This document shows, in pieces, positions 1 through 64,000 of a stretch of 64,000 bases of DNA (the first letter of the stretch is position 1; each line of letters begins with the position of its first letter). Below the pieces are notes generated by a model, which saw nothing but the letters and a program-made list of their open reading frames with translations, was not told where the DNA came from and did not search any database. The translations under genes and the position numbers were made by a program. Source of the stretch: an uncultured delta proteobacterium (GTDB taxonomy: Bacteria; Desulfobacterota; Syntrophia; Syntrophales; UBA2185); assembly GCA_963695875.1 (NCBI GenBank), contig CAVOID010000008.1, positions 192,001 to 256,000 on the forward strand, written 5' to 3'.

Positions 1-746
1 TGAGTCTTCATTATTTCGAATTCCTCCGGGGTCAGTTCGCCTGGTTTCAGCAAAATGTGGTCCGGAATGCCCACCTTGCCCATGTCATGGAGCGGCGCAG
101 ACTTGAAGAGCAGCATAATCTTTTCGTCAGTTAAAAAATTCTTGAATCTCGGATGATCCTTTAGTTTGGAAGCCAGCAACTTTACATAATTCTGGGTACG
201 ACGTATGTGATTGGCCGTCTCATTGTCACGCGTCTCCGCGAGTGATCCCATGGTAACCATCGTGACATCCTGAATCATTGTTATCTCTTTTGTTCTCCTT
301 ACCACTTCCTGTTCCAGATACTCGGCCTTATCTTTCAAAAAGTCTCTTGCACTTTTTAATTGAAGGTGAGTATTGATGCGGGCGAGAAAGACGGGAGGGC
401 TTACCGGTTCTGTAATGTAGTCTACTGCTCCAAGTTCAAACCCCATCTTTTCTTCTTCTGCATCGTACTTCGATGAAAGAAAAATAACCGGTATATCGTT
501 GGTCTCAGGAATGCTCTTGAAGTAGCGACACATATTGTAACCGACCCTCTCCGGCATCATAATATCAATAAGAATAAGATCCGGAGGGGCTTCAGAAAAG
601 GCAATCTGAAAGGCTTTCTCCATATTGGTGGCAACTTCTATTCTATAGATGTCTTTCAGTATAGAGCTCATAAAGACAATGTCGTCCGATGAGTCGTCAA
701 CAATGAGAATAGTTTTTCTTTGGTCATCAGCTTTCAATCCGGTCAT
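1..746 (-). CDS. Response regulator with REC + HD-GYP domains (RpfG-like c-di-GMP phosphodiesterase); runs off the window start
   Basis: Not in the ORF track; translated by hand from ATG at 746 (SD GGGAGG): MTGLKADDQRKTILIVDDSSDD...PPDLILIDIMMP...LAETRDNETANHIRR...APLHDMGKVGIPDHILLKPGELTPEEFEIMK. Confidence 0.9.
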   Translation of the reverse strand, partial: MTGLKADDQRKTILIVDDSSDDIVFMSSILKDIYRIEVATNMEKAFQIAFSEAPPDLILIDIMMPERVGYNMCRYFKSIPETNDIPVIFLSSKYDAEEEKMGFELGAVDYITEPVSPPVFLARINTHLQLKSARDFLKDKAEYLEQEVVRRTKEITMIQDVTMVTMGSLAETRDNETANHIRRTQNYVKLLASKLKDHPRFKNFLTDEKIMLLFKSAPLHDMGKVGIPDHILLKPGELTPEEFEIMKT

Positions 747-821
747 GTTCCCTCCCTAAAATATTTTTTAAGGGTGTTTGCAAAACATATCATTTGATAG
801 AATTCGTATTTATGTTCAGGG

Positions 822-850
822 AGTGTAAGGAAAAGAAAGTTATGTGTCAA
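822..850 (-). promoter_or_regulatory. Sigma70-type promoter for the HD-GYP gene
   Basis: Minus strand TTGACA (850-845), 17-nt spacer, TACACT (827-822). Confidence 0.6.
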
Positions 851-952
851 GAAGAAATGACCCCCAAAATGGACACTTGGCCTTTTTGTTGTCACATTAA
901 GTTTATTTGCTGACGTGATCGTGATTGTAAATAAGGGAATCGGCCCATCTCT

Positions 953-982
953 CTTGACAGGAGTTGTCAAGTCCATTAATGT
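953..982 (+). promoter_or_regulatory. Sigma70-type promoter for the DUF362/uvrD operon, overlapped by an inverted repeat
   Basis: TTGACA (954-959), 17-nt spacer, TAATGT; palindrome CTTGACA-N5-TGTCAAG at 953-971. Confidence 0.5.
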
Positions 983-1015
983 CTGGCTTATTCAAATAAA
1001 ATCAGGAGAAGTATT

Positions 1016-2044
1016 ATGACTGATATTTGTTTTCGCAAGATTGAGGGTTCCCCTGATCAATATAGAAAGTATCTCGCTTTTTTGCTCGGGGATTTAAAAA
1101 GTCCTTTCAAAAAAGGGGATAAAATAGGTATCAAACTTCACTGGGGTGAGAGGGGCAATCACAGTTTCTTACCGCCAACCTATGCTGAAGAAATTGTCAA
1201 ATGGCTTCAAAAACAGGGCACAAAACCTTTTATCTTCGATACTACGGCTCTATATTCTGGAGGTCGCCGCACAGGAGTCGATACGTTAAAAACAGCAGAA
1301 GAACATGGTTATACGGAAAGGGCTCTCGGCTGCCCGATTGTAGTTGCAGATGGTATGGATGGTCGGGACATCGTAGATATACCCGCCGGTTTCAAGCATT
1401 TTAAAACAGTCCAGGTTGCTTCTGTCGTGGAAAAAGCGGACGGCTTCGTTATTTTTTCTCATTTTAAAGGGCACATGGCTGCCGTTTTCGGTGGAGCCAT
1501 TAAAAATATATCCATGGGTTTCGCATCCCGGGCGCAGAAGCAGCGTATGCACTCAGAAGTACGACCATATATGAAAAGGGAGAAATGTGCACGCTGCGGT
1601 ATTTGCGTTGAAGTTTGCCCGTCGGGAGCGGCTCAGCTTGATAACGAAGGGTATCCGATCTATGATCATGATACGTGCATTGGCTGCGCACAATGTATTG
1701 CTCTCTGCGGTGAAATGGCGCTAAAAATCTTGTGGAATGTAGAAGATAAGATATTTCAGGAGAAATTAGTTGAGACGGCAGCAGCTGTCTGGAAGCGCAT
1801 TAAAGAGAGATGTGTGGTAATAAACGCTCTTATCAACATAACCACAGAGTGTGACTGTCTGCCGGGAGAAAATCCCGCGATGTTCCGCGATTTAGGTTTT
1901 ATGGGTGGATACAACCCGGTGGTGGTTGACGCTGAATCTCTGAAATTTATCGGTGTAGAACCATTTGAAAAAGCTCATCCGAATATTCCTTGGCAAAGAC
2001 AATTCGAATACGCAAGAGAAATAAAATTTTATCACAATGATTGA
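1016..2044 (+). CDS. DUF362 domain Fe-S protein with 2x[4Fe-4S] ferredoxin domain
   Basis: IKLHWGE, SHFKGH...FGGAIKN, CxxCxxCxxxCP and CIGCAQCIALC motifs, ECDC. Confidence 0.85.
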   Translation: MTDICFRKIEGSPDQYRKYLAFLLGDLKSPFKKGDKIGIKLHWGERGNHSFLPPTYAEEIVKWLQKQGTKPFIFDTTALYSGGRRTGVDTLKTAEEHGYTERALGCPIVVADGMDGRDIVDIPAGFKHFKTVQVASVVEKADGFVIFSHFKGHMAAVFGGAIKNISMGFASRAQKQRMHSEVRPYMKREKCARCGICVEVCPSGAAQLDNEGYPIYDHDTCIGCAQCIALCGEMALKILWNVEDKIFQEKLVETAAAVWKRIKERCVVINALINITTECDCLPGENPAMFRDLGFMGGYNPVVVDAESLKFIGVEPFEKAHPNIPWQRQFEYAREIKFYHND

Positions 2045-4010
2045 TTACGAGAAAGAACTTAACCCGGAACAACTGCGCGTCGTAATGGAGGGAGACGGCC
2101 CAATTCTTGTTATTGCTGGCGCGGGAAGCGGCAAGACTCGTGCATTGACCTATCGGGTAGCTCGTTTAATAGAATCGGGAAATAGGCCGGAAAGGATTCT
2201 GCTTGCAACCTTCACCAACAAGGCCGCGCGGACAATGCTTTCCAGAGTGAAGGCTCTTACCGATATGGATATCAGCCATATATGGGGCGGCACGTTTCAT
2301 CATATCGCCCACCTTATTCTAAGAGCAAATTCACATCTTTTAGGTTATGAACGGAACTTTTCCATATTAGATAGCGAAGACTCGACTCAACTGATTAATA
2401 CATGCGTATCCGAGAAAGGGATCATTACTAAAAATGGTAAGTTTCCCAAAGGGGATGTGCTGAGAGATATTGTCAGTTTTTCCTTAAATACAGAGGTTAC
2501 TATTGAAGATGCAATAAAAACGCGATATCCGTTTTTTTGTGATTGTATTGATGACGTAAGGCAGGTAGCTGTACACTATCAAATGCGTAAAAAAACATTA
2601 AATGTCATGGACTTTGATGATCTTCTCAGCAATTGCAAGAAACTTCTTATAGATTATCCCGATTTATTAAGAAAATATGCAGAGAAGTTTTCCAATGTCC
2701 TTGTTGATGAGTACCAGGATACGAATACAATGCAGGCGGAAATAGTGGATCTTTTAGCGTCAGGCCATACAAACCTTATGGCAGTGGGAGACGATTCACA
2801 GAGTATATACGCCTTCAGGGGCGCCAATTTTGAGAATATAATCAAGTTTCCAGAAAAGTATCCGGACTGTAAGGTTTTCAAGCTGGAGACGAACTACCGG
2901 AGCACGCCTGAAATCCTGCATCTGGCTAATATGAGCATCATAAACAATGATAAACAGTATCAGAAAACACTCAGGTCAGTGAGAGAAACAGGTATAAGGC
3001 CGATTCTCATACCGGTAAAGGACGTTATGCAACAGGCTAATTTTGTTGCTCAGAGGATGCTTGAATTGATACGGGAAGGGACACCTCTCAGCGACATCGC
3101 AGTCCTGTATCGAGCCCACTATCATTCCATGGAACTTCAAATGGAAATGGTGCGCAGAGGAATACCCTTTGAAATCCGCTCCGGCATACGTTTTTTCGAG
3201 CAGGCCCACATAAAGGATGTGACCGCATATATGAGGATCATCATGAATGCTTTTGACGAACTGGCATGGAAGAGGGTGCTCGGACTTTACAGTAAAATCG
3301 GGAAAATAACAGCCGATAAGTTATGGAAGTTTTTGGTATCAAAGAAAAATCCCCTGGCAGAGGCGCTCTGCGCTGATTTTCTGAATTGCGCATCAAAAGT
3401 TGCAAAAGAGGGCATTCTGAGATGCCAAAATACGCTTGGAAAACTTACAAATCATTTGCCTGGTATAAGTCCATCAGAGATTATCGATGTTTTACTGGAG
3501 AACGGTTACCGGGATTACCTGCAGGAGAAGTATACCGATGCTTCATCAAGAGAGGATGATTTGGTTCAATTGTCTAATTTCTCCACGAGGTTTTATTCTT
3601 TAGAAGATTTTTTGGGTGAACTGTCACTGTTAACGAACATGACCGAAGTGAATGAGTCCGAACAGGATGACACGAATGGAGACAAGGTTATCCTCAGTAC
3701 AATACATCAGGCCAAAGGACTCGAGTGGTCCGTCGTTTTAATTATCTGGTGTGCTGATGGAATGCTTCCCCTTGCACGCGCCCTGAAAGACCCGGATGGC
3801 GAAGAGGAAGAAAGAAGGCTTTTTTACGTGGCAACGACAAGGGCGAAAGATCAGCTTTATCTTTGCTACCCGCTTGTGAGCTATGCAAGGGGAATGGGGA
3901 ATATGATGCAGGTACCCTCCAGGTTCATCAGAGAACTGTCGCCTACAACAAGGCATACTAAAGCCTGCCCGTATGATCAATGGGTCGTTGACGAAGACTG
4001 GAGATTCTAA
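2037..4010 (+). CDS. UvrD/PcrA/Rep family SF1 DNA helicase
   Basis: AGAGSGKT, DEYQD, VGDDSQSIY, NYRST, STIHQAKGLEW, EERRLFYVATTRA. Confidence 0.95.
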   Translation: MIDYEKELNPEQLRVVMEGDGPILVIAGAGSGKTRALTYRVARLIESGNRPERILLATFTNKAARTMLSRVKALTDMDISHIWGGTFHHIAHLILRANSHLLGYERNFSILDSEDSTQLINTCVSEKGIITKNGKFPKGDVLRDIVSFSLNTEVTIEDAIKTRYPFFCDCIDDVRQVAVHYQMRKKTLNVMDFDDLLSNCKKLLIDYPDLLRKYAEKFSNVLVDEYQDTNTMQAEIVDLLASGHTNLMAVGDDSQSIYAFRGANFENIIKFPEKYPDCKVFKLETNYRSTPEILHLANMSIINNDKQYQKTLRSVRETGIRPILIPVKDVMQQANFVAQRMLELIREGTPLSDIAVLYRAHYHSMELQMEMVRRGIPFEIRSGIRFFEQAHIKDVTAYMRIIMNAFDELAWKRVLGLYSKIGKITADKLWKFLVSKKNPLAEALCADFLNCASKVAKEGILRCQNTLGKLTNHLPGISPSEIIDVLLENGYRDYLQEKYTDASSREDDLVQLSNFSTRFYSLEDFLGELSLLTNMTEVNESEQDDTNGDKVILSTIHQAKGLEWSVVLIIWCADGMLPLARALKDPDGEEEERRLFYVATTRAKDQLYLCYPLVSYARGMGNMMQVPSRFIRELSPTTRHTKACPYDQWVVDEDWRF

Positions 4011-5896
4011 ATCCAGCGGTCCAGCTTCGATTTCGCTTCATACTCTTCCCTGAGGGCGATTTGCGTGGCTTCCGCGATATCTTCCACCCTATTAACCAGA
4101 TCTTCAAACTTTATATCCACACCGAAGATGCCTACCATTTCATCATTATCATCGGCAAGAGGAGCTGAAACAGTTATGCAAAGCGCCCCCGTCATTTTTG
4201 ATATATAGAAATTGGTCACATGCATCTTGCCGCTCTGTAAAGGCTTAATAAACCACTCCCTGTCTGACTGGTCCGTCCCGACTCCGTAGTTTTCGTATTT
4301 TGCCCTGTCCGCAATATTGGTAATGTTCTTTGTAGTCTTCTTACCATTCATATCTACTACATAGGCAAACTGAATAGACGGGTTATCTTCAATACACTGC
4401 TGCATGACCGGTTCCTGAAGCTCCGGTTTCATGGTCTTCATTACCGGATGGTCGATCACCTGTTTGACGACATCCATAGCGGCCTGTGTCGCCATGAATT
4501 TGATCTTCTCCAGATCGGACATAAAGAGTTCCGGCAGATACTTCCGGACCATTCTCTCAAGTTCTTCATGGGAAATCCCTGTTGCCCTGCCGGATTCATA
4601 TTGATCCGTAACCCATTTATGGATTTTCGAAACGCCGGGATGTCTTTTATCGATTACGGTTTTGCCTTTTTCGCTCAAACGTGCATTGATCCAGTGAGCT
4701 ATACCGGCTTTCCCGGATTTGTCGGTGATCATGGTCACGATGGGTCTCTTCAGTATTTTGGTCGTATCGAAGATATTATAGATTTCTTCGTTCTTGATGA
4801 GACCGTCGGCATGGATACCGGCCTTCGTTATATTAAATTCTGCACCGACGAAGGGAAAATTAGTGGGAATTTTTACACCAATTTCCTTTTCAAAATATTG
4901 GGCAATATCGGTAATAACTGTAGTATCAATACCGTTGTTTGTCCCCCTCAATCCGATATATTCAATGATCAGGCCTTCTATGGGGGCATTGCCGGTACGC
5001 TCTCCCAGTCCGAGCAAAGTTCCATTTGCTGCGCCGCAACCGTACAGCCAGGCTGTTGTAGCATTGATCAGGGCCTTGTGGAAATCGTTGTGGCCATGCC
5101 ATTCCAGCAGATTACCGGGAACGCCGCCCTCATCGATAAATGCCCTGATCAGCTTTTCAACACTCCGCGGCAGTGATGCACCGGGATAGGTTACGCCATA
5201 ACCCATGGTATCGCAGAGCCTGATCTTAATGTCGATACCGCTTTCTTCACGGAGCTTCATGAGCTCAATGGCCAGGGGGATGCAAAATCCATATATCTCG
5301 GCCCTGGTTATATCTTCAAAGTGACACCTGGGTACAATACCTTCACCAAGAATATCTTTTACAATGCCGAGGTAGTCATCAAATGCTTTCTTTCTTGTCT
5401 CATTAAGTTTGAGAAAAATGTGGTAGTCAGAAACAGAAGTCAAAATGCCCGTTTCCTTCAATCCTGCCTCCTTTACCAGTTTTATGTCCTCTTTCTGGGC
5501 CCTGATCCAGCCTGTTATCTCGGGATATTTCAGGCCGAGTTCCAGACATTTCGCCACTGCTTCCCTGTCTTTCTTACTATAGAGGAAGAATTCGGATTGT
5601 CTGATCACACCGTTCTCACCGCCCAACCTGCTCATGAAGGTGTAGAGATCAACGATCTGCTTTACCGTATACGGTGGGCGTGCCTGCTGCCCATCTCTGA
5701 ATGTAGTATCCGTAATGAATATGTCTTCGGCAGGGTTTATCGGTATTATCTTATGGTCAAAGTCAATCCTGCTCACCTCATCATAGGGGAATACACCCTT
5801 CTGCAAATTAGGCTCCGCCACATCCTTGAGATCCAGTTGCCAGAATTTTGTATGTTCATGATCCAGAACTCTTTTTTCTTTATTCCATTTTGCCAT
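4007..5896 (-). CDS. DRE-TIM metallolyase (Re-citrate synthase-like) with C-terminal Cache-type domain
   Basis: DTTFRDGQQ, HGHND, GLGERTGN catalytic motifs; C-terminal DREWF...YISKMTGALCITVSAP...VGIFGVD is Cache/PDC-like. Confidence 0.75.
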   Translation of the reverse strand: MAKWNKEKRVLDHEHTKFWQLDLKDVAEPNLQKGVFPYDEVSRIDFDHKIIPINPAEDIFITDTTFRDGQQARPPYTVKQIVDLYTFMSRLGGENGVIRQSEFFLYSKKDREAVAKCLELGLKYPEITGWIRAQKEDIKLVKEAGLKETGILTSVSDYHIFLKLNETRKKAFDDYLGIVKDILGEGIVPRCHFEDITRAEIYGFCIPLAIELMKLREESGIDIKIRLCDTMGYGVTYPGASLPRSVEKLIRAFIDEGGVPGNLLEWHGHNDFHKALINATTAWLYGCGAANGTLLGLGERTGNAPIEGLIIEYIGLRGTNNGIDTTVITDIAQYFEKEIGVKIPTNFPFVGAEFNITKAGIHADGLIKNEEIYNIFDTTKILKRPIVTMITDKSGKAGIAHWINARLSEKGKTVIDKRHPGVSKIHKWVTDQYESGRATGISHEELERMVRKYLPELFMSDLEKIKFMATQAAMDVVKQVIDHPVMKTMKPELQEPVMQQCIEDNPSIQFAYVVDMNGKKTTKNITNIADRAKYENYGVGTDQSDREWFIKPLQSGKMHVTNFYISKMTGALCITVSAPLADDNDEMVGIFGVDIKFEDLVNRVEDIAEATQIALREEYEAKSKLDRWI

Positions 5897-5916
5897 AGTA
5901 AATGCTCCAGTTTTTT

Positions 5917-5957
5917 AAAAAAAAAGAGGGCACCCTGAAACCAGTTGAGCCCTCTTT
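5917..5957 (-). terminator. Intrinsic terminator immediately upstream of the Re-citrate-synthase-like gene (probable attenuator)
   Basis: Minus strand AAAGAGGGC...GCCCTC followed by T9, ending 20 nt before the ATG at 5896. Confidence 0.7.
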
Positions 5958-6308
5958 GGGAATATGCATCGGGTTTCAGTCTACCGGTAAATTCGCTTCC
6001 TTTGGGCTAAATATGGCTTAGCCGCACCTGCCTTTTTCTCGGAGGCCATATGTTTTACATTTCCTACAGAATGAACTGCTTGTTTTTCGGCAGAAATCTT
6101 TTCTTCGAGGACAGCTGCTTTCGTCGGTCGTTTTGTGCACCCCGGGAAAACAAACATAAGACCTGTGAAGTGAACATAGTCCAAACCATTGATAATGTGA
6201 CCTGTACTTTATCCTTCTGTTTGTCCCACGACAAAATAGCAAAAGTTTCTTCTTATTTACTAAATTAATAATACAAGGCTATCTTGTCAATAGAAATATC
6301 TATGAAAA

Positions 6309-8084
6309 TCATACAATTTTCAGAGAAAGCTCCATCAACTGTTCTATGCTTACTTCCGATGGCGCATCTGTGAGAAGGCATGTCGCTTTCTGTGTCTTGG
6401 GAAATGCTATGACATCCCTTATGCTCTCAACACCGGCCATGATCATGATCAGCCTGTCAAAACCTATGGCAATACCTCCATGGGGAGGTGTCCCGTATTC
6501 TAAGGCATCGAGGAGAAACCCGAACTTCTTCCTGGCCTCGGAATCTTCCATGCCCAAGACACTAAAAACCATGGACTGGATATCCTGCCTATGGATACGG
6601 ATGCTTCCTCCACCTATCTCTGTCCCGTTCAGAACAAGATCATAGGCCCTTGCTCTAACCTTGCCGGGATCACTAGTAAGTAAGTGAAGGTCTTCCATGA
6701 CAGGGGAAGTAAAGGGATGGTGTTTTGATACATACCTTTTTTCCGTATCACTGTATTCGAATGAGGGAAATTCATTTACCCATGTAAAAGAATATTGCCC
6801 GGAATCAATCAGATTTAATTTCTTAGCAAGATGAATTCTGAGATTGCCCAGTGCTTCATGAACAACCGAAGGAGTGTCGGCCAGAAAGACGATCACATCC
6901 CCTTCTTTAGTCTCCATTGTTTTGTTAATATTATCGACTTCAGAGGCCGTGAGAAATTTAAAGATAGGCGATGTCCATCCCTCGGGATTGACTCTGGCCC
7001 AGGCGAGGCCCTTTGCGCCATATGTGCTGACATAATCGGCCAGGCCATCGAGATCCTTTCGGGTCAGGCTCTTTCCGTTTTCAATCTTAATGGCTTTTAC
7101 CACTCCGCCACTGGCTGCAACTTCCTGAAACACTTTCAGGGTGGAGTTCTTCACGATTTCGGTGAGGTCTCTTAATTCCAAAGAGAAACGGATATCGGGG
7201 TTATCTCTGCCATAACGCTCGACTGCCTCTGTGTAGGATATTTTAGGAAACGGGGTTGGTAATTCCTTTCCGAGACATGTTCTGAATAGGTGAACTATAA
7301 GGCCTTCAGTTATTCGATAAATATCATCCTCGGAAATGAACGACATCTCTACATCGATCTGCGTAAATTCCGGCTGTCGATCAGCCCTCAGGTCTTCATC
7401 ACGGAAACATCTGACGATCTGGTAGTATCTGTCAAATCCGGAAACCATCAGCAACTGTTTGAAGAGCTGGGGTGACTGGGGCAGGGCATAAAACATCCCC
7501 TGGTTAATCCGGCTGGGGACAAGATAGTCGCGCGCACCTTCAGGTGTGCTCTTTGTCAGAACCGGTGTTTCAACTTCAATGAACGCTTCCTTTTGAAAGT
7601 ACAGCCTTGCTTGGGCTGCAACATTGCTTCTGAGGATAAGATTCTTCTGCATTTCAGGCCGTCTCAGATCAAGGTATCGATACTTCAATCGGACGTTCTC
7701 AGATACCTCTATATTCTCATTCAGTACAAAAGGCGGTGTTTTGGATTCGCTTAAGATCTCCAGTTCGTGGGCCATAACTTCAATCTCGCCGGTCTTCAAA
7801 TCAGGATTTTCCATTCCCACAGGTCTTCTTTGAACCTTGCCTCTTACGGCGAGGACAAATTCATTTCTTATTTTGTGAGCCTCTTTGTGACTGTCAGGAT
7901 CGATATCAGGGTTAAAGACTACCTGGGCAAGACCTTCACGATCCCTGAGATCTATGAAAATAACACCTCCATGATCCCTTCTCCGGTGCACCCAGCCCAT
8001 CAGGATTACTTCCTCGCCTGTATTGGAGGCATTAAGATCACCGCAATAATGTGTCCTTTTCTTGACTGTCAAAAAATCGGTCAA
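6309..8084 (-). CDS. aspS: Aspartate-tRNA ligase, probably non-discriminating (Asp/Asn)
   Basis: [52 protein letters not shown]; His in DHGG and Gly in RRPVG match the non-discriminating signature. Confidence 0.97.
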
Positions 8085-8091
8085 AGTATGA

Positions 8092-9357
8092 TTAACTCCC
8101 TCTAATGATTTTTACAATTGTTTCCTCAAGGTTTTTAAGACCCAGAGTTTCCTGTGTTCCTTTTTTCATATTCCTCAATTCAGCTTTGCCCTCCAGAATT
8201 TCTCTGTCGCCCAGCATAAGTGTGTAATGTGAGCTGAGCCTGTCCGCCCTTTTCATCTGGCTTTTCAGGCTTTTTCCCGAATAATCCATTTCAGTTTCAA
8301 TACCGCTTATTCGTAATCTATTGCATATGGTAAAAGCAAGCTTTTGTGCATCCTTACCAAGAGAGGCAATGAATAATCGGGGTGGAAGCAGCAATTCCTT
8401 GTCATTGATCGGTGAAATTGAAATCAATCGTTCACATCCTATAGCAAATCCGATTCCGGGGACGTCCGGTCCGCCAAGGTCTTTCACCAGGCCATCGTAT
8501 CGGCCGCCGCCTGCAACGGCATTCTGGGCCCCCAGATGTTCCGTCACGACTTCAAATGCCGTCTTTGTGTAGTAATCAAGGCCCCTTACCATCTTGGGGT
8601 TTATTTCAAAGCGTATGTCAAAAGTATCTAGAAATTCCTCTACCTTTGCAAAATGATCCCCGCAGTCTGGACATAAGAAGTCAAGAATCTTCGGCGCATG
8701 TTCGATTAATTCGATGCAATTTGTCATTTTACAATCAAAAACCCTGAGGGGATTCATATTGATACGCCTCTGACAATCTTTACAAAGTCCTTCTTCTTTT
8801 CCGCGTAAATAATCGGTTAATGCTTGTCTGAATAGAGGGCGGCATTTGGTACATCCGAGAGAATTAATCTGCAAGCTTAGATCGGGGAGCTCGACACGCT
8901 TCAAAAATTGCATGAGCATGAGAATTACTTCAGCATCGGAGCGAGGATCATCAACACCGATGAATTCGACATTGATCTGGTGAAACTGCCTGAATCTTCC
9001 TTTTTGAGGCCTTTCACGTCTGAACATGGGGCCCATGGTGAAAAGCTTTGTAACCGGATCAGTTGCATAAAGCGCATGTTCGAGATACGCGCGAACGATG
9101 GAAGCTGTTGCCTCAGGACGGAGAGTAAGGTATTCATCTCCGCGATCGAGAAATGTGTACATCTCTTTTTCAACTATATCGGTGGATTCCCCGATACTTC
9201 TCCTGAAAAGGTCTGTCTTTTCCAGTATTGGCACCCTTATCTCCCGAAAACAGAAATTAGTAAATATCTCACGCGCTATGCACTCTATGTATTGCCACTT
9301 TCCCGATTCCTGGGGAAGTATATCCTTGAACCCTCTAACTGCGGTTATAATTTCCAT
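8092..9357 (-). CDS. hisS: Histidine-tRNA ligase
   Basis: [35 protein letters not shown]. Confidence 0.97.
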
Positions 9358-9542
9358 GATGACTGACCACTAAGCTTGATTATTTAAAAAAAACCGTACA
9401 TATAAATAATATTACTGAGTTTGTTATTATTCGAAAGCGAGCTGATCGATAACACATAAAGCATTGCAGTGCAATAGAAGTTTCGCTATCGATCTAAAGA
9501 GACAGAAAATGAGAATCAAGCACGGAAGTCATAATAAGTGCC

Positions 9543-12038
9543 TTATTTGTAGGAACTGTAGGCTATATTCTTACCGTCTGTTGTAACATCAACGGCACCA
9601 TTTATATCAGTTCTCAATATCTTCGTTCCAAGCTGTAGGTATCTTTTGAGAACATCAGGGCGGGGGTCGTTATAGACGTTGTCCGCACCGCAACTGATCA
9701 CGGCAATTTCCGGTTTTACGCTATTAAGAAATGGTATAGTACTGGAAGTGAGGCCGCCATGGTGAGGGACAAGTATGACCTGGCTCCTGAGATTTTTGCC
9801 TGATTTGACGAGGCTGGTTTCCGTAGGTTCAGATATGTCTGAAGGCAACAGGATACTGACATTACCAAGCGTTAACTTCATCACAATGGCGTCATTGTTT
9901 GTTTCGTCAAACTTCCTGGACAAGTCATTCATCGAGTCAATTGACTTTGGCGGATTCAGGATAGTAATCGTAGCGCCATTGATTGTTATATTGCCGGTAT
10001 CTTCTGTGATGAGCCTGTGGGTTATGTTCTTTTCATTTATGATCTTTGCAAAATCTTTGTATGTCTCTATTTCTGCAGCTTCGCCATTTGACCAAACCTC
10101 TTTAACGTCAAAATTTGACAGAATATGAAGCAACCCGTTGAGGTGATCGGGATGGGGATGCGTCAGGACTACAATGTCGATATTTTTTATCCTTTCATGC
10201 CATAAATACGGGGCAACTACATACTTTCCAATATCAAAAATATTTTCGTAAGATCCACCGCCGTCTACAAGGACCTTTTTGCCTCCAGGCAATCTGATCA
10301 GGGAGGAGCTGCCCTGTCCGACGTCGATGTATGTAATTTTGAGGCTTTCACTGTTATCTTTTATATGTATGTATGCAGCCTCAATTATAAAAAAGAGCGC
10401 GAGGACTGCAAGTATAACGCGATACAGTAGAGGACTAATTGTGCTTTTTATCTTAAAGGCATTGCTTTCATCACGTTTTATGAAATCAATGAGCTTTACC
10501 GCGGCTATAAGAAACAGATAGTAGGCTGTAATCTCCAGTACTGTGGGCGTGGTTATAAAAACAGATGAACTTGGGATTGAAGCGAAGAGATCGACCATTG
10601 AGACGGAGATCCGCACAAGAAAAGATGAAATATCTAAAAAAAGTATAGCTAACGCATTTGATAATGGGGCAACGAGGATAATGGCCGTACATACAGGAAT
10701 GGCAATAATGCCAAGTATGGGGACGACGATCAGATTTGAAAGAAGTACTACGGTTGACATCCTGTTAAAATAAAAAACAATTAAAGGAAGAGTCCCCAGT
10801 GTTGCACTTAGGGATACACCAAGAAATATATAGATATTATTAAGAATCTTCTTTGTCATGGCTCTATGTCTTGATTCATCTTCGGTTTTTCGCTGGGGGA
10901 TCATCGAGGTCAATCTGGGTGTGATGAAAAGAATAGCCCATACTGCCACAAATGAAAGCTGAAAGGAAACGTCAAATAGGGAAGGGGGATAAATAACGAG
11001 TATTATCAATGCAGCAAGGGCTAAACTGTTATAAAGGTCCCTCTCCTTGCCCAGAATGATAGCTATCATAAAGGTCACAGCCATGATAGCGGCACGAACC
11101 ACGGATACACCCATACCTGCTATGAAGGTATAAATTATTACCGGAATTATTGCGCATATGGTAGAGACTTTGAAAATATTGAACCTCAAGAGAAGATATG
11201 TCGAGGATTTCATGATTAATCTAATGACAATGAATGACAGGAACGCAACAATGCCTATGTTAAATCCGGAAATTGCGATAATGTGTGTTGTCCCGGTCTT
11301 GTTGAACTTATCCATTACTTCCTTCGGGATTTCCTTCTGATCTCCAAGGATCATTGCCTGGATAATTTCTCCTTCAGGTGATGAAGAATTATCCCTGATC
11401 AGTCTTTTTAAGCTTCTTCTCATTCGTTCAAGGTATAACTTGAAAATATTCCCCTGATTTTCTCTCAAAACCACAAGTCCAGAGGGTTCCTTGATAAACC
11501 CGCGAGCCATTATTCCTCTGTATCTGAGGTGCTTTACATAATCAAAGCCGCCGGGATTCCGAAAACTGTGCGGTGCCTTAAGCCTGGTCTTGAATCGTAT
11601 GAAATCCCCATATTTAAGTTCCTGGTTACCGTTGACACTTAGCAGTACGAGGCCCTCAATGGGTATAATGGCATCATCATCATCATGAATGAGCCTGACT
11701 GTTGAAACGGTTAGCTCCATACGGTCAGTTGACACCTCAGGATTTTCTGAGATTATTCCTTCAACAATCAGCTTCTCTGTGCCGATATAATTTATAATGT
11801 GTTGTGATCCGGGATCCTTATACAGATAAAGGTTAATGTCCAGAATACCAATAATGACTGAGGAAAGAACGAGGAGGACAGCTATGACTCTGGTCGACTT
11901 CTTATGCGATGCGAGGAGCATCAGCATTAACGTGACGAGGAGAGCTGTCAGTAACGGCAGGTCTGAAAATTGATAATAATTACCAATCGTAATTCCTGCG
12001 ACAAAGGAAGTAAGGATAGGAATTAATGGTCGTTCCAT
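9543..12038 (-). CDS. comEC: ComEC/Rec2 DNA uptake channel (DUF4131 + competence + metallo-beta-lactamase domains)
   Basis: HIIAISGFNI, SFQLSF, DVGQG, THPHPDHLNG, VPHHG. Confidence 0.93.
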   Translation of the reverse strand: MERPLIPILTSFVAGITIGNYYQFSDLPLLTALLVTLMLMLLASHKKSTRVIAVLLVLSSVIIGILDINLYLYKDPGSQHIINYIGTEKLIVEGIISENPEVSTDRMELTVSTVRLIHDDDDAIIPIEGLVLLSVNGNQELKYGDFIRFKTRLKAPHSFRNPGGFDYVKHLRYRGIMARGFIKEPSGLVVLRENQGNIFKLYLERMRRSLKRLIRDNSSSPEGEIIQAMILGDQKEIPKEVMDKFNKTGTTHIIAISGFNIGIVAFLSFIVIRLIMKSSTYLLLRFNIFKVSTICAIIPVIIYTFIAGMGVSVVRAAIMAVTFMIAIILGKERDLYNSLALAALIILVIYPPSLFDVSFQLSFVAVWAILFITPRLTSMIPQRKTEDESRHRAMTKKILNNIYIFLGVSLSATLGTLPLIVFYFNRMSTVVLLSNLIVVPILGIIAIPVCTAIILVAPLSNALAILFLDISSFLVRISVSMVDLFASIPSSSVFITTPTVLEITAYYLFLIAAVKLIDFIKRDESNAFKIKSTISPLLYRVILAVLALFFIIEAAYIHIKDNSESLKITYIDVGQGSSSLIRLPGGKKVLVDGGGSYENIFDIGKYVVAPYLWHERIKNIDIVVLTHPHPDHLNGLLHILSNFDVKEVWSNGEAAEIETYKDFAKIINEKNITHRLITEDTGNITINGATITILNPPKSIDSMNDLSRKFDETNNDAIVMKLTLGNVSILLPSDISEPTETSLVKSGKNLRSQVILVPHHGGLTSSTIPFLNSVKPEIAVISCGADNVYNDPRPDVLKRYLQLGTKILRTDINGAVDVTTDGKNIAYSSYK

Positions 12039-12148
12039 AGTTTGTGCTAATTTGATTCTTTAATAATTAAGGATAAATACAATGCAGGAGGAGCCTACCC
12101 CGTGAAGGCAGGGGGACCTTTTAAACGCCGTCAAATTTGTTAGATTTA

Positions 12149-12177
12149 ATTCTAATTTTATAATACCATGCCGTCAA
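12149..12177 (-). promoter_or_regulatory. Sigma70-type promoter for comEC
   Basis: Minus strand TTGACG (12177-12172), 17-nt spacer, TAGAAT (12154-12149). Confidence 0.6.
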
Positions 12178-12269
12178 TGGTATATACAGTAAACTTTGCA
12201 TTGATAATCTTTATTTTGTATATCGAGGGATACTCATTAATCAGGTAGTGATACAAAAAGAGCGATCAA

Positions 12270-13934
12270 ATGTTACATGAAGAAAATATGGCTTCGAGAC
12301 TTCGATGGTTAGTGATATCGAGAGTCGCAATCGTAACCTTTCTTTTAGGTATAACCACATTCTTTAATATACAGAAAACAGAACTACTGCCTGAGACGTC
12401 GATCACATCACTTTATATCATTTTTGCACTAACCTACTTCCTTTCAGTAGTTTACTTAATTCTTTTAAAGTTTGTTAAAAACCCCAAATTGAACGTATAC
12501 ATCCAGACCTTCTCAGATGTGGCATTGATAACAGGTCTTGTGTACGTAACAGGTGGAATTAGAAGTATATACTCGGTTCTTTATCCTTTGGTTATCATAT
12601 ACTCAGTTTTGTTTTTAGGAAAAAGAGGCGGACTCATTATCGCCTCCATTTCCAGCATTCTATACGGCTTATTACTTGATTTTGAATATTACAACGTTAT
12701 TCCTCCGATAAAATCTGCGGCAATTCACGATTATGACTTGAGTGCAGGGTACGTCTTTTCGAGAATCTTCATACACATTTTATCTTTTTATATAATCGCA
12801 TTGGTTGCCAGTTATGCAGTTGAACAAGAGAAGAAAACAAGGGTGCTTCTTGCCGAGAAAAGAACTGCCTTTGACAAACTTGATTTATTACACAGGATTA
12901 TTATTCAATCGGTCGATACAGGTATTATGACAATCGATCTCCAGGGCAGGATAAAATCTTTTAACAGGGCTGCAGAAGTAATATCGGGATTTGCCTTCGC
13001 TGAAATAGAAAATAGAAATGTCGTTGAAATATTTCCAGGCTTCGCACAGATGAGGGAGATTCTCAACGGAGAAGATAAAAGAGGTTCGGCAAAAAACAGA
13101 TACCATATGGATTTCGTAAACAAGGAAAATCAAATATCGATATTAGGGTATTCGGTATCAACTCTTAAGGATAATAAAGAGAAAATAATTGGAGACATCG
13201 TGATATTCCAGGATCTTACATCTATAATCAAAATGGAAGAAGCCCTCGAAAGAAGTAGAAAGCTTGCCATCATAGGTGAAATGGCTGCAGGTCTTGCCCA
13301 CGAGATGAGAAACCCTCTTGCGTCAATCAGCGGATCAATTCAAATCCTCAATAAGGATCTTGAATTAGGTGCAACAGACGAGAGGCTAATGCGAATAATT
13401 CTCCGGGGGAAGGATCAGCTCGAAAGTATAATAAAGGATTTTCTGCTACTTGCGAGACCGGCGCCGGGAAACAAAGAAAACATTTTTATAAAGGAAATTA
13501 TAGATGATGTAGTTGAATCCATTCATTTTGTGCCTGACTGGAATGATGGCATCAAGGTTTTTCTTTCGCTATCGGATAATTTGACAGTTCATGCAAACAA
13601 GACGGAAATGAAGGAAGTAATGTGGAACCTTATCCTGAATGCTGTTCAAGCTATGCCCGATGGGGGACTTTTGTCACTGGAGACGAGAAAGAAATTATCC
13701 GGTGATAATACAGATGAGTATCTTGAGATACTGGTGAGTGATACTGGTTGTGGCATTGATGAAACATATTTGAATCAGATTTTTGAACCGTTTTTCACGA
13801 CAAAGGAGAGAGGAACAGGCCTCGGTCTCGCCATAGTGAACAGAATTGTCGAGGGATATACCGGAACCATTAAGATTGAAAGCGAGATTGAAAGAGGGAC
13901 AACATGTACTATCTCTTTACCCTTTAATAAATAA
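12270..13934 (+). CDS. pilS: PilS-like membrane sensor histidine kinase (TM region + PAS + HisKA + HATPase)
   Basis: Several N-terminal TM helices with D...LVYVTGG..S motif, AHEMRNPL, DTGCG, FFTTKERGTGLGL. Confidence 0.75.
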   Translation: MLHEENMASRLRWLVISRVAIVTFLLGITTFFNIQKTELLPETSITSLYIIFALTYFLSVVYLILLKFVKNPKLNVYIQTFSDVALITGLVYVTGGIRSIYSVLYPLVIIYSVLFLGKRGGLIIASISSILYGLLLDFEYYNVIPPIKSAAIHDYDLSAGYVFSRIFIHILSFYIIALVASYAVEQEKKTRVLLAEKRTAFDKLDLLHRIIIQSVDTGIMTIDLQGRIKSFNRAAEVISGFAFAEIENRNVVEIFPGFAQMREILNGEDKRGSAKNRYHMDFVNKENQISILGYSVSTLKDNKEKIIGDIVIFQDLTSIIKMEEALERSRKLAIIGEMAAGLAHEMRNPLASISGSIQILNKDLELGATDERLMRIILRGKDQLESIIKDFLLLARPAPGNKENIFIKEIIDDVVESIHFVPDWNDGIKVFLSLSDNLTVHANKTEMKEVMWNLILNAVQAMPDGGLLSLETRKKLSGDNTDEYLEILVSDTGCGIDETYLNQIFEPFFTTKERGTGLGLAIVNRIVEGYTGTIKIESEIERGTTCTISLPFNK

Positions 13935-13984
13935 CAGTATTGATGTATTGTGCAAAATAATTATGTTTTGCAGGGGAATGTCGA

Positions 13985-15349
13985 ATGGCAAAGATTCTAG
14001 TCGTGGATGACGATCAAGGAATGAGAGAATTTCTTGAAATCATGCTAACTAAAGAGGGGCATGACGTGACAAGTGCAGTTGATGCAACGAAAGCCCTGAA
14101 CCGTTGCAAGAAGGATCATTTTGATCTCATACTTACAGATTTAAAGATGCCAAAAGTCGATGGAATTGAATTTCTGAAATCAGTCAAGGATGTTTCTCCG
14201 GAAACAATGGTAATACTGATTACTGCCTATGCATCTCCGGAAACGGCAGTATCCGCCATGAAAGAAGGGGCATACGACTATATAGAGAAAGGCATTGATG
14301 TAGAAGAACTAAAGTCAATCATCAGCGGTGCTCTTGATAAGAAAGGGGTCGGGGAAACTGATGCTTTATTTATAAAGGTAGTTGAAGATGCCGTTTCATT
14401 CAGCAATATGATAGGGAAAAGCAGAGGCATGCTCAACGTATATAAAGACATTAAAAAAGTGGCAGAAACTCCGACAAACGTTTTAATCCTAGGTGAAAGT
14501 GGAACAGGCAAGGAACTTGTCGCTAAAGCTATCCATGAAAACAGCCCCAGGAAAAAAATGCCCTTTACTGTTGTTAACTGCGGTGGCGTTCCTGAAAGTC
14601 TGCTTGAGAGTGAATTCTTTGGTCATATGAAGGGTTCCTTTACCGGAGCACACGTCGATAAGCCCGGGCTTTTTGAGATCGCAAAAAATGGAACTATATT
14701 TCTGGATGAAATCGGTGAGTTACCCCCATATCTTCAAGTAAAACTTCTTAGAGTTGTGCAGGAAAAGACGTTCAGAAGGGTAGGGGGCGCGGAGGATATC
14801 AAAGTAGATGTCAGAATTATCTCAGCCACGAATAAGAATCTGGAAAAGAAAGTTAAGGATGGCTCCTTCAGGGAGGATTTATTTTATCGCCTCAATGTCA
14901 TACCAATACATGTGCCGCCCTTGAGAGAACGTAAGGAGGATATCCCTGTCTTAACTAAACATTTCATTGAAAAGTATTCCACGGCGTTTGGCAAAGAAAT
15001 CAAAACGATTTCATCCTATGCCATGGAACTCCTCATGAACTATCCATTTCCCGGCAATGTCAGAGAACTTGAGAATATTATTGAACGCAGTGTTGCTCTG
15101 GAAACATCAAATATCATATTGCCGGAGAATCTTTTAATATCGGGAAATATACAGGATGTAAGCGACTTTTCGGATGTTAACATACCGGATGATGGAATAG
15201 ACTTGAATGATGAAGTGGCAAAGTATGAGAGGTGCTTAATAGAGGAAGCTCTGAAGAAGGTGAAAGGATCTAAGACGAAAGCTGCTGAGATGCTTCGGGT
15301 AAGTTTTGATTCATTACGATACAGGATTGAAAAACTCGGCATAGACTGA
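13985..15349 (+). CDS. pilR: PilR/NtrC-like sigma54-dependent response regulator
   Basis: REC domain, GESGTGKE, GSFTGA variant of GAFTGA, FREDLFYRL, C-terminal HTH; adjacent to PilS-like kinase. Confidence 0.75.
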   Translation: MAKILVVDDDQGMREFLEIMLTKEGHDVTSAVDATKALNRCKKDHFDLILTDLKMPKVDGIEFLKSVKDVSPETMVILITAYASPETAVSAMKEGAYDYIEKGIDVEELKSIISGALDKKGVGETDALFIKVVEDAVSFSNMIGKSRGMLNVYKDIKKVAETPTNVLILGESGTGKELVAKAIHENSPRKKMPFTVVNCGGVPESLLESEFFGHMKGSFTGAHVDKPGLFEIAKNGTIFLDEIGELPPYLQVKLLRVVQEKTFRRVGGAEDIKVDVRIISATNKNLEKKVKDGSFREDLFYRLNVIPIHVPPLRERKEDIPVLTKHFIEKYSTAFGKEIKTISSYAMELLMNYPFPGNVRELENIIERSVALETSNIILPENLLISGNIQDVSDFSDVNIPDDGIDLNDEVAKYERCLIEEALKKVKGSKTKAAEMLRVSFDSLRYRIEKLGID

Positions 15350-15368
15350 AATTAATAAGAATTTGCAC

Positions 15369-15397
15369 TTGACATTGATGCGGTTTGGTTTTATAAG
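15369..15397 (+). promoter_or_regulatory. Sigma70 promoter of the leader peptide / ABC transporter operon
   Basis: TTGACA (15369-15374), 17-nt spacer, TATAAG (15392-15397). Confidence 0.75.
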
Positions 15398-15429
15398 CAC
15401 GCCACGGGAAGAATTAAAGTAAGAGGGAA

Positions 15430-15513
15430 ATGATGGACATGCTGTGCATAAGGGTACAAATATTTTTTACTTTTTTTGCATTTTTTAGTGGGGTCTGCCT
15501 GCCGCGCTCATGA
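15430..15513 (+). CDS. Phe-rich attenuator leader peptide MMDMLCIRVQIFFTFFAFFSGVCLPRS
   Basis: SD AGAGGGA directly upstream, alternative ATGs at 15430, 15433 and 15439; six TTT codons in eight positions (15463-15486); TGA at 15511-15513. Confidence 0.85.
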   Translation: MMDMLCIRVQIFFTFFAFFSGVCLPRS

Positions 15514-15569
15514 CCTGGAATTGTTAATAGAGCCGCGGGCAGACCGTTTAGCTGTCCGCGGCTTTTTTT
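15492..15569 (+). promoter_or_regulatory. Transcription attenuator: antiterminator and overlapping intrinsic terminator
   Basis: Antiterminator GGTCTGCCTGC (15492-15502) / GCGGGCAGACC (15535-15545); terminator AGCCGCGGGCAG (15531-15542) / CTGTCCGCGGCT (15552-15563) followed by T-run to 15569. Confidence 0.88.
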
Positions 15570-15573
15570 ATGT

Positions 15574-15610
15574 AAAAGGCTGTGGATTCTCCAGAGCCTT
15601 TTTTTATTTT
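15574..15610 (+). terminator. Second, weaker terminator-like hairpin in the leader
   Basis: AAAAGGCT-G-TGGA-ttc-TCCA-G-AGCCTTTTTTT-ATTTT. Confidence 0.55.
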
Positions 15611-15624
15611 ACAGGGGGATTGAT

Positions 15625-16830
15625 ATGAAAAAAATATTCTATGGGATTCTTTGCACAGTACTTACGGGATTCATTCCTTTGTGTCTTATTTCGGGCGCAG
15701 ATGCGAAAACAATAAAAGTCGGTGCAGCAATAAACATGACTGGTCCTGCATCCACCTGGGGGCAATTTCATGCCAAGGGTCAGCAGGACTATTTCCGGTA
15801 CGTAAACGAGGTTAAAGGCGGCGTCGGAGGGAACAAGATCGAAATGATTCTTGTTGATACGGGGTACAAAGTCCCGGAGGCTGTCTCGGCTGTGAAAAGA
15901 TTTGCCATTCAGGATGAAGTTGATATGATTGCAACCTGGAGTGCCGGCGAAGGGCTGGCAGCAAAACCGATTATCCAGCAATATAAAATACCAGCCATCA
16001 ATTATTCTACGAGCTGGGAGATTCTTGAGTCACCGATAAGCTACATGTATTTGCCCTTTGGCAGCTATCGGTTGGACAGTTATGCAATTCTCGAATACAT
16101 ACGCACTATACACAAGGGAAAAGATGCACCGAAGGTAGGACTTTTGACATATAACAACGCATATGGCCGCTCTATACATCAACCTTGCAAGGAATACGCA
16201 AAAAAAATAAATATTAACATTGTTGCCATTGAAGAGTTTCCGCCGAAGACTGTGGATTTAACCACTGAATTGCTGCGTTTGCAGAAAAGCGGTGCGGAAT
16301 ATGTATTCATGCAAATACTTCCTGCCGCTATTATAACGGCATTCAAGAGTGCGGACCGCATCAATTATAACCCGGCATTTTTCGGTACCTGGACATCAAC
16401 AGACCCTGATTTTTTTAAGCTTGGCAAGGGCTTGATAAAAGATCGCCTGCGCATTCAGTTTTCAGGAGGTCTCCCTGTTGATAAGAGTCAGGGCATGAAA
16501 GTTATGACGGAACTGTGGAAACGCTACAAAACGGTCGATAAGTTCGATGCCTCATACTGGGAAGGCGTAGTGATAGGCATGATAATGGAAAGGGCATTCA
16601 TCCGGGCCAATCAAAAATATAAAGTAATCAACAGAGAAACAATCAACAAGGCTATGGAGTCGTTTAAGAATGAAGATTTTGGCGGTCTTGTTCCGAATAT
16701 TACATACGCAGCGGATGATCATGGGGGATCATTCAAAGCCAGGATTGTAAAAGTCAGAGAAGACGGTTCATATGCACCTATGACGAATTTCTTTAATCCC
16801 CTGAAGGAAAAGATCAAGTTATTGAAGTAA
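15625..16830 (+). CDS. ABC transporter substrate-binding protein (LivK/PBP1 family, aromatic or organic acid type)
   Basis: Signal peptide, IKVGAAINMTGPAS, VNEVKGGVGG..IE....DT.Y, NNAYGR. Confidence 0.88.
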   Translation: MKKIFYGILCTVLTGFIPLCLISGADAKTIKVGAAINMTGPASTWGQFHAKGQQDYFRYVNEVKGGVGGNKIEMILVDTGYKVPEAVSAVKRFAIQDEVDMIATWSAGEGLAAKPIIQQYKIPAINYSTSWEILESPISYMYLPFGSYRLDSYAILEYIRTIHKGKDAPKVGLLTYNNAYGRSIHQPCKEYAKKININIVAIEEFPPKTVDLTTELLRLQKSGAEYVFMQILPAAIITAFKSADRINYNPAFFGTWTSTDPDFFKLGKGLIKDRLRIQFSGGLPVDKSQGMKVMTELWKRYKTVDKFDASYWEGVVIGMIMERAFIRANQKYKVINRETINKAMESFKNEDFGGLVPNITYAADDHGGSFKARIVKVREDGSYAPMTNFFNPLKEKIKLLK

Positions 16831-16843
16831 CCGTATCGGATCT

Positions 16844-17671
16844 ATGAAAGCATATCGAGGAAAACCAAGCATATTCGATACCCGGAATGCGGAAGATAGG
16901 ATTGCAGAACTTAATGTCTGTAACCTTTCCTTGAGTTTTGGCGGTGTCAAGGCACTGAGCGATATCGATCTTTCTGTGAGTACCGGTGAACTGGTGGCAA
17001 TCATTGGGCCGAACGGTGCCGGAAAGACAAGTCTTTTGAACTGTATAACGGGCTTCTACAGACCGCAGAAGGGACGCATTCTTTTTAACGGCAAGGATAT
17101 AACTCATTTGCCACCTCACCATCTTGTCCGGATAGGCATAGGAAGGACTTTTCAAAACATCGAGCTGTTTCCCGGCATGACAGTTCTATCAAACATGCTT
17201 CTTGCTCGCCATAACCACTGCAAATATGGGATCGCTCCGGCTTGTCTTTTCTCATCATCAATACGAAAAGAGGAGATTCATCACCGTCGCGTCCTGGAAG
17301 AACTGATCGATTTTTTGGAAATCCAGGCCATCAGGAAAAAGACTGTGGGATCATTGCCGTACGGTTTGATGAAGAGGGTTGAACTGGGCCGTGCACTTGC
17401 CCTGGAGCCGGCTCTTCTGATTCTTGATGAACCATTCGCAGGAATGAACCTCGAAGAGAAGGAAGACATGGTACGTTTCTTGACAGAGATGAACCAAGCG
17501 TGGGGTCAGACGATGATTCTGGTAGAACATGACATGTCTATAGTGATGAGTATTTCTCAGCGAATTGTAGTATTGAACTTCGGTGAAAAACTGGCTGAGG
17601 GTAACCCGGATCAAATCAGAAACCATCCAGAGGTAATCAAAGCATATCTCGGTGATACAGTCAGTGTTTGA
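16844..17671 (+). CDS. ABC transporter ATP-binding protein (LivG-like)
   Basis: GPNGAGKT, RTFQN, LPYG..KRVELGRAL, LDEP, VIKAYLG. Confidence 0.92.
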   Translation: MKAYRGKPSIFDTRNAEDRIAELNVCNLSLSFGGVKALSDIDLSVSTGELVAIIGPNGAGKTSLLNCITGFYRPQKGRILFNGKDITHLPPHHLVRIGIGRTFQNIELFPGMTVLSNMLLARHNHCKYGIAPACLFSSSIRKEEIHHRRVLEELIDFLEIQAIRKKTVGSLPYGLMKRVELGRALALEPALLILDEPFAGMNLEEKEDMVRFLTEMNQAWGQTMILVEHDMSIVMSISQRIVVLNFGEKLAEGNPDQIRNHPEVIKAYLGDTVSV

Positions 17672-19629
17672 TGAATAAGGTATTTCCTGTGGCCAGTTAT
17701 AAAATTGCGGATGATGAAATACTTGCATCTTTATCTCAATATACGTTGCCCCAGATTTTGTCAAAGCAGGCGGAGAGACTCGGATCGGAAGAGACAGCTA
17801 TTCGAGAAAAGGCATATGGTATCTGGCAGACATATAGCTGGCAGGATTATTACCGATATGTGAAAAGAACCGGACTCGGCTTAATCGCTATCGGACTTAA
17901 AAAAGGGGACAATGTTGGCATCATTACAAACAACGTCCCGGAATGGCTCTTTAGTGAAATCGGCTGTCAGTCAGTCGGCGGGATATCCCTCAATCTTTTT
18001 ACGTCTTCTGTTGCGGAAGAATTGTGTCATGCCCTGAGTCGTATTAAAGCGGCCTATATCATCGCCCAGGACCAGGAGCAGGTAGACAAGATAATTGAAA
18101 GTCGTGAGAAACTGACTCATGTTTGCCGGGTCATCTATATAGATCCAACTGGGATGAGGACATATAAAGACAACCCCTGGCTACTCAGTTTTTCTGATCT
18201 TTTAGAGTTAGGCGAGAATCTTGACCGTGAAAAGCCTGATTTTTTTTCAGAGGAATTGCAGAAGGGCAGGAGGGACAATATTGCCATAATGATACAGACC
18301 TCGGGGACGATGGGAATTTCAAAACTTGCCATGCTGTCACATCGGAACATAACCGAAATGGCCAGGAAGTGGGTGGAAGCTCTTCAAATAAAACCCGGGG
18401 GAAACTGGATTTCAATATCTCCGCCGGCATGGATTGTAGATCAGATGTGGGGAGTAGGTGTGGCGCTCCTGGGCGGGATGGTCATGAATTTTCCTGAAAT
18501 GCCGGATACGATAGCCGAAGATTTTCGAGAAATCGGATCATCAATTATCATCACGTCATCGCGTTTCTGGGAGGATCTGGCCTCACGTATTATGGTTAAA
18601 ATGGACGATGCCGGTTTTATCAGGCGTAACCTCTTTGTCTATTCCATTAGAATAGGGAAAAAGGTTGTGGGGATTCAATCACAAAAAAAGGTTGTTCCCG
18701 GATATCTGAATTTACTTTATCGAATTTCCTCAGTAATGATCTACAGACCCTTGCTCGATAGAGTAGGATGTGCCTGTTTTAAAGGCGCCTTTACGGGAGG
18801 TCATCCTATTAGTCCTGATGTGATTCATTTTTTTCGCGCTATTGGATTAAATCTTAAGCAGTGTTACGGTCTGACCGAAGCAGGTGGAATATTCCAGGTT
18901 CAGCCCGATGGCGAAGTAAAGCTGGAGTCAGTAGGGAAGCCGCTGCCCAGGACCCTTGTGAAAATAGCAGATGATCAGGAAGTTCTGGTCCAGAGTGATT
19001 CAAACTTTGTAGGATACTATAACGATTTCAGAGCGACAGAAGATGCCTTTGACGGCGGATGGCTCAGAACCGGTGACGCAGGTTATATAGATAAAGACGG
19101 TCATCTCGTGATTATCGGGCGTAAGGGCGATATTATCAAAAACAAAGACGGAGAAGCATTTTCACCGGATTTCATAGAGACACGTCTCAAGTTCAGTCCA
19201 TATATCAAGGAAGCCGTAATGTTTGGTGAGGGGCGTCCATACATCACCGCACTTATTAATATTGACATGGGCAACGTAGGGAACTGGGCTGAAGAGCGCA
19301 TGATACCGTACACAACATACATAGACCTGTCTCAACAATCAGCTGTTGAGGACCTCGTACTTGATGAAGTCAGAAGGGTAAATATCAATCTGCCGGATAC
19401 CATGAAGGTCCGGAAATTCATATTGCTCTATAAACTCCTGGATGCCGATGATGAGGAGCTGACGAGAACGGGGAAGGTGCGCAGGAGATTTATTTATGGA
19501 CTCTATCTTAAACTCATAGAAGCGATGTATACAGGAAGGGATCAGGTTGATATCAAAACAAAAATCCAGTATCGAGACGGGCAGATAGGCGAAATTGAAA
19601 CTACAGCGAAAATAATTAAGGTTATTTAA
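17671..19629 (+). CDS. Long-chain acyl-CoA synthetase-like AMP-binding enzyme embedded in the ABC operon
   Basis: QTSGTMGISK, YGLTE, GWLRTGDAG, ELTRTGKVRR. Confidence 0.88.
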   Translation: MNKVFPVASYKIADDEILASLSQYTLPQILSKQAERLGSEETAIREKAYGIWQTYSWQDYYRYVKRTGLGLIAIGLKKGDNVGIITNNVPEWLFSEIGCQSVGGISLNLFTSSVAEELCHALSRIKAAYIIAQDQEQVDKIIESREKLTHVCRVIYIDPTGMRTYKDNPWLLSFSDLLELGENLDREKPDFFSEELQKGRRDNIAIMIQTSGTMGISKLAMLSHRNITEMARKWVEALQIKPGGNWISISPPAWIVDQMWGVGVALLGGMVMNFPEMPDTIAEDFREIGSSIIITSSRFWEDLASRIMVKMDDAGFIRRNLFVYSIRIGKKVVGIQSQKKVVPGYLNLLYRISSVMIYRPLLDRVGCACFKGAFTGGHPISPDVIHFFRAIGLNLKQCYGLTEAGGIFQVQPDGEVKLESVGKPLPRTLVKIADDQEVLVQSDSNFVGYYNDFRATEDAFDGGWLRTGDAGYIDKDGHLVIIGRKGDIIKNKDGEAFSPDFIETRLKFSPYIKEAVMFGEGRPYITALINIDMGNVGNWAEERMIPYTTYIDLSQQSAVEDLVLDEVRRVNINLPDTMKVRKFILLYKLLDADDEELTRTGKVRRRFIYGLYLKLIEAMYTGRDQVDIKTKIQYRDGQIGEIETTAKIIKVI

Positions 19630-19639
19630 GGTATAGCTT

Positions 19640-20518
19640 ATGAGCTTTTTTCTACAACTTTTCATAAATGGTATAAGTATTGGTTTTTTATATGGGCTGT
19701 CCGCCATGGGTTTTGTCATGATTTTTAAATCTTCCAGCGTCCTAAATTTTGCACATGGCGAGTTACTTGCCTTAGGGGCCTTCTTTTTTCTGGCCATGGT
19801 GACATGGGCCAAATTACCTATTGTGGTTGCCTTCCTGGTGACCCTCGTAGGTTGTTTTGTTTTGGGATTTCTGATTGAAAGATTATTTCTGCGTCCTCTT
19901 ATCGGTGAGCCTCTCATCTATGTGATCATGCTGACAGTGGGACTGGCTTCTATGTTCAGAGGTATAATGCTCTTTATATGGGGAGGAAATTTGCAGACCT
20001 ATCCTGATTTTCTGCCTGAATCTCTCAGTATTCGGTGGGACGTGATTAACGTACCGCCGGCCTATACCGCAGCTCTTATTATCGGGGTACTTTTTCTTAT
20101 ACTTTTTGGTCTTTTCTTCAAGTATTCTTCACAAGGCATATTTATGAGATCTGTAGCTGATAATCAAAAAGCGGCACTCTCATTGGGGGTTCATGTTCAA
20201 AAGGTCTTTGCACTATCGTGGGCTATTGCTGCACTTGTGGCCGGCATGAGCGGTATTGTAATGGGTGTTATAAATGGCATTAACGTGCATGATCTCAGCG
20301 CCATTGGACTCAAGGTATTCCCTGTGGTTATCCTTGGAGGTCTGGACAGCATTGGCGGTGCGATTCTTGGCGGTCTCATTATAGGTATTCTGGAAACATT
20401 CACCGGGGGCTATATTTCACCGTCGCTCCGTGATGTTGTACCATATATTGTACTTGTATTTATCCTCATGATAAAACCATATGGGCTTTTTGGCCTGGTG
20501 GAAATTGAAAGGGTATAA
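19640..20518 (+). CDS. ABC transporter permease (LivH-like)
   Basis: LNFAHGE, MRSVADN..AA.SLG, VVILGGLDSIGGA. Confidence 0.92.
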   Translation: MSFFLQLFINGISIGFLYGLSAMGFVMIFKSSSVLNFAHGELLALGAFFFLAMVTWAKLPIVVAFLVTLVGCFVLGFLIERLFLRPLIGEPLIYVIMLTVGLASMFRGIMLFIWGGNLQTYPDFLPESLSIRWDVINVPPAYTAALIIGVLFLILFGLFFKYSSQGIFMRSVADNQKAALSLGVHVQKVFALSWAIAALVAGMSGIVMGVINGINVHDLSAIGLKVFPVVILGGLDSIGGAILGGLIIGILETFTGGYISPSLRDVVPYIVLVFILMIKPYGLFGLVEIERV

Positions 20519-20525
20519 GTCAGTA

Positions 20526-21596
20526 ATGAAAAGATTTCATTTCCATCCCTGCGGTAATTACAGGGAAAAATACGAACAAGAAATTACTGTCTTCGAGACC
20601 GACTTCGGCAGACTTTGGCTGTGGATCGGCATTTTTCTCCTTTTCGTCATAGTTCCATTCATAAGCAGTCCTTATTTCCTACATGTACTGAATACAATCG
20701 GGATAGCATCAATTGCGGCGATCGGGTTAAATATCCTTATCGGATACACGGGACAGATATCTCTTGGTCACGGGGCCTTCATCGGCGTCGGGGCTTATGC
20801 CGCTGCAATACTTGCAACGTCAGCAAACATTCCTTTTCTTCTTAACCTGCCGATGGCCGGACTGGTATCTGCCCTGGTAGGTATGATTTTCGGCATACCA
20901 TCCGGACGTCTCAAAGGCCTGTACCTCACAATTGCAACGCTTGCTGGCCAGATTATCATTGAATATGTTTTAATCCACTGGGAAAGTCTAACGAAAGGCA
21001 CTATGGGAATTACACTTCCCAGCCCCTCCATTTTTGGATTCGAATTAGCCAGCGATAAAGACTTCTTTTTTATGATATTCGTAAGCCTCATAGTAATGAT
21101 CTGGATAGCGGTAAACCTTATGAGAACAAAATATGGCAGAGCCTTTATTGCGATTCGAGATAATGACCGGGCTGCGGAAGGTATGGGTATTCCAATTTTC
21201 AGGTACAAGCTCCTTTCTTTTGGAATCAGCTCGTTCTATGCAGGCTTTGCCGGTGCAATATGGGCTTATTACATGGTCAGCATCACATCAGAACCATTCA
21301 ACCTGGGTCTCTCCGTCGAATACATCGCAATGGTGATCATAGGCGGCCTGGGAAGTATTACCGGTTCCATTTATGGCGCCATCTTTATAACCTTTTTGAA
21401 TGAAATTCTGAGATGGCTGACGGATATCGTGATGAACGTGGGAATCTTCACGGAAGCTGGTTTGAATGTGGCACCATTGAGAGAATTTTTCTTTGGACTG
21501 GCGATAGTTCTCTTCATTCTCTGTGAGCCGCGCGGACTTGCGGAGATATGGCGTATTATACGTTCCAACTTCAGGCTGTGGCCGTTTGCTTATTAA
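20526..21596 (+). CDS. ABC transporter permease (LivM-like)
   Basis: GYTGQISLGHGAF, RLKGLYLTIATL, GRAFIAIRDND.AAE.MGI; start moved to ATG 20526. Confidence 0.92.
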   Translation: MKRFHFHPCGNYREKYEQEITVFETDFGRLWLWIGIFLLFVIVPFISSPYFLHVLNTIGIASIAAIGLNILIGYTGQISLGHGAFIGVGAYAAAILATSANIPFLLNLPMAGLVSALVGMIFGIPSGRLKGLYLTIATLAGQIIIEYVLIHWESLTKGTMGITLPSPSIFGFELASDKDFFFMIFVSLIVMIWIAVNLMRTKYGRAFIAIRDNDRAAEGMGIPIFRYKLLSFGISSFYAGFAGAIWAYYMVSITSEPFNLGLSVEYIAMVIIGGLGSITGSIYGAIFITFLNEILRWLTDIVMNVGIFTEAGLNVAPLREFFFGLAIVLFILCEPRGLAEIWRIIRSNFRLWPFAY

Positions 21597-21607
21597 GAGT
21601 TATCCGC

Positions 21608-22411
21608 ATGACTGAAAGTACTATTCTCGAGATCAACAATATATCTGTCGTTTATTCAGATGTTATTCAGGTCCTTAAGGGAGTATCCCTTATCGTTGAA
21701 CGGGACTCCATTGTGTCCCTTCTGGGCAGCAACGGTTCCGGAAAATCGACAACGCTGAAGGCCATATCTGGCCTGCTTAAACCTGAAAACGGCAAGGTGA
21801 CGGAAGGGACCATTATGTATGATGCAAAGCCCATTCAGAATCAGTCTCCCGAGGTCATTACGCGCAAGGGAATAATTCAGGTTCTGGAAGGCCGTCAGCC
21901 TTTCAAATATTTGACTGTTGAAGAAAACCTTATTGTCGGAACGGCCATCAGGTGGCGGAAGCCTTATAAGAAAGATCTGGAAATGGTTTATCATTATTTC
22001 CCCGCCATATTGAAAAGAAGGAAGATGCTGGCCGGATATTGCAGCGGTGGAGAACTTCAAATGATTGTCATGGGAAGGGCTTTGATGGCCCACCCGGCTC
22101 TTTTGCTTTTGGATGAGCCTTCTCTCGGGCTTGCTCCCATGGTTGTGAAGGAAATATTTCAGATCATAAAAAAGATAAATGAGGAACAGGGAACAACAAT
22201 TATGCTCGTCGAACAGAATGCCAATATGGCCCTGCAGATTTCTGATTATGGTTATGTAATGGAAAATGGAAAGATCGTTATGGAAGGTGGTGCAAAGACC
22301 CTTGTTGAGAATCCCGATATAAAAGAATTCTACTTGGGTATGGGGGCAACGGGCGTGTTAAAATCATATAAAGATGTCAAATCATATCGCCGTCGAAAGA
22401 GATGGCTGTAA
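21608..22411 (+). CDS. ABC transporter ATP-binding protein (LivF-like)
   Basis: GSNGSGKST, SGGELQM, LDEPSLGLAP, VEQNA, C-terminal KSYRRRKRWL; start moved to ATG 21608. Confidence 0.92.
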   Translation: MTESTILEINNISVVYSDVIQVLKGVSLIVERDSIVSLLGSNGSGKSTTLKAISGLLKPENGKVTEGTIMYDAKPIQNQSPEVITRKGIIQVLEGRQPFKYLTVEENLIVGTAIRWRKPYKKDLEMVYHYFPAILKRRKMLAGYCSGGELQMIVMGRALMAHPALLLLDEPSLGLAPMVVKEIFQIIKKINEEQGTTIMLVEQNANMALQISDYGYVMENGKIVMEGGAKTLVENPDIKEFYLGMGATGVLKSYKDVKSYRRRKRWL

Positions 22412-22503
22412 ATAGATGGCGTGGTATCCGAAGAAAGATCTTTCATTCAGCATTGACGAGAACAATTTTTGGATCTGCAAAAACTTTATGAGGGATATAG
22501 CCT

Positions 22504-23760
22504 ATGGCAGATTGTTATGATTATAAAGAATGTGTGCCTGTGGAAGAAAGAGAACGCAGGCGCTCACTACTAATAATGGAAATGCTCAAGTCGGGTTATC
22601 AAAAATCAAGTCGCATAAGAAAGATGTTTGCCCAGCTGAAGATGGATCATTCTGAAATTAAAACCCTGAGTGATTTCGAAAAACTTCCTGTTATCTCCAG
22701 GGGAAAGCTAATTGAGCTCGAAATGTCGGAACCTCCATACGGAGGGCTGAACAATTCAGACTCAGATGTTGATAGAATTTTTATTTCTCCTGGTCCTGTA
22801 TATGAACCACACCTCTCGGAGAATGACAACCTATGGGCAAGGGCATATTATGCTGCCGGCATCGGAAAGGGAGATGTGGTTCTCAATGCTTTTTCCTACC
22901 ACATGGTTGCTGCCGGCTTGACCTTCCATGGAGGATTAAGACACATTGGTGCTACAGTCATCCCTTCTGGAACTTCAAGTTCACAACTTCAGGTACAGTT
23001 AATTCGCGACCTATCTGTAACAGCTTATGCAGGCACTCCCAGTTTTTTAATGAGCATTATAAATAAAGCAGAAGAAATGGGTTATGATTTTAAGAAAGAT
23101 TTCAGGATGAGGCGAGCCTGCTTTGCCGCGGAACCTCTTGCGCCATCGTTGAGAGAAAAATTCGAGCGGGAATATGCTATTGACACATATCAGATGTATG
23201 GCGCAACGGAAGTGGGGGATGTATCTTTTGAATGCAGAGAAAAGAAAGGATGGCATATCTGTGAAGAAGTCCTTCTGGAGATTATTGATCCGGCCACAGG
23301 GAAAAGTGTGCCGCCTGGAACGATGGGTGAAGTTGTCGTTACCCGGTTCAATAACATTTTCTTCCTTTTCCGGTTCGGGACCGGTGATCTTTCAAGAGTA
23401 ATAGAGTCACCATGCACCTGCGGAAGAACATCGTTTCGCTTGGATGGCATTGCCGGACGAGTGGGCGATGCGGTGAAAGTCAGGGGACTTTTCATCGCAC
23501 CGAGTCAGCTTAATAAAATCAAGGAAAAATTCTATAGTGTTAAATTCCAGCTCCTTGTCAGCCGAACTTCTCATGAGGATATTTTAACCGTGAAACTGGA
23601 GCTGAAAGAGGCAGGAATGAATACCGTATCCCTGGAAGAGAACTTCAGGGATCATTTCAAAGATGTATGTACGGTGAGAATTGACCGTCTGGAATTTTTG
23701 AATCCCGGCACATTAAGAGATGATGATAAAATGATCGTCGATCAGCGCGAGTGGAAATAG
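22504..23760 (+). CDS. Phenylacetate-CoA ligase family protein (PaaK-like)
   Basis: SPGPVYEP, FSYH...AG, YGATE, RFGTGDLS, CTCGRT, GRVGDAVKVRGLFI.P. Confidence 0.8.
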   Translation: MADCYDYKECVPVEERERRRSLLIMEMLKSGYQKSSRIRKMFAQLKMDHSEIKTLSDFEKLPVISRGKLIELEMSEPPYGGLNNSDSDVDRIFISPGPVYEPHLSENDNLWARAYYAAGIGKGDVVLNAFSYHMVAAGLTFHGGLRHIGATVIPSGTSSSQLQVQLIRDLSVTAYAGTPSFLMSIINKAEEMGYDFKKDFRMRRACFAAEPLAPSLREKFEREYAIDTYQMYGATEVGDVSFECREKKGWHICEEVLLEIIDPATGKSVPPGTMGEVVVTRFNNIFFLFRFGTGDLSRVIESPCTCGRTSFRLDGIAGRVGDAVKVRGLFIAPSQLNKIKEKFYSVKFQLLVSRTSHEDILTVKLELKEAGMNTVSLEENFRDHFKDVCTVRIDRLEFLNPGTLRDDDKMIVDQREWK

Positions 23761-23785
23761 ATATATAGAACTGAGGGCAAGTGTT

Positions 23786-25525
23786 TTAAATATAGACCGG
23801 TGCGGACATGTCTTTCATCTTGAGCTGGATGTCGTAAACCCCGTTCCAATTATTGATATGAGGAGTAAAGGCTATATCGAGCGCAGATCCAGAGAGGGAA
23901 TCGACAAGATGACCTTTATTGAACCAGATAGAATTATAGGATATGCCATTCCCCTTCAAGCGCATCCACAAGTGGTTATTACCTACCACAGAGTGGGAGG
24001 TGACATTAATATTTCTTGCGCAAAGAACAGGTTCAGGATTGCCGCTGCCAAAGGGGGCAAGCCTGCCGATCTGTGATATAAGCTCATGGTTTATATCGTT
24101 GAGATTACAGATGGCATCAATGCTGGTTTCAGAAACAAAATCAGAAATATTAATTTCTTTACTGATAACATTCTCGAGCATGATTGCAAATTCTTTAATG
24201 TCTTCTTCCTTGATTGATATTCCGGCAGCATATCGGTGTCCCCCATAAGAAAGCAGTAAAGAATCGCATTCTTTCAAACCCAGATATATATTAAAATCAG
24301 AAATACTTCTTCCGGAACCCTTGCCGATGCCGTCTTTCAGACTTATCAAAATAGTAGGCCTATTATACCGATCTACCAGTTTTGAAGCTACGATGCCTAT
24401 TACACCCGGGTGCCATTTATCAGAAGCGAACACAAGGGACCGAACATTTCCGGGGTCTATTGTTTTTTCAATTTGATCAAGAATCTCGTCAAGTATAGTT
24501 TTCCCCATGGCTTGACGCTTGCGATTGTAAATTTCGAGATTTTGGGCAATCCTCCTGGCCTCTTCAATGTTGTCAGTCAACAGAAGTTGAACTGCTTCAC
24601 TTGCAGTTGCAACGCGCCCTGCCGCGTTGATCCGAGGAATTATGCAGAAGGAAGCCTTGCTGGAATCAATAACCTGAGTATCAATGCCGCAAATTTCCTT
24701 TAATGCCCGCAGCCCCACTCTTTTACTTTCTGTGATAAGATCAAGGCCGATCTTCGTAAATACCCTGTTCTCATCTATAAGCGGACAGATGTCGCCGATG
24801 GTTCCCAGAGCGACAAGGTCCAGGTATTCCCGAAGATTTGGATATTTTTTATTCTCCCAGAAACCGTCTTTCCGCAGTTTTCCCCTCAGGGCTATAAGAA
24901 AATTGAAAACTATGCCCACAGCGGCAAGATCCTTAAATGGGAACATGCATTCCCTGCGATTCTGATCAATAATCGCGACGGCATCAGGTAGGATGTTGGG
25001 AACTTCATGATGGTCCAGTATGATAGTGTCTATGCCGACTGACCGTGCATAAGATATACACTCATGATCGGAGATGCCGCAATCCACAGTAATAATCAGC
25101 TCAACATTGCCGGCCTTCATCCTGTCAATTGCAGGCTTGTTGAGGCCATATCCCTCTTTGATACGGTCCGGGATGTAATATGATACAGTCGGATCGATTT
25201 CCCGGAGGAACTTCAAGAGAACAACGACGGATGTTACACCATCGGCATCATAATCGCCATAAATGACAATTTTCTCCCCGTTATAAATTGCCTTGATTAA
25301 ACGTTGGACTCCCTTTTGCATATCCATCATCAAGAGAGGATTATGCAGATCATTCAAGGAGGGTGACAGATATCTATTGGCATCGTCGAATGTTAAAATC
25401 TGGCGACTCGTCAATATACGGGAGACAATGTGGTGGATATGCAGTTCCCTGACCAGCATATCCTGTATATCCCTGTCGCTCTCTAATAACTTCCATTGAG
25501 TTGTGGGTAAACCTACTGCCGTCAT
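23786..25525 (-). CDS. recJ: ssDNA-specific exonuclease RecJ
   Basis: YGDYDADG, TVDCG, DHH, PRINAAGR, GKGSGRS, GGH..AAG, PFG.GNP. Confidence 0.95.
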   Translation of the reverse strand: MTAVGLPTTQWKLLESDRDIQDMLVRELHIHHIVSRILTSRQILTFDDANRYLSPSLNDLHNPLLMMDMQKGVQRLIKAIYNGEKIVIYGDYDADGVTSVVVLLKFLREIDPTVSYYIPDRIKEGYGLNKPAIDRMKAGNVELIITVDCGISDHECISYARSVGIDTIILDHHEVPNILPDAVAIIDQNRRECMFPFKDLAAVGIVFNFLIALRGKLRKDGFWENKKYPNLREYLDLVALGTIGDICPLIDENRVFTKIGLDLITESKRVGLRALKEICGIDTQVIDSSKASFCIIPRINAAGRVATASEAVQLLLTDNIEEARRIAQNLEIYNRKRQAMGKTILDEILDQIEKTIDPGNVRSLVFASDKWHPGVIGIVASKLVDRYNRPTILISLKDGIGKGSGRSISDFNIYLGLKECDSLLLSYGGHRYAAGISIKEEDIKEFAIMLENVISKEINISDFVSETSIDAICNLNDINHELISQIGRLAPFGSGNPEPVLCARNINVTSHSVVGNNHLWMRLKGNGISYNSIWFNKGHLVDSLSGSALDIAFTPHINNWNGVYDIQLKMKDMSAPVYI

Positions 25526-25841
25526 GGTTATTTCAATTTCTTCATATCCGGAATTTGATATAGATTATGCCTTAAATGACTTTTGTTTTATAATATCAAT
25601 ATAAGCATCCATGTCAAGGAAAGAATGATTACAGTAACAATATCGCGTTCAACGCACACTTGGTGATTGATGGTCAATATAAGGAGAAGGCTCTCATGAT
25701 AAGACTGCTGTTAAGGTGATTATTGGCGGTATTAAAAGCGAGGCTGGCAGACACTTCAAGGACTGAGTTTATTCAGTGATCATAGAGATTATTTATGTTC
25801 CTTAATCATGGTTGTCAGGAAGCTCTGATTATGATGATTTT

Positions 25842-26039
25842 TTATAGCGCCTTCTTCACAAAACCGGAACGTATGCACCTCGTACATACTCTTGTACGTT
25901 TTATTGCTCCTGTTTTCTTGTCCACACAGCGTAGCTTTTGAAGGTTAGGATACCATGTTCTTTTTGTTTTGTTATTTGCATGGCTTACATTGTGACCAAC
26001 AATCGGCTTTTTGCCGCATACCTCACAGATTCTTGACAT
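25842..26039 (-). CDS. rpmB: 50S ribosomal protein L28 (zinc-ribbon form)
   Basis: [10 protein letters not shown]...[17 protein letters not shown]...VCTRCIRSG. Confidence 0.96.
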
Positions 26040-26291
26040 ATTTAATCTCCTAAATGAAAAGTGGGCTGATTTCTAAAACATCATAATGAAATTTGCAAGG
26101 GTTTTTTTACTATCCGCCTGACAAGGCATCTTAAATTATATAGACTGCTCGCATATGACACTTATTTTTGAAACTTGATGTTGATATTTTAGTATATTGC
26201 AGTTATGTTATATAAGTGCGATTAAATTATTGAAGAATGATCATAACATCTAAGAATTAATCAAAGAACGTAATACTGATGAGGACTAAGG

Positions 26292-27399
26292 ATGATGAAA
26301 CTGAAGATAGCCGTTCTAACAGGGGGAGGAGATTGTCCCGGCTTGAATGGTGCGATCAAATGGGTTACAAAAACCGCTCTTGATCCAAAACTTGCTGAGA
26401 AACGTTCAGTTTCTTTTGAGGTTATAGGTGTTACCGAAGGCTGGAGGGGCTTGGTCGAGGTTGATCCGGACGACCCCAAAAGCCGTGACCGATACCTTAG
26501 ACGTCTGGATGAAGAGATCGTACGAACATGGGACCGCTATGGTGGAACACACTTAGGGACATCGCGGACAAACCCTTTTAATCCGAAGAATGATCGCTCT
26601 GAAAAATTAATCGATAACATCAAAGAACTTGGGATTGACGTTATCGCTGTACTCGGAGGAGAAGATACCCTTGGTGTGGCGTATAAATTACATAAGTTGG
26701 GCATTAAGACCGTAGGCATCCCCAAGACTATCGACAATGACCTCACGGGCACAGAATATTCCCTCGGTTATGATACGGCTGTTAATGTGATCACGGAGGA
26801 AATTGACCGGTTGAGAACTACCGCCGGTTCTCACAGCCGTAATTTCGTGGTTGAAACAATGGGACGTCATGCGGGATGGCTTGCTCTTCATGGAGGTGAA
26901 TGCAGCGGTGCTTATATAATCCTGATACCTGAATATCCTTTTGATATAGACGTGGTGTGCGAACTTCTTCGGGAACGAAAGGGACGGGAAATAAACTATT
27001 CAATTATTGTTGTTTCCGAAGGGGCCAAACCTGTGGGGCAGCAGGAACTCACTCAGAGATAATAAAGTTGATGAATTCGGACATCCCACGCTCGGGGGTA
27101 TAGCGAGCTCTGTTGCAAATGAAATTGAAAAGAGAACTGGCTTCGAGTCACGCTCTCTCATACTGAGCCATTTACAGCGGGGAGGGACGCCTTCTGCACA
27201 TGATCGCCTGATGGCCAGGTGGTTTGGGATAGCCGCTGTGGATATGGTTGTCAATGAAGATTTCGGCCGTATGGTGAGCCTTACGAGGGGTGAAATTACG
27301 AGTGTCCCGCTTAAGGAGATAATTAATAAACTAAAGCTTGTCGACGTAGAAAAATATTATGATACCGAACGCTACAATGGCCGGAGATCAATATTGTAA
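26292..27399 (+). CDS. 6-phosphofructokinase with PPi-dependent signature; one apparent +1 frameshift near 27055
   Basis: GGGDCPGLN, GGEDT, PKTIDND, ETMGRHAGW in ORF 26292-27062; continues as DEFGH..LGG...HLQRGG.P in ORF ending 27399. Confidence 0.88.
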
Positions 27400-27411
27400 A
27401 AAAATTTATCC

Positions 27412-28065
27412 TTAACTTTCGAGTGCAACCAATCCTTCACGAATGGCATATTTAGTCAACTCTGCAATAGTATGAATTTCCAGTTTCTCCATGATATTCC
27501 GTCGATGAGTTTCTATGGTCTTGATACTCAGGTTTAAATGAGCAGCTATTTCTTTAGCTGACAAACCCTCTGCAAGCAACTGCAGTATCTCACGCTCCCT
27601 TGAAGTGAGTATGGTGCGCGTCGTCAGAGAAGAATCAGACACTTTGTTGAGATATCCTTTTACAACTACATCAGCGATTTTTGGGCTCAGATAGGTATTG
27701 CCTGCCGCGACTTGTCGAATGGCGCTGACAAGCTCGGCAAAGGCACAATCCTTCAGGAGGTAAGCCGATGCACCGGCTTCCAGCATGCCGAGAACGAACC
27801 GTCTGTCAGTGTGCATGGACAGTGCAATGACCTTCACATTAGATGTTCCGGCTATGATTTTTCGAGTCGCCTCTATACCATTAAGGTCGGGCATGGAGAC
27901 GTCCATAATGATAACATTGGGCGACAGCTTCTCAGCCAGCTTGACAGCTTTTCTGCCGTTTTCCGCCTCCGCGACTACTTCCATCCCTGCTTCCTTTTCT
28001 ATCAGGTTGCGCAGGCCATCCCGGAAAAGCTTGTGATCATCGGCTAGAAGTACTCTGATGCTCAT
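27412..28065 (-). CDS. NarL/LuxR-family response regulator
   Basis: LLADDH, MDVSMP, LTSREREILQLLAEG, HRRNIMEKL. Confidence 0.93.
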   Translation of the reverse strand: MSIRVLLADDHKLFRDGLRNLIEKEAGMEVVAEAENGRKAVKLAEKLSPNVIIMDVSMPDLNGIEATRKIIAGTSNVKVIALSMHTDRRFVLGMLEAGASAYLLKDCAFAELVSAIRQVAAGNTYLSPKIADVVVKGYLNKVSDSSLTTRTILTSREREILQLLAEGLSAKEIAAHLNLSIKTIETHRRNIMEKLEIHTIAELTKYAIREGLVALES

Positions 28066-29542
28066 TTTTTATTATCCTCCTTTTATTTTTCTTTTTTCGA
28101 GGTGCCAAAAGAGTAATACATGTACCGAGTCCTTTTTCAGTTTCAATCTCAAAAAGACCGCCGAGGTATTTAAGCCGCTCATGTATGCTGAGAAGACCGA
28201 ACCCTCCTGTCAGTTTTGCAACATTGCTGATTCCGGAGATATCAAATCCTACCCCGTCGTCTTTAACAATAATCTGTATGTTGTTGCCTGTTTTTTGAAT
28301 CATAACGTGAGCCTGTTTTGCGCGGGCATGCTTGACAACATTCATGAGAAGTTCTCTTGTGGCCCGAAAAAGCAGCAGCTGGATTTCCTCATCGATCCTA
28401 TGGATTTTAAAATCATTTGTCAGGACAACCTGTAGACTGTGCTTCGTCTGGATCTGCTCACAGAGCCAATATATAGCTTCGGTAAATCCCAACTCGTATA
28501 GAACAGAAGGGCTGAGGTCTGTCATCAACGACCTGGCTTGTTGAATGGACTGGTTGATCATATCCCCAATTTCCAACAGGGGCTTCTTTAAACCGTTTTT
28601 TGATGTTTGACTGATAAGAGACTCCAGTTTAATTTTGGTCAGGGCGAGTGTTTGTCCGATGTTGTCGTGCAGGTCGACGGCGATCCGCCGCCGTTCCCTT
28701 TCCTCCGTCATGACCAGTTCTGATGTAAGCGATCTAAGCATTTCATTGTTGGCCAGTATCTTTTCTTCCGCACTCTTGAGACTTGATATGTCAAGAAGGG
28801 ACATGACTGTTCTTTCCGTCGATGGTATCTCCGCGATATTTACAAGAACATTTCGGATCTCACCCTGCCTGTTGGTGATACGGAATTCATAGCCGTCCTC
28901 CGACATTTTAAAATGCTTTCCCCACAGCCGCCGGAGACCGTTTACGCTGGGCAGATCATCATCAAGAACAAAATCCATCCAGCTTTTTTTACCTTCTATC
29001 TCATATCTTGAAAATCCGGTAAGACTTTCAAACTGCCTGTTTGCGAGGATAATGGTTGTGTGCTCATCTATAATAATAGTCGCTGTTCCCGTGTTTTCAA
29101 AAATCGTCCGGTATCTGACCTCCGATTCCTTCAGCACATTTTCCATTCGCTTCCGTTCGGTCCTTTCCTCAACCTCAGAGAGCGCCCGGGAAACTGCAGG
29201 CCCTATACGGGACAACCTGTCTTTTAGAACATAATCAGTTGCTCCCTTCTTGAGCAGCTCAATGGCCATTTCCTCACCCAATGCACCCGAAACAAAGATG
29301 AAGGGCACATCCGGGCACATTTCCATGGCTATTTTCAGAGCTGACAGACCGTCAAATGACGGCATTGAATAATCTGAAAGAATGATCTCCGGTTTAAATT
29401 CCTCCAAGGCTTTGAGAAAGGATTTCCTGGAGGAGACGAGTCTTGATGTGAAGGTAAGGCCCGCTTCTGTGAGTTCATCTTTCATCAATTCAGCGTCCGT
29501 AGGGACGTCTTCCAGGATTAATATGTGCAATTCCCCGCTCAC
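28037..29542 (-). CDS. Cytoplasmic hybrid histidine kinase (REC + PAS + HisKA_3 + HATPase)
   Basis: N-terminal REC (ILED...SDYSMP), PAS, EERERRRIAVDLHDNIGQ, DDGVGF, GGFGL. Confidence 0.9.
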   Translation of the reverse strand: MSGELHILILEDVPTDAELMKDELTEAGLTFTSRLVSSRKSFLKALEEFKPEIILSDYSMPSFDGLSALKIAMEMCPDVPFIFVSGALGEEMAIELLKKGATDYVLKDRLSRIGPAVSRALSEVEERTERKRMENVLKESEVRYRTIFENTGTATIIIDEHTTIILANRQFESLTGFSRYEIEGKKSWMDFVLDDDLPSVNGLRRLWGKHFKMSEDGYEFRITNRQGEIRNVLVNIAEIPSTERTVMSLLDISSLKSAEEKILANNEMLRSLTSELVMTEERERRRIAVDLHDNIGQTLALTKIKLESLISQTSKNGLKKPLLEIGDMINQSIQQARSLMTDLSPSVLYELGFTEAIYWLCEQIQTKHSLQVVLTNDFKIHRIDEEIQLLLFRATRELLMNVVKHARAKQAHVMIQKTGNNIQIIVKDDGVGFDISGISNVAKLTGGFGLLSIHERLKYLGGLFEIETEKGLGTCITLLAPRKKKNKRRIIKNEHQSTSSR

Positions 29543-29812
29543 GATTAAGCCTCAGTCCTCCTCAGTATACTAAACTCACATCATCACTTTAAGATAATAC
29601 AAATTCAGGTGAATCAACCTAGTATTTAATATTTTGGATTAAGGTAGAAATCAATGGGGATAAAAAAGTAGCGGAATGGTAGGTGAATACTACCTATAGA
29701 TAAGAGTATTTGGCATTGCTGTTCTTCATAATCAAAAATTATGAAACGAATTGATATGTCATTTTCTCACCTGATCCATTCATGAAACCAATCTTTCCTT
29801 TTTCCTTACTTT

Positions 29813-30098
29813 TTAAATACCTTTGTCAGTGGAGACGGGGAGTTCCACATCCACAAACATGTCGGGCCTGAGAATATAGCCGGGATTATCCGCTACAAGT
29901 CGAACCTTCAGGGTCCGCGTGGCAGGATCGAACTGGGGCAAAACAGAACTCACCGTTACCGTAAAAGTCTTCTTTTGATGAGGGAGATAGACCTTTACGG
30001 CCTTTCCCGGCTTGAGGTACACCGCTTCATTCTCGAAAATATCTGCAATTATCCAGACGCGTCTCAGGTCTGCGATCCGGTAAAGTTCCGTGCCCTTG
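29813..30098 (-). pseudogene. Internal fragment of a CusB-like RND efflux periplasmic adaptor
   Basis: KGTELYRIADLRRVWIIADIFENE...QFDPATRTLKVRL...NP...LRPDMFVDVEL; no N- or C-terminal regions and no cusA/cusC neighbours. Confidence 0.8.
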
Positions 30099-30380
30099 AT
30101 ACATCATCCTTTTCCTGACAGATGAACAAGGAATTTAGTACCTTGAATCGAGTTTTCCCCCGATTGTGGGGGCATTTTTACTTTGGTATATGTAACGCAA
30201 AATATCAGTCGTCTATCGAGAGCAGCGTGACACGATTATATAACACCTGGTTAATTTGATTATTAAGGGAGGCAATGCAGGATGTTAAATAAATCATCTC
30301 GTTATCTTTTTTGTTCCACTTATCAAAGGCATATACCTCACTTTTGAACAAGGGAAATTCTCACAGATAAATTAAGAAAG

Positions 30381-31038
30381 ATGGGGGATATAATGAAAGG
30401 TATTCTTGCGAGATACAGAAAACATGGCTCCTTGTTCGCCGTTTTCATCGGACTCTTTATTCCGTGTCTTCTGTTGACCTTCCCCTCCTTGGCCGATGTC
30501 TATAGGTATGTCGATGAAAATGGAATCGTCCATTTGAGCAATGTCCCTACGAATCCCAAGTTCAAGGTCTGGATAAAAGAAGGGCCGGTTCATTTCCTGC
30601 CTGGGACTGATTTTACCGAGTACGATTCACTGATTGCAGAGACGGCCCGCAAGTACGGAGTGGACTTTGCTCTAGTGAAGGCCGTAATAAAAGCTGAATC
30701 CAATTTTAACCACAGGGCGGTCTCGAAAAAAGGCGCTAAAGGTCTCATGCAGCTTATGCCCCAGACAGCGTCAGTTCTGGGAGTAAACGACTGCTTTCAT
30801 CCCGAAGATAATATCGTTGGCGGCATACGCCATCTCTCCTATCTGATTGATCTTTACGGCGGCAGACTTAAAGCTTGCCTTGGCCGCATATAATGCCGGT
30901 GAAAATGCAGTCGCCAGGTATCGAGGTATCCCGCCTTACGCAGAAACCCGCACCTATGTACGTCGTGTCCTTGACAATTATGAGCGTTACAGGCATGAGC
31001 CCATAGTCGTTAAAGCCACTGTAAAGACAAGACAGTAA
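30381..31038 (+). CDS. Lytic transglycosylase (DUF4124 + SLT domain); apparent +1 frameshift near 30865
   Basis: [10 protein letters not shown]...[25 protein letters not shown]; continues LALAAYNAG...PPYAET..YV in the next frame. Confidence 0.88.
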
Positions 31039-31284
31039 TGTTTGTCATCCGTTCCCTGATAGATAAAGCAGATATTTGCCTGTCTGGATCAAGTTTTCCT
31101 CCCATAGAAAATAAGCCGGAAAAATGACACATTTCTTGCGTAACATCAGATCACATTCTTTAATTGAATTGAATTCGACAGCAAGCGCATTGCCCGTGGG
31201 ATTTGCGTATTGCATGCTCAAGGATAGTGGTGTATATAAACTAAGTTCATTTCCAAATAAGTTGCTGGTATCTTGAGACTTCTA

Positions 31285-31357
31285 GGAGTCAAGGAGTTGG
31301 GAATTTGAGGGATCGGAAATAATTACTGGAACCCTTGAATCCCTGAATCTTTGCACC
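31285..31357. repeat. Inverted pair of degenerate 8-bp tandem arrays upstream of gspE
   Basis: GGAGTCAA GGAGTTGG GAATTTGA GGGATCGG - spacer - CTGGAACC CTTGAATC CCTGAATC TTTGCACC. Confidence 0.6.
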
Positions 31358-31392
31358 CTGGTTTTTGTTAATAAGTTTCATACCAAGGAGTC

Positions 31393-32922
31393 ATGAATTT
31401 GAACAATTCCATACAAACTCTATCTGCCGAGGAACTTCCGAAGGTACCGCTTGTGTTGGATGGGTTGTCTACCCGGTTCATTCGTGAGCATAAGATCATC
31501 CCTCTGGAGATGAAGAATAACCTGCTCAAAGTGCTCATGGCCGATCCCGCAAACGGTGAGGTTATCGATTCCCTCCGGGTAGCCCTGTCTGTCGATGTAC
31601 AGGTTTATGGCGGAGACGGGAAAATGATTGACGATTTTATTTCCCGCTACTACAGCCAGGAGACCCAGGATATAGGGAAGATGATCGAAAACATCGATGA
31701 GAACGGGGTCGAGTTCGTCGGTGAAGAAGGGGAGGATGTCGGACATCTCAAGGATCTGGCTTCGGAAGCACCGATCATCAAGCTTGTGAACCTGTTGATT
31801 ACGCAGGCTGTGGAGAGCCGGGCCAGTGACATCCATATCGAGCCCTTTGAGGATGAATTGAAAGTGCGCTACCGTATCGACGGCGTTCTTCACAACATAG
31901 AATCGGTGCCGAAAAAACTACAGGCGGCCCTTGTTTCCCGGGTGAAGATCATGGCAAAACTGAACATCGCCGAGCGCCGCCTTCCCCAGGATGGCCGCAT
32001 CCGTCTCAAGGTCGGTGAAAAAGAGATCGACCTTCGCGTATCGAGTATCCCTATTATCTATGGCGAAAGCGTTGTCATGAGGATTCTCGACAAGGAAGGG
32101 ATCGTGATCGATCTCGATCAACTGGGATTTTCCGAAGAGACTCTCACCCCGTTTCGCAACCTCATCCGGAAACCCCACGGCATTATTCTTGTTACGGGTC
32201 CCACGGGAAGCGGGAAGACCACAACCCTTTACGGCGCGCTCGACAAGATCAATTCACCGGACAGAAAAATCATCACCGTCGAAGACCCGGTGGAGTATCA
32301 ACTCAAAGGCGTCAACCAGATACAGGTAAAACCCCAGATCGGCCTAAATTTTGCTAACACCCTGCGCCATATCGTCCGGCAGGACCCTGATGTCATCATG
32401 ATCGGCGAGATCCGGGACCTGGAAACGGCAGAGATTGCCGTCCAGTCATCTCTCACGGGCCACCTCGTATTTTCAACGCTTCACACGAACGACGCCCCCA
32501 GTGCCATTACGAGGCTCCTTGATATCGGTGTGGAGAGCTTCCTTCTTTCTTCCACAATCAGGGGCATTCTGGCGCAGCGGCTCGTCCGGATCATCTGCCC
32601 GCACTGCAAGGAAAAGGATCCCTCCGTGATGAGCCTGGAAGAACTGGCACCCTTCGGCATAGGCGCAGATGTCGATCTCTATCGGGGGAAAGGTTGCGAA
32701 AAATGTACTTTCACAGGCTACTTCGGCAGGACCGGTGTTTTCGAGCTGCTGGTCGTTGATGATGACATGCGTCGGCTGATTCTCCGGAGCGCGGATGCAA
32801 ACGAGCTCAGAAATATGGCAAGAAAGCTCGGCATGAAGACACTTCTTGAGGACGGCGCAGTCAAGGTCAGGAAGGGTCTCACCACCGTTAACGAAGTATT
32901 CAGGGTGACGCAGGAGGTATAA
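31393..32922 (+). CDS. gspE: Type II secretion ATPase GspE
   Basis: ASDIHIEP, AERRLPQDGRI, GPTGSGKTTT, RQDPDVIMIGEIRD, tetra-Cys motif. Confidence 0.95.
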   Translation: MNLNNSIQTLSAEELPKVPLVLDGLSTRFIREHKIIPLEMKNNLLKVLMADPANGEVIDSLRVALSVDVQVYGGDGKMIDDFISRYYSQETQDIGKMIENIDENGVEFVGEEGEDVGHLKDLASEAPIIKLVNLLITQAVESRASDIHIEPFEDELKVRYRIDGVLHNIESVPKKLQAALVSRVKIMAKLNIAERRLPQDGRIRLKVGEKEIDLRVSSIPIIYGESVVMRILDKEGIVIDLDQLGFSEETLTPFRNLIRKPHGIILVTGPTGSGKTTTLYGALDKINSPDRKIITVEDPVEYQLKGVNQIQVKPQIGLNFANTLRHIVRQDPDVIMIGEIRDLETAEIAVQSSLTGHLVFSTLHTNDAPSAITRLLDIGVESFLLSSTIRGILAQRLVRIICPHCKEKDPSVMSLEELAPFGIGADVDLYRGKGCEKCTFTGYFGRTGVFELLVVDDDMRRLILRSADANELRNMARKLGMKTLLEDGAVKVRKGLTTVNEVFRVTQEV

Positions 32923-34119
32923 ATGCCAGTCTTTGCCTACCGTTCAACCACCATGGAAGGGCAGATTGCAGAAGGGGTCATTGAGGCCCCCGACGAAAAG
33001 GCCGCCGTCGAGAGGCTGAAGAATACGGGAGTAATCCCGTTGGAGGTCAAGGCGCCACGCGAGGGCATTCTGAAGGCGAGACTCCGGCTGAGAGGAAGGA
33101 GAGTAGACCTGGTAACGTTCACGGCAGAGCTCTCCGCACTCCTGGGAGCGGGGCTTCCCCTGGATCGGAGCCTCAACATCCTGGCGGAAATATCCGAACA
33201 TAAAGAAATGAAAGATATTGTGCAATCCCTGCTCAGATCCATCCGGGAGGGGGGGTCTTTTTCCGAGGCGCTCCGGAAGCATCCCGATGTATTTTCTCTG
33301 CTTTATGTCAATATGGTCAGGGCCGGCGAGACCGGCGGCGTCCTCGATGTGATCCTGGAGCGCTTGAATGAATTCCTTGAATCGGCAAAGGAATTGCGGG
33401 ACCATGTGTTTTCTGCCATGATCTATCCCACGATACTTTTCTTTACCGGCGGGATTTCCATTATACTCCTCCTCACATTCGTCCTGCCCAGGTTCTCCGT
33501 AGTTTTTGCAGAGCTCGGAAGCTCTTTGCCCCTTTCGACGCAGATCCTCCTGGCGGTCAGTGAAACACTGCGGTCCTATGGCTGGATATTTTTCCTGGCC
33601 ATCGCCGGGGCATGGCTGATGTTCAGGAGTTACATCCGTTCCGACCGGGGGAGATACTGGTGGGATGCCATGAAGCTTAAGCTCATGGGAGATGTCATCA
33701 TAAAACTGGAAACGGCGCGTTTCTGCAGGACTTTGGGGACGCTCCTGGCCAGCGGTGTTCCTCTCCTACAGGCCTTGAGCAATTCCGGAGAAATCATCAG
33801 TAACCGGGCAGTCGCCGCGGCCGTCGAATGCGTATCCAAAGGAGCCAAAGAAGGGAAGGGCATTTCTTTTCCTCTGTCACAAACAAATGTCTTTCCCCAG
33901 TTGGCCCTCTCCATGATTAAGGTAGGCGAAGAGACAGGGCAGCTCGACCAGATGCTGATCCGGATTGCCGTGACTTATGAGAAAAGCCTCAGGCAGGCCA
34001 TCAAGCGCTTTATGGCCTTCCTGGAGCCGGTCCTGATACTCGTCATGGGGTTGGTCATAGGTTTTATCGTCGTTTCAGTGCTGCTGGCCATCTTCAGTAT
34101 CTCCGAACTGCCGTTTTGA
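32923..34119 (+). CDS. gspF: Type II secretion inner-membrane platform protein GspF
   Basis: GLPL, AGETGG.L, AMIYP, VGEETGQL, LEP. Confidence 0.93.
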   Translation: MPVFAYRSTTMEGQIAEGVIEAPDEKAAVERLKNTGVIPLEVKAPREGILKARLRLRGRRVDLVTFTAELSALLGAGLPLDRSLNILAEISEHKEMKDIVQSLLRSIREGGSFSEALRKHPDVFSLLYVNMVRAGETGGVLDVILERLNEFLESAKELRDHVFSAMIYPTILFFTGGISIILLLTFVLPRFSVVFAELGSSLPLSTQILLAVSETLRSYGWIFFLAIAGAWLMFRSYIRSDRGRYWWDAMKLKLMGDVIIKLETARFCRTLGTLLASGVPLLQALSNSGEIISNRAVAAAVECVSKGAKEGKGISFPLSQTNVFPQLALSMIKVGEETGQLDQMLIRIAVTYEKSLRQAIKRFMAFLEPVLILVMGLVIGFIVVSVLLAIFSISELPF

Positions 34120-34136
34120 GAAAAATAGAAAGCACA

Positions 34137-34160
34137 GGATTCAAGGGGTCGAGGGGTCAA
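34137..34160 (+). repeat. 8-bp tandem repeat (3 units) upstream of gspH
   Basis: GGATTCAA GGGGTCGA GGGGTCAA. Confidence 0.6.
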
Positions 34161-34176
34161 GTTATGTGGAATTGTT

Positions 34177-34623
34177 ATGGTTAAGAGCGACCACAGAAAG
34201 GATGGTTTCACGCTCCTGGAGCTGGTTATAGTCCTTTTTCTAATGACACTGATGCTGGGAATGTCTACGGTCTTCTTTGCCGGCCTCTTTCCCGCGGCAA
34301 AGCTTAACGCTACGGGACGGGAAGTGGCAGCCGCTATCCGTTACGCCCGCTCTCTGGCTCGCATGAGCATGGAAAAACAGACGGTCGTGATCGACATGGA
34401 TAACCAGGCCTATGGCATCGCAGGGCTGGGGTTAAAATATTTTCCACCGGAAACCCGTGTAATGGTTACCGACCCTATTGCGGGCGAGATGAACCGTGGC
34501 AAATATCCCATCGTTTTCCACCCCGCCGGAGGGATGGAAGGTGGAACCATAACAATCTTCGGCAAGAAAAAAGTGGTTAGGATTGAAACGGATCCCATCT
34601 CGGGAGCAGTGGTAATAAAATAA
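34177..34623 (+). CDS. gspH: Minor pseudopilin (GspH-like)
   Basis: G/FTLLELVIV prepilin motif; position in gsp operon. Confidence 0.8.
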   Translation: MVKSDHRKDGFTLLELVIVLFLMTLMLGMSTVFFAGLFPAAKLNATGREVAAAIRYARSLARMSMEKQTVVIDMDNQAYGIAGLGLKYFPPETRVMVTDPIAGEMNRGKYPIVFHPAGGMEGGTITIFGKKKVVRIETDPISGAVVIK

Positions 34624-34684
34624 ATGAAAAATGCAAAAGTAAAAATACAAAATGTGAATTGCAAAATTCGGATTGCAAAAGGAA
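34622..34684 (+). repeat. 7-bp tandem repeat (9 degenerate units) encoding the GspI leader
   Basis: AAATGAA AAATGCA AAAGTAA AAATACA AAATGTG AATTGCA AAATTCG GATTGCA AAAGGAA. Confidence 0.7.
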
Positions 34685-35091
34685 TAAACGGTGATGTCGG
34701 CTTTACACTCCTGGAGGTCCTGGTGGCTCTGTCCATCATCGCCATTGCCATCGTGCTCATCCTGCAGCTATATTCGTCAAATCTGCGGGCGGTTTCCATC
34801 TCCGGCGATACATCTGCTGCCGCCGTACGTGGGGATTCGCGGATGAGAGAAATCCTGGCCGAAGCGTCCCTTGCGGAAACATCATGGAGAGAAATTACGG
34901 AGGACGGCTACGGCATTGAAGTTTCCATCGCGGAAGTGCTGAAGGAAAGAACGGATAATCTTTCGATCAAAATGATGGAAGTCAACCTTACTGTCCGCTG
35001 GCGAGAGGGTATGAAGGAAAGAAGCCTTTATCTGAAAGCACAAAAATTGGTCGACAAGATAGCGCCCGCGGAACAAAGTTCCCCAGTGTAA
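34624..35091 (+). CDS. gspI: Minor pseudopilin (GspI-like)
   Basis: G/FTLLEVLVAL prepilin motif. Confidence 0.8.
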   Translation: MKNAKVKIQNVNCKIRIAKGINGDVGFTLLEVLVALSIIAIAIVLILQLYSSNLRAVSISGDTSAAAVRGDSRMREILAEASLAETSWREITEDGYGIEVSIAEVLKERTDNLSIKMMEVNLTVRWREGMKERSLYLKAQKLVDKIAPAEQSSPV

Positions 35092-35103
35092 ACTTAGAGA
35101 ATA

Positions 35104-35806
35104 ATGCATAACCCATCAAACATACATATAGCAGTGAAAAGGGAACAACGGCCATTCCCCGTCTCGGAAAGAGGATTTACGCTCCTGGAGCTTCTCATAG
35201 CAATTACACTGCTTGCACTTATTGTGGGAATCACGATGGGGGCTATGCGGATCGGCTCCCGATCGGTCGCTGCCGCAGAGAAAAAGATGGAGTCCCAGGA
35301 GAGATTCAGAACGGTCCTTTCCATCATCGATGCCCAGATTCAATCACAGGTTCCTCTCACTTATGAGGAAGAGGGAAACAAGCTGTACTATTTTCGGGGT
35401 GAGGGGAAGACCCTCAGTTTTTGCACAAACTACTCCATCTGGGGCGGCCAGAAGGGTTATGTCATCGTCGATTACAAAGTGGATAGAGATAATACCGGGC
35501 AGGAAGTTCTTTATGCCGGCGAACGTATACCGGGGCTTCAAGGCCGCCGGGAGACACGGTTGATGATGCGCATCCGGTATCTCTTTCGAATACTATCACA
35601 AGGACCTCACCGAGGAACAGGCAAAGTGGATGGAGACGTTGTCATCGGGGACGGCTATTCCCGAAAAGATACGGATACACATTATGCAGGGAGCAAAGAA
35701 ATTTTCCCTCGTATTTCCCGTCCGTGTCGGTGGGGAAATAGTGCAGGTAGCAGGGGGGGCGCCTGTCACAAATATTGGGGGAGGCACTCAACCCGCGCGG
35801 CACTGA
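35104..35806 (+). CDS. gspJ: Minor pseudopilin (GspJ-like); apparent +1 frameshift near 35565
   Basis: G/FTLLELLIAI; the +1 frame gives a typical C-terminus SGISFEYY...W...IPEKIRIHI ending at TGA 35806. Confidence 0.75.
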
Positions 35807-35834
35807 GATAGGCATCTGGCCTGTGTGCAACTAA

Positions 35835-36836
35835 ATGGAGAATAACTTTACTTTGCGAAGCAGAACGGTCGAAGAGTCACAGAAAGGTATTGCCCTTCTT
35901 CTTGTATTGTGGGTTATGGTAATCCTCATGGTGTCGGTTTTTTCCTTTTCCCTGATGACAAGGGCCGAGACTTACGGGACCCTTGCTTTCAAAGAGGCAA
36001 TGGAGAAAAAATTCCTCGCTGAAGCCGGAGTGGAGAGGGGCATCATGGAGATTATTTATCGCTCCGTCAACCAGAGTCAGACGCTTGTGCTTGGAGGTAA
36101 AGAGGTCTGGAAGGTCGATGGTACGGCCTATACGACGGAGACGGGAGGAGGAGGCTATGTTGTGCGACTCATCGATGAATCGGGAAAGATATCACTGAGC
36201 GGCCTGACCGACCAGAACGGCATCATTCTGAAGAATCTTCTGATCAATCAGGGGAGCACTCCGGAAAATTCCGATATCATCGTTGATTCCATCCTGGACT
36301 GGCAGGATGGCGATGATCTGCACCGACTGAACGGGGCTGAAAACGATTATTACATGTCTCTTCCGAATCCTTACAAGGCCAGAAATGCCGACATCGAAAC
36401 GCTGGAGGAGTTGATCCTTGTTAAGGGGATCACCCCGGAGATCCTATACGGAACGGAAAAGACGAAGGGGATCATTCGCTATCTCACGCTTTACGGCAAA
36501 ACAGGCGTGATCAACATCAATGCGGCTCCAAAGGAAGTGCTGGCGGCTATTCCGGGAATGAATGCCGATATGGTGGACCAGATCATCGAATTCAGGGCAT
36601 CTGCGGACATCAACGGCTTAGAGGATATCAAGAATATTATCGGCGCCAGTTACTCCCAGATGGCACCCTATATCAGCTTTGGGTCGGGAAGCTCATCGGG
36701 AGTGTATTCGGTGGAGGCAACAGGTTATAAAGGCTCTCAGAAAAGGGGATATTCAATTCTTGCTACGGTAATATTTGACAGCCCGCAGAAGTATAGATAT
36801 GTATATTATAAGACCCCGGTGGAAATCTTACAATGA
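35835..36836 (+). CDS. gspK: Minor pseudopilin GspK
   Basis: G/IALLLVLW, AEAGVE, DESGKI, ILDWQD.D, EELILVKG, ININAAP. Confidence 0.9.
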   Translation: MENNFTLRSRTVEESQKGIALLLVLWVMVILMVSVFSFSLMTRAETYGTLAFKEAMEKKFLAEAGVERGIMEIIYRSVNQSQTLVLGGKEVWKVDGTAYTTETGGGGYVVRLIDESGKISLSGLTDQNGIILKNLLINQGSTPENSDIIVDSILDWQDGDDLHRLNGAENDYYMSLPNPYKARNADIETLEELILVKGITPEILYGTEKTKGIIRYLTLYGKTGVININAAPKEVLAAIPGMNADMVDQIIEFRASADINGLEDIKNIIGASYSQMAPYISFGSGSSSGVYSVEATGYKGSQKRGYSILATVIFDSPQKYRYVYYKTPVEILQ

Positions 36837-38375
36837 CAACTGTAGAAACGCTCAAAAGATCCGAATCCTTCATCATGGCAGGTGTAGCAAAAGTACTACC
36901 GGTGGGGTTCCCCCCTGTGGAAGATTCTCTCCTTCAGCATCGCCGATGACCGTATTGCACCCAAGCAGTGTTTATCTGTTCAACTCAAGCCGGGTGGTGT
37001 ATATGTTGTTTATGGTTCCCGGTTTTTTTCCCGCATGAAAATACGGGACATGCGTCATTACCCTTTCGAGAAGGGGAAGTATCCAACACCGGAGAACCTT
37101 GCTTCCGCTATCGCCCTGGCCATAAACGATCTGAAGGCGGAGCGGGCGCAGGTGCTGCTTGTCGTTCCCAAGGCCTGGGCCATCTTGCAAACCGCGGATT
37201 TTCCGATCACTGTCAAGGATAATATCTCCAATGTCGTTGCCTTTGAGCTGGATCGGCTGACCCCGCTCTCCCCCGAAAAGGCCTTCTATGACTTCCGGGT
37301 CATTCTGGAGGAGGAAAGCCGCCTTCAGATCATGCTTGCCGCAATGAGCAGCGACAGGTTACAGCCCTATGTAGATGCCCTCCAGGAAAGGGGAATAACC
37401 ATCAAGCGGGTGGTTGTCGGCCTTCCTGCGCTGGGTACACTCAGCCATTATGTTCATGGAAAAGGAAATACGGGTTTTCTCGATATTCATGCTGATGGGT
37501 ATGAAGGCGGGCTAATCCGTGACGGCAAATTGAAAAACACATTTACCGGGAACTTGGCTGCCGGTAACGAGCAGGAGAAAATCAACATTATTATTGGTGA
37601 GATCAATACTATTCTGGATGCGATAAGAGAAGAGGGTGGAATGCCTTCCGAGGTCTTTATTAATTGTTCCTCATCCGGGAAGTGGAGGGCGGTTTTGCCG
37701 GATATGATCAATGCGCCGGTGCGGTTCTTTGGTGAGATAGATCTGAAGCTTCGCTTTTTAAAAACAAGAAATAAAGAAGAGATACCCCATACGGCCCTCG
37801 GCGGCGTTCTGGAATCCTTGTGGCCTGGGGCACAGGGGATGAACCTTCTCGACAGAGGCATTCATAAACCTGTGAAAACGCCTCTGGCTGCAACAATTAT
37901 CCTCATGTTTATTATTGCCGCTCTGGGGCTGTTCTGGTTGGTGTCACCTATCCAGATCGAAGAGAAGAGGATCGCGGGAATCGACAGGGAAATCTCCGCC
38001 CGGAAGGATGAAGTCAAGAAAATTGAGGCCCTTAAAAAAGATTTGGAAGGTGTGGAAAAAGAGGTATCCACTATTCGTGATTTCAAAGCTAACCGGCCCG
38101 TAGTGCTTAACCTGATGAAGGAGATGACCAGGGCTCTGCCTAAAAACACCTGGCTTTCCCGGATGCGAGTAACTGAATCCACCGTCGAAATTGAAGGCTA
38201 TGCCTCCTCAGCCACAGATATTTTGCCGAAGCTGGAGGCTTCACCGTTTTTCAAGAAAGTTGAATTTGCCTCACCCACATTCAGGGATACGAGGCTGAAT
38301 TCGGACCGCTTCATCATTAAAATGGAAATTGAAGGTTTACCGGAGGAAAAGGCAAAGAATGAAAAGAAAGAGTAA
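36833..38375 (+). CDS. gspL: GspL/PilN-like assembly protein; apparent +1 frameshift in the C6 run near 36910
   Basis: ATG 36833 overlaps the gspK stop and joins the ORF at 37035 if one C is removed; actin-like cytoplasmic part, MNLL, TM helix, LP..TWL...IEGYA PilN domain. Confidence 0.75.
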
Positions 38376-38913
38376 GATTCTGGTGATCGCCATTCCTCTC
38401 ATGGTCATCCTCCTCGGTACGGTCATATACCAGTATGGTTATCTGAAGGTCCAGTCGGATTTGACTGCCATGGAAGATACAGAATCCGTCAAGTTGAGAA
38501 CCCTGGAAAAATATATCAACCTGATCACCGACAAACCGCGCATCGAAGAGAAACTGGCGGCAACGAGGGAAACCAGAAAGGCGGAGAGCTCGAAAATGAT
38601 CGAGGGACAGACACCTTCTGTCGCTGCCGCTACTCTCCAGAATTCGGTCAAGGGCATGATCACGGCCAGAGGAGGAAGCATATCCAGCGATCGAGTCGAA
38701 AAACCTGAGGATGCGGGAAAGTTCAAAATGATCACTGTAACCGTTGACGCGGTGCTGCCCGATACGAGAGCCCTAGGCGACACTCTGTACGCCATAGAGA
38801 CGCAGACCCCCTATCTCGTTGTACGGGAGCTGGATACGAGGATCAGGAATTTCAAGGAGCCGCGGGATCTAATGGTCAAACTGAAGGTATCGGGACTGAC
38901 AGGAGGGAAATAA
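38359..38913 (+). CDS. gspM: GspM-like assembly protein
   Basis: N-terminal TM helix, coiled coil, AAATLQ...IETQTPYL.V..L; operon position. Confidence 0.7.
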   Translation: MKRKSKILVIAIPLMVILLGTVIYQYGYLKVQSDLTAMEDTESVKLRTLEKYINLITDKPRIEEKLAATRETRKAESSKMIEGQTPSVAAATLQNSVKGMITARGGSISSDRVEKPEDAGKFKMITVTVDAVLPDTRALGDTLYAIETQTPYLVVRELDTRIRNFKEPRDLMVKLKVSGLTGGK

Positions 38914-38914
38914 G

Positions 38915-39631
38915 ATGGTCCGGATAAGATACATCTTACAAAGCATAAATGTCCTCAATGGCCTACTTATCCTTGGTGTCGCCGTAGTATCTTATTTCAC
39001 AGTCCTTCCTTTCTTGAATCTGGATATCCAAATGTCCCTCCCCCAGGCGAAGGAACCGGCTGCCGCCTTCGGCGAAAAGCCCGCTCTCTTGTATAATCCC
39101 TCTCCTGCCGATTATGCTGTGATCAGCGACCAGAATCTTTTTCACCCGGAAAGGAAGATTCCTCCGGAAAAGGCAGAAGAGAAGGCGATTCCAAGACCGG
39201 AAGTGGTTCTCTACGGTACCCTGATTACGGATGATATGAGTATCGCTTATGTCGAAGACAGGAAAGCCCCGTACTCGACACCTGGGAGGGGGAAGAGGCA
39301 GATCGCCCTTAAAAAGGGGGATCATCTGAGCGGATATGTTCTACAGCAGGTCGAGGCGAACCGCATCGTCCTTGTCAAGGGGGAAGATAAAATCGTGGTG
39401 ATGTTGAATGACGGGGAAAAAAGAAAGGGAAGCGAAACCCCGACATCGCCTTCCCGGACAACACCCGGCGCCCCTACGCCGTCCGCATTTCCTTCACAAG
39501 TGTCTCCGCCAGCAGTTCCGCCTTACGCACCGGCTTTAACTACGCCAGGGACAGCACCGGGAGCGACCGGTACACAGACGCCTTATAGAACTAGAAGACC
39601 CTCTGTCATGCCGACGAGACCGGCACAGTAA
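38915..39631 (+). CDS. GspC-like membrane-anchored protein with Pro-rich tail
   Basis: TM anchor, NLFHPER, LYGT, GD.L.GY....VE; operon position. Confidence 0.55.
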   Translation: MVRIRYILQSINVLNGLLILGVAVVSYFTVLPFLNLDIQMSLPQAKEPAAAFGEKPALLYNPSPADYAVISDQNLFHPERKIPPEKAEEKAIPRPEVVLYGTLITDDMSIAYVEDRKAPYSTPGRGKRQIALKKGDHLSGYVLQQVEANRIVLVKGEDKIVVMLNDGEKRKGSETPTSPSRTTPGAPTPSAFPSQVSPPAVPPYAPALTTPGTAPGATGTQTPYRTRRPSVMPTRPAQ

Positions 39632-39709
39632 ACAATGCGCCTGTAATGGGCTGTCTGTTAGGGAAGCTGCACCAGGGGGATCATTTAACTGTGTCCACTG
39701 GTGGTTCGG

Positions 39710-42040
39710 TTACTTGATGCCGTTCTGTTTCTGTGGTTTTTCTTTGATAAGCTCTTCCTTCTTTATTCTTCCCTCACTTGATTCGGACATCTTGTCGATA
39801 AACTGCGTGGACATGTCCTTTGCTTCTTTCTGGTTTTTAATCACGTGAGGTGTCAGCAGGATGATGAGTTCTTGTCTTTTTATGTCATCTTCCGTGCTGC
39901 CGAATAGCCAGCCGATGATAGGTATCTTTGAAAGGAATGGTATGCCTGATCTTGATTTAGAAGTGTCTTCTCTGATGAGACCGCCAATAACGATTGTCTG
40001 GCCGTCCTGTACGACGAGATCTGTTGTCACATCGGTCTTGTCTAGGAGAATCTGCTGATCACCGGAAAGTGTAATAGTCTCAAAGGTGGAGATTTCCTGA
40101 TAAATCTCCAGAGATACAAGACCGCCTGCGTTAATCCGGGGCTTTACTTTTAGAATGATACCTATGTCCCGGTACTGAAAAGTCCGCTGCGGGGCAATAG
40201 TGGTTGATCCGTATGTTTCCGTGGTTATCAGGGGGACCTGTTGGCCGACTTGAATCTTAGCCTCCCTGTTATCGGAGACAAGGATATGCGGGGCCGCCAA
40301 TACTTTGGCTTTCGAATCCGTGGCAAGAGCCGTGATGAGGGCCCTGACTGTGCCTGCAGCATCTACACCCACAAAAGTGAATCCACCGAGAGAAAGGTTA
40401 TTCGGATCCACGGCTAGACCCTGCGGATTCATAGCAAACCTGGTTCCAATATCACCGCTGCCGCCGAAATTACTAATATTACCCTTGAAAAGAGCAGAAA
40501 TACCGAAACTGAGATTATCAGTCAGCGCTACAGAAGCTATCATGCCCTCGATAACTACCTGTCTTGGAACGACATCGATCTCTTCGATGGTTTTTTTAAT
40601 AGCAGCATAATCTTCCGGTGTGGACATAACAATTACCGTATTTGTGATCTCATCGGGGATTATTCTTGTAAAATCAGAAACGAGCATTTCTCCACCGGTG
40701 GATATCGTAGAAACCTGAGGCAAAGAAGAACTTGTAAGAACAGGGGCCGTTGGCGGTGAAGCAACCGGGGTCCCGGACGTCGTTCTGGAGGGAGGAGCGG
40801 CACGTTCCGTCGTAGCACCCTTCCCACCGAGGAATATCTGCTGCAGCAGATTGGCGATATCTTTTGCTTTGCTGTTCTGTACTTGATAGACAAAGACCTG
40901 AGGCTTCCTTTGCTTGAGCTTTTCGTTGTCAAATACGTCGATAAGCTTAAGCATGCGCCTTACATTGGCATCTGTATCCACGATAATAATCTGGTTTCCC
41001 TTCGGCACATCAATAAGAACGGCATTAGCCGAGGCAAAAGGCGCTATCAGTTTGAGGACTTCCGAGGATTGGACATAGGTGATGGGAATTACCTGGAGCA
41101 GGGCCTTCCCCGTTATCGGAATCTTCGCCGGATCACGGCCGTAACTGACGGGCGAGGGTTCCTTCGAAATGTCGCTGAGGGGGACAATCCTGTAGAGGCC
41201 GTTTTCCTCTACCACACCTATGCCGTTGAGTCTGAGGATGACCTCCATAAGTGGGAGCACACTCTCCACGGGAACAGGAGCAATGGCCCGGAAAGTCACT
41301 CTTCCTTTTACACGGGGGTCAACAACATAATTGACCTTCAGGACCTCACCGAAAACGGTCTGGATGATCATGTATACATCGGCATCGTCAAAATTCAGGG
41401 TAAACTGGCCTCTGCGGGGCGCTGGGCCAGGCGATGTCTGAAGATTTGATGGAAGTTGGGGTTGCTGTATGCCGAACGGCCGCCTCAAACTGGCCGGTGG
41501 TAAAGGTCCCTGCGTCGGTTGAAGGCCCGGTGCGGTTAGGGTTGTCGGAATCTGGACCTCGCCGGTTTTATCTGCTTCATTCTTGTTTTGCCGCTGATCC
41601 TGTAGCGGTGATTCCACCTTTTGTCCCGGAATGCCGACAGTCTGACCTGACGCTGGTTCACCAGGTCTGACAGGTGTTTTCTGCATGGCTGAAGGCACCT
41701 GAGGCTCAGCCTTTTCATGGGTTGTAGCTGGTGTGTAGTTTTGGGGTTCAGCAGAATTTTTGTCAGGCAACTGAGGTAATATGACCTGCTGATCAGGTCT
41801 TGTTGCCTGTGGAGGAGATTGTGGCTGCTGTCTTGATTTAACATCAGTCGGGCCGGTTGACTGTTCCGGCGATTGCGCCTGCGCCCAGCAACATTCTTCC
41901 ATGCCTAACATCGGCATGTGTAAACTGAAAATGCCAATTGATAGGATGAATATAATATACAAGGTAAAGAAGGATCGCTGTGTATACAAAATGCCTCCAC
42001 GGTTTTTTTGTACAGAGTCTTGTGGCCTGACCTTCATCAA
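39710..42040 (-). CDS. gspD: Type II secretion secretin GspD with long Pro/Gln-rich N-terminal extension
   Basis: LNFDDAD, PRQVVIE, NREAKIQVGQQVP, YRDIGIILKVKP, GQTIVIGGLI, PFLSKIPIIGWLF. Confidence 0.93.
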   Translation of the reverse strand: MMKVRPQDSVQKNRGGILYTQRSFFTLYIIFILSIGIFSLHMPMLGMEECCWAQAQSPEQSTGPTDVKSRQQPQSPPQATRPDQQVILPQLPDKNSAEPQNYTPATTHEKAEPQVPSAMQKTPVRPGEPASGQTVGIPGQKVESPLQDQRQNKNEADKTGEVQIPTTLTAPGLQPTQGPLPPASLRRPFGIQQPQLPSNLQTSPGPAPRRGQFTLNFDDADVYMIIQTVFGEVLKVNYVVDPRVKGRVTFRAIAPVPVESVLPLMEVILRLNGIGVVEENGLYRIVPLSDISKEPSPVSYGRDPAKIPITGKALLQVIPITYVQSSEVLKLIAPFASANAVLIDVPKGNQIIIVDTDANVRRMLKLIDVFDNEKLKQRKPQVFVYQVQNSKAKDIANLLQQIFLGGKGATTERAAPPSRTTSGTPVASPPTAPVLTSSSLPQVSTISTGGEMLVSDFTRIIPDEITNTVIVMSTPEDYAAIKKTIEEIDVVPRQVVIEGMIASVALTDNLSFGISALFKGNISNFGGSGDIGTRFAMNPQGLAVDPNNLSLGGFTFVGVDAAGTVRALITALATDSKAKVLAAPHILVSDNREAKIQVGQQVPLITTETYGSTTIAPQRTFQYRDIGIILKVKPRINAGGLVSLEIYQEISTFETITLSGDQQILLDKTDVTTDLVVQDGQTIVIGGLIREDTSKSRSGIPFLSKIPIIGWLFGSTEDDIKRQELIILLTPHVIKNQKEAKDMSTQFIDKMSESSEGRIKKEELIKEKPQKQNGIK

Positions 42041-42447
42041 TTCCAGCTTACCACATCTGCATCTTCTCCCTCACCGCCGGGAGAGCCGTCTCTACCGTAA
42101 GAAAAGAGGTCGTATTCTCCATGTGTACCGGGACACTGGTAAATATAGGGCTTGCCCCACGGGTCATTGGGCAGATCTTTCTTTAGGTAGGGGCCTTCCC
42201 ACTTGTCGACATTGGGATTGACCATGAGGGCGATCAGACCCTCCTGCGTTGTAGGGTATCTCCCAGTGTCGAGCCGGAACTGATCCAGTGCCTGGCCCAG
42301 AAGTTCTATCTGCGCTTTCGCTGCTGACTGTTTGCCTTTACCGAGCTTCGGAAAAAGGCGTGGTCCCACGAGAGCGGCAATAAGACCGATGATGACCATG
42401 ACCACAAGAAGTTCCACAAGTGTGAACCCTTTTTTATTGGACTGCAT
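42037..42447 (-). CDS. gspG: Major pseudopilin GspG
   Basis: G/FTLVELLVVMVIIG, ALDQFRLDTGRYPT..GL.AL, W.GPYL, DPWG, SYG.DG; start set at ATG 42447. Confidence 0.95.
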   Translation of the reverse strand: MQSNKKGFTLVELLVVMVIIGLIAALVGPRLFPKLGKGKQSAAKAQIELLGQALDQFRLDTGRYPTTQEGLIALMVNPNVDKWEGPYLKKDLPNDPWGKPYIYQCPGTHGEYDLFSYGRDGSPGGEGEDADVVSWN

Positions 42448-42739
42448 AGAAATATCTTTCCGATTCAATTATTTCATTTCAATTAAAATGCTTAGCTAAT
42501 ATTTTACAAGCATCATTATATTTTTTCTGGCTTATTTTTCCATAGGTGAAGAAGCTTATCCCTTTGGCTAAATATATTATTTATATATCAGGAAATGGAT
42601 GATAATAGTTACCAAGAAATAACTTTTTTGCAAAGACAGTTTCTGAATGCATATTCATTGTTCCTCTCTTTGATACAATGAGCTCCCAGCAAGAATCAAT
42701 ACCAAAATTGTCTGTCAGATCTAAACTGGATTTCACAGG

Positions 42740-44047
42740 CTAATTCTTCATAGAAGGTGGTTGGCCTGTCGTCTCAAGAACACGCATCCATACATTGCCC
42801 TCGGGATTGACCTGTGATCCCGAAGTAACCATCCGGAAAGGGATGTATACGTATTCATCCTTCACTAGCCCGACCATCATGCTTGTTTTACCTGCCATAC
42901 CTGCATGAACAGCATACTGACCCAGGGCACCGCAATAGATACTATCGCTGGCATTGGCAGGGACACTGCGGATCGTGTAGCTTGGGTCTATATATTTCAG
43001 ATTTATCTCCATACCCGTCTTCTTGAAATATTCTTCTATCTTTGCCTTTAAAAATAAGCCGATATCCAACAGCTTTATATTACCAGATGCATCCTTTTCA
43101 ACGAGCTCGTTATCTTTATGAATGAGCTCCTGGCCGGCGCCTTCCGCAAGAAGGATCACACAATGACCGCTTTTTTTCAGACGCTTCTCCAGGTTTTTGA
43201 GAAAACCGTTTTCTCCGTCAATATCGAAAGGTACTTCCGGAATCAGTACGAAATTGACATCTCCCTGTGCCAGTGCAGCGCCAGCCGCAATATGACCGGA
43301 TTGGCGGCCCATAATCTTCACGAGTCCAATTCCCATGGGGGCGCCCTGCGCTTCAACATGCGAACACTGGATGACCTTGACCGCTTCGGAGATGGCTGTA
43401 TCAAAACCAAATGTTTTCTGAATTAGGTTCAGGTCGTTGTCAATGGTCTTCGGGATGCCTATGACACTGATGTTAAGCTTTCTTTTTGTTACCTCTTCTG
43501 CGACAAATCTGGCGGCTCTCATAGTACCGTCGCCGCCTATACAGAAAAGTATATCGACATTCATGCGTTTTAATGTATTGACCATCTCGGCAGGATCCTG
43601 CATACCGCGTGATGAAGATAGAATGCTGCCTCCGGACGTATGGATGTCTTTTACAATATCCGGCTTCAATTCCATTACCTGGTGGCCGAATTTTGGTATC
43701 AAACCCTGGAATCCGTATTTAATTCCCATAACGTTTGTTACTCCATATCGGTAAAAGAGTTCCATGAAAATTGCCCTTATGACATCATTGATACCAGGGC
43801 AGAGCCCCCCGCATGTCACAATCGCTGCCTTTGTTTGGACAGGATCAAAAAAAATCATTTCCCGTGGACCTGCCACTTCAATTGATAGTGGTACTCCATC
43901 CGGAGTGGTTGAATCTTTGTAATGCTCCAGGTAGATATTAAAAAGAATTCGTTTGCTGTCGGATGTATAGTAACTGACGCTCACCGGGGATGGTATGGTT
44001 CTCTCCCCCAGATCCTGAATGGTAAAATCATTCAATCCTTTATCCAT
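42740..44047 (-). CDS. ATP-dependent 6-phosphofructokinase (group X type)
   Basis: AGPRE, TCGGLCPGIND, GGDGT, PKTIDND, KYIDPSYTIRS. Confidence 0.9.
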   Translation of the reverse strand: MDKGLNDFTIQDLGERTIPSPVSVSYYTSDSKRILFNIYLEHYKDSTTPDGVPLSIEVAGPREMIFFDPVQTKAAIVTCGGLCPGINDVIRAIFMELFYRYGVTNVMGIKYGFQGLIPKFGHQVMELKPDIVKDIHTSGGSILSSSRGMQDPAEMVNTLKRMNVDILFCIGGDGTMRAARFVAEEVTKRKLNISVIGIPKTIDNDLNLIQKTFGFDTAISEAVKVIQCSHVEAQGAPMGIGLVKIMGRQSGHIAAGAALAQGDVNFVLIPEVPFDIDGENGFLKNLEKRLKKSGHCVILLAEGAGQELIHKDNELVEKDASGNIKLLDIGLFLKAKIEEYFKKTGMEINLKYIDPSYTIRSVPANASDSIYCGALGQYAVHAGMAGKTSMMVGLVKDEYVYIPFRMVTSGSQVNPEGNVWMRVLETTGQPPSMKN

Positions 44048-45510
44048 GCCTTTTCCCCTCCCGTGCTATAACTGAATTAGCCGCGTTAATGCCGGATAAT
44101 ATCTCTCCCTCAAATCCGAGACCTGCCAGCAACATACCTCCCGTCACGTAAACATTACGCATATGTGTCCTATTTGATATGCTTGATAAGCCTAAAAAGG
44201 GACAGGATTGCATGCAATACTTCTGATTAACCACTTCCTGATTGTTTCTTGAAAGTTCGATGGCCTTGTCGATGTTGAGGAAATCAAGATTTTCCTGAAG
44301 GAAAGGAAGAAATGTCTCAAGGGACTGGAATGCGGCGTTAGATATCTCTTTTAGCCCTTCATCTTTCAGTAGTAGTGGAGATTCTTTCAAAAAAACAGTC
44401 GCACTTAATGCCCTTTTGCCGATGAGGGGCTCGTTTGGTGTCGCCTGCAGCGCTTATCTCCAAAAAAATTAAATTATTATCCATGATCTTCCTGTTTTGG
44501 TCGACAATAACGGCAACATATGTTGCCATCTGTTCCGGAATGCACTTATCATGAACACCCATGTGTAAAGTAAACGGATAGTAAGCTGATTTAACTGACT
44601 TGAGCCTGCGTTCCAGACGGCGAAATTTTCTGTCATTAAGGAGAAATAATTTTAGTTTCTCCCATTTTGTACTTACGATGAGGTATCTTCCCTTGATTTT
44701 TGACAGTGTATCAGGTGTTTGAATATCGACGTCAATCCCCTTGTTGGCATTAATTCTGATAACGGAACAATTATCTATGAGTTGACCTCCCGAATCCTCA
44801 AACCTAGATTTGATTGACTGCAAGAGTAAATCATTACCACCCTTGCAATAATACAGTCCCCTTAAGGGGAGAGACAGAGTATATGCTGATAGGATAGACG
44901 GTGTGCCGATATTCGAATCCGCATGAGAGTTTGAGAGGAGGGCGCTTTGTACCTCGAATACTCTTTTTAATGAGGGATTACTTTTGATCCTATTGAATGC
45001 TTTTGAAAGAGACAATCTTTCCCGCATAAGTGTTTGAATATTTTTAAAAAACATGGCAAGTTCTTTATAACTTTTAGGGAACATATATGGTTTTTCACTT
45101 ATCCATTGTCCAACAAGCTCACTGATCTTTAAAACCGGTGTATATAATTTATGAATATCTCCAGCATGACCGGTGAATTCTCTTTCCATCTCCCTAAGCA
45201 GTTTCTCTTGATCACAAAAGAAATCAATCCGGTGATCAGGCAGGATGATTTGCAGACCTGGATCCAGCAAACACAGACCATTGCACTCCGTGATGGATAT
45301 CCCAAGATCAGCTGATAGACGAGAGCATATCTGTGTTGGGCCGAAGCCGGCTAACGGTGATGGATCAACGTTGAAGGTATAACCTGATTCCGTATATGTA
45401 TATTGAACATTACCTTCGGATACAAGAATAGTTTTTATCCCATTGTGGGAAAGCATGGCGGCCGCAATTAATGAGCTTAAATCATTACCGACGATAATAG
45501 TATCATACAT
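44040..45510 (-). CDS. Phytoene-dehydrogenase-like oxidoreductase fold protein; apparent +1 frameshift near 44420
   Basis: N-terminal YDTIIVG, GYTF, Y.CKGG..LL, RAP.GK.AL after frame correction, C-terminal RNVYVTG...GLGFEG...SG..AA. Confidence 0.6.
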
Positions 45511-45747
45511 GTTCTAAAAAAGAGATCCAGGAATACGATTGGACTTAGATTTTTTGATAATCCGTATATATTTCCGAAGAAAGTAGCCGGCCGCGATTAT
45601 GGGCACATCGAGAGACTGTCAGGATAGGATTACGCAGTCGCATTCCGGGAATTCGCATGCTGCCTCTTATTCTGACCCTAGTGCAAATATTTCTTTTCCT
45701 CTTTCGGTGTAAAACTGAATGGCCTGAGTAGAAATCCTGTCTTACTA

Positions 45748-46791
45748 TTATATAAATGATATTGATGGCTGGTCTGTTTCTCTTTTTTCTATGAAACCGA
45801 TGGCATATGCCTTTTCTCCCAATATTCCAAGGCGCTCGATCACTTCAGACGCATCTTTTTCGGGTACGACAATCATCATACCTATACCCATATTAAAAAC
45901 TCTGTACATTTCCATTTCATCGATGCTTCCTATTTTCTTGATAATGTCAAAAATGGGTGGAATGTTCCAGCTGCCTTTTAAAATAACCGCCCGACATTGA
46001 CTGGGCAAAATGCGCGGTACGTTATCAATATATCCACCGCCCGTGATATGAATAATACCTTTGATGCTGAAGTTCTTGATTAAATTCAAGATGGATTTCA
46101 CGTAAATTTTTGTCGGACGAAGAAGTTCCATGCCAATGGAAGAATCGAGATCATTGACATTGTCGTGGATACCTAGTTTCCCCTTTTCGAACAGGATCTT
46201 TCTTGCAAGTGAAAAGCCATTGCTGTGTATACCGTTAGAGGAAATACCGATTATCCTTTCACCAACACGGATTTCTGAACCATCAACTATTCTATCAGCC
46301 TCCACTACTCCGACGCAAAAACCCGCCAGGTCATATTCACCTTCTTTATAAAATGCCGGCATTTCAGCAGTTTCTCCGCCGATAAGCGCACAACCTGCCT
46401 CGCGGCATCCTTTAACGATGCCTTCAATGATCTTTATGCTTTGATCTACATCAAGCTTTCCTGTTGAGATGTAGTCATGAAAAAAGAGCGGTTCTGCTCC
46501 CTGTACTACTACATCGTTGACAGACATTGCAACAAGATCGATACCGATGGTATCATGCTTATCCATCAATTGGGCAATCTTTAACTTTGTTCCAACACCA
46601 TCAGTGGATGAAACCAGTACAGGATTACTATATTTACCGATATCAAGATGAAACAGACTCCCGAAACCACCAATGGCGCTCATAACCTCCTTGCGATAAG
46701 TGGATTTTATAAGTGGTTTAATCCTGTCAACAAAGAGATTAGCTTTGTCTATATCAACGCCTGCATCCTTATACGAAAATTTTTTCTGCAT
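45748..46791 (-). CDS. purM: Phosphoribosylaminoimidazole (AIR) synthetase
   Basis: YKDAGVD, TDGVGTK, GGETAEMP, GIHSNGFS, HITGGG, FNMGIG. Confidence 0.97.
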   Translation of the reverse strand: MQKKFSYKDAGVDIDKANLFVDRIKPLIKSTYRKEVMSAIGGFGSLFHLDIGKYSNPVLVSSTDGVGTKLKIAQLMDKHDTIGIDLVAMSVNDVVVQGAEPLFFHDYISTGKLDVDQSIKIIEGIVKGCREAGCALIGGETAEMPAFYKEGEYDLAGFCVGVVEADRIVDGSEIRVGERIIGISSNGIHSNGFSLARKILFEKGKLGIHDNVNDLDSSIGMELLRPTKIYVKSILNLIKNFSIKGIIHITGGGYIDNVPRILPSQCRAVILKGSWNIPPIFDIIKKIGSIDEMEMYRVFNMGIGMMIVVPEKDASEVIERLGILGEKAYAIGFIEKRETDQPSISFI

Positions 46792-46949
46792 TTTATTACC
46801 AATAGGTCTGTAAGATGGGGATCAGCTTTAGCCTAATTAAGTCCAAATGTCAATTCTTTACTTGCGAAAAATGCGAATATCTGTTAACAGCGTGCAATCC
46901 TTGTATTTGAAATTATTATATTTATATAAAGCTTAAAAGATTTGAGCCT

Positions 46950-49427
46950 ATGGAATCACTTAAAGCAATTCTGGAGAAAATCGAAGCACCATTAGTATTC
47001 TCATCAAGAGATTATTACAGGCATCTGCCCCTCATTAAGGACTTTGAAGTGACAATGACGACATTCTTAAGGCAAATTAAAAATGTGTTGTCACTGTCTG
47101 CAATACAGGCTGATTTAGACATAACTTATAGAAATATAATTTCCGGATTTGAAGAAGCAATTCTGGACTTTGATAAACTATCGTTGGAATGTAAAAAAGA
47201 ACGCATAGAAAAATCGCTTCTTCTCGTGAATGAACTGAAACGAGTTGCCGAAGTATCTTTGAATTTAACTTCCGATATTCAAAATGAAAAGGCATTCCCC
47301 AAATTGGATAATTCAGTCCAGAGTGTTGAAAAGATATCCCTTCCTGTACAGTTCATAAAAGGAGTGGGACCAAAAATCTCGGCTATGCTTGAGAAGAAAG
47401 GATTAAAAACCGTCGAGGATTTGCTGTATTTTGTACCAAGGAAATACGAAGACAGGCGATCCGTGAAGGCGATTAAATCAGTCAGAACCGGTGCCAGGGA
47501 AACAATCATTGGTAAAGTTACCCGAGCAGAGATCATGCTATACAGGAATAAAAGAGTGTATGAGGTAACCATAGACGATGGCAGTGGATTGCTTACCGCC
47601 AAGTGGTTTAAAGGGAACTACAAATATCTGAAAAATATTTTCAAAGAGGGCATACGGGTTATAATGACCGGGGAAGTGAGAGGTTACCTTTTCGGTAAGG
47701 ATATGGTCCACCCTGACTTCGAGGCTTTAGACGACGACGAAAATGGACAAAATCTGCTCCACTTCAAGAGGATTGTACCCGTTTATTCAGAAACGGAGGG
47801 ACTTCACCAGAAACATATCAGGAAGATCATGGCTCATGTGATTGATAACTATTCACGATATGTCTTAAGCCCCATACCTGAAGAAATATGCCAAGAACGT
47901 CATCTTGAAAATATTTATACTGCAATCCGAAATATACACTTTCCTGAATTTAATGAGGATATCGGCGCATACAATGAAATGCAATCAGAGGCGCACCGAA
48001 GACTCATTTATGATGAATTTTTCTTCCTTCAATTGGGCCTAGCTATGAAAAGAAAAGGGAACATACTGGATAAAGGTATAGCATTTAAGACCGGGGGCAA
48101 AATTCTTCAAAAATTTTATGATATTCTTCCATTCAATTTAACCACTGCTCAAAAAAGGGTCATTGGAGAAATCGAAGTGGATATGGAAAAGACCTGCAGC
48201 ATGAATCGGCTTCTTCAGGGTGATGTTGGATGTGGTAAAACGGTAGTATCCATGGCAGCAATGATTACGGCTTGTGAAAATAATTATCAGGCGGCCATAA
48301 TGGCGCCGACTGAGATTCTGGCAGGGCAGCACTATGAACGCATTAAAAATTGGTCTGACCAGCTTGGTTTAAAAGTTGTTTTACTAACCGGCAGCACGAA
48401 AGATCAACAAAGAAGGAAAGTATTTGAAAAGATAAAAAAAAACGATGTTGATATCATAGTCGGTACGCACGCATTGATCCAGGAGCATATAAATTTCGGT
48501 AACCTTGGTTTTGTTGTCGTCGATGAGCAGCACCGCTTTGGTGTTATCCAAAGGGCTGCACTGCGACAAAAGGGGGCAAATCCTGACTTTTTGGTTATGA
48601 CAGCCACTCCGATTCCGAGGACACTTGCGATGACTGTATACGGGGATTTAGATATTTCCGTGATCGATGAATTACCTCCTGGAAGGAAAGAGATTCGGAC
48701 AAAGGTATTTTTTGAAGAGCAACGCAAGAAGGTTTATGACATCATACGGATGGAGTTAAAGAAAGGGAACCAGGTTTTCGTCGTTTATCCATTGGTCGAA
48801 GAATCTGAAAATCTGGAGCTCAAAGATGCAACGAGAATGGCGGAACGCTTGCAGGTAGAAATATTTCCGGAATACAGGGTGGGGCTTATTCATGGACGTA
48901 TGAAAGGGAAAGAAAAGGATAAGATAATGGCAGGTTTCTTAAATAGAGAGATCAATATCCTCGTTTCCACGACCGTCATTGAAGTGGGGATTGATGTCCC
49001 TCAGGCATCTCTAATTGTGGTCGAGCATGCGGAAAGATTTGGCCTGTCACAATTGCACCAGCTGAGGGGAAGAGTTGGAAGAAGTGATATTCCGTCATAC
49101 TGTGTTCTAATGTCGCATCGAAAAGGTTCTGAAGATTCAATCAAAAGACTGCGTGTTATGGAACAAACGAACGATGGCTTTAAGATCGCTGAAGAAGATT
49201 TAGCTATCAGGGGACCTGGTGAGTTTATGGGAACAAGACAATCTGGATTGCCCGATTTTCGCATCGCTCATATACTAAGAGATGTGCAAATTCTAATTGA
49301 GTCAAAGACGGACGCCTTTTATCTCGTTGAAAGAGATCCGATGCTTGAAAAGGAGGATCATGCACAACTTAAAGGAGTCCTTTTGCGCAGGTGGGGCGGC
49401 AGGCTTGAGCTCGCAAAAACCGGCTGA
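46950..49427 (+). CDS. recG: ATP-dependent DNA helicase RecG with N-terminal extension
   Basis: MNRLLQGDVGCGKT, DEQHRFG, MTATPIPRTL, QLHQLRGRVGR, DGF.IAE.DL. Confidence 0.96.
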   Translation: MESLKAILEKIEAPLVFSSRDYYRHLPLIKDFEVTMTTFLRQIKNVLSLSAIQADLDITYRNIISGFEEAILDFDKLSLECKKERIEKSLLLVNELKRVAEVSLNLTSDIQNEKAFPKLDNSVQSVEKISLPVQFIKGVGPKISAMLEKKGLKTVEDLLYFVPRKYEDRRSVKAIKSVRTGARETIIGKVTRAEIMLYRNKRVYEVTIDDGSGLLTAKWFKGNYKYLKNIFKEGIRVIMTGEVRGYLFGKDMVHPDFEALDDDENGQNLLHFKRIVPVYSETEGLHQKHIRKIMAHVIDNYSRYVLSPIPEEICQERHLENIYTAIRNIHFPEFNEDIGAYNEMQSEAHRRLIYDEFFFLQLGLAMKRKGNILDKGIAFKTGGKILQKFYDILPFNLTTAQKRVIGEIEVDMEKTCSMNRLLQGDVGCGKTVVSMAAMITACENNYQAAIMAPTEILAGQHYERIKNWSDQLGLKVVLLTGSTKDQQRRKVFEKIKKNDVDIIVGTHALIQEHINFGNLGFVVVDEQHRFGVIQRAALRQKGANPDFLVMTATPIPRTLAMTVYGDLDISVIDELPPGRKEIRTKVFFEEQRKKVYDIIRMELKKGNQVFVVYPLVEESENLELKDATRMAERLQVEIFPEYRVGLIHGRMKGKEKDKIMAGFLNREINILVSTTVIEVGIDVPQASLIVVEHAERFGLSQLHQLRGRVGRSDIPSYCVLMSHRKGSEDSIKRLRVMEQTNDGFKIAEEDLAIRGPGEFMGTRQSGLPDFRIAHILRDVQILIESKTDAFYLVERDPMLEKEDHAQLKGVLLRRWGGRLELAKTG

Positions 49428-49564
49428 TCAATAACTTAATTTATTTTGACAAGCTTATGTTAACTGTTATAGAAGTGGCAGCGACTAATAACACAACATA
49501 CACTAGTGTAATTAAGCGTAATGTAAATTTTCGCTAAATTAAAATCTAATACAGGTATTAGTCC

Positions 49565-50876
49565 ATGAAAACGATAAACTTGGGATTAATCGGCTTCGGT
49601 ACTATCGGCACAGGTGTGGTCAAACTGCTTCAGGAAGGCATCAGATCTTATCGAGAAGCGGCTCGGCGCAAAACTTGTTGTGAAGAAAATAGCCGATATT
49701 GATATAACCTCACCGAGACAGGTCACCGTCGAGAAAGAGCTGTTAACCCCTGATGCGAAAGTAATCCTTGATGATCCCGAGATATCCATCGTTATTGAGC
49801 TTATCGGCGGGTATGAACCTGCACGCTCGCTTATACTTGAAGCAATGCATAAAAAGAAGCATGTCGTTACAGCTAATAAAGCCCTCTTAGCTACACACGG
49901 AAATGAGATATTTCGAGCAGCTGAAGAAGAAGGGGTTGATATCGGTTTCGAAGCCAGTGTCGGCGGTACAATTCCCATCATCAAGACACTGAAGGAAAGT
50001 CTGGCGGCAAACAGGATGAAGTCAATTTTCGGTATTATGAACGGTACATCGAATTACATATTGAGTAAAATGACCGATGAGGGAAAATCTTTCCAAGTTG
50101 TCCTGAAGGAAGCACAGAAGCTCGGTTTTGCAGAAGCCGATCCAACCTTTGACATTGAAGGTATTGATACGGCTCATAAGCTCGCCATCGTATTGTCTTT
50201 GGCATACGGCAAGAGGGTAAGACTTAAAGATATCTACCGGGAAGGTATCTCCGGAATTAGTAAACAGGATATTGATTTCGGCAGAGAACTGGGCTATCGG
50301 ATCAAACTGCTCGCTATTGCCATTCAAAGAGAAAATTATATTGAGGCAAGGATTCATCCCACTATGGTTCCACTTACCCATCTTCTGGCAAACGTAAATG
50401 GAAATTTCAACGCATTTCATTTCGTCGGTGACGCATCAGGCACGGTTTTCCTGTATGGTCAGGGCGCAGGAATGATGCCCACAGCAAGTGCCGTGATAGC
50501 CGATGTTATTGACATTTCGAGAAATTTATTGAAGGGAATATCCGGACGGGTGCCCGCTCGTTCGCTGAGAGAAGATGTCATTGATGATATCAACCTTATG
50601 TCTTTTGATGACATCTGCACAAACTACTATTTCAGATTTTCTGCATTAGACCGGCCAGGGGTCCTTTCCAAAATTTCCGGAATTCTGGGTGAAAACAATA
50701 TAAGCATTGCTGCAGTGATTCAAAAAGGGCGGCAGCAGGCGGGACCGGTTCCTGTAGTAATGACGACTCATAAATCCAGAGAAAAAGATGTTCAGAAAGC
50801 AATAAGAGAAATTGATCAACTTGATATAATACGCGGAAAAACGGTATTGATACGAATTGAGGACGAACGGCCGTAA
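49565..50876 (+). CDS. hom: Homoserine dehydrogenase with ACT domain; apparent +1 frameshift near 49635
   Basis: ATG 49565 gives MKTINLGLIGFGTIGTGV; downstream frame has VVTANKA, FEASVGGTIP, NGTSNYIL, G.GAG..PTASA, DRPGVL. Confidence 0.93.
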
Positions 50877-52108
50877 TGAAATACATTATCCTGCTCGGCG
50901 ATGGCATGGCGGATTATCCATTAGAAGAACTAAAAGGGAAGACTCCGTTGGAATACGCCCATACCCCATACATGGACATGATTGCATCACAAGGTACATT
51001 AGGTATGATAGATACCATACCTGCCGGGTTTTTGCCCGGGAGTGATGTGGCCATTATGACAGTCCTCGGATATAACCCTAAACAATACTACACGGGACGG
51101 GGGCCTCTGGAAGCTGCAAGCATGGGCCTTCAACTGGGAGATAATGACGTGGCATTTCGCTGTAATCTTGTAACTCTGGCCGGAGATGAAAAATACATAA
51201 TGGAGGACTTTACAGCAGGTCATATAACTTCTCAAGAAGCAGGGATAATTATAAATGATATCAATAAGGAAATGGGAACCGCCAACTTTCAATTCTATCC
51301 CGGTGTAAGTTACAGGCACCTTTTAATATGGAGGGATGGGAAGTACCTTCTTGAAACAACCCCCCCCCATGACATTACAGGCAGGGTGATCAGTGATTAT
51401 CTGCCCCGTGGCGGCGATGGCGCGGATCAATTAAATAGTCTCATGGAACGTTCTCAGGTTATTCTAAAGGATCATCCTGTAAACCGATTGCGTCTAAAAA
51501 AGGGTAAAAAGCCGGTAAGCTCCATATGGTTGTGGGGGCAGGGAAGGGTCCCCAAATTTGAAAAACTCACTGACAAATATGCTTTACGGGGAGGAATGAT
51601 ATCTGCCGTTGATCTCTTAAATGGCATTGGTGTCTGTGCAGGCCTTAAAGTAATTACTGTTGAGGGCGCAACTGGGTATACAGATACAAATTATTCTGGA
51701 AAGGCAAGAAAGGCTTTAGATGCCTTGAAAGAAATGGATTTTATATTTGTCCATGTTGAAGCCCCGGATGAAATGGGTCATGAAGGAAATATTGAAGGCA
51801 AGATTAAGGCCATTGAAGATTTTGACAAAAAGGTCGTCGGTACCATCTTGAGCGAAATTTACAGCATAGGTCCATTCAGGCTGCTCGTTTTAAGCGATCA
51901 TCCAACACCTATCAGCATAAGGACACATGCATCGGACCCATCTCCATTTGCCGTATTATCTTCCGATAAAGATGAAAATTTGAGAAACGGTTCAACCTTT
52001 AGTGAATCTTCGGCAAAAAGCAATGGCGTGATGGTTTCTCCAGGTAATCTTCTCATAGATAGATTCATCGGGAATTGGAGGGGATTTGTTGAAGAAAAAC
52101 CACGTTAA
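50876..52108 (+). CDS. Cofactor-independent phosphoglycerate mutase (ApgM) family; candidate homoserine kinase
   Basis: GDGMAD, PGSDVA, YTGRGPLEA, HVEAPDEMGH, DHPTP; start overlaps the hom stop. Confidence 0.85.
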   Translation: MKYIILLGDGMADYPLEELKGKTPLEYAHTPYMDMIASQGTLGMIDTIPAGFLPGSDVAIMTVLGYNPKQYYTGRGPLEAASMGLQLGDNDVAFRCNLVTLAGDEKYIMEDFTAGHITSQEAGIIINDINKEMGTANFQFYPGVSYRHLLIWRDGKYLLETTPPHDITGRVISDYLPRGGDGADQLNSLMERSQVILKDHPVNRLRLKKGKKPVSSIWLWGQGRVPKFEKLTDKYALRGGMISAVDLLNGIGVCAGLKVITVEGATGYTDTNYSGKARKALDALKEMDFIFVHVEAPDEMGHEGNIEGKIKAIEDFDKKVVGTILSEIYSIGPFRLLVLSDHPTPISIRTHASDPSPFAVLSSDKDENLRNGSTFSESSAKSNGVMVSPGNLLIDRFIGNWRGFVEEKPR

Positions 52109-52505
52109 GATACGTGTCATTTACGCAGATACCGATGCCATGGGTATCGTTTATCATACCAATTACATCAAATGGTTCGAAATCGGGCGAACAGAACTCC
52201 TCAGAGGCATTGGTATAGTCTATGCGGAGATGGAATCGAAGGGATACAACCTGCCATTGACGGAGGCATACTGCCACTATTTGTTACCGGCCAAATATGA
52301 CCAGGTCATTGTTCTCGAAACGGAGCTGGAATATGTGAAAAGGGCAAGCATGAAATTTAACTACAACATTTGGGATGAAGACAAAGAGAAGATTCTCGTC
52401 GAAGGATATACCATCCATGCTTGTACAAACACCATTGGGAAAATAGTACGGGTACCGTCCTTTGTCATAGAGAAGATCAATAACCAGATGCAATTAAAAT
52501 TTTGA
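52086..52505 (+). CDS. YbgC/FadM-family acyl-CoA thioesterase
   Basis: RV.YADTDAMGIVYHTNY..WFE.GR. Confidence 0.9.
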   Translation: MLKKNHVKIRVIYADTDAMGIVYHTNYIKWFEIGRTELLRGIGIVYAEMESKGYNLPLTEAYCHYLLPAKYDQVIVLETELEYVKRASMKFNYNIWDEDKEKILVEGYTIHACTNTIGKIVRVPSFVIEKINNQMQLKF

Positions 52506-52517
52506 CAGGAAGACAAC

Positions 52518-53202
52518 ATGGCAAGAAAGATTACTAAGAAGGAAATTGAAAAGCCGGATTCATTTCAATTAGCATTAAAGAAAATAGCAACATACGTAAA
52601 AGAAAATAGATCAAAGATTTATTTAATATCCGCTATAATCACTTTAATCATTGGTATTTCATGCGGTTGGTATTTTTACAGAATGAATTACGAGAATAAT
52701 GCACATAAGCTCTATGAAAAGGCCAATCTTGTTGGTATGAAGCTTACCATGCAAGGAGGTAAACCGGATCGAAAATGTTTTTAAAATGTATAGGGATGTC
52801 ACGACGCAGTATCCGGGATCCAAAGCTGCCATGATGGTACATTATCAAATGGGGAATATGTATTACAATCTCGGCGATATTGAATCTTCGATAAAGGAAT
52901 ATACGAAATTTCTTAAAGAAGTACCTGATGGAAGCGATCTAAGAGCTCTTGCATATGTCGGATTGGGATATTGTTATGAATCGAAAAAAGACTTGAAGGA
53001 CGCCTTGGAGTCATTTGAAAAGGCTGCCAATTCAAAATCAGTTGGAAGTTTTGAAGGTATCACATACAGAAATATTGCTAGAATTTATGAAGAAATGAAT
53101 AACAAAGAAAAGGCCTTAGAATATTATAAGAAAGCACTTGATAAAACGTCTGATCCTTCCATGGAGCATCTTTTAAAAAGGAAAATATCAATCATTAGCT
53201 GA
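52518..53202 (+). CDS. Membrane-anchored TPR protein (YfgM-like); apparent +1 frameshift near 52770
   Basis: KKEIEKPD.F N-terminus, TM helix, then TPR repeats (YPGSKAA, A..GLGYCYE) in the next ORF. Confidence 0.75.
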
Positions 53203-53271
53203 AGTTGCAGGGCGAGTGCATTTTGGGACAGCTGTTATTCTCTGCAATATCTCAGGAGAATTAAAGAATAT

Positions 53272-55066
53272 ATGAAAGCATTGATGTCGGGAAATGAGAG
53301 TATTGCAAGGGGTGCTTACGAACATGGAGTTCGCTTCGCATCCGGGTATCCGGGAACACCAAGTACTGAAATTATTGAGAATATTTCAAAGTATGATGGT
53401 GTCTATGCAGAGTGGTCTCCCAATGAAAAGGTTGCCCTTGAGGTTGGTATCGGTGCAGCTTTAGCGGGTGCAAGGGCTATGGTTGTTATGAAGCATGTAG
53501 GGGTCAACGTTGCTGCTGATCCGCTCTTTACCGTAAGTTATACAGGAACAAACGGGGCGCTCGTCATTATCACTGCCGATGACCCTTCTCTGCACAGTTC
53601 ACAAAATGAACAGGATAACAGAAACTACGCCAAATTCGCAAAGATACCTATGCTTGAGCCTGCGGATAGCCAGGAAGCCAAAGATTATATAAAAATTGCG
53701 TTTGATTTAAGTGAAAAGTTTGATACTCCTGTCTTTCTGAGGACAACCACACGCGTTTCCCATTCAAAATCCATCGTAGTTTTGGAAGAACCATCAGTCA
53801 CAGAGGATCGAACTGCTATACATTTTAACACCTCAAAATACGTCATGGTCCCTATCAATGCTCGTGCGAGAAGGGTTGAAGTTGAAAAAAGACTGCAAAG
53901 ACTCAGAGAATTTGCTGAAAATTTTTCTGAAAACAAGATTGAAATGAACGATCCCGAAGTTGGCATTATTACAGCCGGGATGTCATATAATTATACTAAA
54001 GATATCTTCCCCAATTATTCTTATCTAAAACTCGGAATGGTTTATCCGATACCCTCCAAGATGGTCCGGGAATTTGCCTCGAAAGTCAAAAAACTTTACG
54101 TGGTTGAGGAGCTCGATCCATTTATAGAGGAACAGGTTGCTGTATTGGGCATTAAGGTTGTCGGCAAGGAGATCTTTCCCTGTACAAACGAATTCGATCC
54201 CGGTGTGATTGAGCAGGCTATAAAAGGTGAGAAGACTGCAACTGTCAGCTTTGCCGAACATATCAGTTCCACCGAGACCTCCGAATCTTTGTCCCGGTTG
54301 CCCTCACAGAGGTCTGTTCTATGTCCTCGGAAAACTGAAGGTCTTTGTCACAGGTGATATCGGATGCTATACTTTATCATATATGAAACCGTTGGAAGGT
54401 CTTCATTCTTGTATCTGTATGGGCGCAAGTATCGGCATGGCGCATGGTATGAGCAAGGCTTTGAAGGATAAAGGGAAGGGGAAGGTTGTTGGTGTTATCG
54501 GGGACTCTACGTTTATTCATTCGGGCATAACACCGTTGTTGAATATGGCCTATAACAAAAGTGATGCAGTCATTGTTATATGTGACAACAGGACAACTGC
54601 AATGACGGGAATGCAGGAACATCCGGCAACCGGTTACACACTACAGGGAGAAAAAACAAAAGAGCTTGATTTTACGACCCTCGCCAAGGCATTGGGGATT
54701 GATAGTGTCCGTGTAATAGATCCGTACGAGATTAAAGCAACAAGAAAAGTGATGAACGAAGAATTGTCAAAACCTGGTCCTTCAGTCGTTATATCAAGGA
54801 GATCCTGTGTATTATTCAAGCGAAATATAAATGATGTACAAAAACCGCTTGAAGTCGATAGGAATATCTGTATCGGTTGCAAATCATGTATTGATCTTGG
54901 ATGTCCACCGATCTCGTGGATAAAGTTTGAAGACATGCCAGGTGATGGGATTAAAAAGAATGTGAAAAGACAAGAGGGTATTGCATTTATTGACCGTGAC
55001 CTTTGTAATGGCTGTACAATTTGTCAGCAGGTATGCAAAGTCGGTGCGATTGTTGAGGTTGATTAA
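53272..55066 (+). CDS. iorA: Indolepyruvate/aryl-pyruvate:ferredoxin oxidoreductase alpha subunit; apparent +1 frameshift near 54250
   Basis: SGNE.IARG, GYPGTPSTE, MKHVGVNVAAD, SSQNEQD; second ORF has RPP.LCPGCPH, GDIGCY, GDSTF.HSG, TAMTG.Q and a ferredoxin domain. Confidence 0.93.
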
Positions 55067-55070
55067 TCTC

Positions 55071-55653
55071 ATGCCTGAAATTAATGATGTAAAAAGTATT
55101 CTGCTTGCAGGTGTGGGTGGCCAGGGAATACTGCGGGCTAGTGATATTTTATGTCTTGTTATGATGGAGTCCGGCCTGGATGTCAAGAAAAGCGAAGTCC
55201 ACGGCATGGCCCAGAGGGGCGGATGTGTGACCAGTCATGTTCGTTATGGATCAGAAGGTCTATTCACCGATAGCAAAGAAAGGTGATGTAGATATTCTTA
55301 TGTCATTTGAAAAATTAGAGACCCTCCGTTATCTAGATTTCATGAAGTCGGAATGTACTATTATCATTAATGAAGAAGAGCTTTACCCGCCGTCAGTAAA
55401 TCTTGGCGATGCCATTTATCCTGGTAATATTGTTGAGAGCGTAAAGAAAATCTTCAAATTTGTGAAGGTTGTCAATGCCAATAATATAGCGATAAAAGCA
55501 GGAGATATCAGGATGGAAAATATAGCGCTCCTGGGAGTTTTATCACTTTATTTGCAACTTGATATTTTCCTCTGGGAAGAGGTAATCCGTAAATCATTCC
55601 CCAAAGCCACCGAAGGAAACCTCAAAGCCTTTCATATGGGGCGGTCAGCATAA
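55071..55653 (+). CDS. iorB: Indolepyruvate oxidoreductase beta subunit; apparent +1 frameshift near 55250
   Basis: AGVGGQG, SEVHGMAQRGG.V.SHVR; continues VYSP...G..D....FE.LE..R, N...LG, NLKAF..G. Confidence 0.92.
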
Positions 55654-56006
55654 AAACAAAAGTATGTTTGTTACAAGCGCTTCAGGAGATAATCAAATTA
55701 AAAATCGGATGGATATCCGACGTTTGATAGAAATATGATCGATTTCTTTCCATTATAATTCAAATACTTCCGCCAACAATCTCATACTAAGCTTTATGTT
55801 CTGAACAGGACGTCATTGGAACTTGCTAAATAGAATATATAGTTGTATTATCATCACACATATTCGTTAAATGTCCCTGATTTGCGTACTAAGCTTGACA
55901 AAAAAGAAGAAATGCATATTGTAAAAAGGTAGTGAATTGCTTGCAAATTTTTCCTATCTTAAAAAGTGGATAGTTTTGATTAATCAACGAATTATATAGT
56001 ATTGTT

Positions 56007-56952
56007 ATGGCAGAGGATTATTACAAAATATTGGGTGTGGAAAAAAACGCGGATGCCGAGATTATAAAAAAGGCCTATAGAAAACTGGCCTTGAAGTGGC
56101 ATCCTGATAAGAACCCCAACAATAGAACAGCGGAGGAGAAGTTTAAAAAGATCAGCGAGGCTTATGCAGTTCTAAGCGATCCTAAAAAGCGCGAAGAATA
56201 TGATACATACGGCTCTGCAGATCAGTTCAGGCAGAGATACACTCAAGAGGATATTTTCAGAGGTTTCGATCTGAATGATATATTAAGAGGATTTGGCTTT
56301 GGAGAATCGGTCGGGGCAGGGACAAGAACGTTCAGAACGAACAGGGGAGGTGGTTTTTCCTTCACGCAAGGCGGTTCATTTTCCGACATTTTCGAGGGAG
56401 AGAGGACATAGATTTGCGCACCAACCCCAGAAAGGCCAGGATTTTGAATATAACCTTTCAATTACATTAGAAGAATCTGTTTTTGGAGCTGAAAAGAAAT
56501 TAGCCCTTCAAAAAGAAGCCAACGTCGAGGAAATTAGTTTTAAGGTACCGCCTGGCATCAATTCCGGAAAAAAATTGAGATTATCCGGCAAGGGGGCTCC
56601 CGGCATTGATGGAGGACCTCCGGGTGACTTATATATAAATATACACGTTCTTCCCCATCCAATTTTTGCTAGAGATGGAAATGATATATATATCGAAAAG
56701 GCAATCAACTTTACCCAGGCCGTGCTGGGAACGAGCATTGATGTTCCTACCCTTGACGGAGCGACTAAAAGAATCAAAATTCCACCGGGTACTCAGAGCA
56801 ATACAAAAATTAGAATGAAAGGTTTTGGAGTTTCAGGATTGAAGAGTACAGGTAAGGGAGATCAATTTGTGAAAATAACAGTTAATGTTCCTAAAAAGCT
56901 GACTGAGAAGCAGCTTCAGTTGGTCAATAAATTAGTTGAAGAAGGTCTATAG
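56007..56952 (+). CDS. Class B J-domain protein (DnaJ/CbpA-like, no zinc finger); apparent +1 frameshift near 56400
   Basis: [11 protein letters not shown] motif, G/F region; C-terminal DnaJ_C (KG.D, GDLY, F.R.GND). Confidence 0.88.
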
Positions 56953-57032
56953 CAATCTGGTCAATTATGATATGTCTTATAAGATATGTTATGTAAACTT
57001 ACTTGATCCTCAAATTCATTTCATTATGAAGA

Positions 57033-57755
57033 TTAGATTAATTCAACTTCTCCAACAGCGCCAAAATGTTCTCCCACAATTATCACTATACCTTTGACGC
57101 CCTCTATTTTCATTCCTCTTTCGAGAGCACATTTAATATCACTTTTATTTTTTACAATATTTCCAATAGCTGTTGCAGCTGCATCAGCCATTGTGGAAGA
57201 TTTTGACAGAACGCAAACTGCATCTGCTTTTCCAAAGCTCAATGAGTGTCCCACCGTTCCGGATGATGTACAGACACCCATTGGCATCTTGCTCAGACTT
57301 CAAGTTTAGCCTAAGATTGTAGCTTAAAGGTGAATCACCTGCAAAAATAGCAACCTTTATCTCGCTTTCGGTCTTTAAAAAAATATCACCACCATTTTCA
57401 ACGATAACATTGTGTGATAAATGAAGCAGATCATCACCCACATACTCAGCGATTGCCCCCGCAACCGAGGCCATGGGGCCTACACCGGCCGTACTGGAAG
57501 TCTTCAGCATATCCCTTACAATACGTGGAGCCAGCCGATCATCAGCGCATGGGATTTAAGGATGTTAAGAAAATCAGGATGATATTTTATATAAGACTCT
57601 ATAAATCCTCGGTATTTATGTACGGATTGAAGCGCGGCATCAGAAAGGTCTTTGTCGGAACAGATAAAAAGATCAGTTTCACGCACACTTACATGAAATG
57701 CTATAAGGCTATTATGAGATACTTTATTCCTATATGTCCTTTCGAGGTATTTCAT
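57033..57755 (-). CDS. UPF0280/ApbE-like protein split by three apparent +1 insertions
   Basis: ETDL, VGPMASVAGAIAE, ENGGDI, GVCTSSGTVGHSLSFGKADA, ADAAATA spread over three ORFs. Confidence 0.85.
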
Positions 57756-57808
57756 TATTAAATCTTAAAGTAATACTTGATATCATCGTTATGATTTAAT
57801 GAATTACA

Positions 57809-60800
57809 TCAATAATCTTTATAACTATACCGAGTAGAAGCTGCACCAAGTATTCGCTCTGCTTCTTCTTTAAGCTCATCAGTTAGTTCAAGTCTGCATT
57901 CCTTCCCGAGATAAACGATTACTTCGCTTTTACCGTTAAGAATATGGATGAACCCATCATACTTACCTTTATGATTCTTAAGCAAAATATTTAAGAGACT
58001 CGATCTCTTCAAAAGATGATTTTGAAACATCAATAAAAAAGTGCACTGTATTATAAGGTTGTTCTCCTGCATTAGCGAGGGCAGTAAGTTCAGATGCAAT
58101 AACTTTAACGCCCTCTTCACCAGCATCTATTGTACCTTTAATCAGAACTGGTTCTTCGCTATGGAGAAGACCAAAAGCACTCCTATAAATATCCGCAAAG
58201 AAAATAACTGTAACAGATCCCTTAAGATCCTCAATGGTTATATAAGCCATAATATCCTTTTTCTTCGTCGTCACTTCACGAATGTTGCTGACAACACCAG
58301 CAAAAACAACTGCTTCACGATCCTTCTTATCGTTTATGCTTGAAGTGTCTACATTAACCAAAGTGCTGAGTCTATCGGCGAATCTAAAAAGAGGATGACC
58401 TGTGATATAGAATCCGAGTGTTTCCTTCTCATAAGCAAGCAATTCCTGATGATCCCATTCGGCAACATCAGCGATAGATACTTGTTGGAAGGGATCGATA
58501 TCTTCATCGTTTTCCCTTTCCAAAGAGTCAAAGAAACTGGTCTGTCCAGCTTGACTTGTCCTTATGGCGTCTCTGAGCCGAGTCAACAATACCTTCATAG
58601 TATTCAATTAACTGCCTTCTGTGATACCCTAGTGAATCGAATGCACCGCATTTAATAAGACTTTCAGTCATCCTTTTATTAATTTTCCTCAGGTCAACAC
58701 GGTTACAGAAGTCATTAAAAGATTTGAATCTGCCTTCATTTTCTCTGACTGAAATAATCGAATCAATGGCGCCAATACCCACATTCTTAACTGCAGCGAG
58801 ACCGAAACGAATATGTTCTCCGGCAACACTAAAGTCGCTTTGTGATTCATTAATGTCAGGAGGAAGTACATTTATGCCCATATCTTTGCAACTATTGATA
58901 TATTTGATGATCTTATCCCTATTGTCCTTTTCACTTGTCAGAAGCGCTGCCATGAATTCAACCGGGTAATTGGCTTTCAGGTAAGCAGTCTGGTAGGATA
59001 TCATGGCGTAAGCAGTACTGTGAGACTTGTTAAATCCATATTCGGCAAATGTCTCCATCTGCTCCCAGATTTTTTTTGCTTTCTTTTCCGTTATATTATT
59101 ATGCCTGGCGCCATCGAGAAATTTCGGTTTTTCCTTCTCCATTTCAGAGGGTTTTTTCTTGCTCATGACCTTTCGCAGTATATCTGCTTCAGCCATGGTA
59201 TATCCGCCAATAGCACCGGCTATTTGCATTACCTGTTCCTGATAGACGATAACACCATATGTTTCCTTTAATATTTCTTTTAACTCAGGTACTTCATATA
59301 CAATCTTTGTCCTACCCTGTTTTCGTGAAATAAATTCTGGAACCATATTCATAGGACCCGGTCTGTAAAGTGCTATCAAGGCAATGATATCCTCAATGCA
59401 GTCGGGCTTCATGTTTACAAGAATATCCTTCATACCGGAACTTTCCAGCTGGAATATACCGTCCGTGTTCCCCTTCATGAGTAATTGATATGTTTTTTGA
59501 TCATTAAGGGGAATTTTATCTATATCAATTTCTTCCCCCCTGCCCTCTTTTATAAACTGCAGGGTGTTTTTAATGACTGTTAGAGTTTTTAATCCCAGAA
59601 AATCAAATTTTGTCAGCCCCACCATTTGAAGATCATTCATTGAAAACTGCGTGACAATTTCATCCTTGGGGCTTTTGCACAAGGGTACGCGCTCAACGAG
59701 AGGCACATCGGAAATGACGACACCCGCTGCATGCGTTGAGGAATGACGATTTAAACCTTCAAGAGCTCGTGAAAGAGAAAGGAGCTTTCTTACTTTTTCA
59801 CTTTTTTTCTCCTCTTCCTGAAGCCTTGGTTCGCTCTGGATGGCCATATCAAGAGAGATGTTAAGAATATTGGGAACCAGCTTTGCGATACTATCAACCT
59901 CACCATAGGATATGTTCAATGCCCTTCCTACGTCCCTGATAACTGCTTTCGCCTGCATTTTCCCGAATGTAATAATCTGTGCGACTCTATCGCTGCCGTA
60001 TTTTTCGGTTACATACCTGATAATTTCATCCCGGCCGTCCTGGCAGAAATCTATATCTATATCAGGCATGCTTATCCGCTCCGGATTCAGGAATCTTTCA
60101 AAAAAAAGTCCATAGCGTATGGGATCGATATTAGTAATGCCTATAGCATAAGCGACAAGACTTCCGGCAGCTGAACCTCTGCCTGGTCCTACAGGAATAT
60201 TTTTTTGTTTTGCGTAATTTACGAAGTCTGAAACGATTAGAAAATAGCCGGCAAATCCCATAGATTTGATAATTTCCAATTCTTCTTCAAGGCGACTCTC
60301 ATATTTATGCCGGATTCCTTCGTCCTCATTGCCCTTGATAAGAACCGGCATTAAGTTTTCCAGTCCTCGCTTAGCTAACCGCATCAAATATTCATCGAGT
60401 GTTTCATTCGTATCGATTCTAAAATTGGGAAGCGAAATATTGCCAAAATCAAAACTGAAATTGCATTTTTCCGCAATTGCAATCGTATTATCAATAGCTT
60501 CAGGAACGTCTTTAAAAATCTGCTTCATGTTATCAGGTGACCGGAAATAAAATTCATCCGTTTTGAATTTCATCCTGTCGATATCTTCGACGGTCTTTCC
60601 GGTCTGAATACACACCAGGACATCATGTGCCTCAGCATCTTCTCGATTTATATAATGGCAGTCATTAGTTGCCACAAGGGGAATAGAAAGTTCCCGACTT
60701 ATTTCAATGAGCCCTATGTTTGCAATCCTTTGCTCAGTGAGGCCGTTTTCCATGATTTCCAGATAGAAATTTCCATTGCCAAATATTTCCCTGTATTCTT

Positions 60801-61287
60801 CCGCAACCCTCTTAGCTGCCTCCCTATTTCCTTTCAGGAGAAGATTCGATATTTCTCCATGCAGGCATGCACTCATACCGATGATGCCTTCGCTATATTT
60901 CGCCAGGATTTCCTTGTCCACGCGTGGACGATAGTAAAATCCTTCAAGGTACCCTGATGTTACAAGTTTCATAAGATTCTTATAACCGTACATGTCCTTG
61001 ACAAGAACAAGCAGATGGTGAGAACTCTCTCCTATTGTATGTGTATTCTTATCAAAGCGGCTTTTGGGAGCTACATATAGTTCACAACCGATAATAGGTT
61101 TAATGCCATATTTCTGAGCGTGCTGATAGAAGTCAATGGCCCCGAAAATATTACCATGATCAGTCATGGCTACTGCAGGCATTTGGTACTCTTTTGCTTT
61201 TTTAAATAGATTATCGAGACGAATAGTTCCGTCGAGCAGGCTGTATTGTGTATGAACATGAAGGTGGACAAAATCGGCAGAGTTCAT
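57809..61287 (-). CDS. dnaE: DNA polymerase III alpha subunit; apparent frameshifts near 58550 and 57985
   Basis: FVHLHVHTQYSLLDG, GPGRGSAAGS, MPDIDIDF, KFDFLGL, YGFNKSH; E.E.LG.Y..GHP and OB fold in the next ORF; C-terminal domain in a third. Confidence 0.96.
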
Positions 61288-61290
61288 TTA

Positions 61291-61446
61291 TTGATTACCC
61301 CGTAAAAAGTCGAATATTGATTGAATAATGGACAGCCAAGTAAAAAATGTAAGTTTCAGGCACGCGAATCATTGATGAGTGAAGCGTATATAGACGTGTG
61401 CTGCAATGACAAAGGATGCTTTTGGACTTTTTTTTACAATGCCGCT
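61291..61446. repeat. Degenerate intergenic inverted-repeat element (MITE/REP-like)
   Basis: GTAAAAAGTC at 61302 and GACTTTTTTTTAC at 61425-61437 form imperfect terminal inverted repeats; a third copy GACAGCCAAGTAAAAAA lies at 61331. Confidence 0.55.
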
Positions 61447-61451
61447 TATAG

Positions 61452-62912
61452 TTAATCCAGCCAGTAGTTAGGAGCTTCTTTTGTGATAATAACATCGTGG
61501 ACATGGCTTTCGCGAAGTCCCGCTGATGTAATGCGTACAAATTTCGTATTTTCTCTTAGTTCCTTGATTGTTTTGCAACCGACATATCCCATGCCGACTT
61601 TAAGACCGCCTACAAGCTGGCTTATGCTTGCTGAAAGCGAACCCCTGAAAGGTACTCTTCCTTCTATCCCTTCAGGAACCATTTTTAAGCTACTTTCTAT
61701 ATCATCATGATAGTACCTGTCCATGCTTCCCATTTTCATTGCTTCAAGAGAACCCATTCCCCTGTATACCTTGTAGCTTCTTCCCTGGAAGAGAATCGTT
61801 TCCCCGGGGCTCTCTTCTGTTCCTGCAAAAAGACTTCCTATCATGACGGTATGTGCACCTGCTGCAAGGGCCTTAACAACATCACCTGAATATTTAATAC
61901 CTCCATCGGAGATAATTGGTATGTCGCATTTTGCTGCAACCTTGGCAGCATCTCTAATGGCGCTCATCTGCGGGACGCCAACCCCAGCGATTATCCTTGT
62001 TGTGCATATTGATCCAGGACCGACTCCTACCTTAATTGCATCCACTCCGGCATTAGTTAAAGCCTTTGCACCTTCAACTGTAGCTATATTGCCAGCGATC
62101 AACTCGCACTTTGTAAAGTTAGCCTTAGTATCTCTTATTGCATCTAAAACGCCTTTCGAATGTCCATGAGAGGTGTCTATAACAATCACGTCAACACCCG
62201 CTGCTAATAAAGCATCAATCCTCGCTTCTCTGTCAAGAATACCCACAGCTGCACCAACTCTCAGCCTGCCTAAGGAATCTTTGCATGCGCTGGGATATCT
62301 TTTTATCTTTTCTATGTCCTTGATGGTAATCATTCCTTTTAAGTTATATTCGTCATCTACGACAAGTAGTTTCTCTATCCTGTGCTTATGCAGTAGTTTC
62401 TTGGAATCTTCGAGTGTGATATTGGATGACACGGTAACAAGATTTTCTTTGGTCATCACATCGGATACCTGTTGATCAAGATTCGTTTCAAATCTGAGGT
62501 CCCGGTTTGTCAGGATTCCCACCAGTCTCCGATTTCTAACTACTGGAACGCCTGATATCCTGTATCTGTTCATAAGATCAAGGGCTTCATGAACCTTCTG
62601 TTCAGGTTCGATGGTTATCGGATCCACGATCATACCGCTCTCCGATTTTTTTACTTTATCAACCTCGACTGCTTGTTTTTCAATACTCATGTTGCGATGG
62701 ATAATCCCTATACCACCTTCCTGAGCAAGGCATATAGCAGTACGAGATTCTGTAACTGTATCCATTGCCGCACTTATAATTGGAATATTTAAGATGATGT
62801 TATTTGTCAAGAGCGTCGACGTCTCAACATCTTTGGGAAGAATATTCGATTCGCACGGTACAAGAAGAAGGTCGTCAAATGTCAATGTCTCTTTTACATG
62901 GTCGTCGAGCAT
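61452..62912 (-). CDS. guaB: IMP dehydrogenase with CBS pair
   Basis: [44 protein letters not shown]. Confidence 0.97.
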
Positions 62913-62940
62913 AGTGCGCCTCCGTTTCTTTTACTTTTTT

Positions 62941-63411
62941 TTATTTGACACCCCTTATATAAAAGGACTTTTCGTTCAGTAAAACTAAGTATTCATCGTT
63001 CTCAGCATCATATTCTATGAATTTCGCGATTTGATAATAGCCTGCCCTTGAAAATCGCGCAATAAACTCTTTATCCCTAATAGAACAATAAAGTACGTTG
63101 TCTTTTCCGACATATAAAGTGTTGGGATCAAGCTTCTCAAGACTTTGATCAGACAAAAGAAGATAAATACATTCTTCATTTGACGATATTGAATCAAATC
63201 TATATACTGCTTTTATTACAAATGGCGTATCCTCTACCTCAAGATAGCAACAATCGTCCTGCAATTCAATTATATATCTTCCAAATTCATCCTTTTTCAG
63301 ATTTTGATAAAAATAACAGATGATATCTTTTCTGATAATCTCTTTGCCCCTGTAATACCAGGCACCTTCTTTGTCTATCGCAATCTGACAGGGAGGGATA
63401 TCGTTCTTCAT
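62941..63411 (-). CDS. DUF1285-family protein
   Basis: IDKEG.WYY.G..I.R, VEDTPFV, ARFSR..YY. Confidence 0.7.
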   Translation of the reverse strand: MKNDIPPCQIAIDKEGAWYYRGKEIIRKDIICYFYQNLKKDEFGRYIIELQDDCCYLEVEDTPFVIKAVYRFDSISSNEECIYLLLSDQSLEKLDPNTLYVGKDNVLYCSIRDKEFIARFSRAGYYQIAKFIEYDAENDEYLVLLNEKSFYIRGVK

Positions 63412-63416
63412 TATCT

Positions 63417-63866
63417 TTAAAAAATCTTTCTGCTATCAAGCAACATGGTTACGGGGCCATCATTCACAGATTCTATATTCATCATAGCCTGGAATTCACC
63501 TGCTCCAACATGATTGATTTTCTCCTTCGCTCTGTTTATGAAATATTCGTAAAGTTTCTTCGCTTCTTCCGGTTGTTCAGCGGAAATAAAAGAAGGTCTT
63601 CGTCCCTTTCGACAATCACCAAGAAGGGTGAACTGGGAAACAACAAGCATCTCCCCAGATATATCAAGGATAGATAGGTTCATTTTTCCCTCGGCATCTT
63701 TAAATATTCTTAAATTGATTATTTTTTCAGTGAGGTAGTCTGCATCATTATGACTATCCGCTTTTTCTATACCGAGAAAGACAAGAACACCCTTTCCGAT
63801 ACTGGATATTATTCTGCTTCCAACACTTACCATTGCCCTGTCAACCCTTTGAACGACAGACCTCAT
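63417..63866 (-). CDS. dtd: D-aminoacyl-tRNA deacylase
   Basis: MRSVVQRV, LRIF, SQFTL, GRRPSF, NDGPVT. Confidence 0.96.
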   Translation of the reverse strand: MRSVVQRVDRAMVSVGSRIISSIGKGVLVFLGIEKADSHNDADYLTEKIINLRIFKDAEGKMNLSILDISGEMLVVSQFTLLGDCRKGRRPSFISAEQPEEAKKLYEYFINRAKEKINHVGAGEFQAMMNIESVNDGPVTMLLDSRKIF

Positions 63867-64000
63867 ATTGATCCTGTCCCCGCTCTTTTCGGCGGCATGT
63901 TAGCAATAATCAAATAATGCTTCAAGTCTTTTCTCAGATACGAATTGCCTCAAATTAAATGTTACCCAAGAGGTGTTTAAAAAAGGATCGTTGACTCATA

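Follow-up and report, generated by a model that had tools for sequence, protein, structure and literature searches.

Why would a very short ORF packed with Phe codons, together with a series of potential hairpins, stand in front of an ABC-importer operon that is not an obvious Phe pathway? The question is raised by a region lying between a PilS/PilR-like gene pair and that operon in the window, as we call the whole stretch of 64,000 nt from an uncultured delta proteobacterium that was analysed. According to the original prediction, the region contains an attenuator whose leader peptide senses Phe. The features on which the following analysis is based are listed in Table 1.

Table 1. Features of the leader region and its flanking genes (window coordinates).
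Feature	Coordinates	Strand	Details
PilS-like histidine kinase	12270-13934		Upstream of the leader
Sigma-54 response regulator, PilR type	13985-15349		Upstream of the leader
-35 hexamer of the leader promoter, TTGACA	15369-15374	+	Read in the sequence; CTTGAC kept in the 20-locus alignment
-10 hexamer, TATAAG	15392-15397	+	17-nt spacer; TATA invariant in the 20-locus alignment
Candidate Shine-Dalgarno of the leader ORF, GAGGG	15423-15427	+	Read in the sequence
Leader ORF, 27 codons	15430-15513	+	MMDMLCIRVQIFFTFFAFFSGVCLPRS, then stop TGA at 15511-15513
Regulatory codon block, FF-T-FF-A-FF	15463-15486	+	Six TTT: 15463-68, 15472-77, 15481-86
Segment 1, 5' arm of the antiterminator	15492-15509	+	Inside the ORF end; core 15492-15502, extension 15506-15509
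Segment 2	15530-15545	+	Pairs with segment 1 (antiterminator) or segment 3 (terminator 1)
Terminator 1	15531-15569	+	15531-42 with 15552-63; 12 bp, one G.U, 9-nt loop; T7 at 15563-15569
Proposed relay hairpin 3:4	15556-15585	+	15556-67 with 15574-85; predicted from folding and pairing
Terminator 2	15578-15605	+	15578-86 with 15590-98; one G.G mismatch; T7 at 15599-15605
Substrate-binding protein (Peripla_BP_6, LIV/HAAT type)	15625-16830	+	First regulated gene
LivG-like ATPase, 653-aa AMP-binding acyl-CoA ligase, LivH-like and LivM-like permeases, LivF-like ATPase	16844-22411	+	
PaaK-like gene (phenylacetate-CoA-ligase family)	22504-23760	+	

The leader is preceded by a sigma-70-type promoter located just 3' of the pilR-like gene. 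In an alignment of 20 loci this promoter is conserved between pilR and the leader ORF, and transcription would start at about position 15404. Our pattern scanner did not report a promoter at 15369-15397, as it requires a T at the last position of the -10 hexamer. Looking for a link between the operon and the upstream PilR-like activator, we also inspected 15350-15400 informally, by eye, for a sigma-54 -24/-12 promoter, and found no GG-N10-GC with the right spacing. The GAGGG motif, which probably acts as the ribosome-binding site of the leader ORF, lies 2, 5 or 11 nt from the three in-frame ATGs. As a ribosome-binding site it is weak or has an unusual spacing, and any of the three ATGs could be the start. 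With a start at ATG 15433 or ATG 15439, the ORF would comprise 26 or 24 codons, respectively, and of the three it is ATG 15439 that relatives keep. Reading of the sequence thus bore out the original prediction of a TTGACA-N17-TATAAG promoter, a Shine-Dalgarno motif and a 27-codon ORF, as well as that of six Phe codons within eight positions, all of which are TTT.

A cluster of at least six Phe codons in eight occurs at a single site in the six frames of the 64-kb window, while block-shuffled sequence contains a mean of 0.035 such sites. Across 11 neighbouring genes, Phe accounts for 4.8% of the codons. A BLASTN search with 15350-15630 gave a match in 32 of 61 related genomes, and identity over 15463-15610 was 71-88% in the matched relatives, other families included. 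The comparison set obtained in this way comprises 33 loci, which come from 32 genomes in 9 families. A second set, overlapping with the first, was formed by the 33 loci that scored best with R1, a covariance model spanning the Phe block through terminator 1. Having looked for orthologous leaders without an in-frame Phe cluster, we found that the cluster is kept in 33 of 33, and a homologous, in-frame Phe-rich ORF is present at all 33 loci of each set. At one locus (L099) our script chose the wrong frame, and the Phe ORF was found there by the other two readings.

The way in which these ORFs vary is informative. The start codon is ATG at 32 loci of the BLASTN-derived set and GTG at L027, and the N-terminus of the peptide is variable among relatives. 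Each ORF holds 4-8 Phe codons in the pattern FFxFFxFF (33 loci), with many different codons used at the x positions. Within the Phe blocks of the 33 loci we counted 149 TTT, 31 TTC and 0 CTT codons, the T-to-C changes hitting third codon positions; a single TCT was found just outside a Phe block (L013). Indels in the leader are in frame (-9 nt in L012, +3 nt in L011). The stop codon occupies the same position at 32 of the 33 loci, and where TGA has become TAA (L025 and L026) its position has not moved. At the remaining locus, L033, the stop lies 11 nt earlier and, with respect to the RNA motif, in a different frame. The codon usage, the in-frame indels and the fixed position of the stop therefore argue for selection on the Phe codons and on their translation rather than on a T-rich spacer.

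The RNA that begins at the end of the ORF can adopt alternative structures. The 11-bp helix and the 12-bp terminator followed by a T-run were both found where the original prediction had placed them, and the mutual exclusion it claimed is reflected in the positions 15535-15542, which the antiterminator and terminator 1 share. The antiterminator core pairs 15492-15502 with 15535-15545 (11 bp, one U.G), and the helix is longer than first noted, since 15506-15509 also pairs with 15530-15533. Our pattern scanner caught just the inner 5 bp of terminator 1. Terminator 2 was absent from the original prediction, whose end coordinate was 15569, as was the wider family described below.

Comparison of the related loci lends different degrees of support to these helices. 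The RNAalifold consensus of 33 sequences contains both terminators. In terminator 1, 95.0% of the cells are paired and 6 of the 12 pairs are compensatory over 34 cells (50 sequences), a count that none of 500 shuffles reached. In terminator 2, 82.7% of the cells are paired and 5 of the 9 pairs are compensatory (33 sequences), again reached by 0 of 500 shuffles. For the predicted antiterminator 1:2, 96.0% of the cells are paired (50 sequences), compared with 31-44% in slid controls. Most of its columns never vary, and the GGTCTGC of segment 1 is invariant in 33 loci. It contains one compensatory pair, a change from G-C to A-U in L038, L040 and L041, where the partner of the same base in the 3' arm of terminator 1 has changed too, such that three positions co-vary. 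The antiterminator is thus supported mainly by compatibility with pairing and by one compensatory change, shared by three sequences that are close relatives. In the proposed hairpin 3:4, 89.4% of the cells are paired and 3 of the 12 pairs are compensatory (33 sequences), a covariation not above that of shuffled alignments, as 57 of 500 shuffles reach it.

The calculated folding energies in the window are -28.5 kcal/mol for 1-2, -24.5 kcal/mol for terminator 1, -18.5 kcal/mol for 3-4 and -16.2 kcal/mol for terminator 2. Each of the 33 sequences folds into the four hairpins, the weakest 3:4 hairpin being that of L032 (-4.9). The minimum free energy fold of the whole 226-nt leader (z -2.41) holds both terminators and no antiterminator, and the switch must therefore be kinetic, the structure being chosen co-transcriptionally. 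In most relatives an additional upstream segment, ACAGGCAGAA, is able to pair with segment 1, with 69% of the cells paired against 30-38% when slid, and with a duplex of -8 kcal/mol or stronger in 30 of the 33 (mostly -12 to -19). In these relatives it would force termination of a leader that is not translated. This upstream protector, segment 0, is missing in the window's genus, where the value is -5.8 kcal/mol, weaker than that of shuffles.

Judging from sequence comparison, we consider it highly probable that the element senses charged tRNA-Phe as a transcription attenuator of the ribosome-mediated, leader-peptide type. The kept ORF, its codon signature, the compensatory pairs of the terminators and the paralogues described below all support the original scheme of stalling and antitermination. 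The leader ORF would be translated while RNA polymerase proceeds. With ample Phe, the ribosome would pass the six Phe codons, reach the stop and cover segment 1, so that segment 2 would pair with segment 3 to form terminator 1 and transcription would end at 15569; polymerases reading through it would end at terminator 2 (15605). With Phe-tRNA scarce, the ribosome would stall early in the Phe block (15463-15477), with 15-29 nt left before segment 1, which would then capture the newly made segment 2 and prevent terminator 1 from forming. The freed segment 3 would in turn pair with segment 4, holding the 5' arm of terminator 2 and disabling it, and the polymerase, having avoided both terminators, would enter the operon. 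The 3:4 hairpin is logically needed in this scheme because terminator 2 would otherwise stop every transcript.

The ribosome positions, the 3:4 relay and the response to Phe are those we infer for this attenuator, and the spacing of the elements can be compared with them. The stop follows the antiterminator arm by 2-9 nt, with the first Phe codon located 29 nt ahead of that arm. A ribosome usually covers about 12 nt downstream of its A site. Assuming this footprint, the geometry would fit the model when the stall is at one of the first four Phe codons, whereas a ribosome stalled at the last two, 6-9 nt from segment 1, would partly cover that segment. A search for RNA runs covering the stretch listed none; one run shared 0.09 of the sequence words with it.

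How far the element extends beyond the window's genome was assessed with R1. Within the order, the model matched 140 of 151 genomes, representing 23 of 24 families, and had no match in the other 11; in about 110 of the 151 the match was strong (E about 1e-10 or better). Among genomes from other orders of the phylum, 41 of 146 were matched. When the R1 set and the earlier set are taken together, the Phe type has been verified in 13 families. One copy was found in the window's genome (82.6% complete). Two further weak and partial matches in the same genome (E 0.057 and 0.126) look like plain terminators and were rejected.

The element was also approached from the gene it precedes. At 33 of the 33 best R1 matches, an orthologue of the binding protein with 72-100% identity lies directly downstream of the leader. 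Conversely, 44 loci were reached via the binding protein, 23 of which match the strict anchor pattern, and three more have five consecutive Phe codons with the stop abutting the motif. The rest are mostly homologues of 62-68% identity with a different leader, or loci lacking upstream sequence. At L074, labelled Syntrophus aciditrophicus, we found no clear Phe ORF before a homologue that is 72% identical. The named relatives of the binding-protein gene are all metagenome-assembled genomes labelled Syntrophales, Syntrophaceae, Smithellaceae or Thermodesulfobacteriota. As a separate observation, the more distant homologues of the binding protein are preceded by a leader that is different and itself conserved.

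The scaffold, GGTCTGCC arm and both terminators included, recurs at the weaker R1 matches, where the leader codons are different. Mixed aromatic (F/W/Y) leaders, with peptides ending for example in SFNGFWSYYYFPWVCPLLLRN or FGFWFYYYYASVCLSRWRTW before the stop, were found at 11 loci. The gene that follows them is a DAHP synthase with a ferredoxin-like domain (Pfam, two cases tested), and in the genomes G002 and G064 pheA lies 2-3 kb beyond the mixed-leader locus on the same contig. Leaders with WWW precede the gene for anthranilate synthase I, trpE (L126 by Pfam, L128 similar), and one further WWW leader is followed by the gene for an outer-membrane protein (Phenol_MetA_deg). Elsewhere in the phylum, in other families, leaders with Tyr/Phe/Trp stand before DeoC/LacD aldolases, a YYYYYYFW leader before shikimate kinase, and a leader ending in FFFFD directly before its stop precedes a binding-protein orthologue of 68% identity. 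Codon content thus follows the regulated pathway, which indicates that the leader ORFs are amino-acid sensors and that the operon in the window serves the supply of Phe. This match between codons and pathway is the strongest argument for the sensor reading. A search of the window's genome for the DAHP synthase with the ferredoxin-like domain turned up just one ORF of 88 aa, which no leader precedes. The pheA of this genome is close to a contig end (C14), and the copy with the aromatic leader seen in the sister genome G002 may be unassembled here.

The conservation of the RNA could also be read in another way, namely that the core GGTCTGCC ... GGCAGACC, together with the two terminators, responds to a protein acting in trans or to a small ligand, in the manner of a riboswitch or of a TRAP/PyrR-like system, with the ORF being incidental or auxiliary. 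The primary sequence of segments 1 and 2 is indeed unusually conserved, both across the paralogous classes and across the phylum, and to an extent that exceeds the needs of pairing. However, the triple constraint on segment 2, which pairs with both 1 and 3 while segment 1 is also coding, can explain the slow change, and what lies between the arms is short and differs among loci. Moreover, it is the codon content of the ORF, and not the RNA core, that shifts with the regulated pathway. A cmscan of 14800-16200 against 4227 Rfam families, with E up to 10, returned 8 matches at chance level, none of them a leader family, a riboswitch or a T-box. We therefore regard a switch of this kind as very unlikely.

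It is likewise highly improbable that the product of the ORF is a small hydrophobic peptide with a function of its own (a membrane micro-protein, for instance) and that the hairpins are plain terminators of this ORF or of the pilR-like gene. Such a peptide would account for the highly conserved C-terminal motif S-[GE]-V-C-L-[PL]-R-S, and the terminators do lie downstream of pilR at 16 of the 33 loci. The conserved tail coincides, however, with the RNA pairing segment, and the nucleotide motif GGTCTRCC is kept even where the frame or the stop has changed, as at L033 with its earlier stop and at L066 and L069, where the stop is at +13; at L038, L071, L073 and L149 the stop falls directly before it. 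Constraint at the codon level is seen on the Phe codons only, next to a variable N-terminus, and the paralogues exchange Phe for Trp or for Tyr/Trp/Phe according to the downstream pathway. As for the terminators, 17 of the 33 loci show no pilR-like gene within the stretch that was fetched, whereas the binding-protein gene is downstream in 33 of 33, and a conserved promoter separates pilR from the ORF. That the main product is a trans-acting small RNA, namely the terminated leader of about 165-200 nt, with operon control secondary, is barely credible: two strong terminators would yield a defined and structured transcript, and trans functions are reported for a trp attenuator RNA and its peptide (rnTrpL of Sinorhizobium; PMC7968998, PMC7298713), but the element always lies in cis before the same operon (33/33), and such a function is compatible with attenuation and would be an added role.

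With the attenuator as the preferred reading, the operon behind it becomes the next subject. The order of its six-gene core is kept in 4 of 4 relatives and in 18 of 20 larger related loci, and in the other two of the 20 loci two gene matches fell below the coverage filter. The PaaK-like gene follows the operon in 2 of the 4 and 11 of the 20 relatives. In the window it is separated from the importer genes by a gap of 92 nt in which a search found no terminator, and it is probably co-transcribed with them. The next gene, recJ, lies on the opposite strand.

We then asked what the transported compound might be by a sequence search of solved structures and by a Foldseek search with a predicted model of the binding protein (pLDDT 83.7). 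The closest structure is a valine-bound Thermus protein with 22% identity, and the next structural relatives comprise a protein named as a fatty-acid binder and aromatic-acid binders, one of them holding phenylpyruvate. These relatives do not decide between Phe and an aryl acid as the ligand. The 653-aa ligase had no solved relative at E up to 1e-30. The closest solved relatives of the PaaK-like gene are all named phenylacetate-CoA ligase (E 3e-49), while its scores lie far below the equivalog cut-offs (210.7 bits against 700 for NF041878, and 187.1 against 646.3 for TIGR02155). Its annotation is accordingly one of family-level likeness to the phenylacetate-CoA ligase PaaK, as far as these sequence matches reach, and no more.

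The importer operon is most likely a Phe-starvation operon that brings in Phe or an aryl-acid precursor. Since pheA is present in five of the five genomes checked, that of the window included, these cells do not depend on the operon alone for their Phe. A route from phenylacetate to Phe by reductive carboxylation exists in some anaerobes, and it is on this general background that the reading of an aryl-acid precursor rests. A homologue of the indolepyruvate-oxidoreductase alpha subunit is encoded in the window at about 53272-55051, and one was found above the cut-off in 4 of the 5 genomes checked. A considerably broader reading can be drawn from these elements, in which a modular, phylum-wide family of aromatic attenuators would carry Phe, Trp and Tyr/Phe/Trp cassettes on one GGTCTGCC scaffold, the operon would serve uptake of phenylacetate or phenylpyruvate, CoA activation and reductive carboxylation to Phe via indolepyruvate/phenylpyruvate:ferredoxin oxidoreductase, and the 3:4 relay would switch both terminators. 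Taken as a whole, we regard this proposal as possible, if rather doubtful.

The proposed attenuator resembles several known systems while differing from each of them. The layout of pheL-pheA and pheM-pheST (PMC3082878), to which it had originally been likened, follows the same logic and differs in target and in the number of terminators. A short ORF with runs of Phe codons is common to these leaders and to that of the window. By analogy, the 5' arm of the terminator could in each case be captured by an upstream segment, with stalling at hungry Phe codons as the read-out. The window's element, in contrast, controls a LIV-type ABC-importer/acyl-CoA-ligase operon instead of pheA or pheST; its ORF enters the antiterminator arm and stops just past it, and its two terminators are arranged in series. 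The Rfam family Phe_leader, which we take to be that of the enterobacterial pheL/pheM attenuators, was part of the comparison, and the Rfam test gave no homology in sequence or structure to them (E up to 10). The family to which the window's element belongs occurs, moreover, in Syntrophales and other Thermodesulfobacteriota.

Classical trp attenuators place the regulatory codons within segment 1 of a chain of helices (1:2, 2:3, 3:4) that has a single terminator. The trpL leaders of E. coli and Sinorhizobium share with the WWW paralogues the consecutive Trp codons before trpE and the choice between antiterminator and terminator. In the window, unlike in trpL, the codons come before the antiterminator arm, and a second terminator is present. 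In the his, thr and leu leaders, a relay of mutually exclusive hairpins conveys the position of the ribosome to a distal terminator, of which there is one, whereas the relay proposed here (1:2, then 3:4) would switch two. A parallel to the F/W/Y-mixed paralogue before DAHP synthase is provided by aroF of Corynebacterium glutamicum, where a Phe-Tyr-Phe leader peptide is reported before the DAHP synthase gene (PMC4046766). That system belongs to another phylum and gives no sign of a shared RNA scaffold, while the version in the window is Phe-only and precedes a transporter.

Our literature search, confined to openly accessible articles without their supplements, found no Phe or aromatic leader attenuator described for Syntrophales/Desulfobacterota or before a transporter operon. 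The terms 'Syntroph' and 'Deltaproteobacteria' are absent from the text of PMC2965389, and 'leader peptide', 'attenuator' and 'aromatic' from that of PMC545781. The mechanism is a classical one, while the attenuator family and its target operon appear not to have been described before.

These findings extend amino-acid-sensing leader-peptide attenuation to syntrophic and sulfate-reducer lineages, on a scaffold that lies outside Rfam. This makes it possible to annotate small ORFs and leaders by the hundreds, with the codon content of each leader serving as a natural label of function. The Phe, Trp and mixed versions of one scaffold provide a clean natural case of modular attenuator rewiring, and the compact design with two terminators and low leak suggests itself for engineered amino-acid sensors. 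For an ABC-importer/acyl-CoA-ligase operon type without a known substrate, the leader codons point to a role in Phe supply, which is of interest for amino-acid auxotrophy and cross-feeding within anaerobic consortia. If this holds true, the element marks a widespread importer with an embedded acyl-CoA ligase, often followed by a PaaK-like gene, as a Phe-starvation operon.

The Phe-rich leader and the importer operon that it precedes lie directly 3' of a PilS/PilR-type two-component gene pair. No pilin gene follows pilR in the window, and 16 of the 33 related loci have a pilR-like gene 5' of the leader. At the locus labelled Syntrophus aciditrophicus (L074), the pilR-like gene and the promoter are retained, as is the gene for the Peripla_BP_6 binding protein. 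Since neither a clear Phe-rich ORF nor the GGTCTGCC arm was found there, the attenuator seems to have been lost or to have decayed at this locus.

Less closely related binding-protein homologues (62-68% identity; loci L045, L047-L054 and L075-L077) are preceded by a conserved leader that differs from the Phe type, comprising a promoter of the TTGCAA/TAAAAT type followed by the motifs AAGAAAGGAGGTGRTG and GGATTCTTAAAAA. This leader contains no Phe ORF and gave no match in Rfam. At L049, the sequence several hundred bases 5' of the binding-protein homologue matches the nhaA-I riboswitch family.

Coordinates of features in the window, its genome and related loci
Feature	Position	Description
PilS/PilR-type two-component pair	window 12270-15349	
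Indolepyruvate:ferredoxin oxidoreductase alpha homologue	window 53272-55051	covered by two open frames that overlap, profile positions 1-360 and 344-595
L157	G000:C8:160667-163864, outside the window	88-aa ORF, DAHP-synthase ferredoxin-like domain only
Distinct leader (L045, L047-L054, L075-L077)	about 100-300 nt upstream of binding-protein homologue	
nhaA-I riboswitch family match	L049:1784-1846	52.4 bits, gathering score 37

In relatives, the indolepyruvate:ferredoxin oxidoreductase alpha homologue is a single frame of about 600 aa; its two-frame state in the window may be due to a frameshift or an assembly error. At L157, elsewhere in the same genome, the 88-aa ORF has no leader before it and is followed by a separate 166-aa ORF resembling part of DAHP synthase; the pair may represent a split or decayed paralogue.

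In related genomes, the RNA scaffold of the attenuator also carries leader peptides of mixed Phe/Tyr/Trp content (L110-L115, L124, L125, L127, L131 and L132), followed by a DAHP synthase with a ferredoxin-like domain (identified by Pfam in the two cases tested). The contig bearing this gene also holds pheA in G002 and G064. In other families of the phylum (L150-L156), Tyr/Phe/Trp leaders precede DeoC/LacD-family aldolases, which possibly represent the alternative aromatic pathway, and a YYYYYYFW leader precedes shikimate kinase. Finally, WWW leaders on the shared scaffold are followed by anthranilate synthase I at L126 and L128 and by a Phenol_MetA_deg outer-membrane protein at L129, which is possibly an uptake channel controlled by Trp.

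Follow-up and report, generated by a model that had tools for sequence, protein, structure and literature searches.

A seven-gene operon in the window, the 64,000-nucleotide stretch of DNA analysed here, lies behind a phenylalanine (Phe) leader attenuator and combines an ABC importer with two CoA ligases. We read this operon (15625-23760) as a candidate Phe-starvation-induced, high-affinity importer of an aromatic carboxylic acid, most likely phenylacetate, which would be activated with CoA and would feed an anabolic salvage of Phe. To this reading we give about an even chance. Rumen anaerobes (Allison 1965) and Methanococcus maripaludis (Porat 2004) are known to make Phe from phenylacetate, as cited in PMC7356843 and PMC4162585. 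Our literature search found no published description of a Phe-switched importer/CoA-ligase operon.

Organization of the operon and its transporter genes

The seven ORFs all lie on the forward strand, to which all coordinates below refer, with intergenic gaps of -49 to +92 nt. Based on Pfam and NCBIfam matches, they encode in order a binding protein, a LivG-like ATPase, a FadD-like ligase, two permeases, a LivF-like ATPase and a PaaK-like ligase. An earlier note on this DNA had described a seven-gene operon behind a Phe attenuator, and the gene order, the leader and two terminators were all confirmed. The binding protein (15625-16830) is a periplasmic type I PBP of the HAAT family (Pfam Peripla_BP_6, E 7e-47), and its N-terminus resembles a signal peptide. 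The LivG-like ABC ATPase (16844-17671) scores 262 bits on the LivG model (cut-off 362). Downstream of the first ligase gene, the LivH-like permease (19640-20518; 112 bits, cut-off 379) and the LivM-like permease (20481-21596; 136 bits, cut-off 366), both with a BPD_transp_2 domain, are followed by the LivF-like ABC ATPase (21548-22411; 221 bits, cut-off 441). The domain set of a HAAT-family ABC importer of the LivJHMGF type is thus full, with Pfam domains found in five of the five proteins. None of these five proteins reaches the NCBIfam equivalog cut-offs for branched-chain amino acid specificity. The predicted structure of the binding protein (pLDDT 83) is nearest to the solved structures 3lkb and then 4n03.

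A phenylalanine leader with two tandem terminators

A promoter-like site (15369-15397) upstream of the operon consists of TTGACA (15369-15374), a 17-nt spacer and TATAAG (15392-15397), as read from the sequence; it is missing from the promoter scanner list because the scanner requires a T at the last -10 position. It is followed by a leader ORF of 27 codons (15430-15513) with an ATG start, an SD-like GAGGG 4 nt upstream and a TGA stop (15511-15513). The product, MMDMLCIRVQIFFTFFAFFSGVCLPRS, contains the stretch FFTFFAFF (15463-15486), with six Phe in eight codons. The last seven codons of the leader ORF hold region 1 (GGTCTGCC and the following bases, 15492-15510), which pairs with region 2 (15532-15545) as an antiterminator. 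Region 2 is overlapped by the 5' arm of terminator 1 (15532-15569), which is formed by the arms 15532-15542 and 15552-15562 and a run of seven T (15563-15569) and is identified by pairing, by covariation and by its presence on the scanner list. Terminator 2 (15578-15605), identified by pairing, has the arms 15578-15586 and 15590-15598 and a run of seven T at 15599-15605. Its 5' arm has the 3' arm of terminator 1 as an alternative partner, so that the two terminators are linked by a relay.

Relatives across Syntrophales share the leader and its competing hairpins. By one mechanical criterion, a Phe-rich leader was found in 46 of the 65 distinct regions upstream of the orthologous operon. No Phe leader was found within 330 nt in the other 19, all of which precede binding proteins at most 74% identical to that of the window. 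The Phe pairs of the leader are retained in relatives while neighboring residues vary; Tyr is mixed with Phe in some of these leaders, which are overwhelmingly Phe-coded. Eight core bases of region 1 are invariant in all 40 aligned sequences. The pairing of region 1 with region 2 holds in 97.5% of the alignment cells, against 23-51% when slid; since region 1 does not vary, this pairing offers no compensatory changes. For terminator 1, 94.5% of cells are paired and three pairs carry compensatory changes (20 cells), giving a covariation score that none of 500 shuffles reached. Terminator 2 is paired in 82.5% of cells, with four pairs changed on both sides, and the alternative 3:4 pairing in 84.2%, against 18-69% when slid. 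The Rfam search of the leader region gave eight chance-level matches at E up to 10, with no leader family among them. Judged by its sequence, the attenuator is pheL-like in its working and stands outside the Rfam Phe_leader family in sequence membership.

From this structure we infer the following control. When Phe-tRNA is scarce, the ribosome would stall on the FFxFFxFF codons, leaving region 1 free to pair with region 2. With region 2 occupied, the 3' arm of terminator 1 would be released and would bind the 5' arm of terminator 2 instead, so that neither hairpin would close and transcription would continue into the operon. Under ample Phe, the ribosome would go on to the stop codon and mask region 1, allowing both terminators to form. 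An upstream 'region 0' is not kept in this genus, and therefore untranslated leader RNA may read through. A conserved attenuator with Phe codons in its leader, built on a scaffold common to the trpE, leuA and probable ilvB leaders of this genome and to the aro-pheA leader of a relative, is most naturally read as inducing the operon on Phe shortage, as the earlier note had proposed.

The two CoA ligases

The FadD-like AMP-forming acyl-CoA ligase (17668-19629, 653 aa) carries the Pfam domains AMP-binding (E 8e-55) and AMP-binding_C_3 (E 3e-11), and its gene shares its first 4 nt with the end of the livG-like gene. Automatic labels name it a long-chain acyl-CoA synthetase. Its best NCBIfam model, FadD11, gives 246 bits against a cut-off of 950, which is below an equivalog-level match to a characterised FadD. 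No characterised close relative was found for this ligase, and no solved relative better than E 3e-23. Each of the 35 complete related loci has this gene, without exception between livG and livH.

The second ligase (22504-23760, 418 aa) is a divergent member of the PaaK family of adenylate-forming ligases, with a Pfam AMP-binding domain and a weak AMP-binding_C_2 match. The label PaaK-like given in the earlier note holds at the level of the family, but the protein falls short of PaaK itself, with 187.1 bits on TIGR02155 (cut-off 646.3) and 210.7 bits on NF041878 (cut-off 700). The genome encodes three better-scoring paralogues at other loci (624, 532 and 478 bits), of which one is paired with an ACT protein. 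The best solved relative of the operon's protein is 4r1l (E 3e-49). A second ligase gene is adjacent in 16 of the 35 complete loci and lies within 3 kb in five more; the PaaK-like gene was not found at the locus in 13 of the 35 (about a third). The presence of two CoA ligases within an importer operon argues for a carboxylic acid as the substrate.

A possible route to phenylalanine through IorAB

In the route that we propose, the acid would be caught in the periplasm by the binding protein and brought into the cell by the LivHMGF-like translocator. The FadD-like ligase would convert it to the CoA thioester, and the PaaK-like ligase, where present, may do likewise. IorAB would then carry out the reductive carboxylation of arylacetyl-CoA to phenylpyruvate, from which an aminotransferase would form Phe.

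The iorAB genes begin 29.5 kb past the end of the operon, with a YbgC-type thioesterase, a TPR protein and dnaJ as neighbors, in line with the earlier note, which had placed them about 30 kb away with no adjacent ligase; no ligase lies next to them, and no Phe leader was found before iorA. The alpha subunit gene of indolepyruvate/arylpyruvate:ferredoxin oxidoreductase, iorA (53272-55066), is read in two frames with an extra base near 54248. With the gene split in the assembly, TIGR03336 gives 412.6 bits for positions 1-360 and 284.3 bits for positions 344-595 (cut-off 650.9 bits). The adjoining iorB (55071-55653) is likewise read in two frames, with an extra base near 55254: its 3' ORF matches the IorB models from about model position 55, and the N-terminal part lies in another frame from 55071. 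This split also keeps the IorB model scores under cut-off. The extra base is absent from the contigs of other public runs, in four of four covering runs at the iorA site and two of two at the iorB site, and IorA appears intact in near-identical contigs. Both frameshifts are probably assembly indels.

Co-occurrence with iorAB, proposed as a check in the earlier note, was found among genomes but not at the locus. IorA is present in 40 of the 41 relatives (over the family cut-off in 32), and no iorAB was found within 10 kb of the operon in 44 of 44 related loci. In 12 relatives, IorA lies on the same contig as the operon at a distance of 11-28 kb, set among housekeeping genes, so that only conserved macro-synteny ties the two.

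The same note had suggested looking for pheA. A complete-looking shikimate/pheA route was found in the genome, and any phenylacetate salvage would therefore be supplementary; PDT/pheA occurs in 40 of the 41 relatives, and thus no auxotrophy demands salvage. Running alongside de novo synthesis, salvage would spare carbon and ATP in an energy-limited syntroph. The phenylacetate salvage first put forward is therefore retained in part: Phe control, two ligases and the near-universal IorAB speak for it, but the divergence of the PaaK-like ligase and its frequent absence from the locus, the valine and fatty-acid ligands of the binding protein's nearest solved relatives, the de novo route and the lack of a Phe leader before iorAB speak against it.

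Alternative substrates of the importer

The transporter parts are LivJ/H/M/G/F homologues, and the annotation of the E. coli counterpart gives branched-chain amino acids and phenylalanine as its substrates. The operon might accordingly encode a LivJ/LivK-LivHMGF-like, Phe-starvation-induced importer of L-phenylalanine or aromatic amino acids, with the ligases accessory or unrelated. Importers are commonly induced by shortage of the amino acid that they carry. Valine is bound in 3lkb, the solved structure closest to the binding protein (TM 0.83-0.87, 23% identity), and in the alignment with LivJ (about 22% identity over 229 columns) Thr102 and Tyr150 of LivJ match the invariant T129 and Y180. 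Ser79 and Tyr202 of LivJ, however, align with Ala107 and Leu232, although the valine-binding 3lkb lacks this Ser and Tyr as well, and the binding protein reaches only 49 bits on the NCBIfam LivJ-type model (cut-off 477). Moreover, an amino acid needs no CoA activation, yet a gene for a 653-aa CoA ligase sits inside every complete copy of the operon, here overlapping the livG stop. We consider amino-acid import unlikely. Alternatively, the importer could serve some other aromatic acid or precursor of Phe in place of phenylacetate (phenylpyruvate, phenyllactate, phenylpropionate or 4-hydroxyphenylacetate, for instance), a reading that appears somewhat less probable still. Ligands known for members of the binding protein's family include 3-phenylpyruvate (4dqd), p-coumarate and hydroxybenzoates, Tyr codons occur in some relatives' leaders, and two different ligases could mean two substrates. 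Against these points, the leaders are overwhelmingly Phe-coded, phenylpyruvate or phenyllactate would yield Phe without need of a CoA ligase, and phenylpropionyl-CoA and benzoyl-CoA have no route to Phe that we are aware of.

The smallest share of our confidence goes to catabolic or lipid-related uptake of fatty, alicyclic or aromatic acids (e.g. benzoate or cyclohexanecarboxylate, typical Syntrophales substrates) under a leader that does not report Phe supply. The long-chain acyl-CoA synthetase label of the FadD-like ligase would suit such a role, as would the second-nearest solved structure, the fatty-acid binding protein 4n03, and the absence of the leader from the operon copies with more divergent binding proteins. 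However, the Phe pairs are retained where other leader residues vary, the scaffold is common to the attenuators of trpE, leuA and an aro-pheA operon, and coupling a catabolic substrate to charged Phe-tRNA would make no sense; ABC import would also be better suited to scavenging than to bulk catabolism. Import and CoA activation of phenylacetate for Phe salvage thus remains our preferred reading.

Comparison with known systems

Like E. coli pheL-pheA and pheM-pheST, the leader places successive Phe codons in a short ORF ahead of a mutually exclusive antiterminator and terminator, and stalling would be read as Phe-tRNA shortage. Unlike the E. coli leaders, it has two tandem terminators joined by a relay, its scaffold is common to the Syntrophales trpE, leuA, probable ilvB and aro-pheA leaders, and the genes under its control are those of an importer and its ligases instead of pheA or pheST. 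The subunit set and family of the transporter are those of E. coli LIV-I/LS (LivJ, LivK, LivHMGF), which also carries Phe, but the E. coli operon has no ligase and the binding proteins differ widely. The second ligase belongs to the same adenylate-forming subfamily as PaaK of Bacteroides thetaiotaomicron (4r1l) and Burkholderia PaaK1/2 (2y27/2y4o), from which it is set apart by its low TIGR02155 score and weak C-terminal domain match.

The proposed sequence of arylacetate, arylacetyl-CoA, arylpyruvate (by IorAB) and amino acid is that of the aryl-acid route of rumen anaerobes and M. maripaludis, and IorAB is present here. In contrast, the pathway here is deduced from genes and coexists with a de novo route; the reports of Allison 1965 and Porat 2004, as cited in PMC7356843 and PMC4162585, name neither a transporter nor an amino-acid-sensing control. 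In Rhodopseudomonas palustris, COG0683 binding proteins have mostly aromatic, fatty or dicarboxylic acid ligands, and their genes adjoin CoA ligases of matching specificity (PMC3223731). CouP/RPA1789 with p-coumarate-CoA ligase and RPA3723/3724 with PimA similarly pair a COG0683 protein and a Liv-type translocator with an activating ligase. The R. palustris systems are catabolic and substrate-induced, whereas the present operon has a ligase gene inserted between those of an ATPase and a permease and would be controlled by Phe shortage.

Sister attenuators in the genome and its relatives

In the genome-wide scan, the operon's leader was the sole Phe-rich one followed by both a terminator and a gene. 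The same terminator scaffold occurs at six places in the genome, five of them preceded by a codon-biased leader. These five leaders precede trpE (WWW), leuA (Leu-rich), a probable ilvB, a POR/VOR-type oxidoreductase (Leu-rich) and the Phe-leader operon. In one relative (G007), a mixed F/Y/W leader on the GGTCTGCC scaffold is followed by DAHP synthase-aroB-pheA-aroDE. Since the RNA scaffold is common to trp, leuA, the probable ilvB and the aro-pheA operon of this relative, the importer/ligase operon is, on sequence grounds, part of an amino-acid-supply regulon.

More tentatively, and with clearly less confidence than in the function of the operon, we suggest that Syntrophales may run amino-acid-specific leader attenuators governing a 'reverse oxidoreductase' salvage of fermentation acids. 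A Phe switch would control an ABC importer with an embedded FadD-like ligase, which would convert phenylacetate to its CoA thioester on entry (vectorial CoA activation) and feed IorAB, and a Leu switch would control a VOR-type oxidoreductase leading from isovalerate to leucine. If so, this attenuator-salvage set would account for the uptake, activation and control that are still missing from a pathway known since the 1960s, and cross-feeding of aryl and branched-chain acids would be a regulated part of the amino-acid economy of methanogenic communities. In 25 of 30 loci from relatives, a four-subunit POR/VOR-family oxidoreductase lies behind a Leu-rich leader and terminator, which by analogy fits a parallel logic for isovalerate and leucine.

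Organization of the importer/ligase operon

The region at 15625-23760 carries seven ORFs on one strand, overlapping or spaced by at most 92 nt. Pfam and NCBIfam matches assign the first two to a Peripla_BP_6 binding protein and a LivG-like ATPase. Next comes an AMP-binding/AMP-binding_C_3 ligase of 653 aa, its start overlapping the stop of the livG-like gene, followed by a pair of BPD_transp_2 permeases, a LivF-like ATPase, and a PaaK-family ligase. None of the seven proteins reached a curated NCBIfam equivalog cut-off. The operon is preceded by genes for a PilS-like kinase and a sigma-54 response regulator and is followed by a convergent recJ. A sigma-54 promoter tied to the adjacent PilS/NtrC-type pair was considered, found nowhere in 15350-15430, and abandoned.

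The genome (2.86 Mb, 16 contigs, 82.6% completeness) has its relatives within the Syntrophales (Syntrophaceae/Smithellaceae), and the DNA of the window is carried by metagenome runs of freshwater sediment, peat, and wetland origin, with no RNA run listed for it. An ortholog of the binding protein occurs in 35 of 41 related genomes. Public contigs supplied 44 related loci: the six core genes keep an identical order in 35, the other nine are truncated at contig ends, and the order is broken in none. The FadD-like ligase encoded by the third gene is thus a fixed component of the transporter operon.

A Phe-codon attenuator with two terminators

The switch elements at 15369-15605 begin with a promoter-like site, TTGACA-N17-TATAAG. 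It is followed by a leader ORF of 27 codons containing FFTFFAFF (15430-15513), by region 1 (GGTCTGCC...) within the final leader codons, and by terminator 1 (15532-15569) and terminator 2 (15578-15605), each a hairpin with a T7 run; the binding-protein gene's own ribosome-binding site comes last. Pairing was counted over a 40-sequence alignment. The antiterminator, formed by regions 1 and 2, is paired in 97.5% of cells, against 23-51% when slid, and region 1 is invariant in all 40 sequences. Terminator 1 is paired in 94.5% of cells, with two-sided changes at three pairs (20 cells), and terminator 2 in 82.5%, with double changes at four pairs. The 3' arm of terminator 1 and the 5' arm of terminator 2 form a relay that is paired in 84.2%, versus 18-69% when slid. 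An upstream 'region 0' (CAGGCAGA) pairs with region 1 in 81.9% of cells, shows no covariation, and is not retained in the genus of the window. The Rfam scan of this leader returned chance-level matches only. Taken as a whole, the alignment points to a classical ribosome-stalling attenuator in which the relay would disarm both terminators; judged from its anatomy, the switch would open on Phe shortage.

A simple pattern for an ATG-started Phe-rich leader recovered it at 27 of 30 loci of relatives, missing L013, L020, and L031. By a mechanical criterion (four or more Phe among eight residues, a stop codon lying 50-200 nt ahead of the gene, and a T-run following it), the leader is present in 46 of 65 distinct upstream regions, public contig scan included, with L046 as a doubtful positive and L070, an F/Y mix, as a miss. 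The seven-gene operon behind a Phe attenuator that the earlier note had described from sequence alone is borne out.

The remaining 19 upstream regions all belong to binding proteins at most 74% identical to that of the window. A conserved T-rich motif 330-400 nt upstream is common to these leaderless loci, whose operon versions may thus be under another control element. Of seven such loci scanned against Rfam, none showed a T-box, and the sole match was an nhaA-I RNA in two of them (RF03057, 52 bits; L043 9287-9348 and L047 9284-9346), about 650 nt upstream of the operon.

Kinship with attenuators of amino-acid supply

The genome scan for a Phe-rich leader plus terminator gave two candidates, and only the one at the importer/ligase operon has a gene behind it. 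Looser scans were directed at leaders for other amino acids and at the terminator scaffold. The terminator design GCC(G/A)YGG...CCR(Y)GGC-T-run occurs at six sites in the genome, five of them after codon-biased leaders. One of the five is the Phe-rich leader of the operon. Another, a WWW leader situated 2 kb ahead of the window (contig CAVOID010000008.1:190014-190105, minus strand; locus L084 at ~14015-14106), precedes trpE-G-D-C-F-B-A, whose trpE is broken into three ORFs in this assembly. Two more stand in front of leuA-leuCD (Leu-rich) and of an ORF that, judged from its N-terminus, resembles ilvB (Ile/Val/Leu-rich). The last, again Leu-rich, precedes a four-subunit 2-oxoacid:ferredoxin oxidoreductase of the POR/VOR family (contig C10:161253-164640, minus strand; locus L092 at 5253-8641).

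At this last locus the leader reads LYLLALLL, the terminator is GGCCATGG...CCATGGCC-T7, and the subunits follow as gamma, delta, alpha, beta. The Leu-rich leader recurs at 25 of 30 loci of relatives, the misses being L109, L111 (with 25 nt of upstream sequence only), L114, L118, and L122. The enzyme may serve for a Leu-switched reductive carboxylation of isovaleryl-CoA, and the locus offers an independent parallel to the Phe-switched operon. Among branched-chain compounds, carboxylation of isovalerate to leucine corresponds to the phenylacetate route (Allison 1962 and 1965, as cited in PMC7356843).

The aro-pheA operon of the genome extends past its contig end. In the complete relative G007, a related Syntrophales genome (L091 9120-9320), an F/Y/W-mixed leader ending ...KGFYYWNYNFLLVCLLLRRN, on the same GGTCTGCC scaffold, and two terminators precede DAHP synthase-aroB-pheA-aroDE (one genome). 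The importer/ligase operon is thus the Phe-specific member of an attenuator family that otherwise governs amino-acid supply. This kinship is our strongest argument that the operon would have an anabolic role.

The two ligases

In 35 complete loci, the PaaK-like gene lies directly downstream in 16 (in pieces in L060) and 0.8-2.9 kb downstream, beyond inserted genes, in five; in one its sole copy is upstream and 42% identical, and in 13 the locus showed no copy, one of them stopping just past livF. The insertions between livF and the PaaK-like gene were rejected as pathway genes, being HNH or RES-domain genes or ORFs without a Pfam match in the two loci inspected.

The family assignment of the PaaK-like ligase claimed earlier holds, with B. 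thetaiotaomicron PaaK (4r1l, E 3e-49) as the closest solved structure; a match at the level of PaaK itself does not. The protein scores 187 and 211 bits against two PaaK models with cut-offs of 646 and 700, its C-terminal domain match in Pfam is weak, and three paralogues elsewhere in the genome score higher (624, 532, and 478 bits). We therefore read 'PaaK-like' as a family label rather than a substrate call, and genes outside the operon are better candidates to encode a true phenylacetate-CoA ligase. One paralogue precedes an ACT-pair protein, one closes a second, leaderless Liv-type ABC operon, and one is solitary. For the FadD-like ligase, no characterised close relative was found in NCBIfam, solved structures, or the ESM Atlas, whose clusters are generic and labelled 'long-chain acyl-CoA synthetase' only.

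The second Liv-type ABC operon (contig C3:325866-332886; loci L089 and L087) encodes a binding protein, permeases, and ATPases, then the 532-bit paralogue. It has neither a Phe leader nor a FadD-like ligase, and a transposase fragment lies between its binding-protein and permease genes.

The binding protein and its possible ligands

Sequence search, profile search, hhalign to LivJ, AlphaFold, and Foldseek all lead to type I binding proteins with mixed ligands. The AlphaFold model (pLDDT 83) is nearest to 3lkb, a Thermus protein holding valine (TM 0.83/0.87, 23% identity), and to 4n03, a fatty-acid binding protein (TM 0.81/0.83); close behind are R. palustris proteins with p-coumarate, 3-phenylpyruvate, or 4-hydroxybenzoate. 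An hhalign comparison with E. coli LivJ over 229 columns, using the ligand-contact residues named in a docking passage of PMC6983066, places LivJ Tyr18 at an invariant Trp45, Ser79 at Ala107, Thr102 at Thr129, Tyr150 at Tyr180, and Tyr202 at Leu232. The valine-binding 3lkb likewise departs from LivJ at these positions, so amino-acid binders and acid binders are not told apart in this way.

In Giuliani et al. 2011 (PMC3223731), R. palustris binding proteins bound other amino acids and/or aromatic, fatty, or dicarboxylic acids; the RPA1789 (CouP) and RPA3723/3724 systems have CoA ligases alongside, and the ligands bound by RPA3723/3724 correlate with the substrates that the PimA ligase prefers. 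By analogy, these systems lend general support to an acid as the substrate class of the operon.

IorAB and de novo Phe synthesis

As the earlier note had it at about 30 kb, iorA and iorB lie 29.5 kb past the end of the operon, each split in this assembly. The two iorA pieces cover positions 1-595 of the IOR_alpha model (412.6 + 284.3 bits), and iorB runs in one frame from 55071 and in another from ~55254. The extra base at 54248 in iorA is missing from four of four other runs' contigs, and that at 55254 in iorB from both covering runs' contigs (each ~99% alike). Since dnaE, dnaJ, trpE, aroA, and aroC are also split, the iorA and iorB breaks are most likely assembly indels, and one-base indels are frequent in this assembly. 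In the window, pfk, iorA, iorB, dnaJ, and dnaE are each in two ORFs (26292-27399, 53272-55653, 56007-56952, 57978-61287).

No leader was found upstream of iorA in the window, and iorAB lies within 10 kb of the operon in none of 44 related loci. In 12 relatives IorA shares a contig with the binding-protein gene at a distance of 11-28 kb, a proximity that reflects a conserved neighbourhood rich in housekeeping genes and not an operon. Co-occurrence with iorAB, proposed as a check, proved uninformative: IorA-family matches (above cut-off in 32) and prephenate dehydratase both occur in 40 of 41 relatives. The genome itself encodes a CM-PDT-ACT pheA together with aroD, aroE, aroA, and aroC; salvage would therefore supplement, not replace, de novo synthesis.

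Assignment of function

The phenylacetate salvage put forward in the earlier note draws on the attenuator kinship, the embedded ligase, and the presence of IorAB, and is weakened by the scores of the operon PaaK-like protein below the PaaK cut-offs. On this sequence evidence, we give about an even chance to Phe-regulated import and activation of phenylacetate for Phe synthesis. The substrate would then be phenylacetate, either operon ligase would form phenylacetyl-CoA, and IorAB would work in reverse to yield phenylpyruvate. The operon may instead import Phe itself, a reading that sits easily with the Phe codons and the valine-holding 3lkb and leaves the CoA ligase inside the operon to be accounted for; we consider it unlikely. 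Somewhat less probable is the import of other aromatic precursors, with which the R. palustris proteins near the model are compatible; the Phe-rich leader of the operon speaks against it. An unrelated acid-uptake system would suit the fatty-acid binding 4n03 and the 'long-chain' label, would leave the Phe attenuator to be explained, and seems the least probable of these; a small share of the probability is assigned to no reading.

Each ingredient is known by itself: attenuation by a leader peptide, HAAT importers next to CoA ligases, and the IOR route. Their combination in a Phe-attenuated importer/ligase operon is not described in the open-access literature searched. If phenylacetate salvage is correct, the labels routinely given to such genes, 'branched-chain amino acid transporter', 'long-chain fatty-acid ligase', and 'catabolic phenylacetate ligase', hide anabolic, Phe-regulated scavenging. 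It would fill in the transporter and the regulation of the phenylacetate-to-phenylalanine route, and alter the scoring of syntroph genomes from peat, sediments, and digesters for amino-acid self-sufficiency and cross-feeding. It would also be directly testable through a single binding protein, a pair of ligases, and a single RNA switch. If it is wrong, it must still be explained why an importer with an embedded ligase carries a conserved Phe attenuator.

Other features of the window

A block at 31393-42468 is richer in GC (~50%, versus 40-44% elsewhere) and carries a type II secretion/pilus-like set comprising GspE, GspF, pseudopilins, GspK, a PilN-like protein, GspM, secretin, and GspG. On the minus strand at 4007-5896, a 629-aa protein combines an HMGL-like (aldolase/carboxylase-type) domain with a Cache/PDC sensor domain, an unusual pairing.
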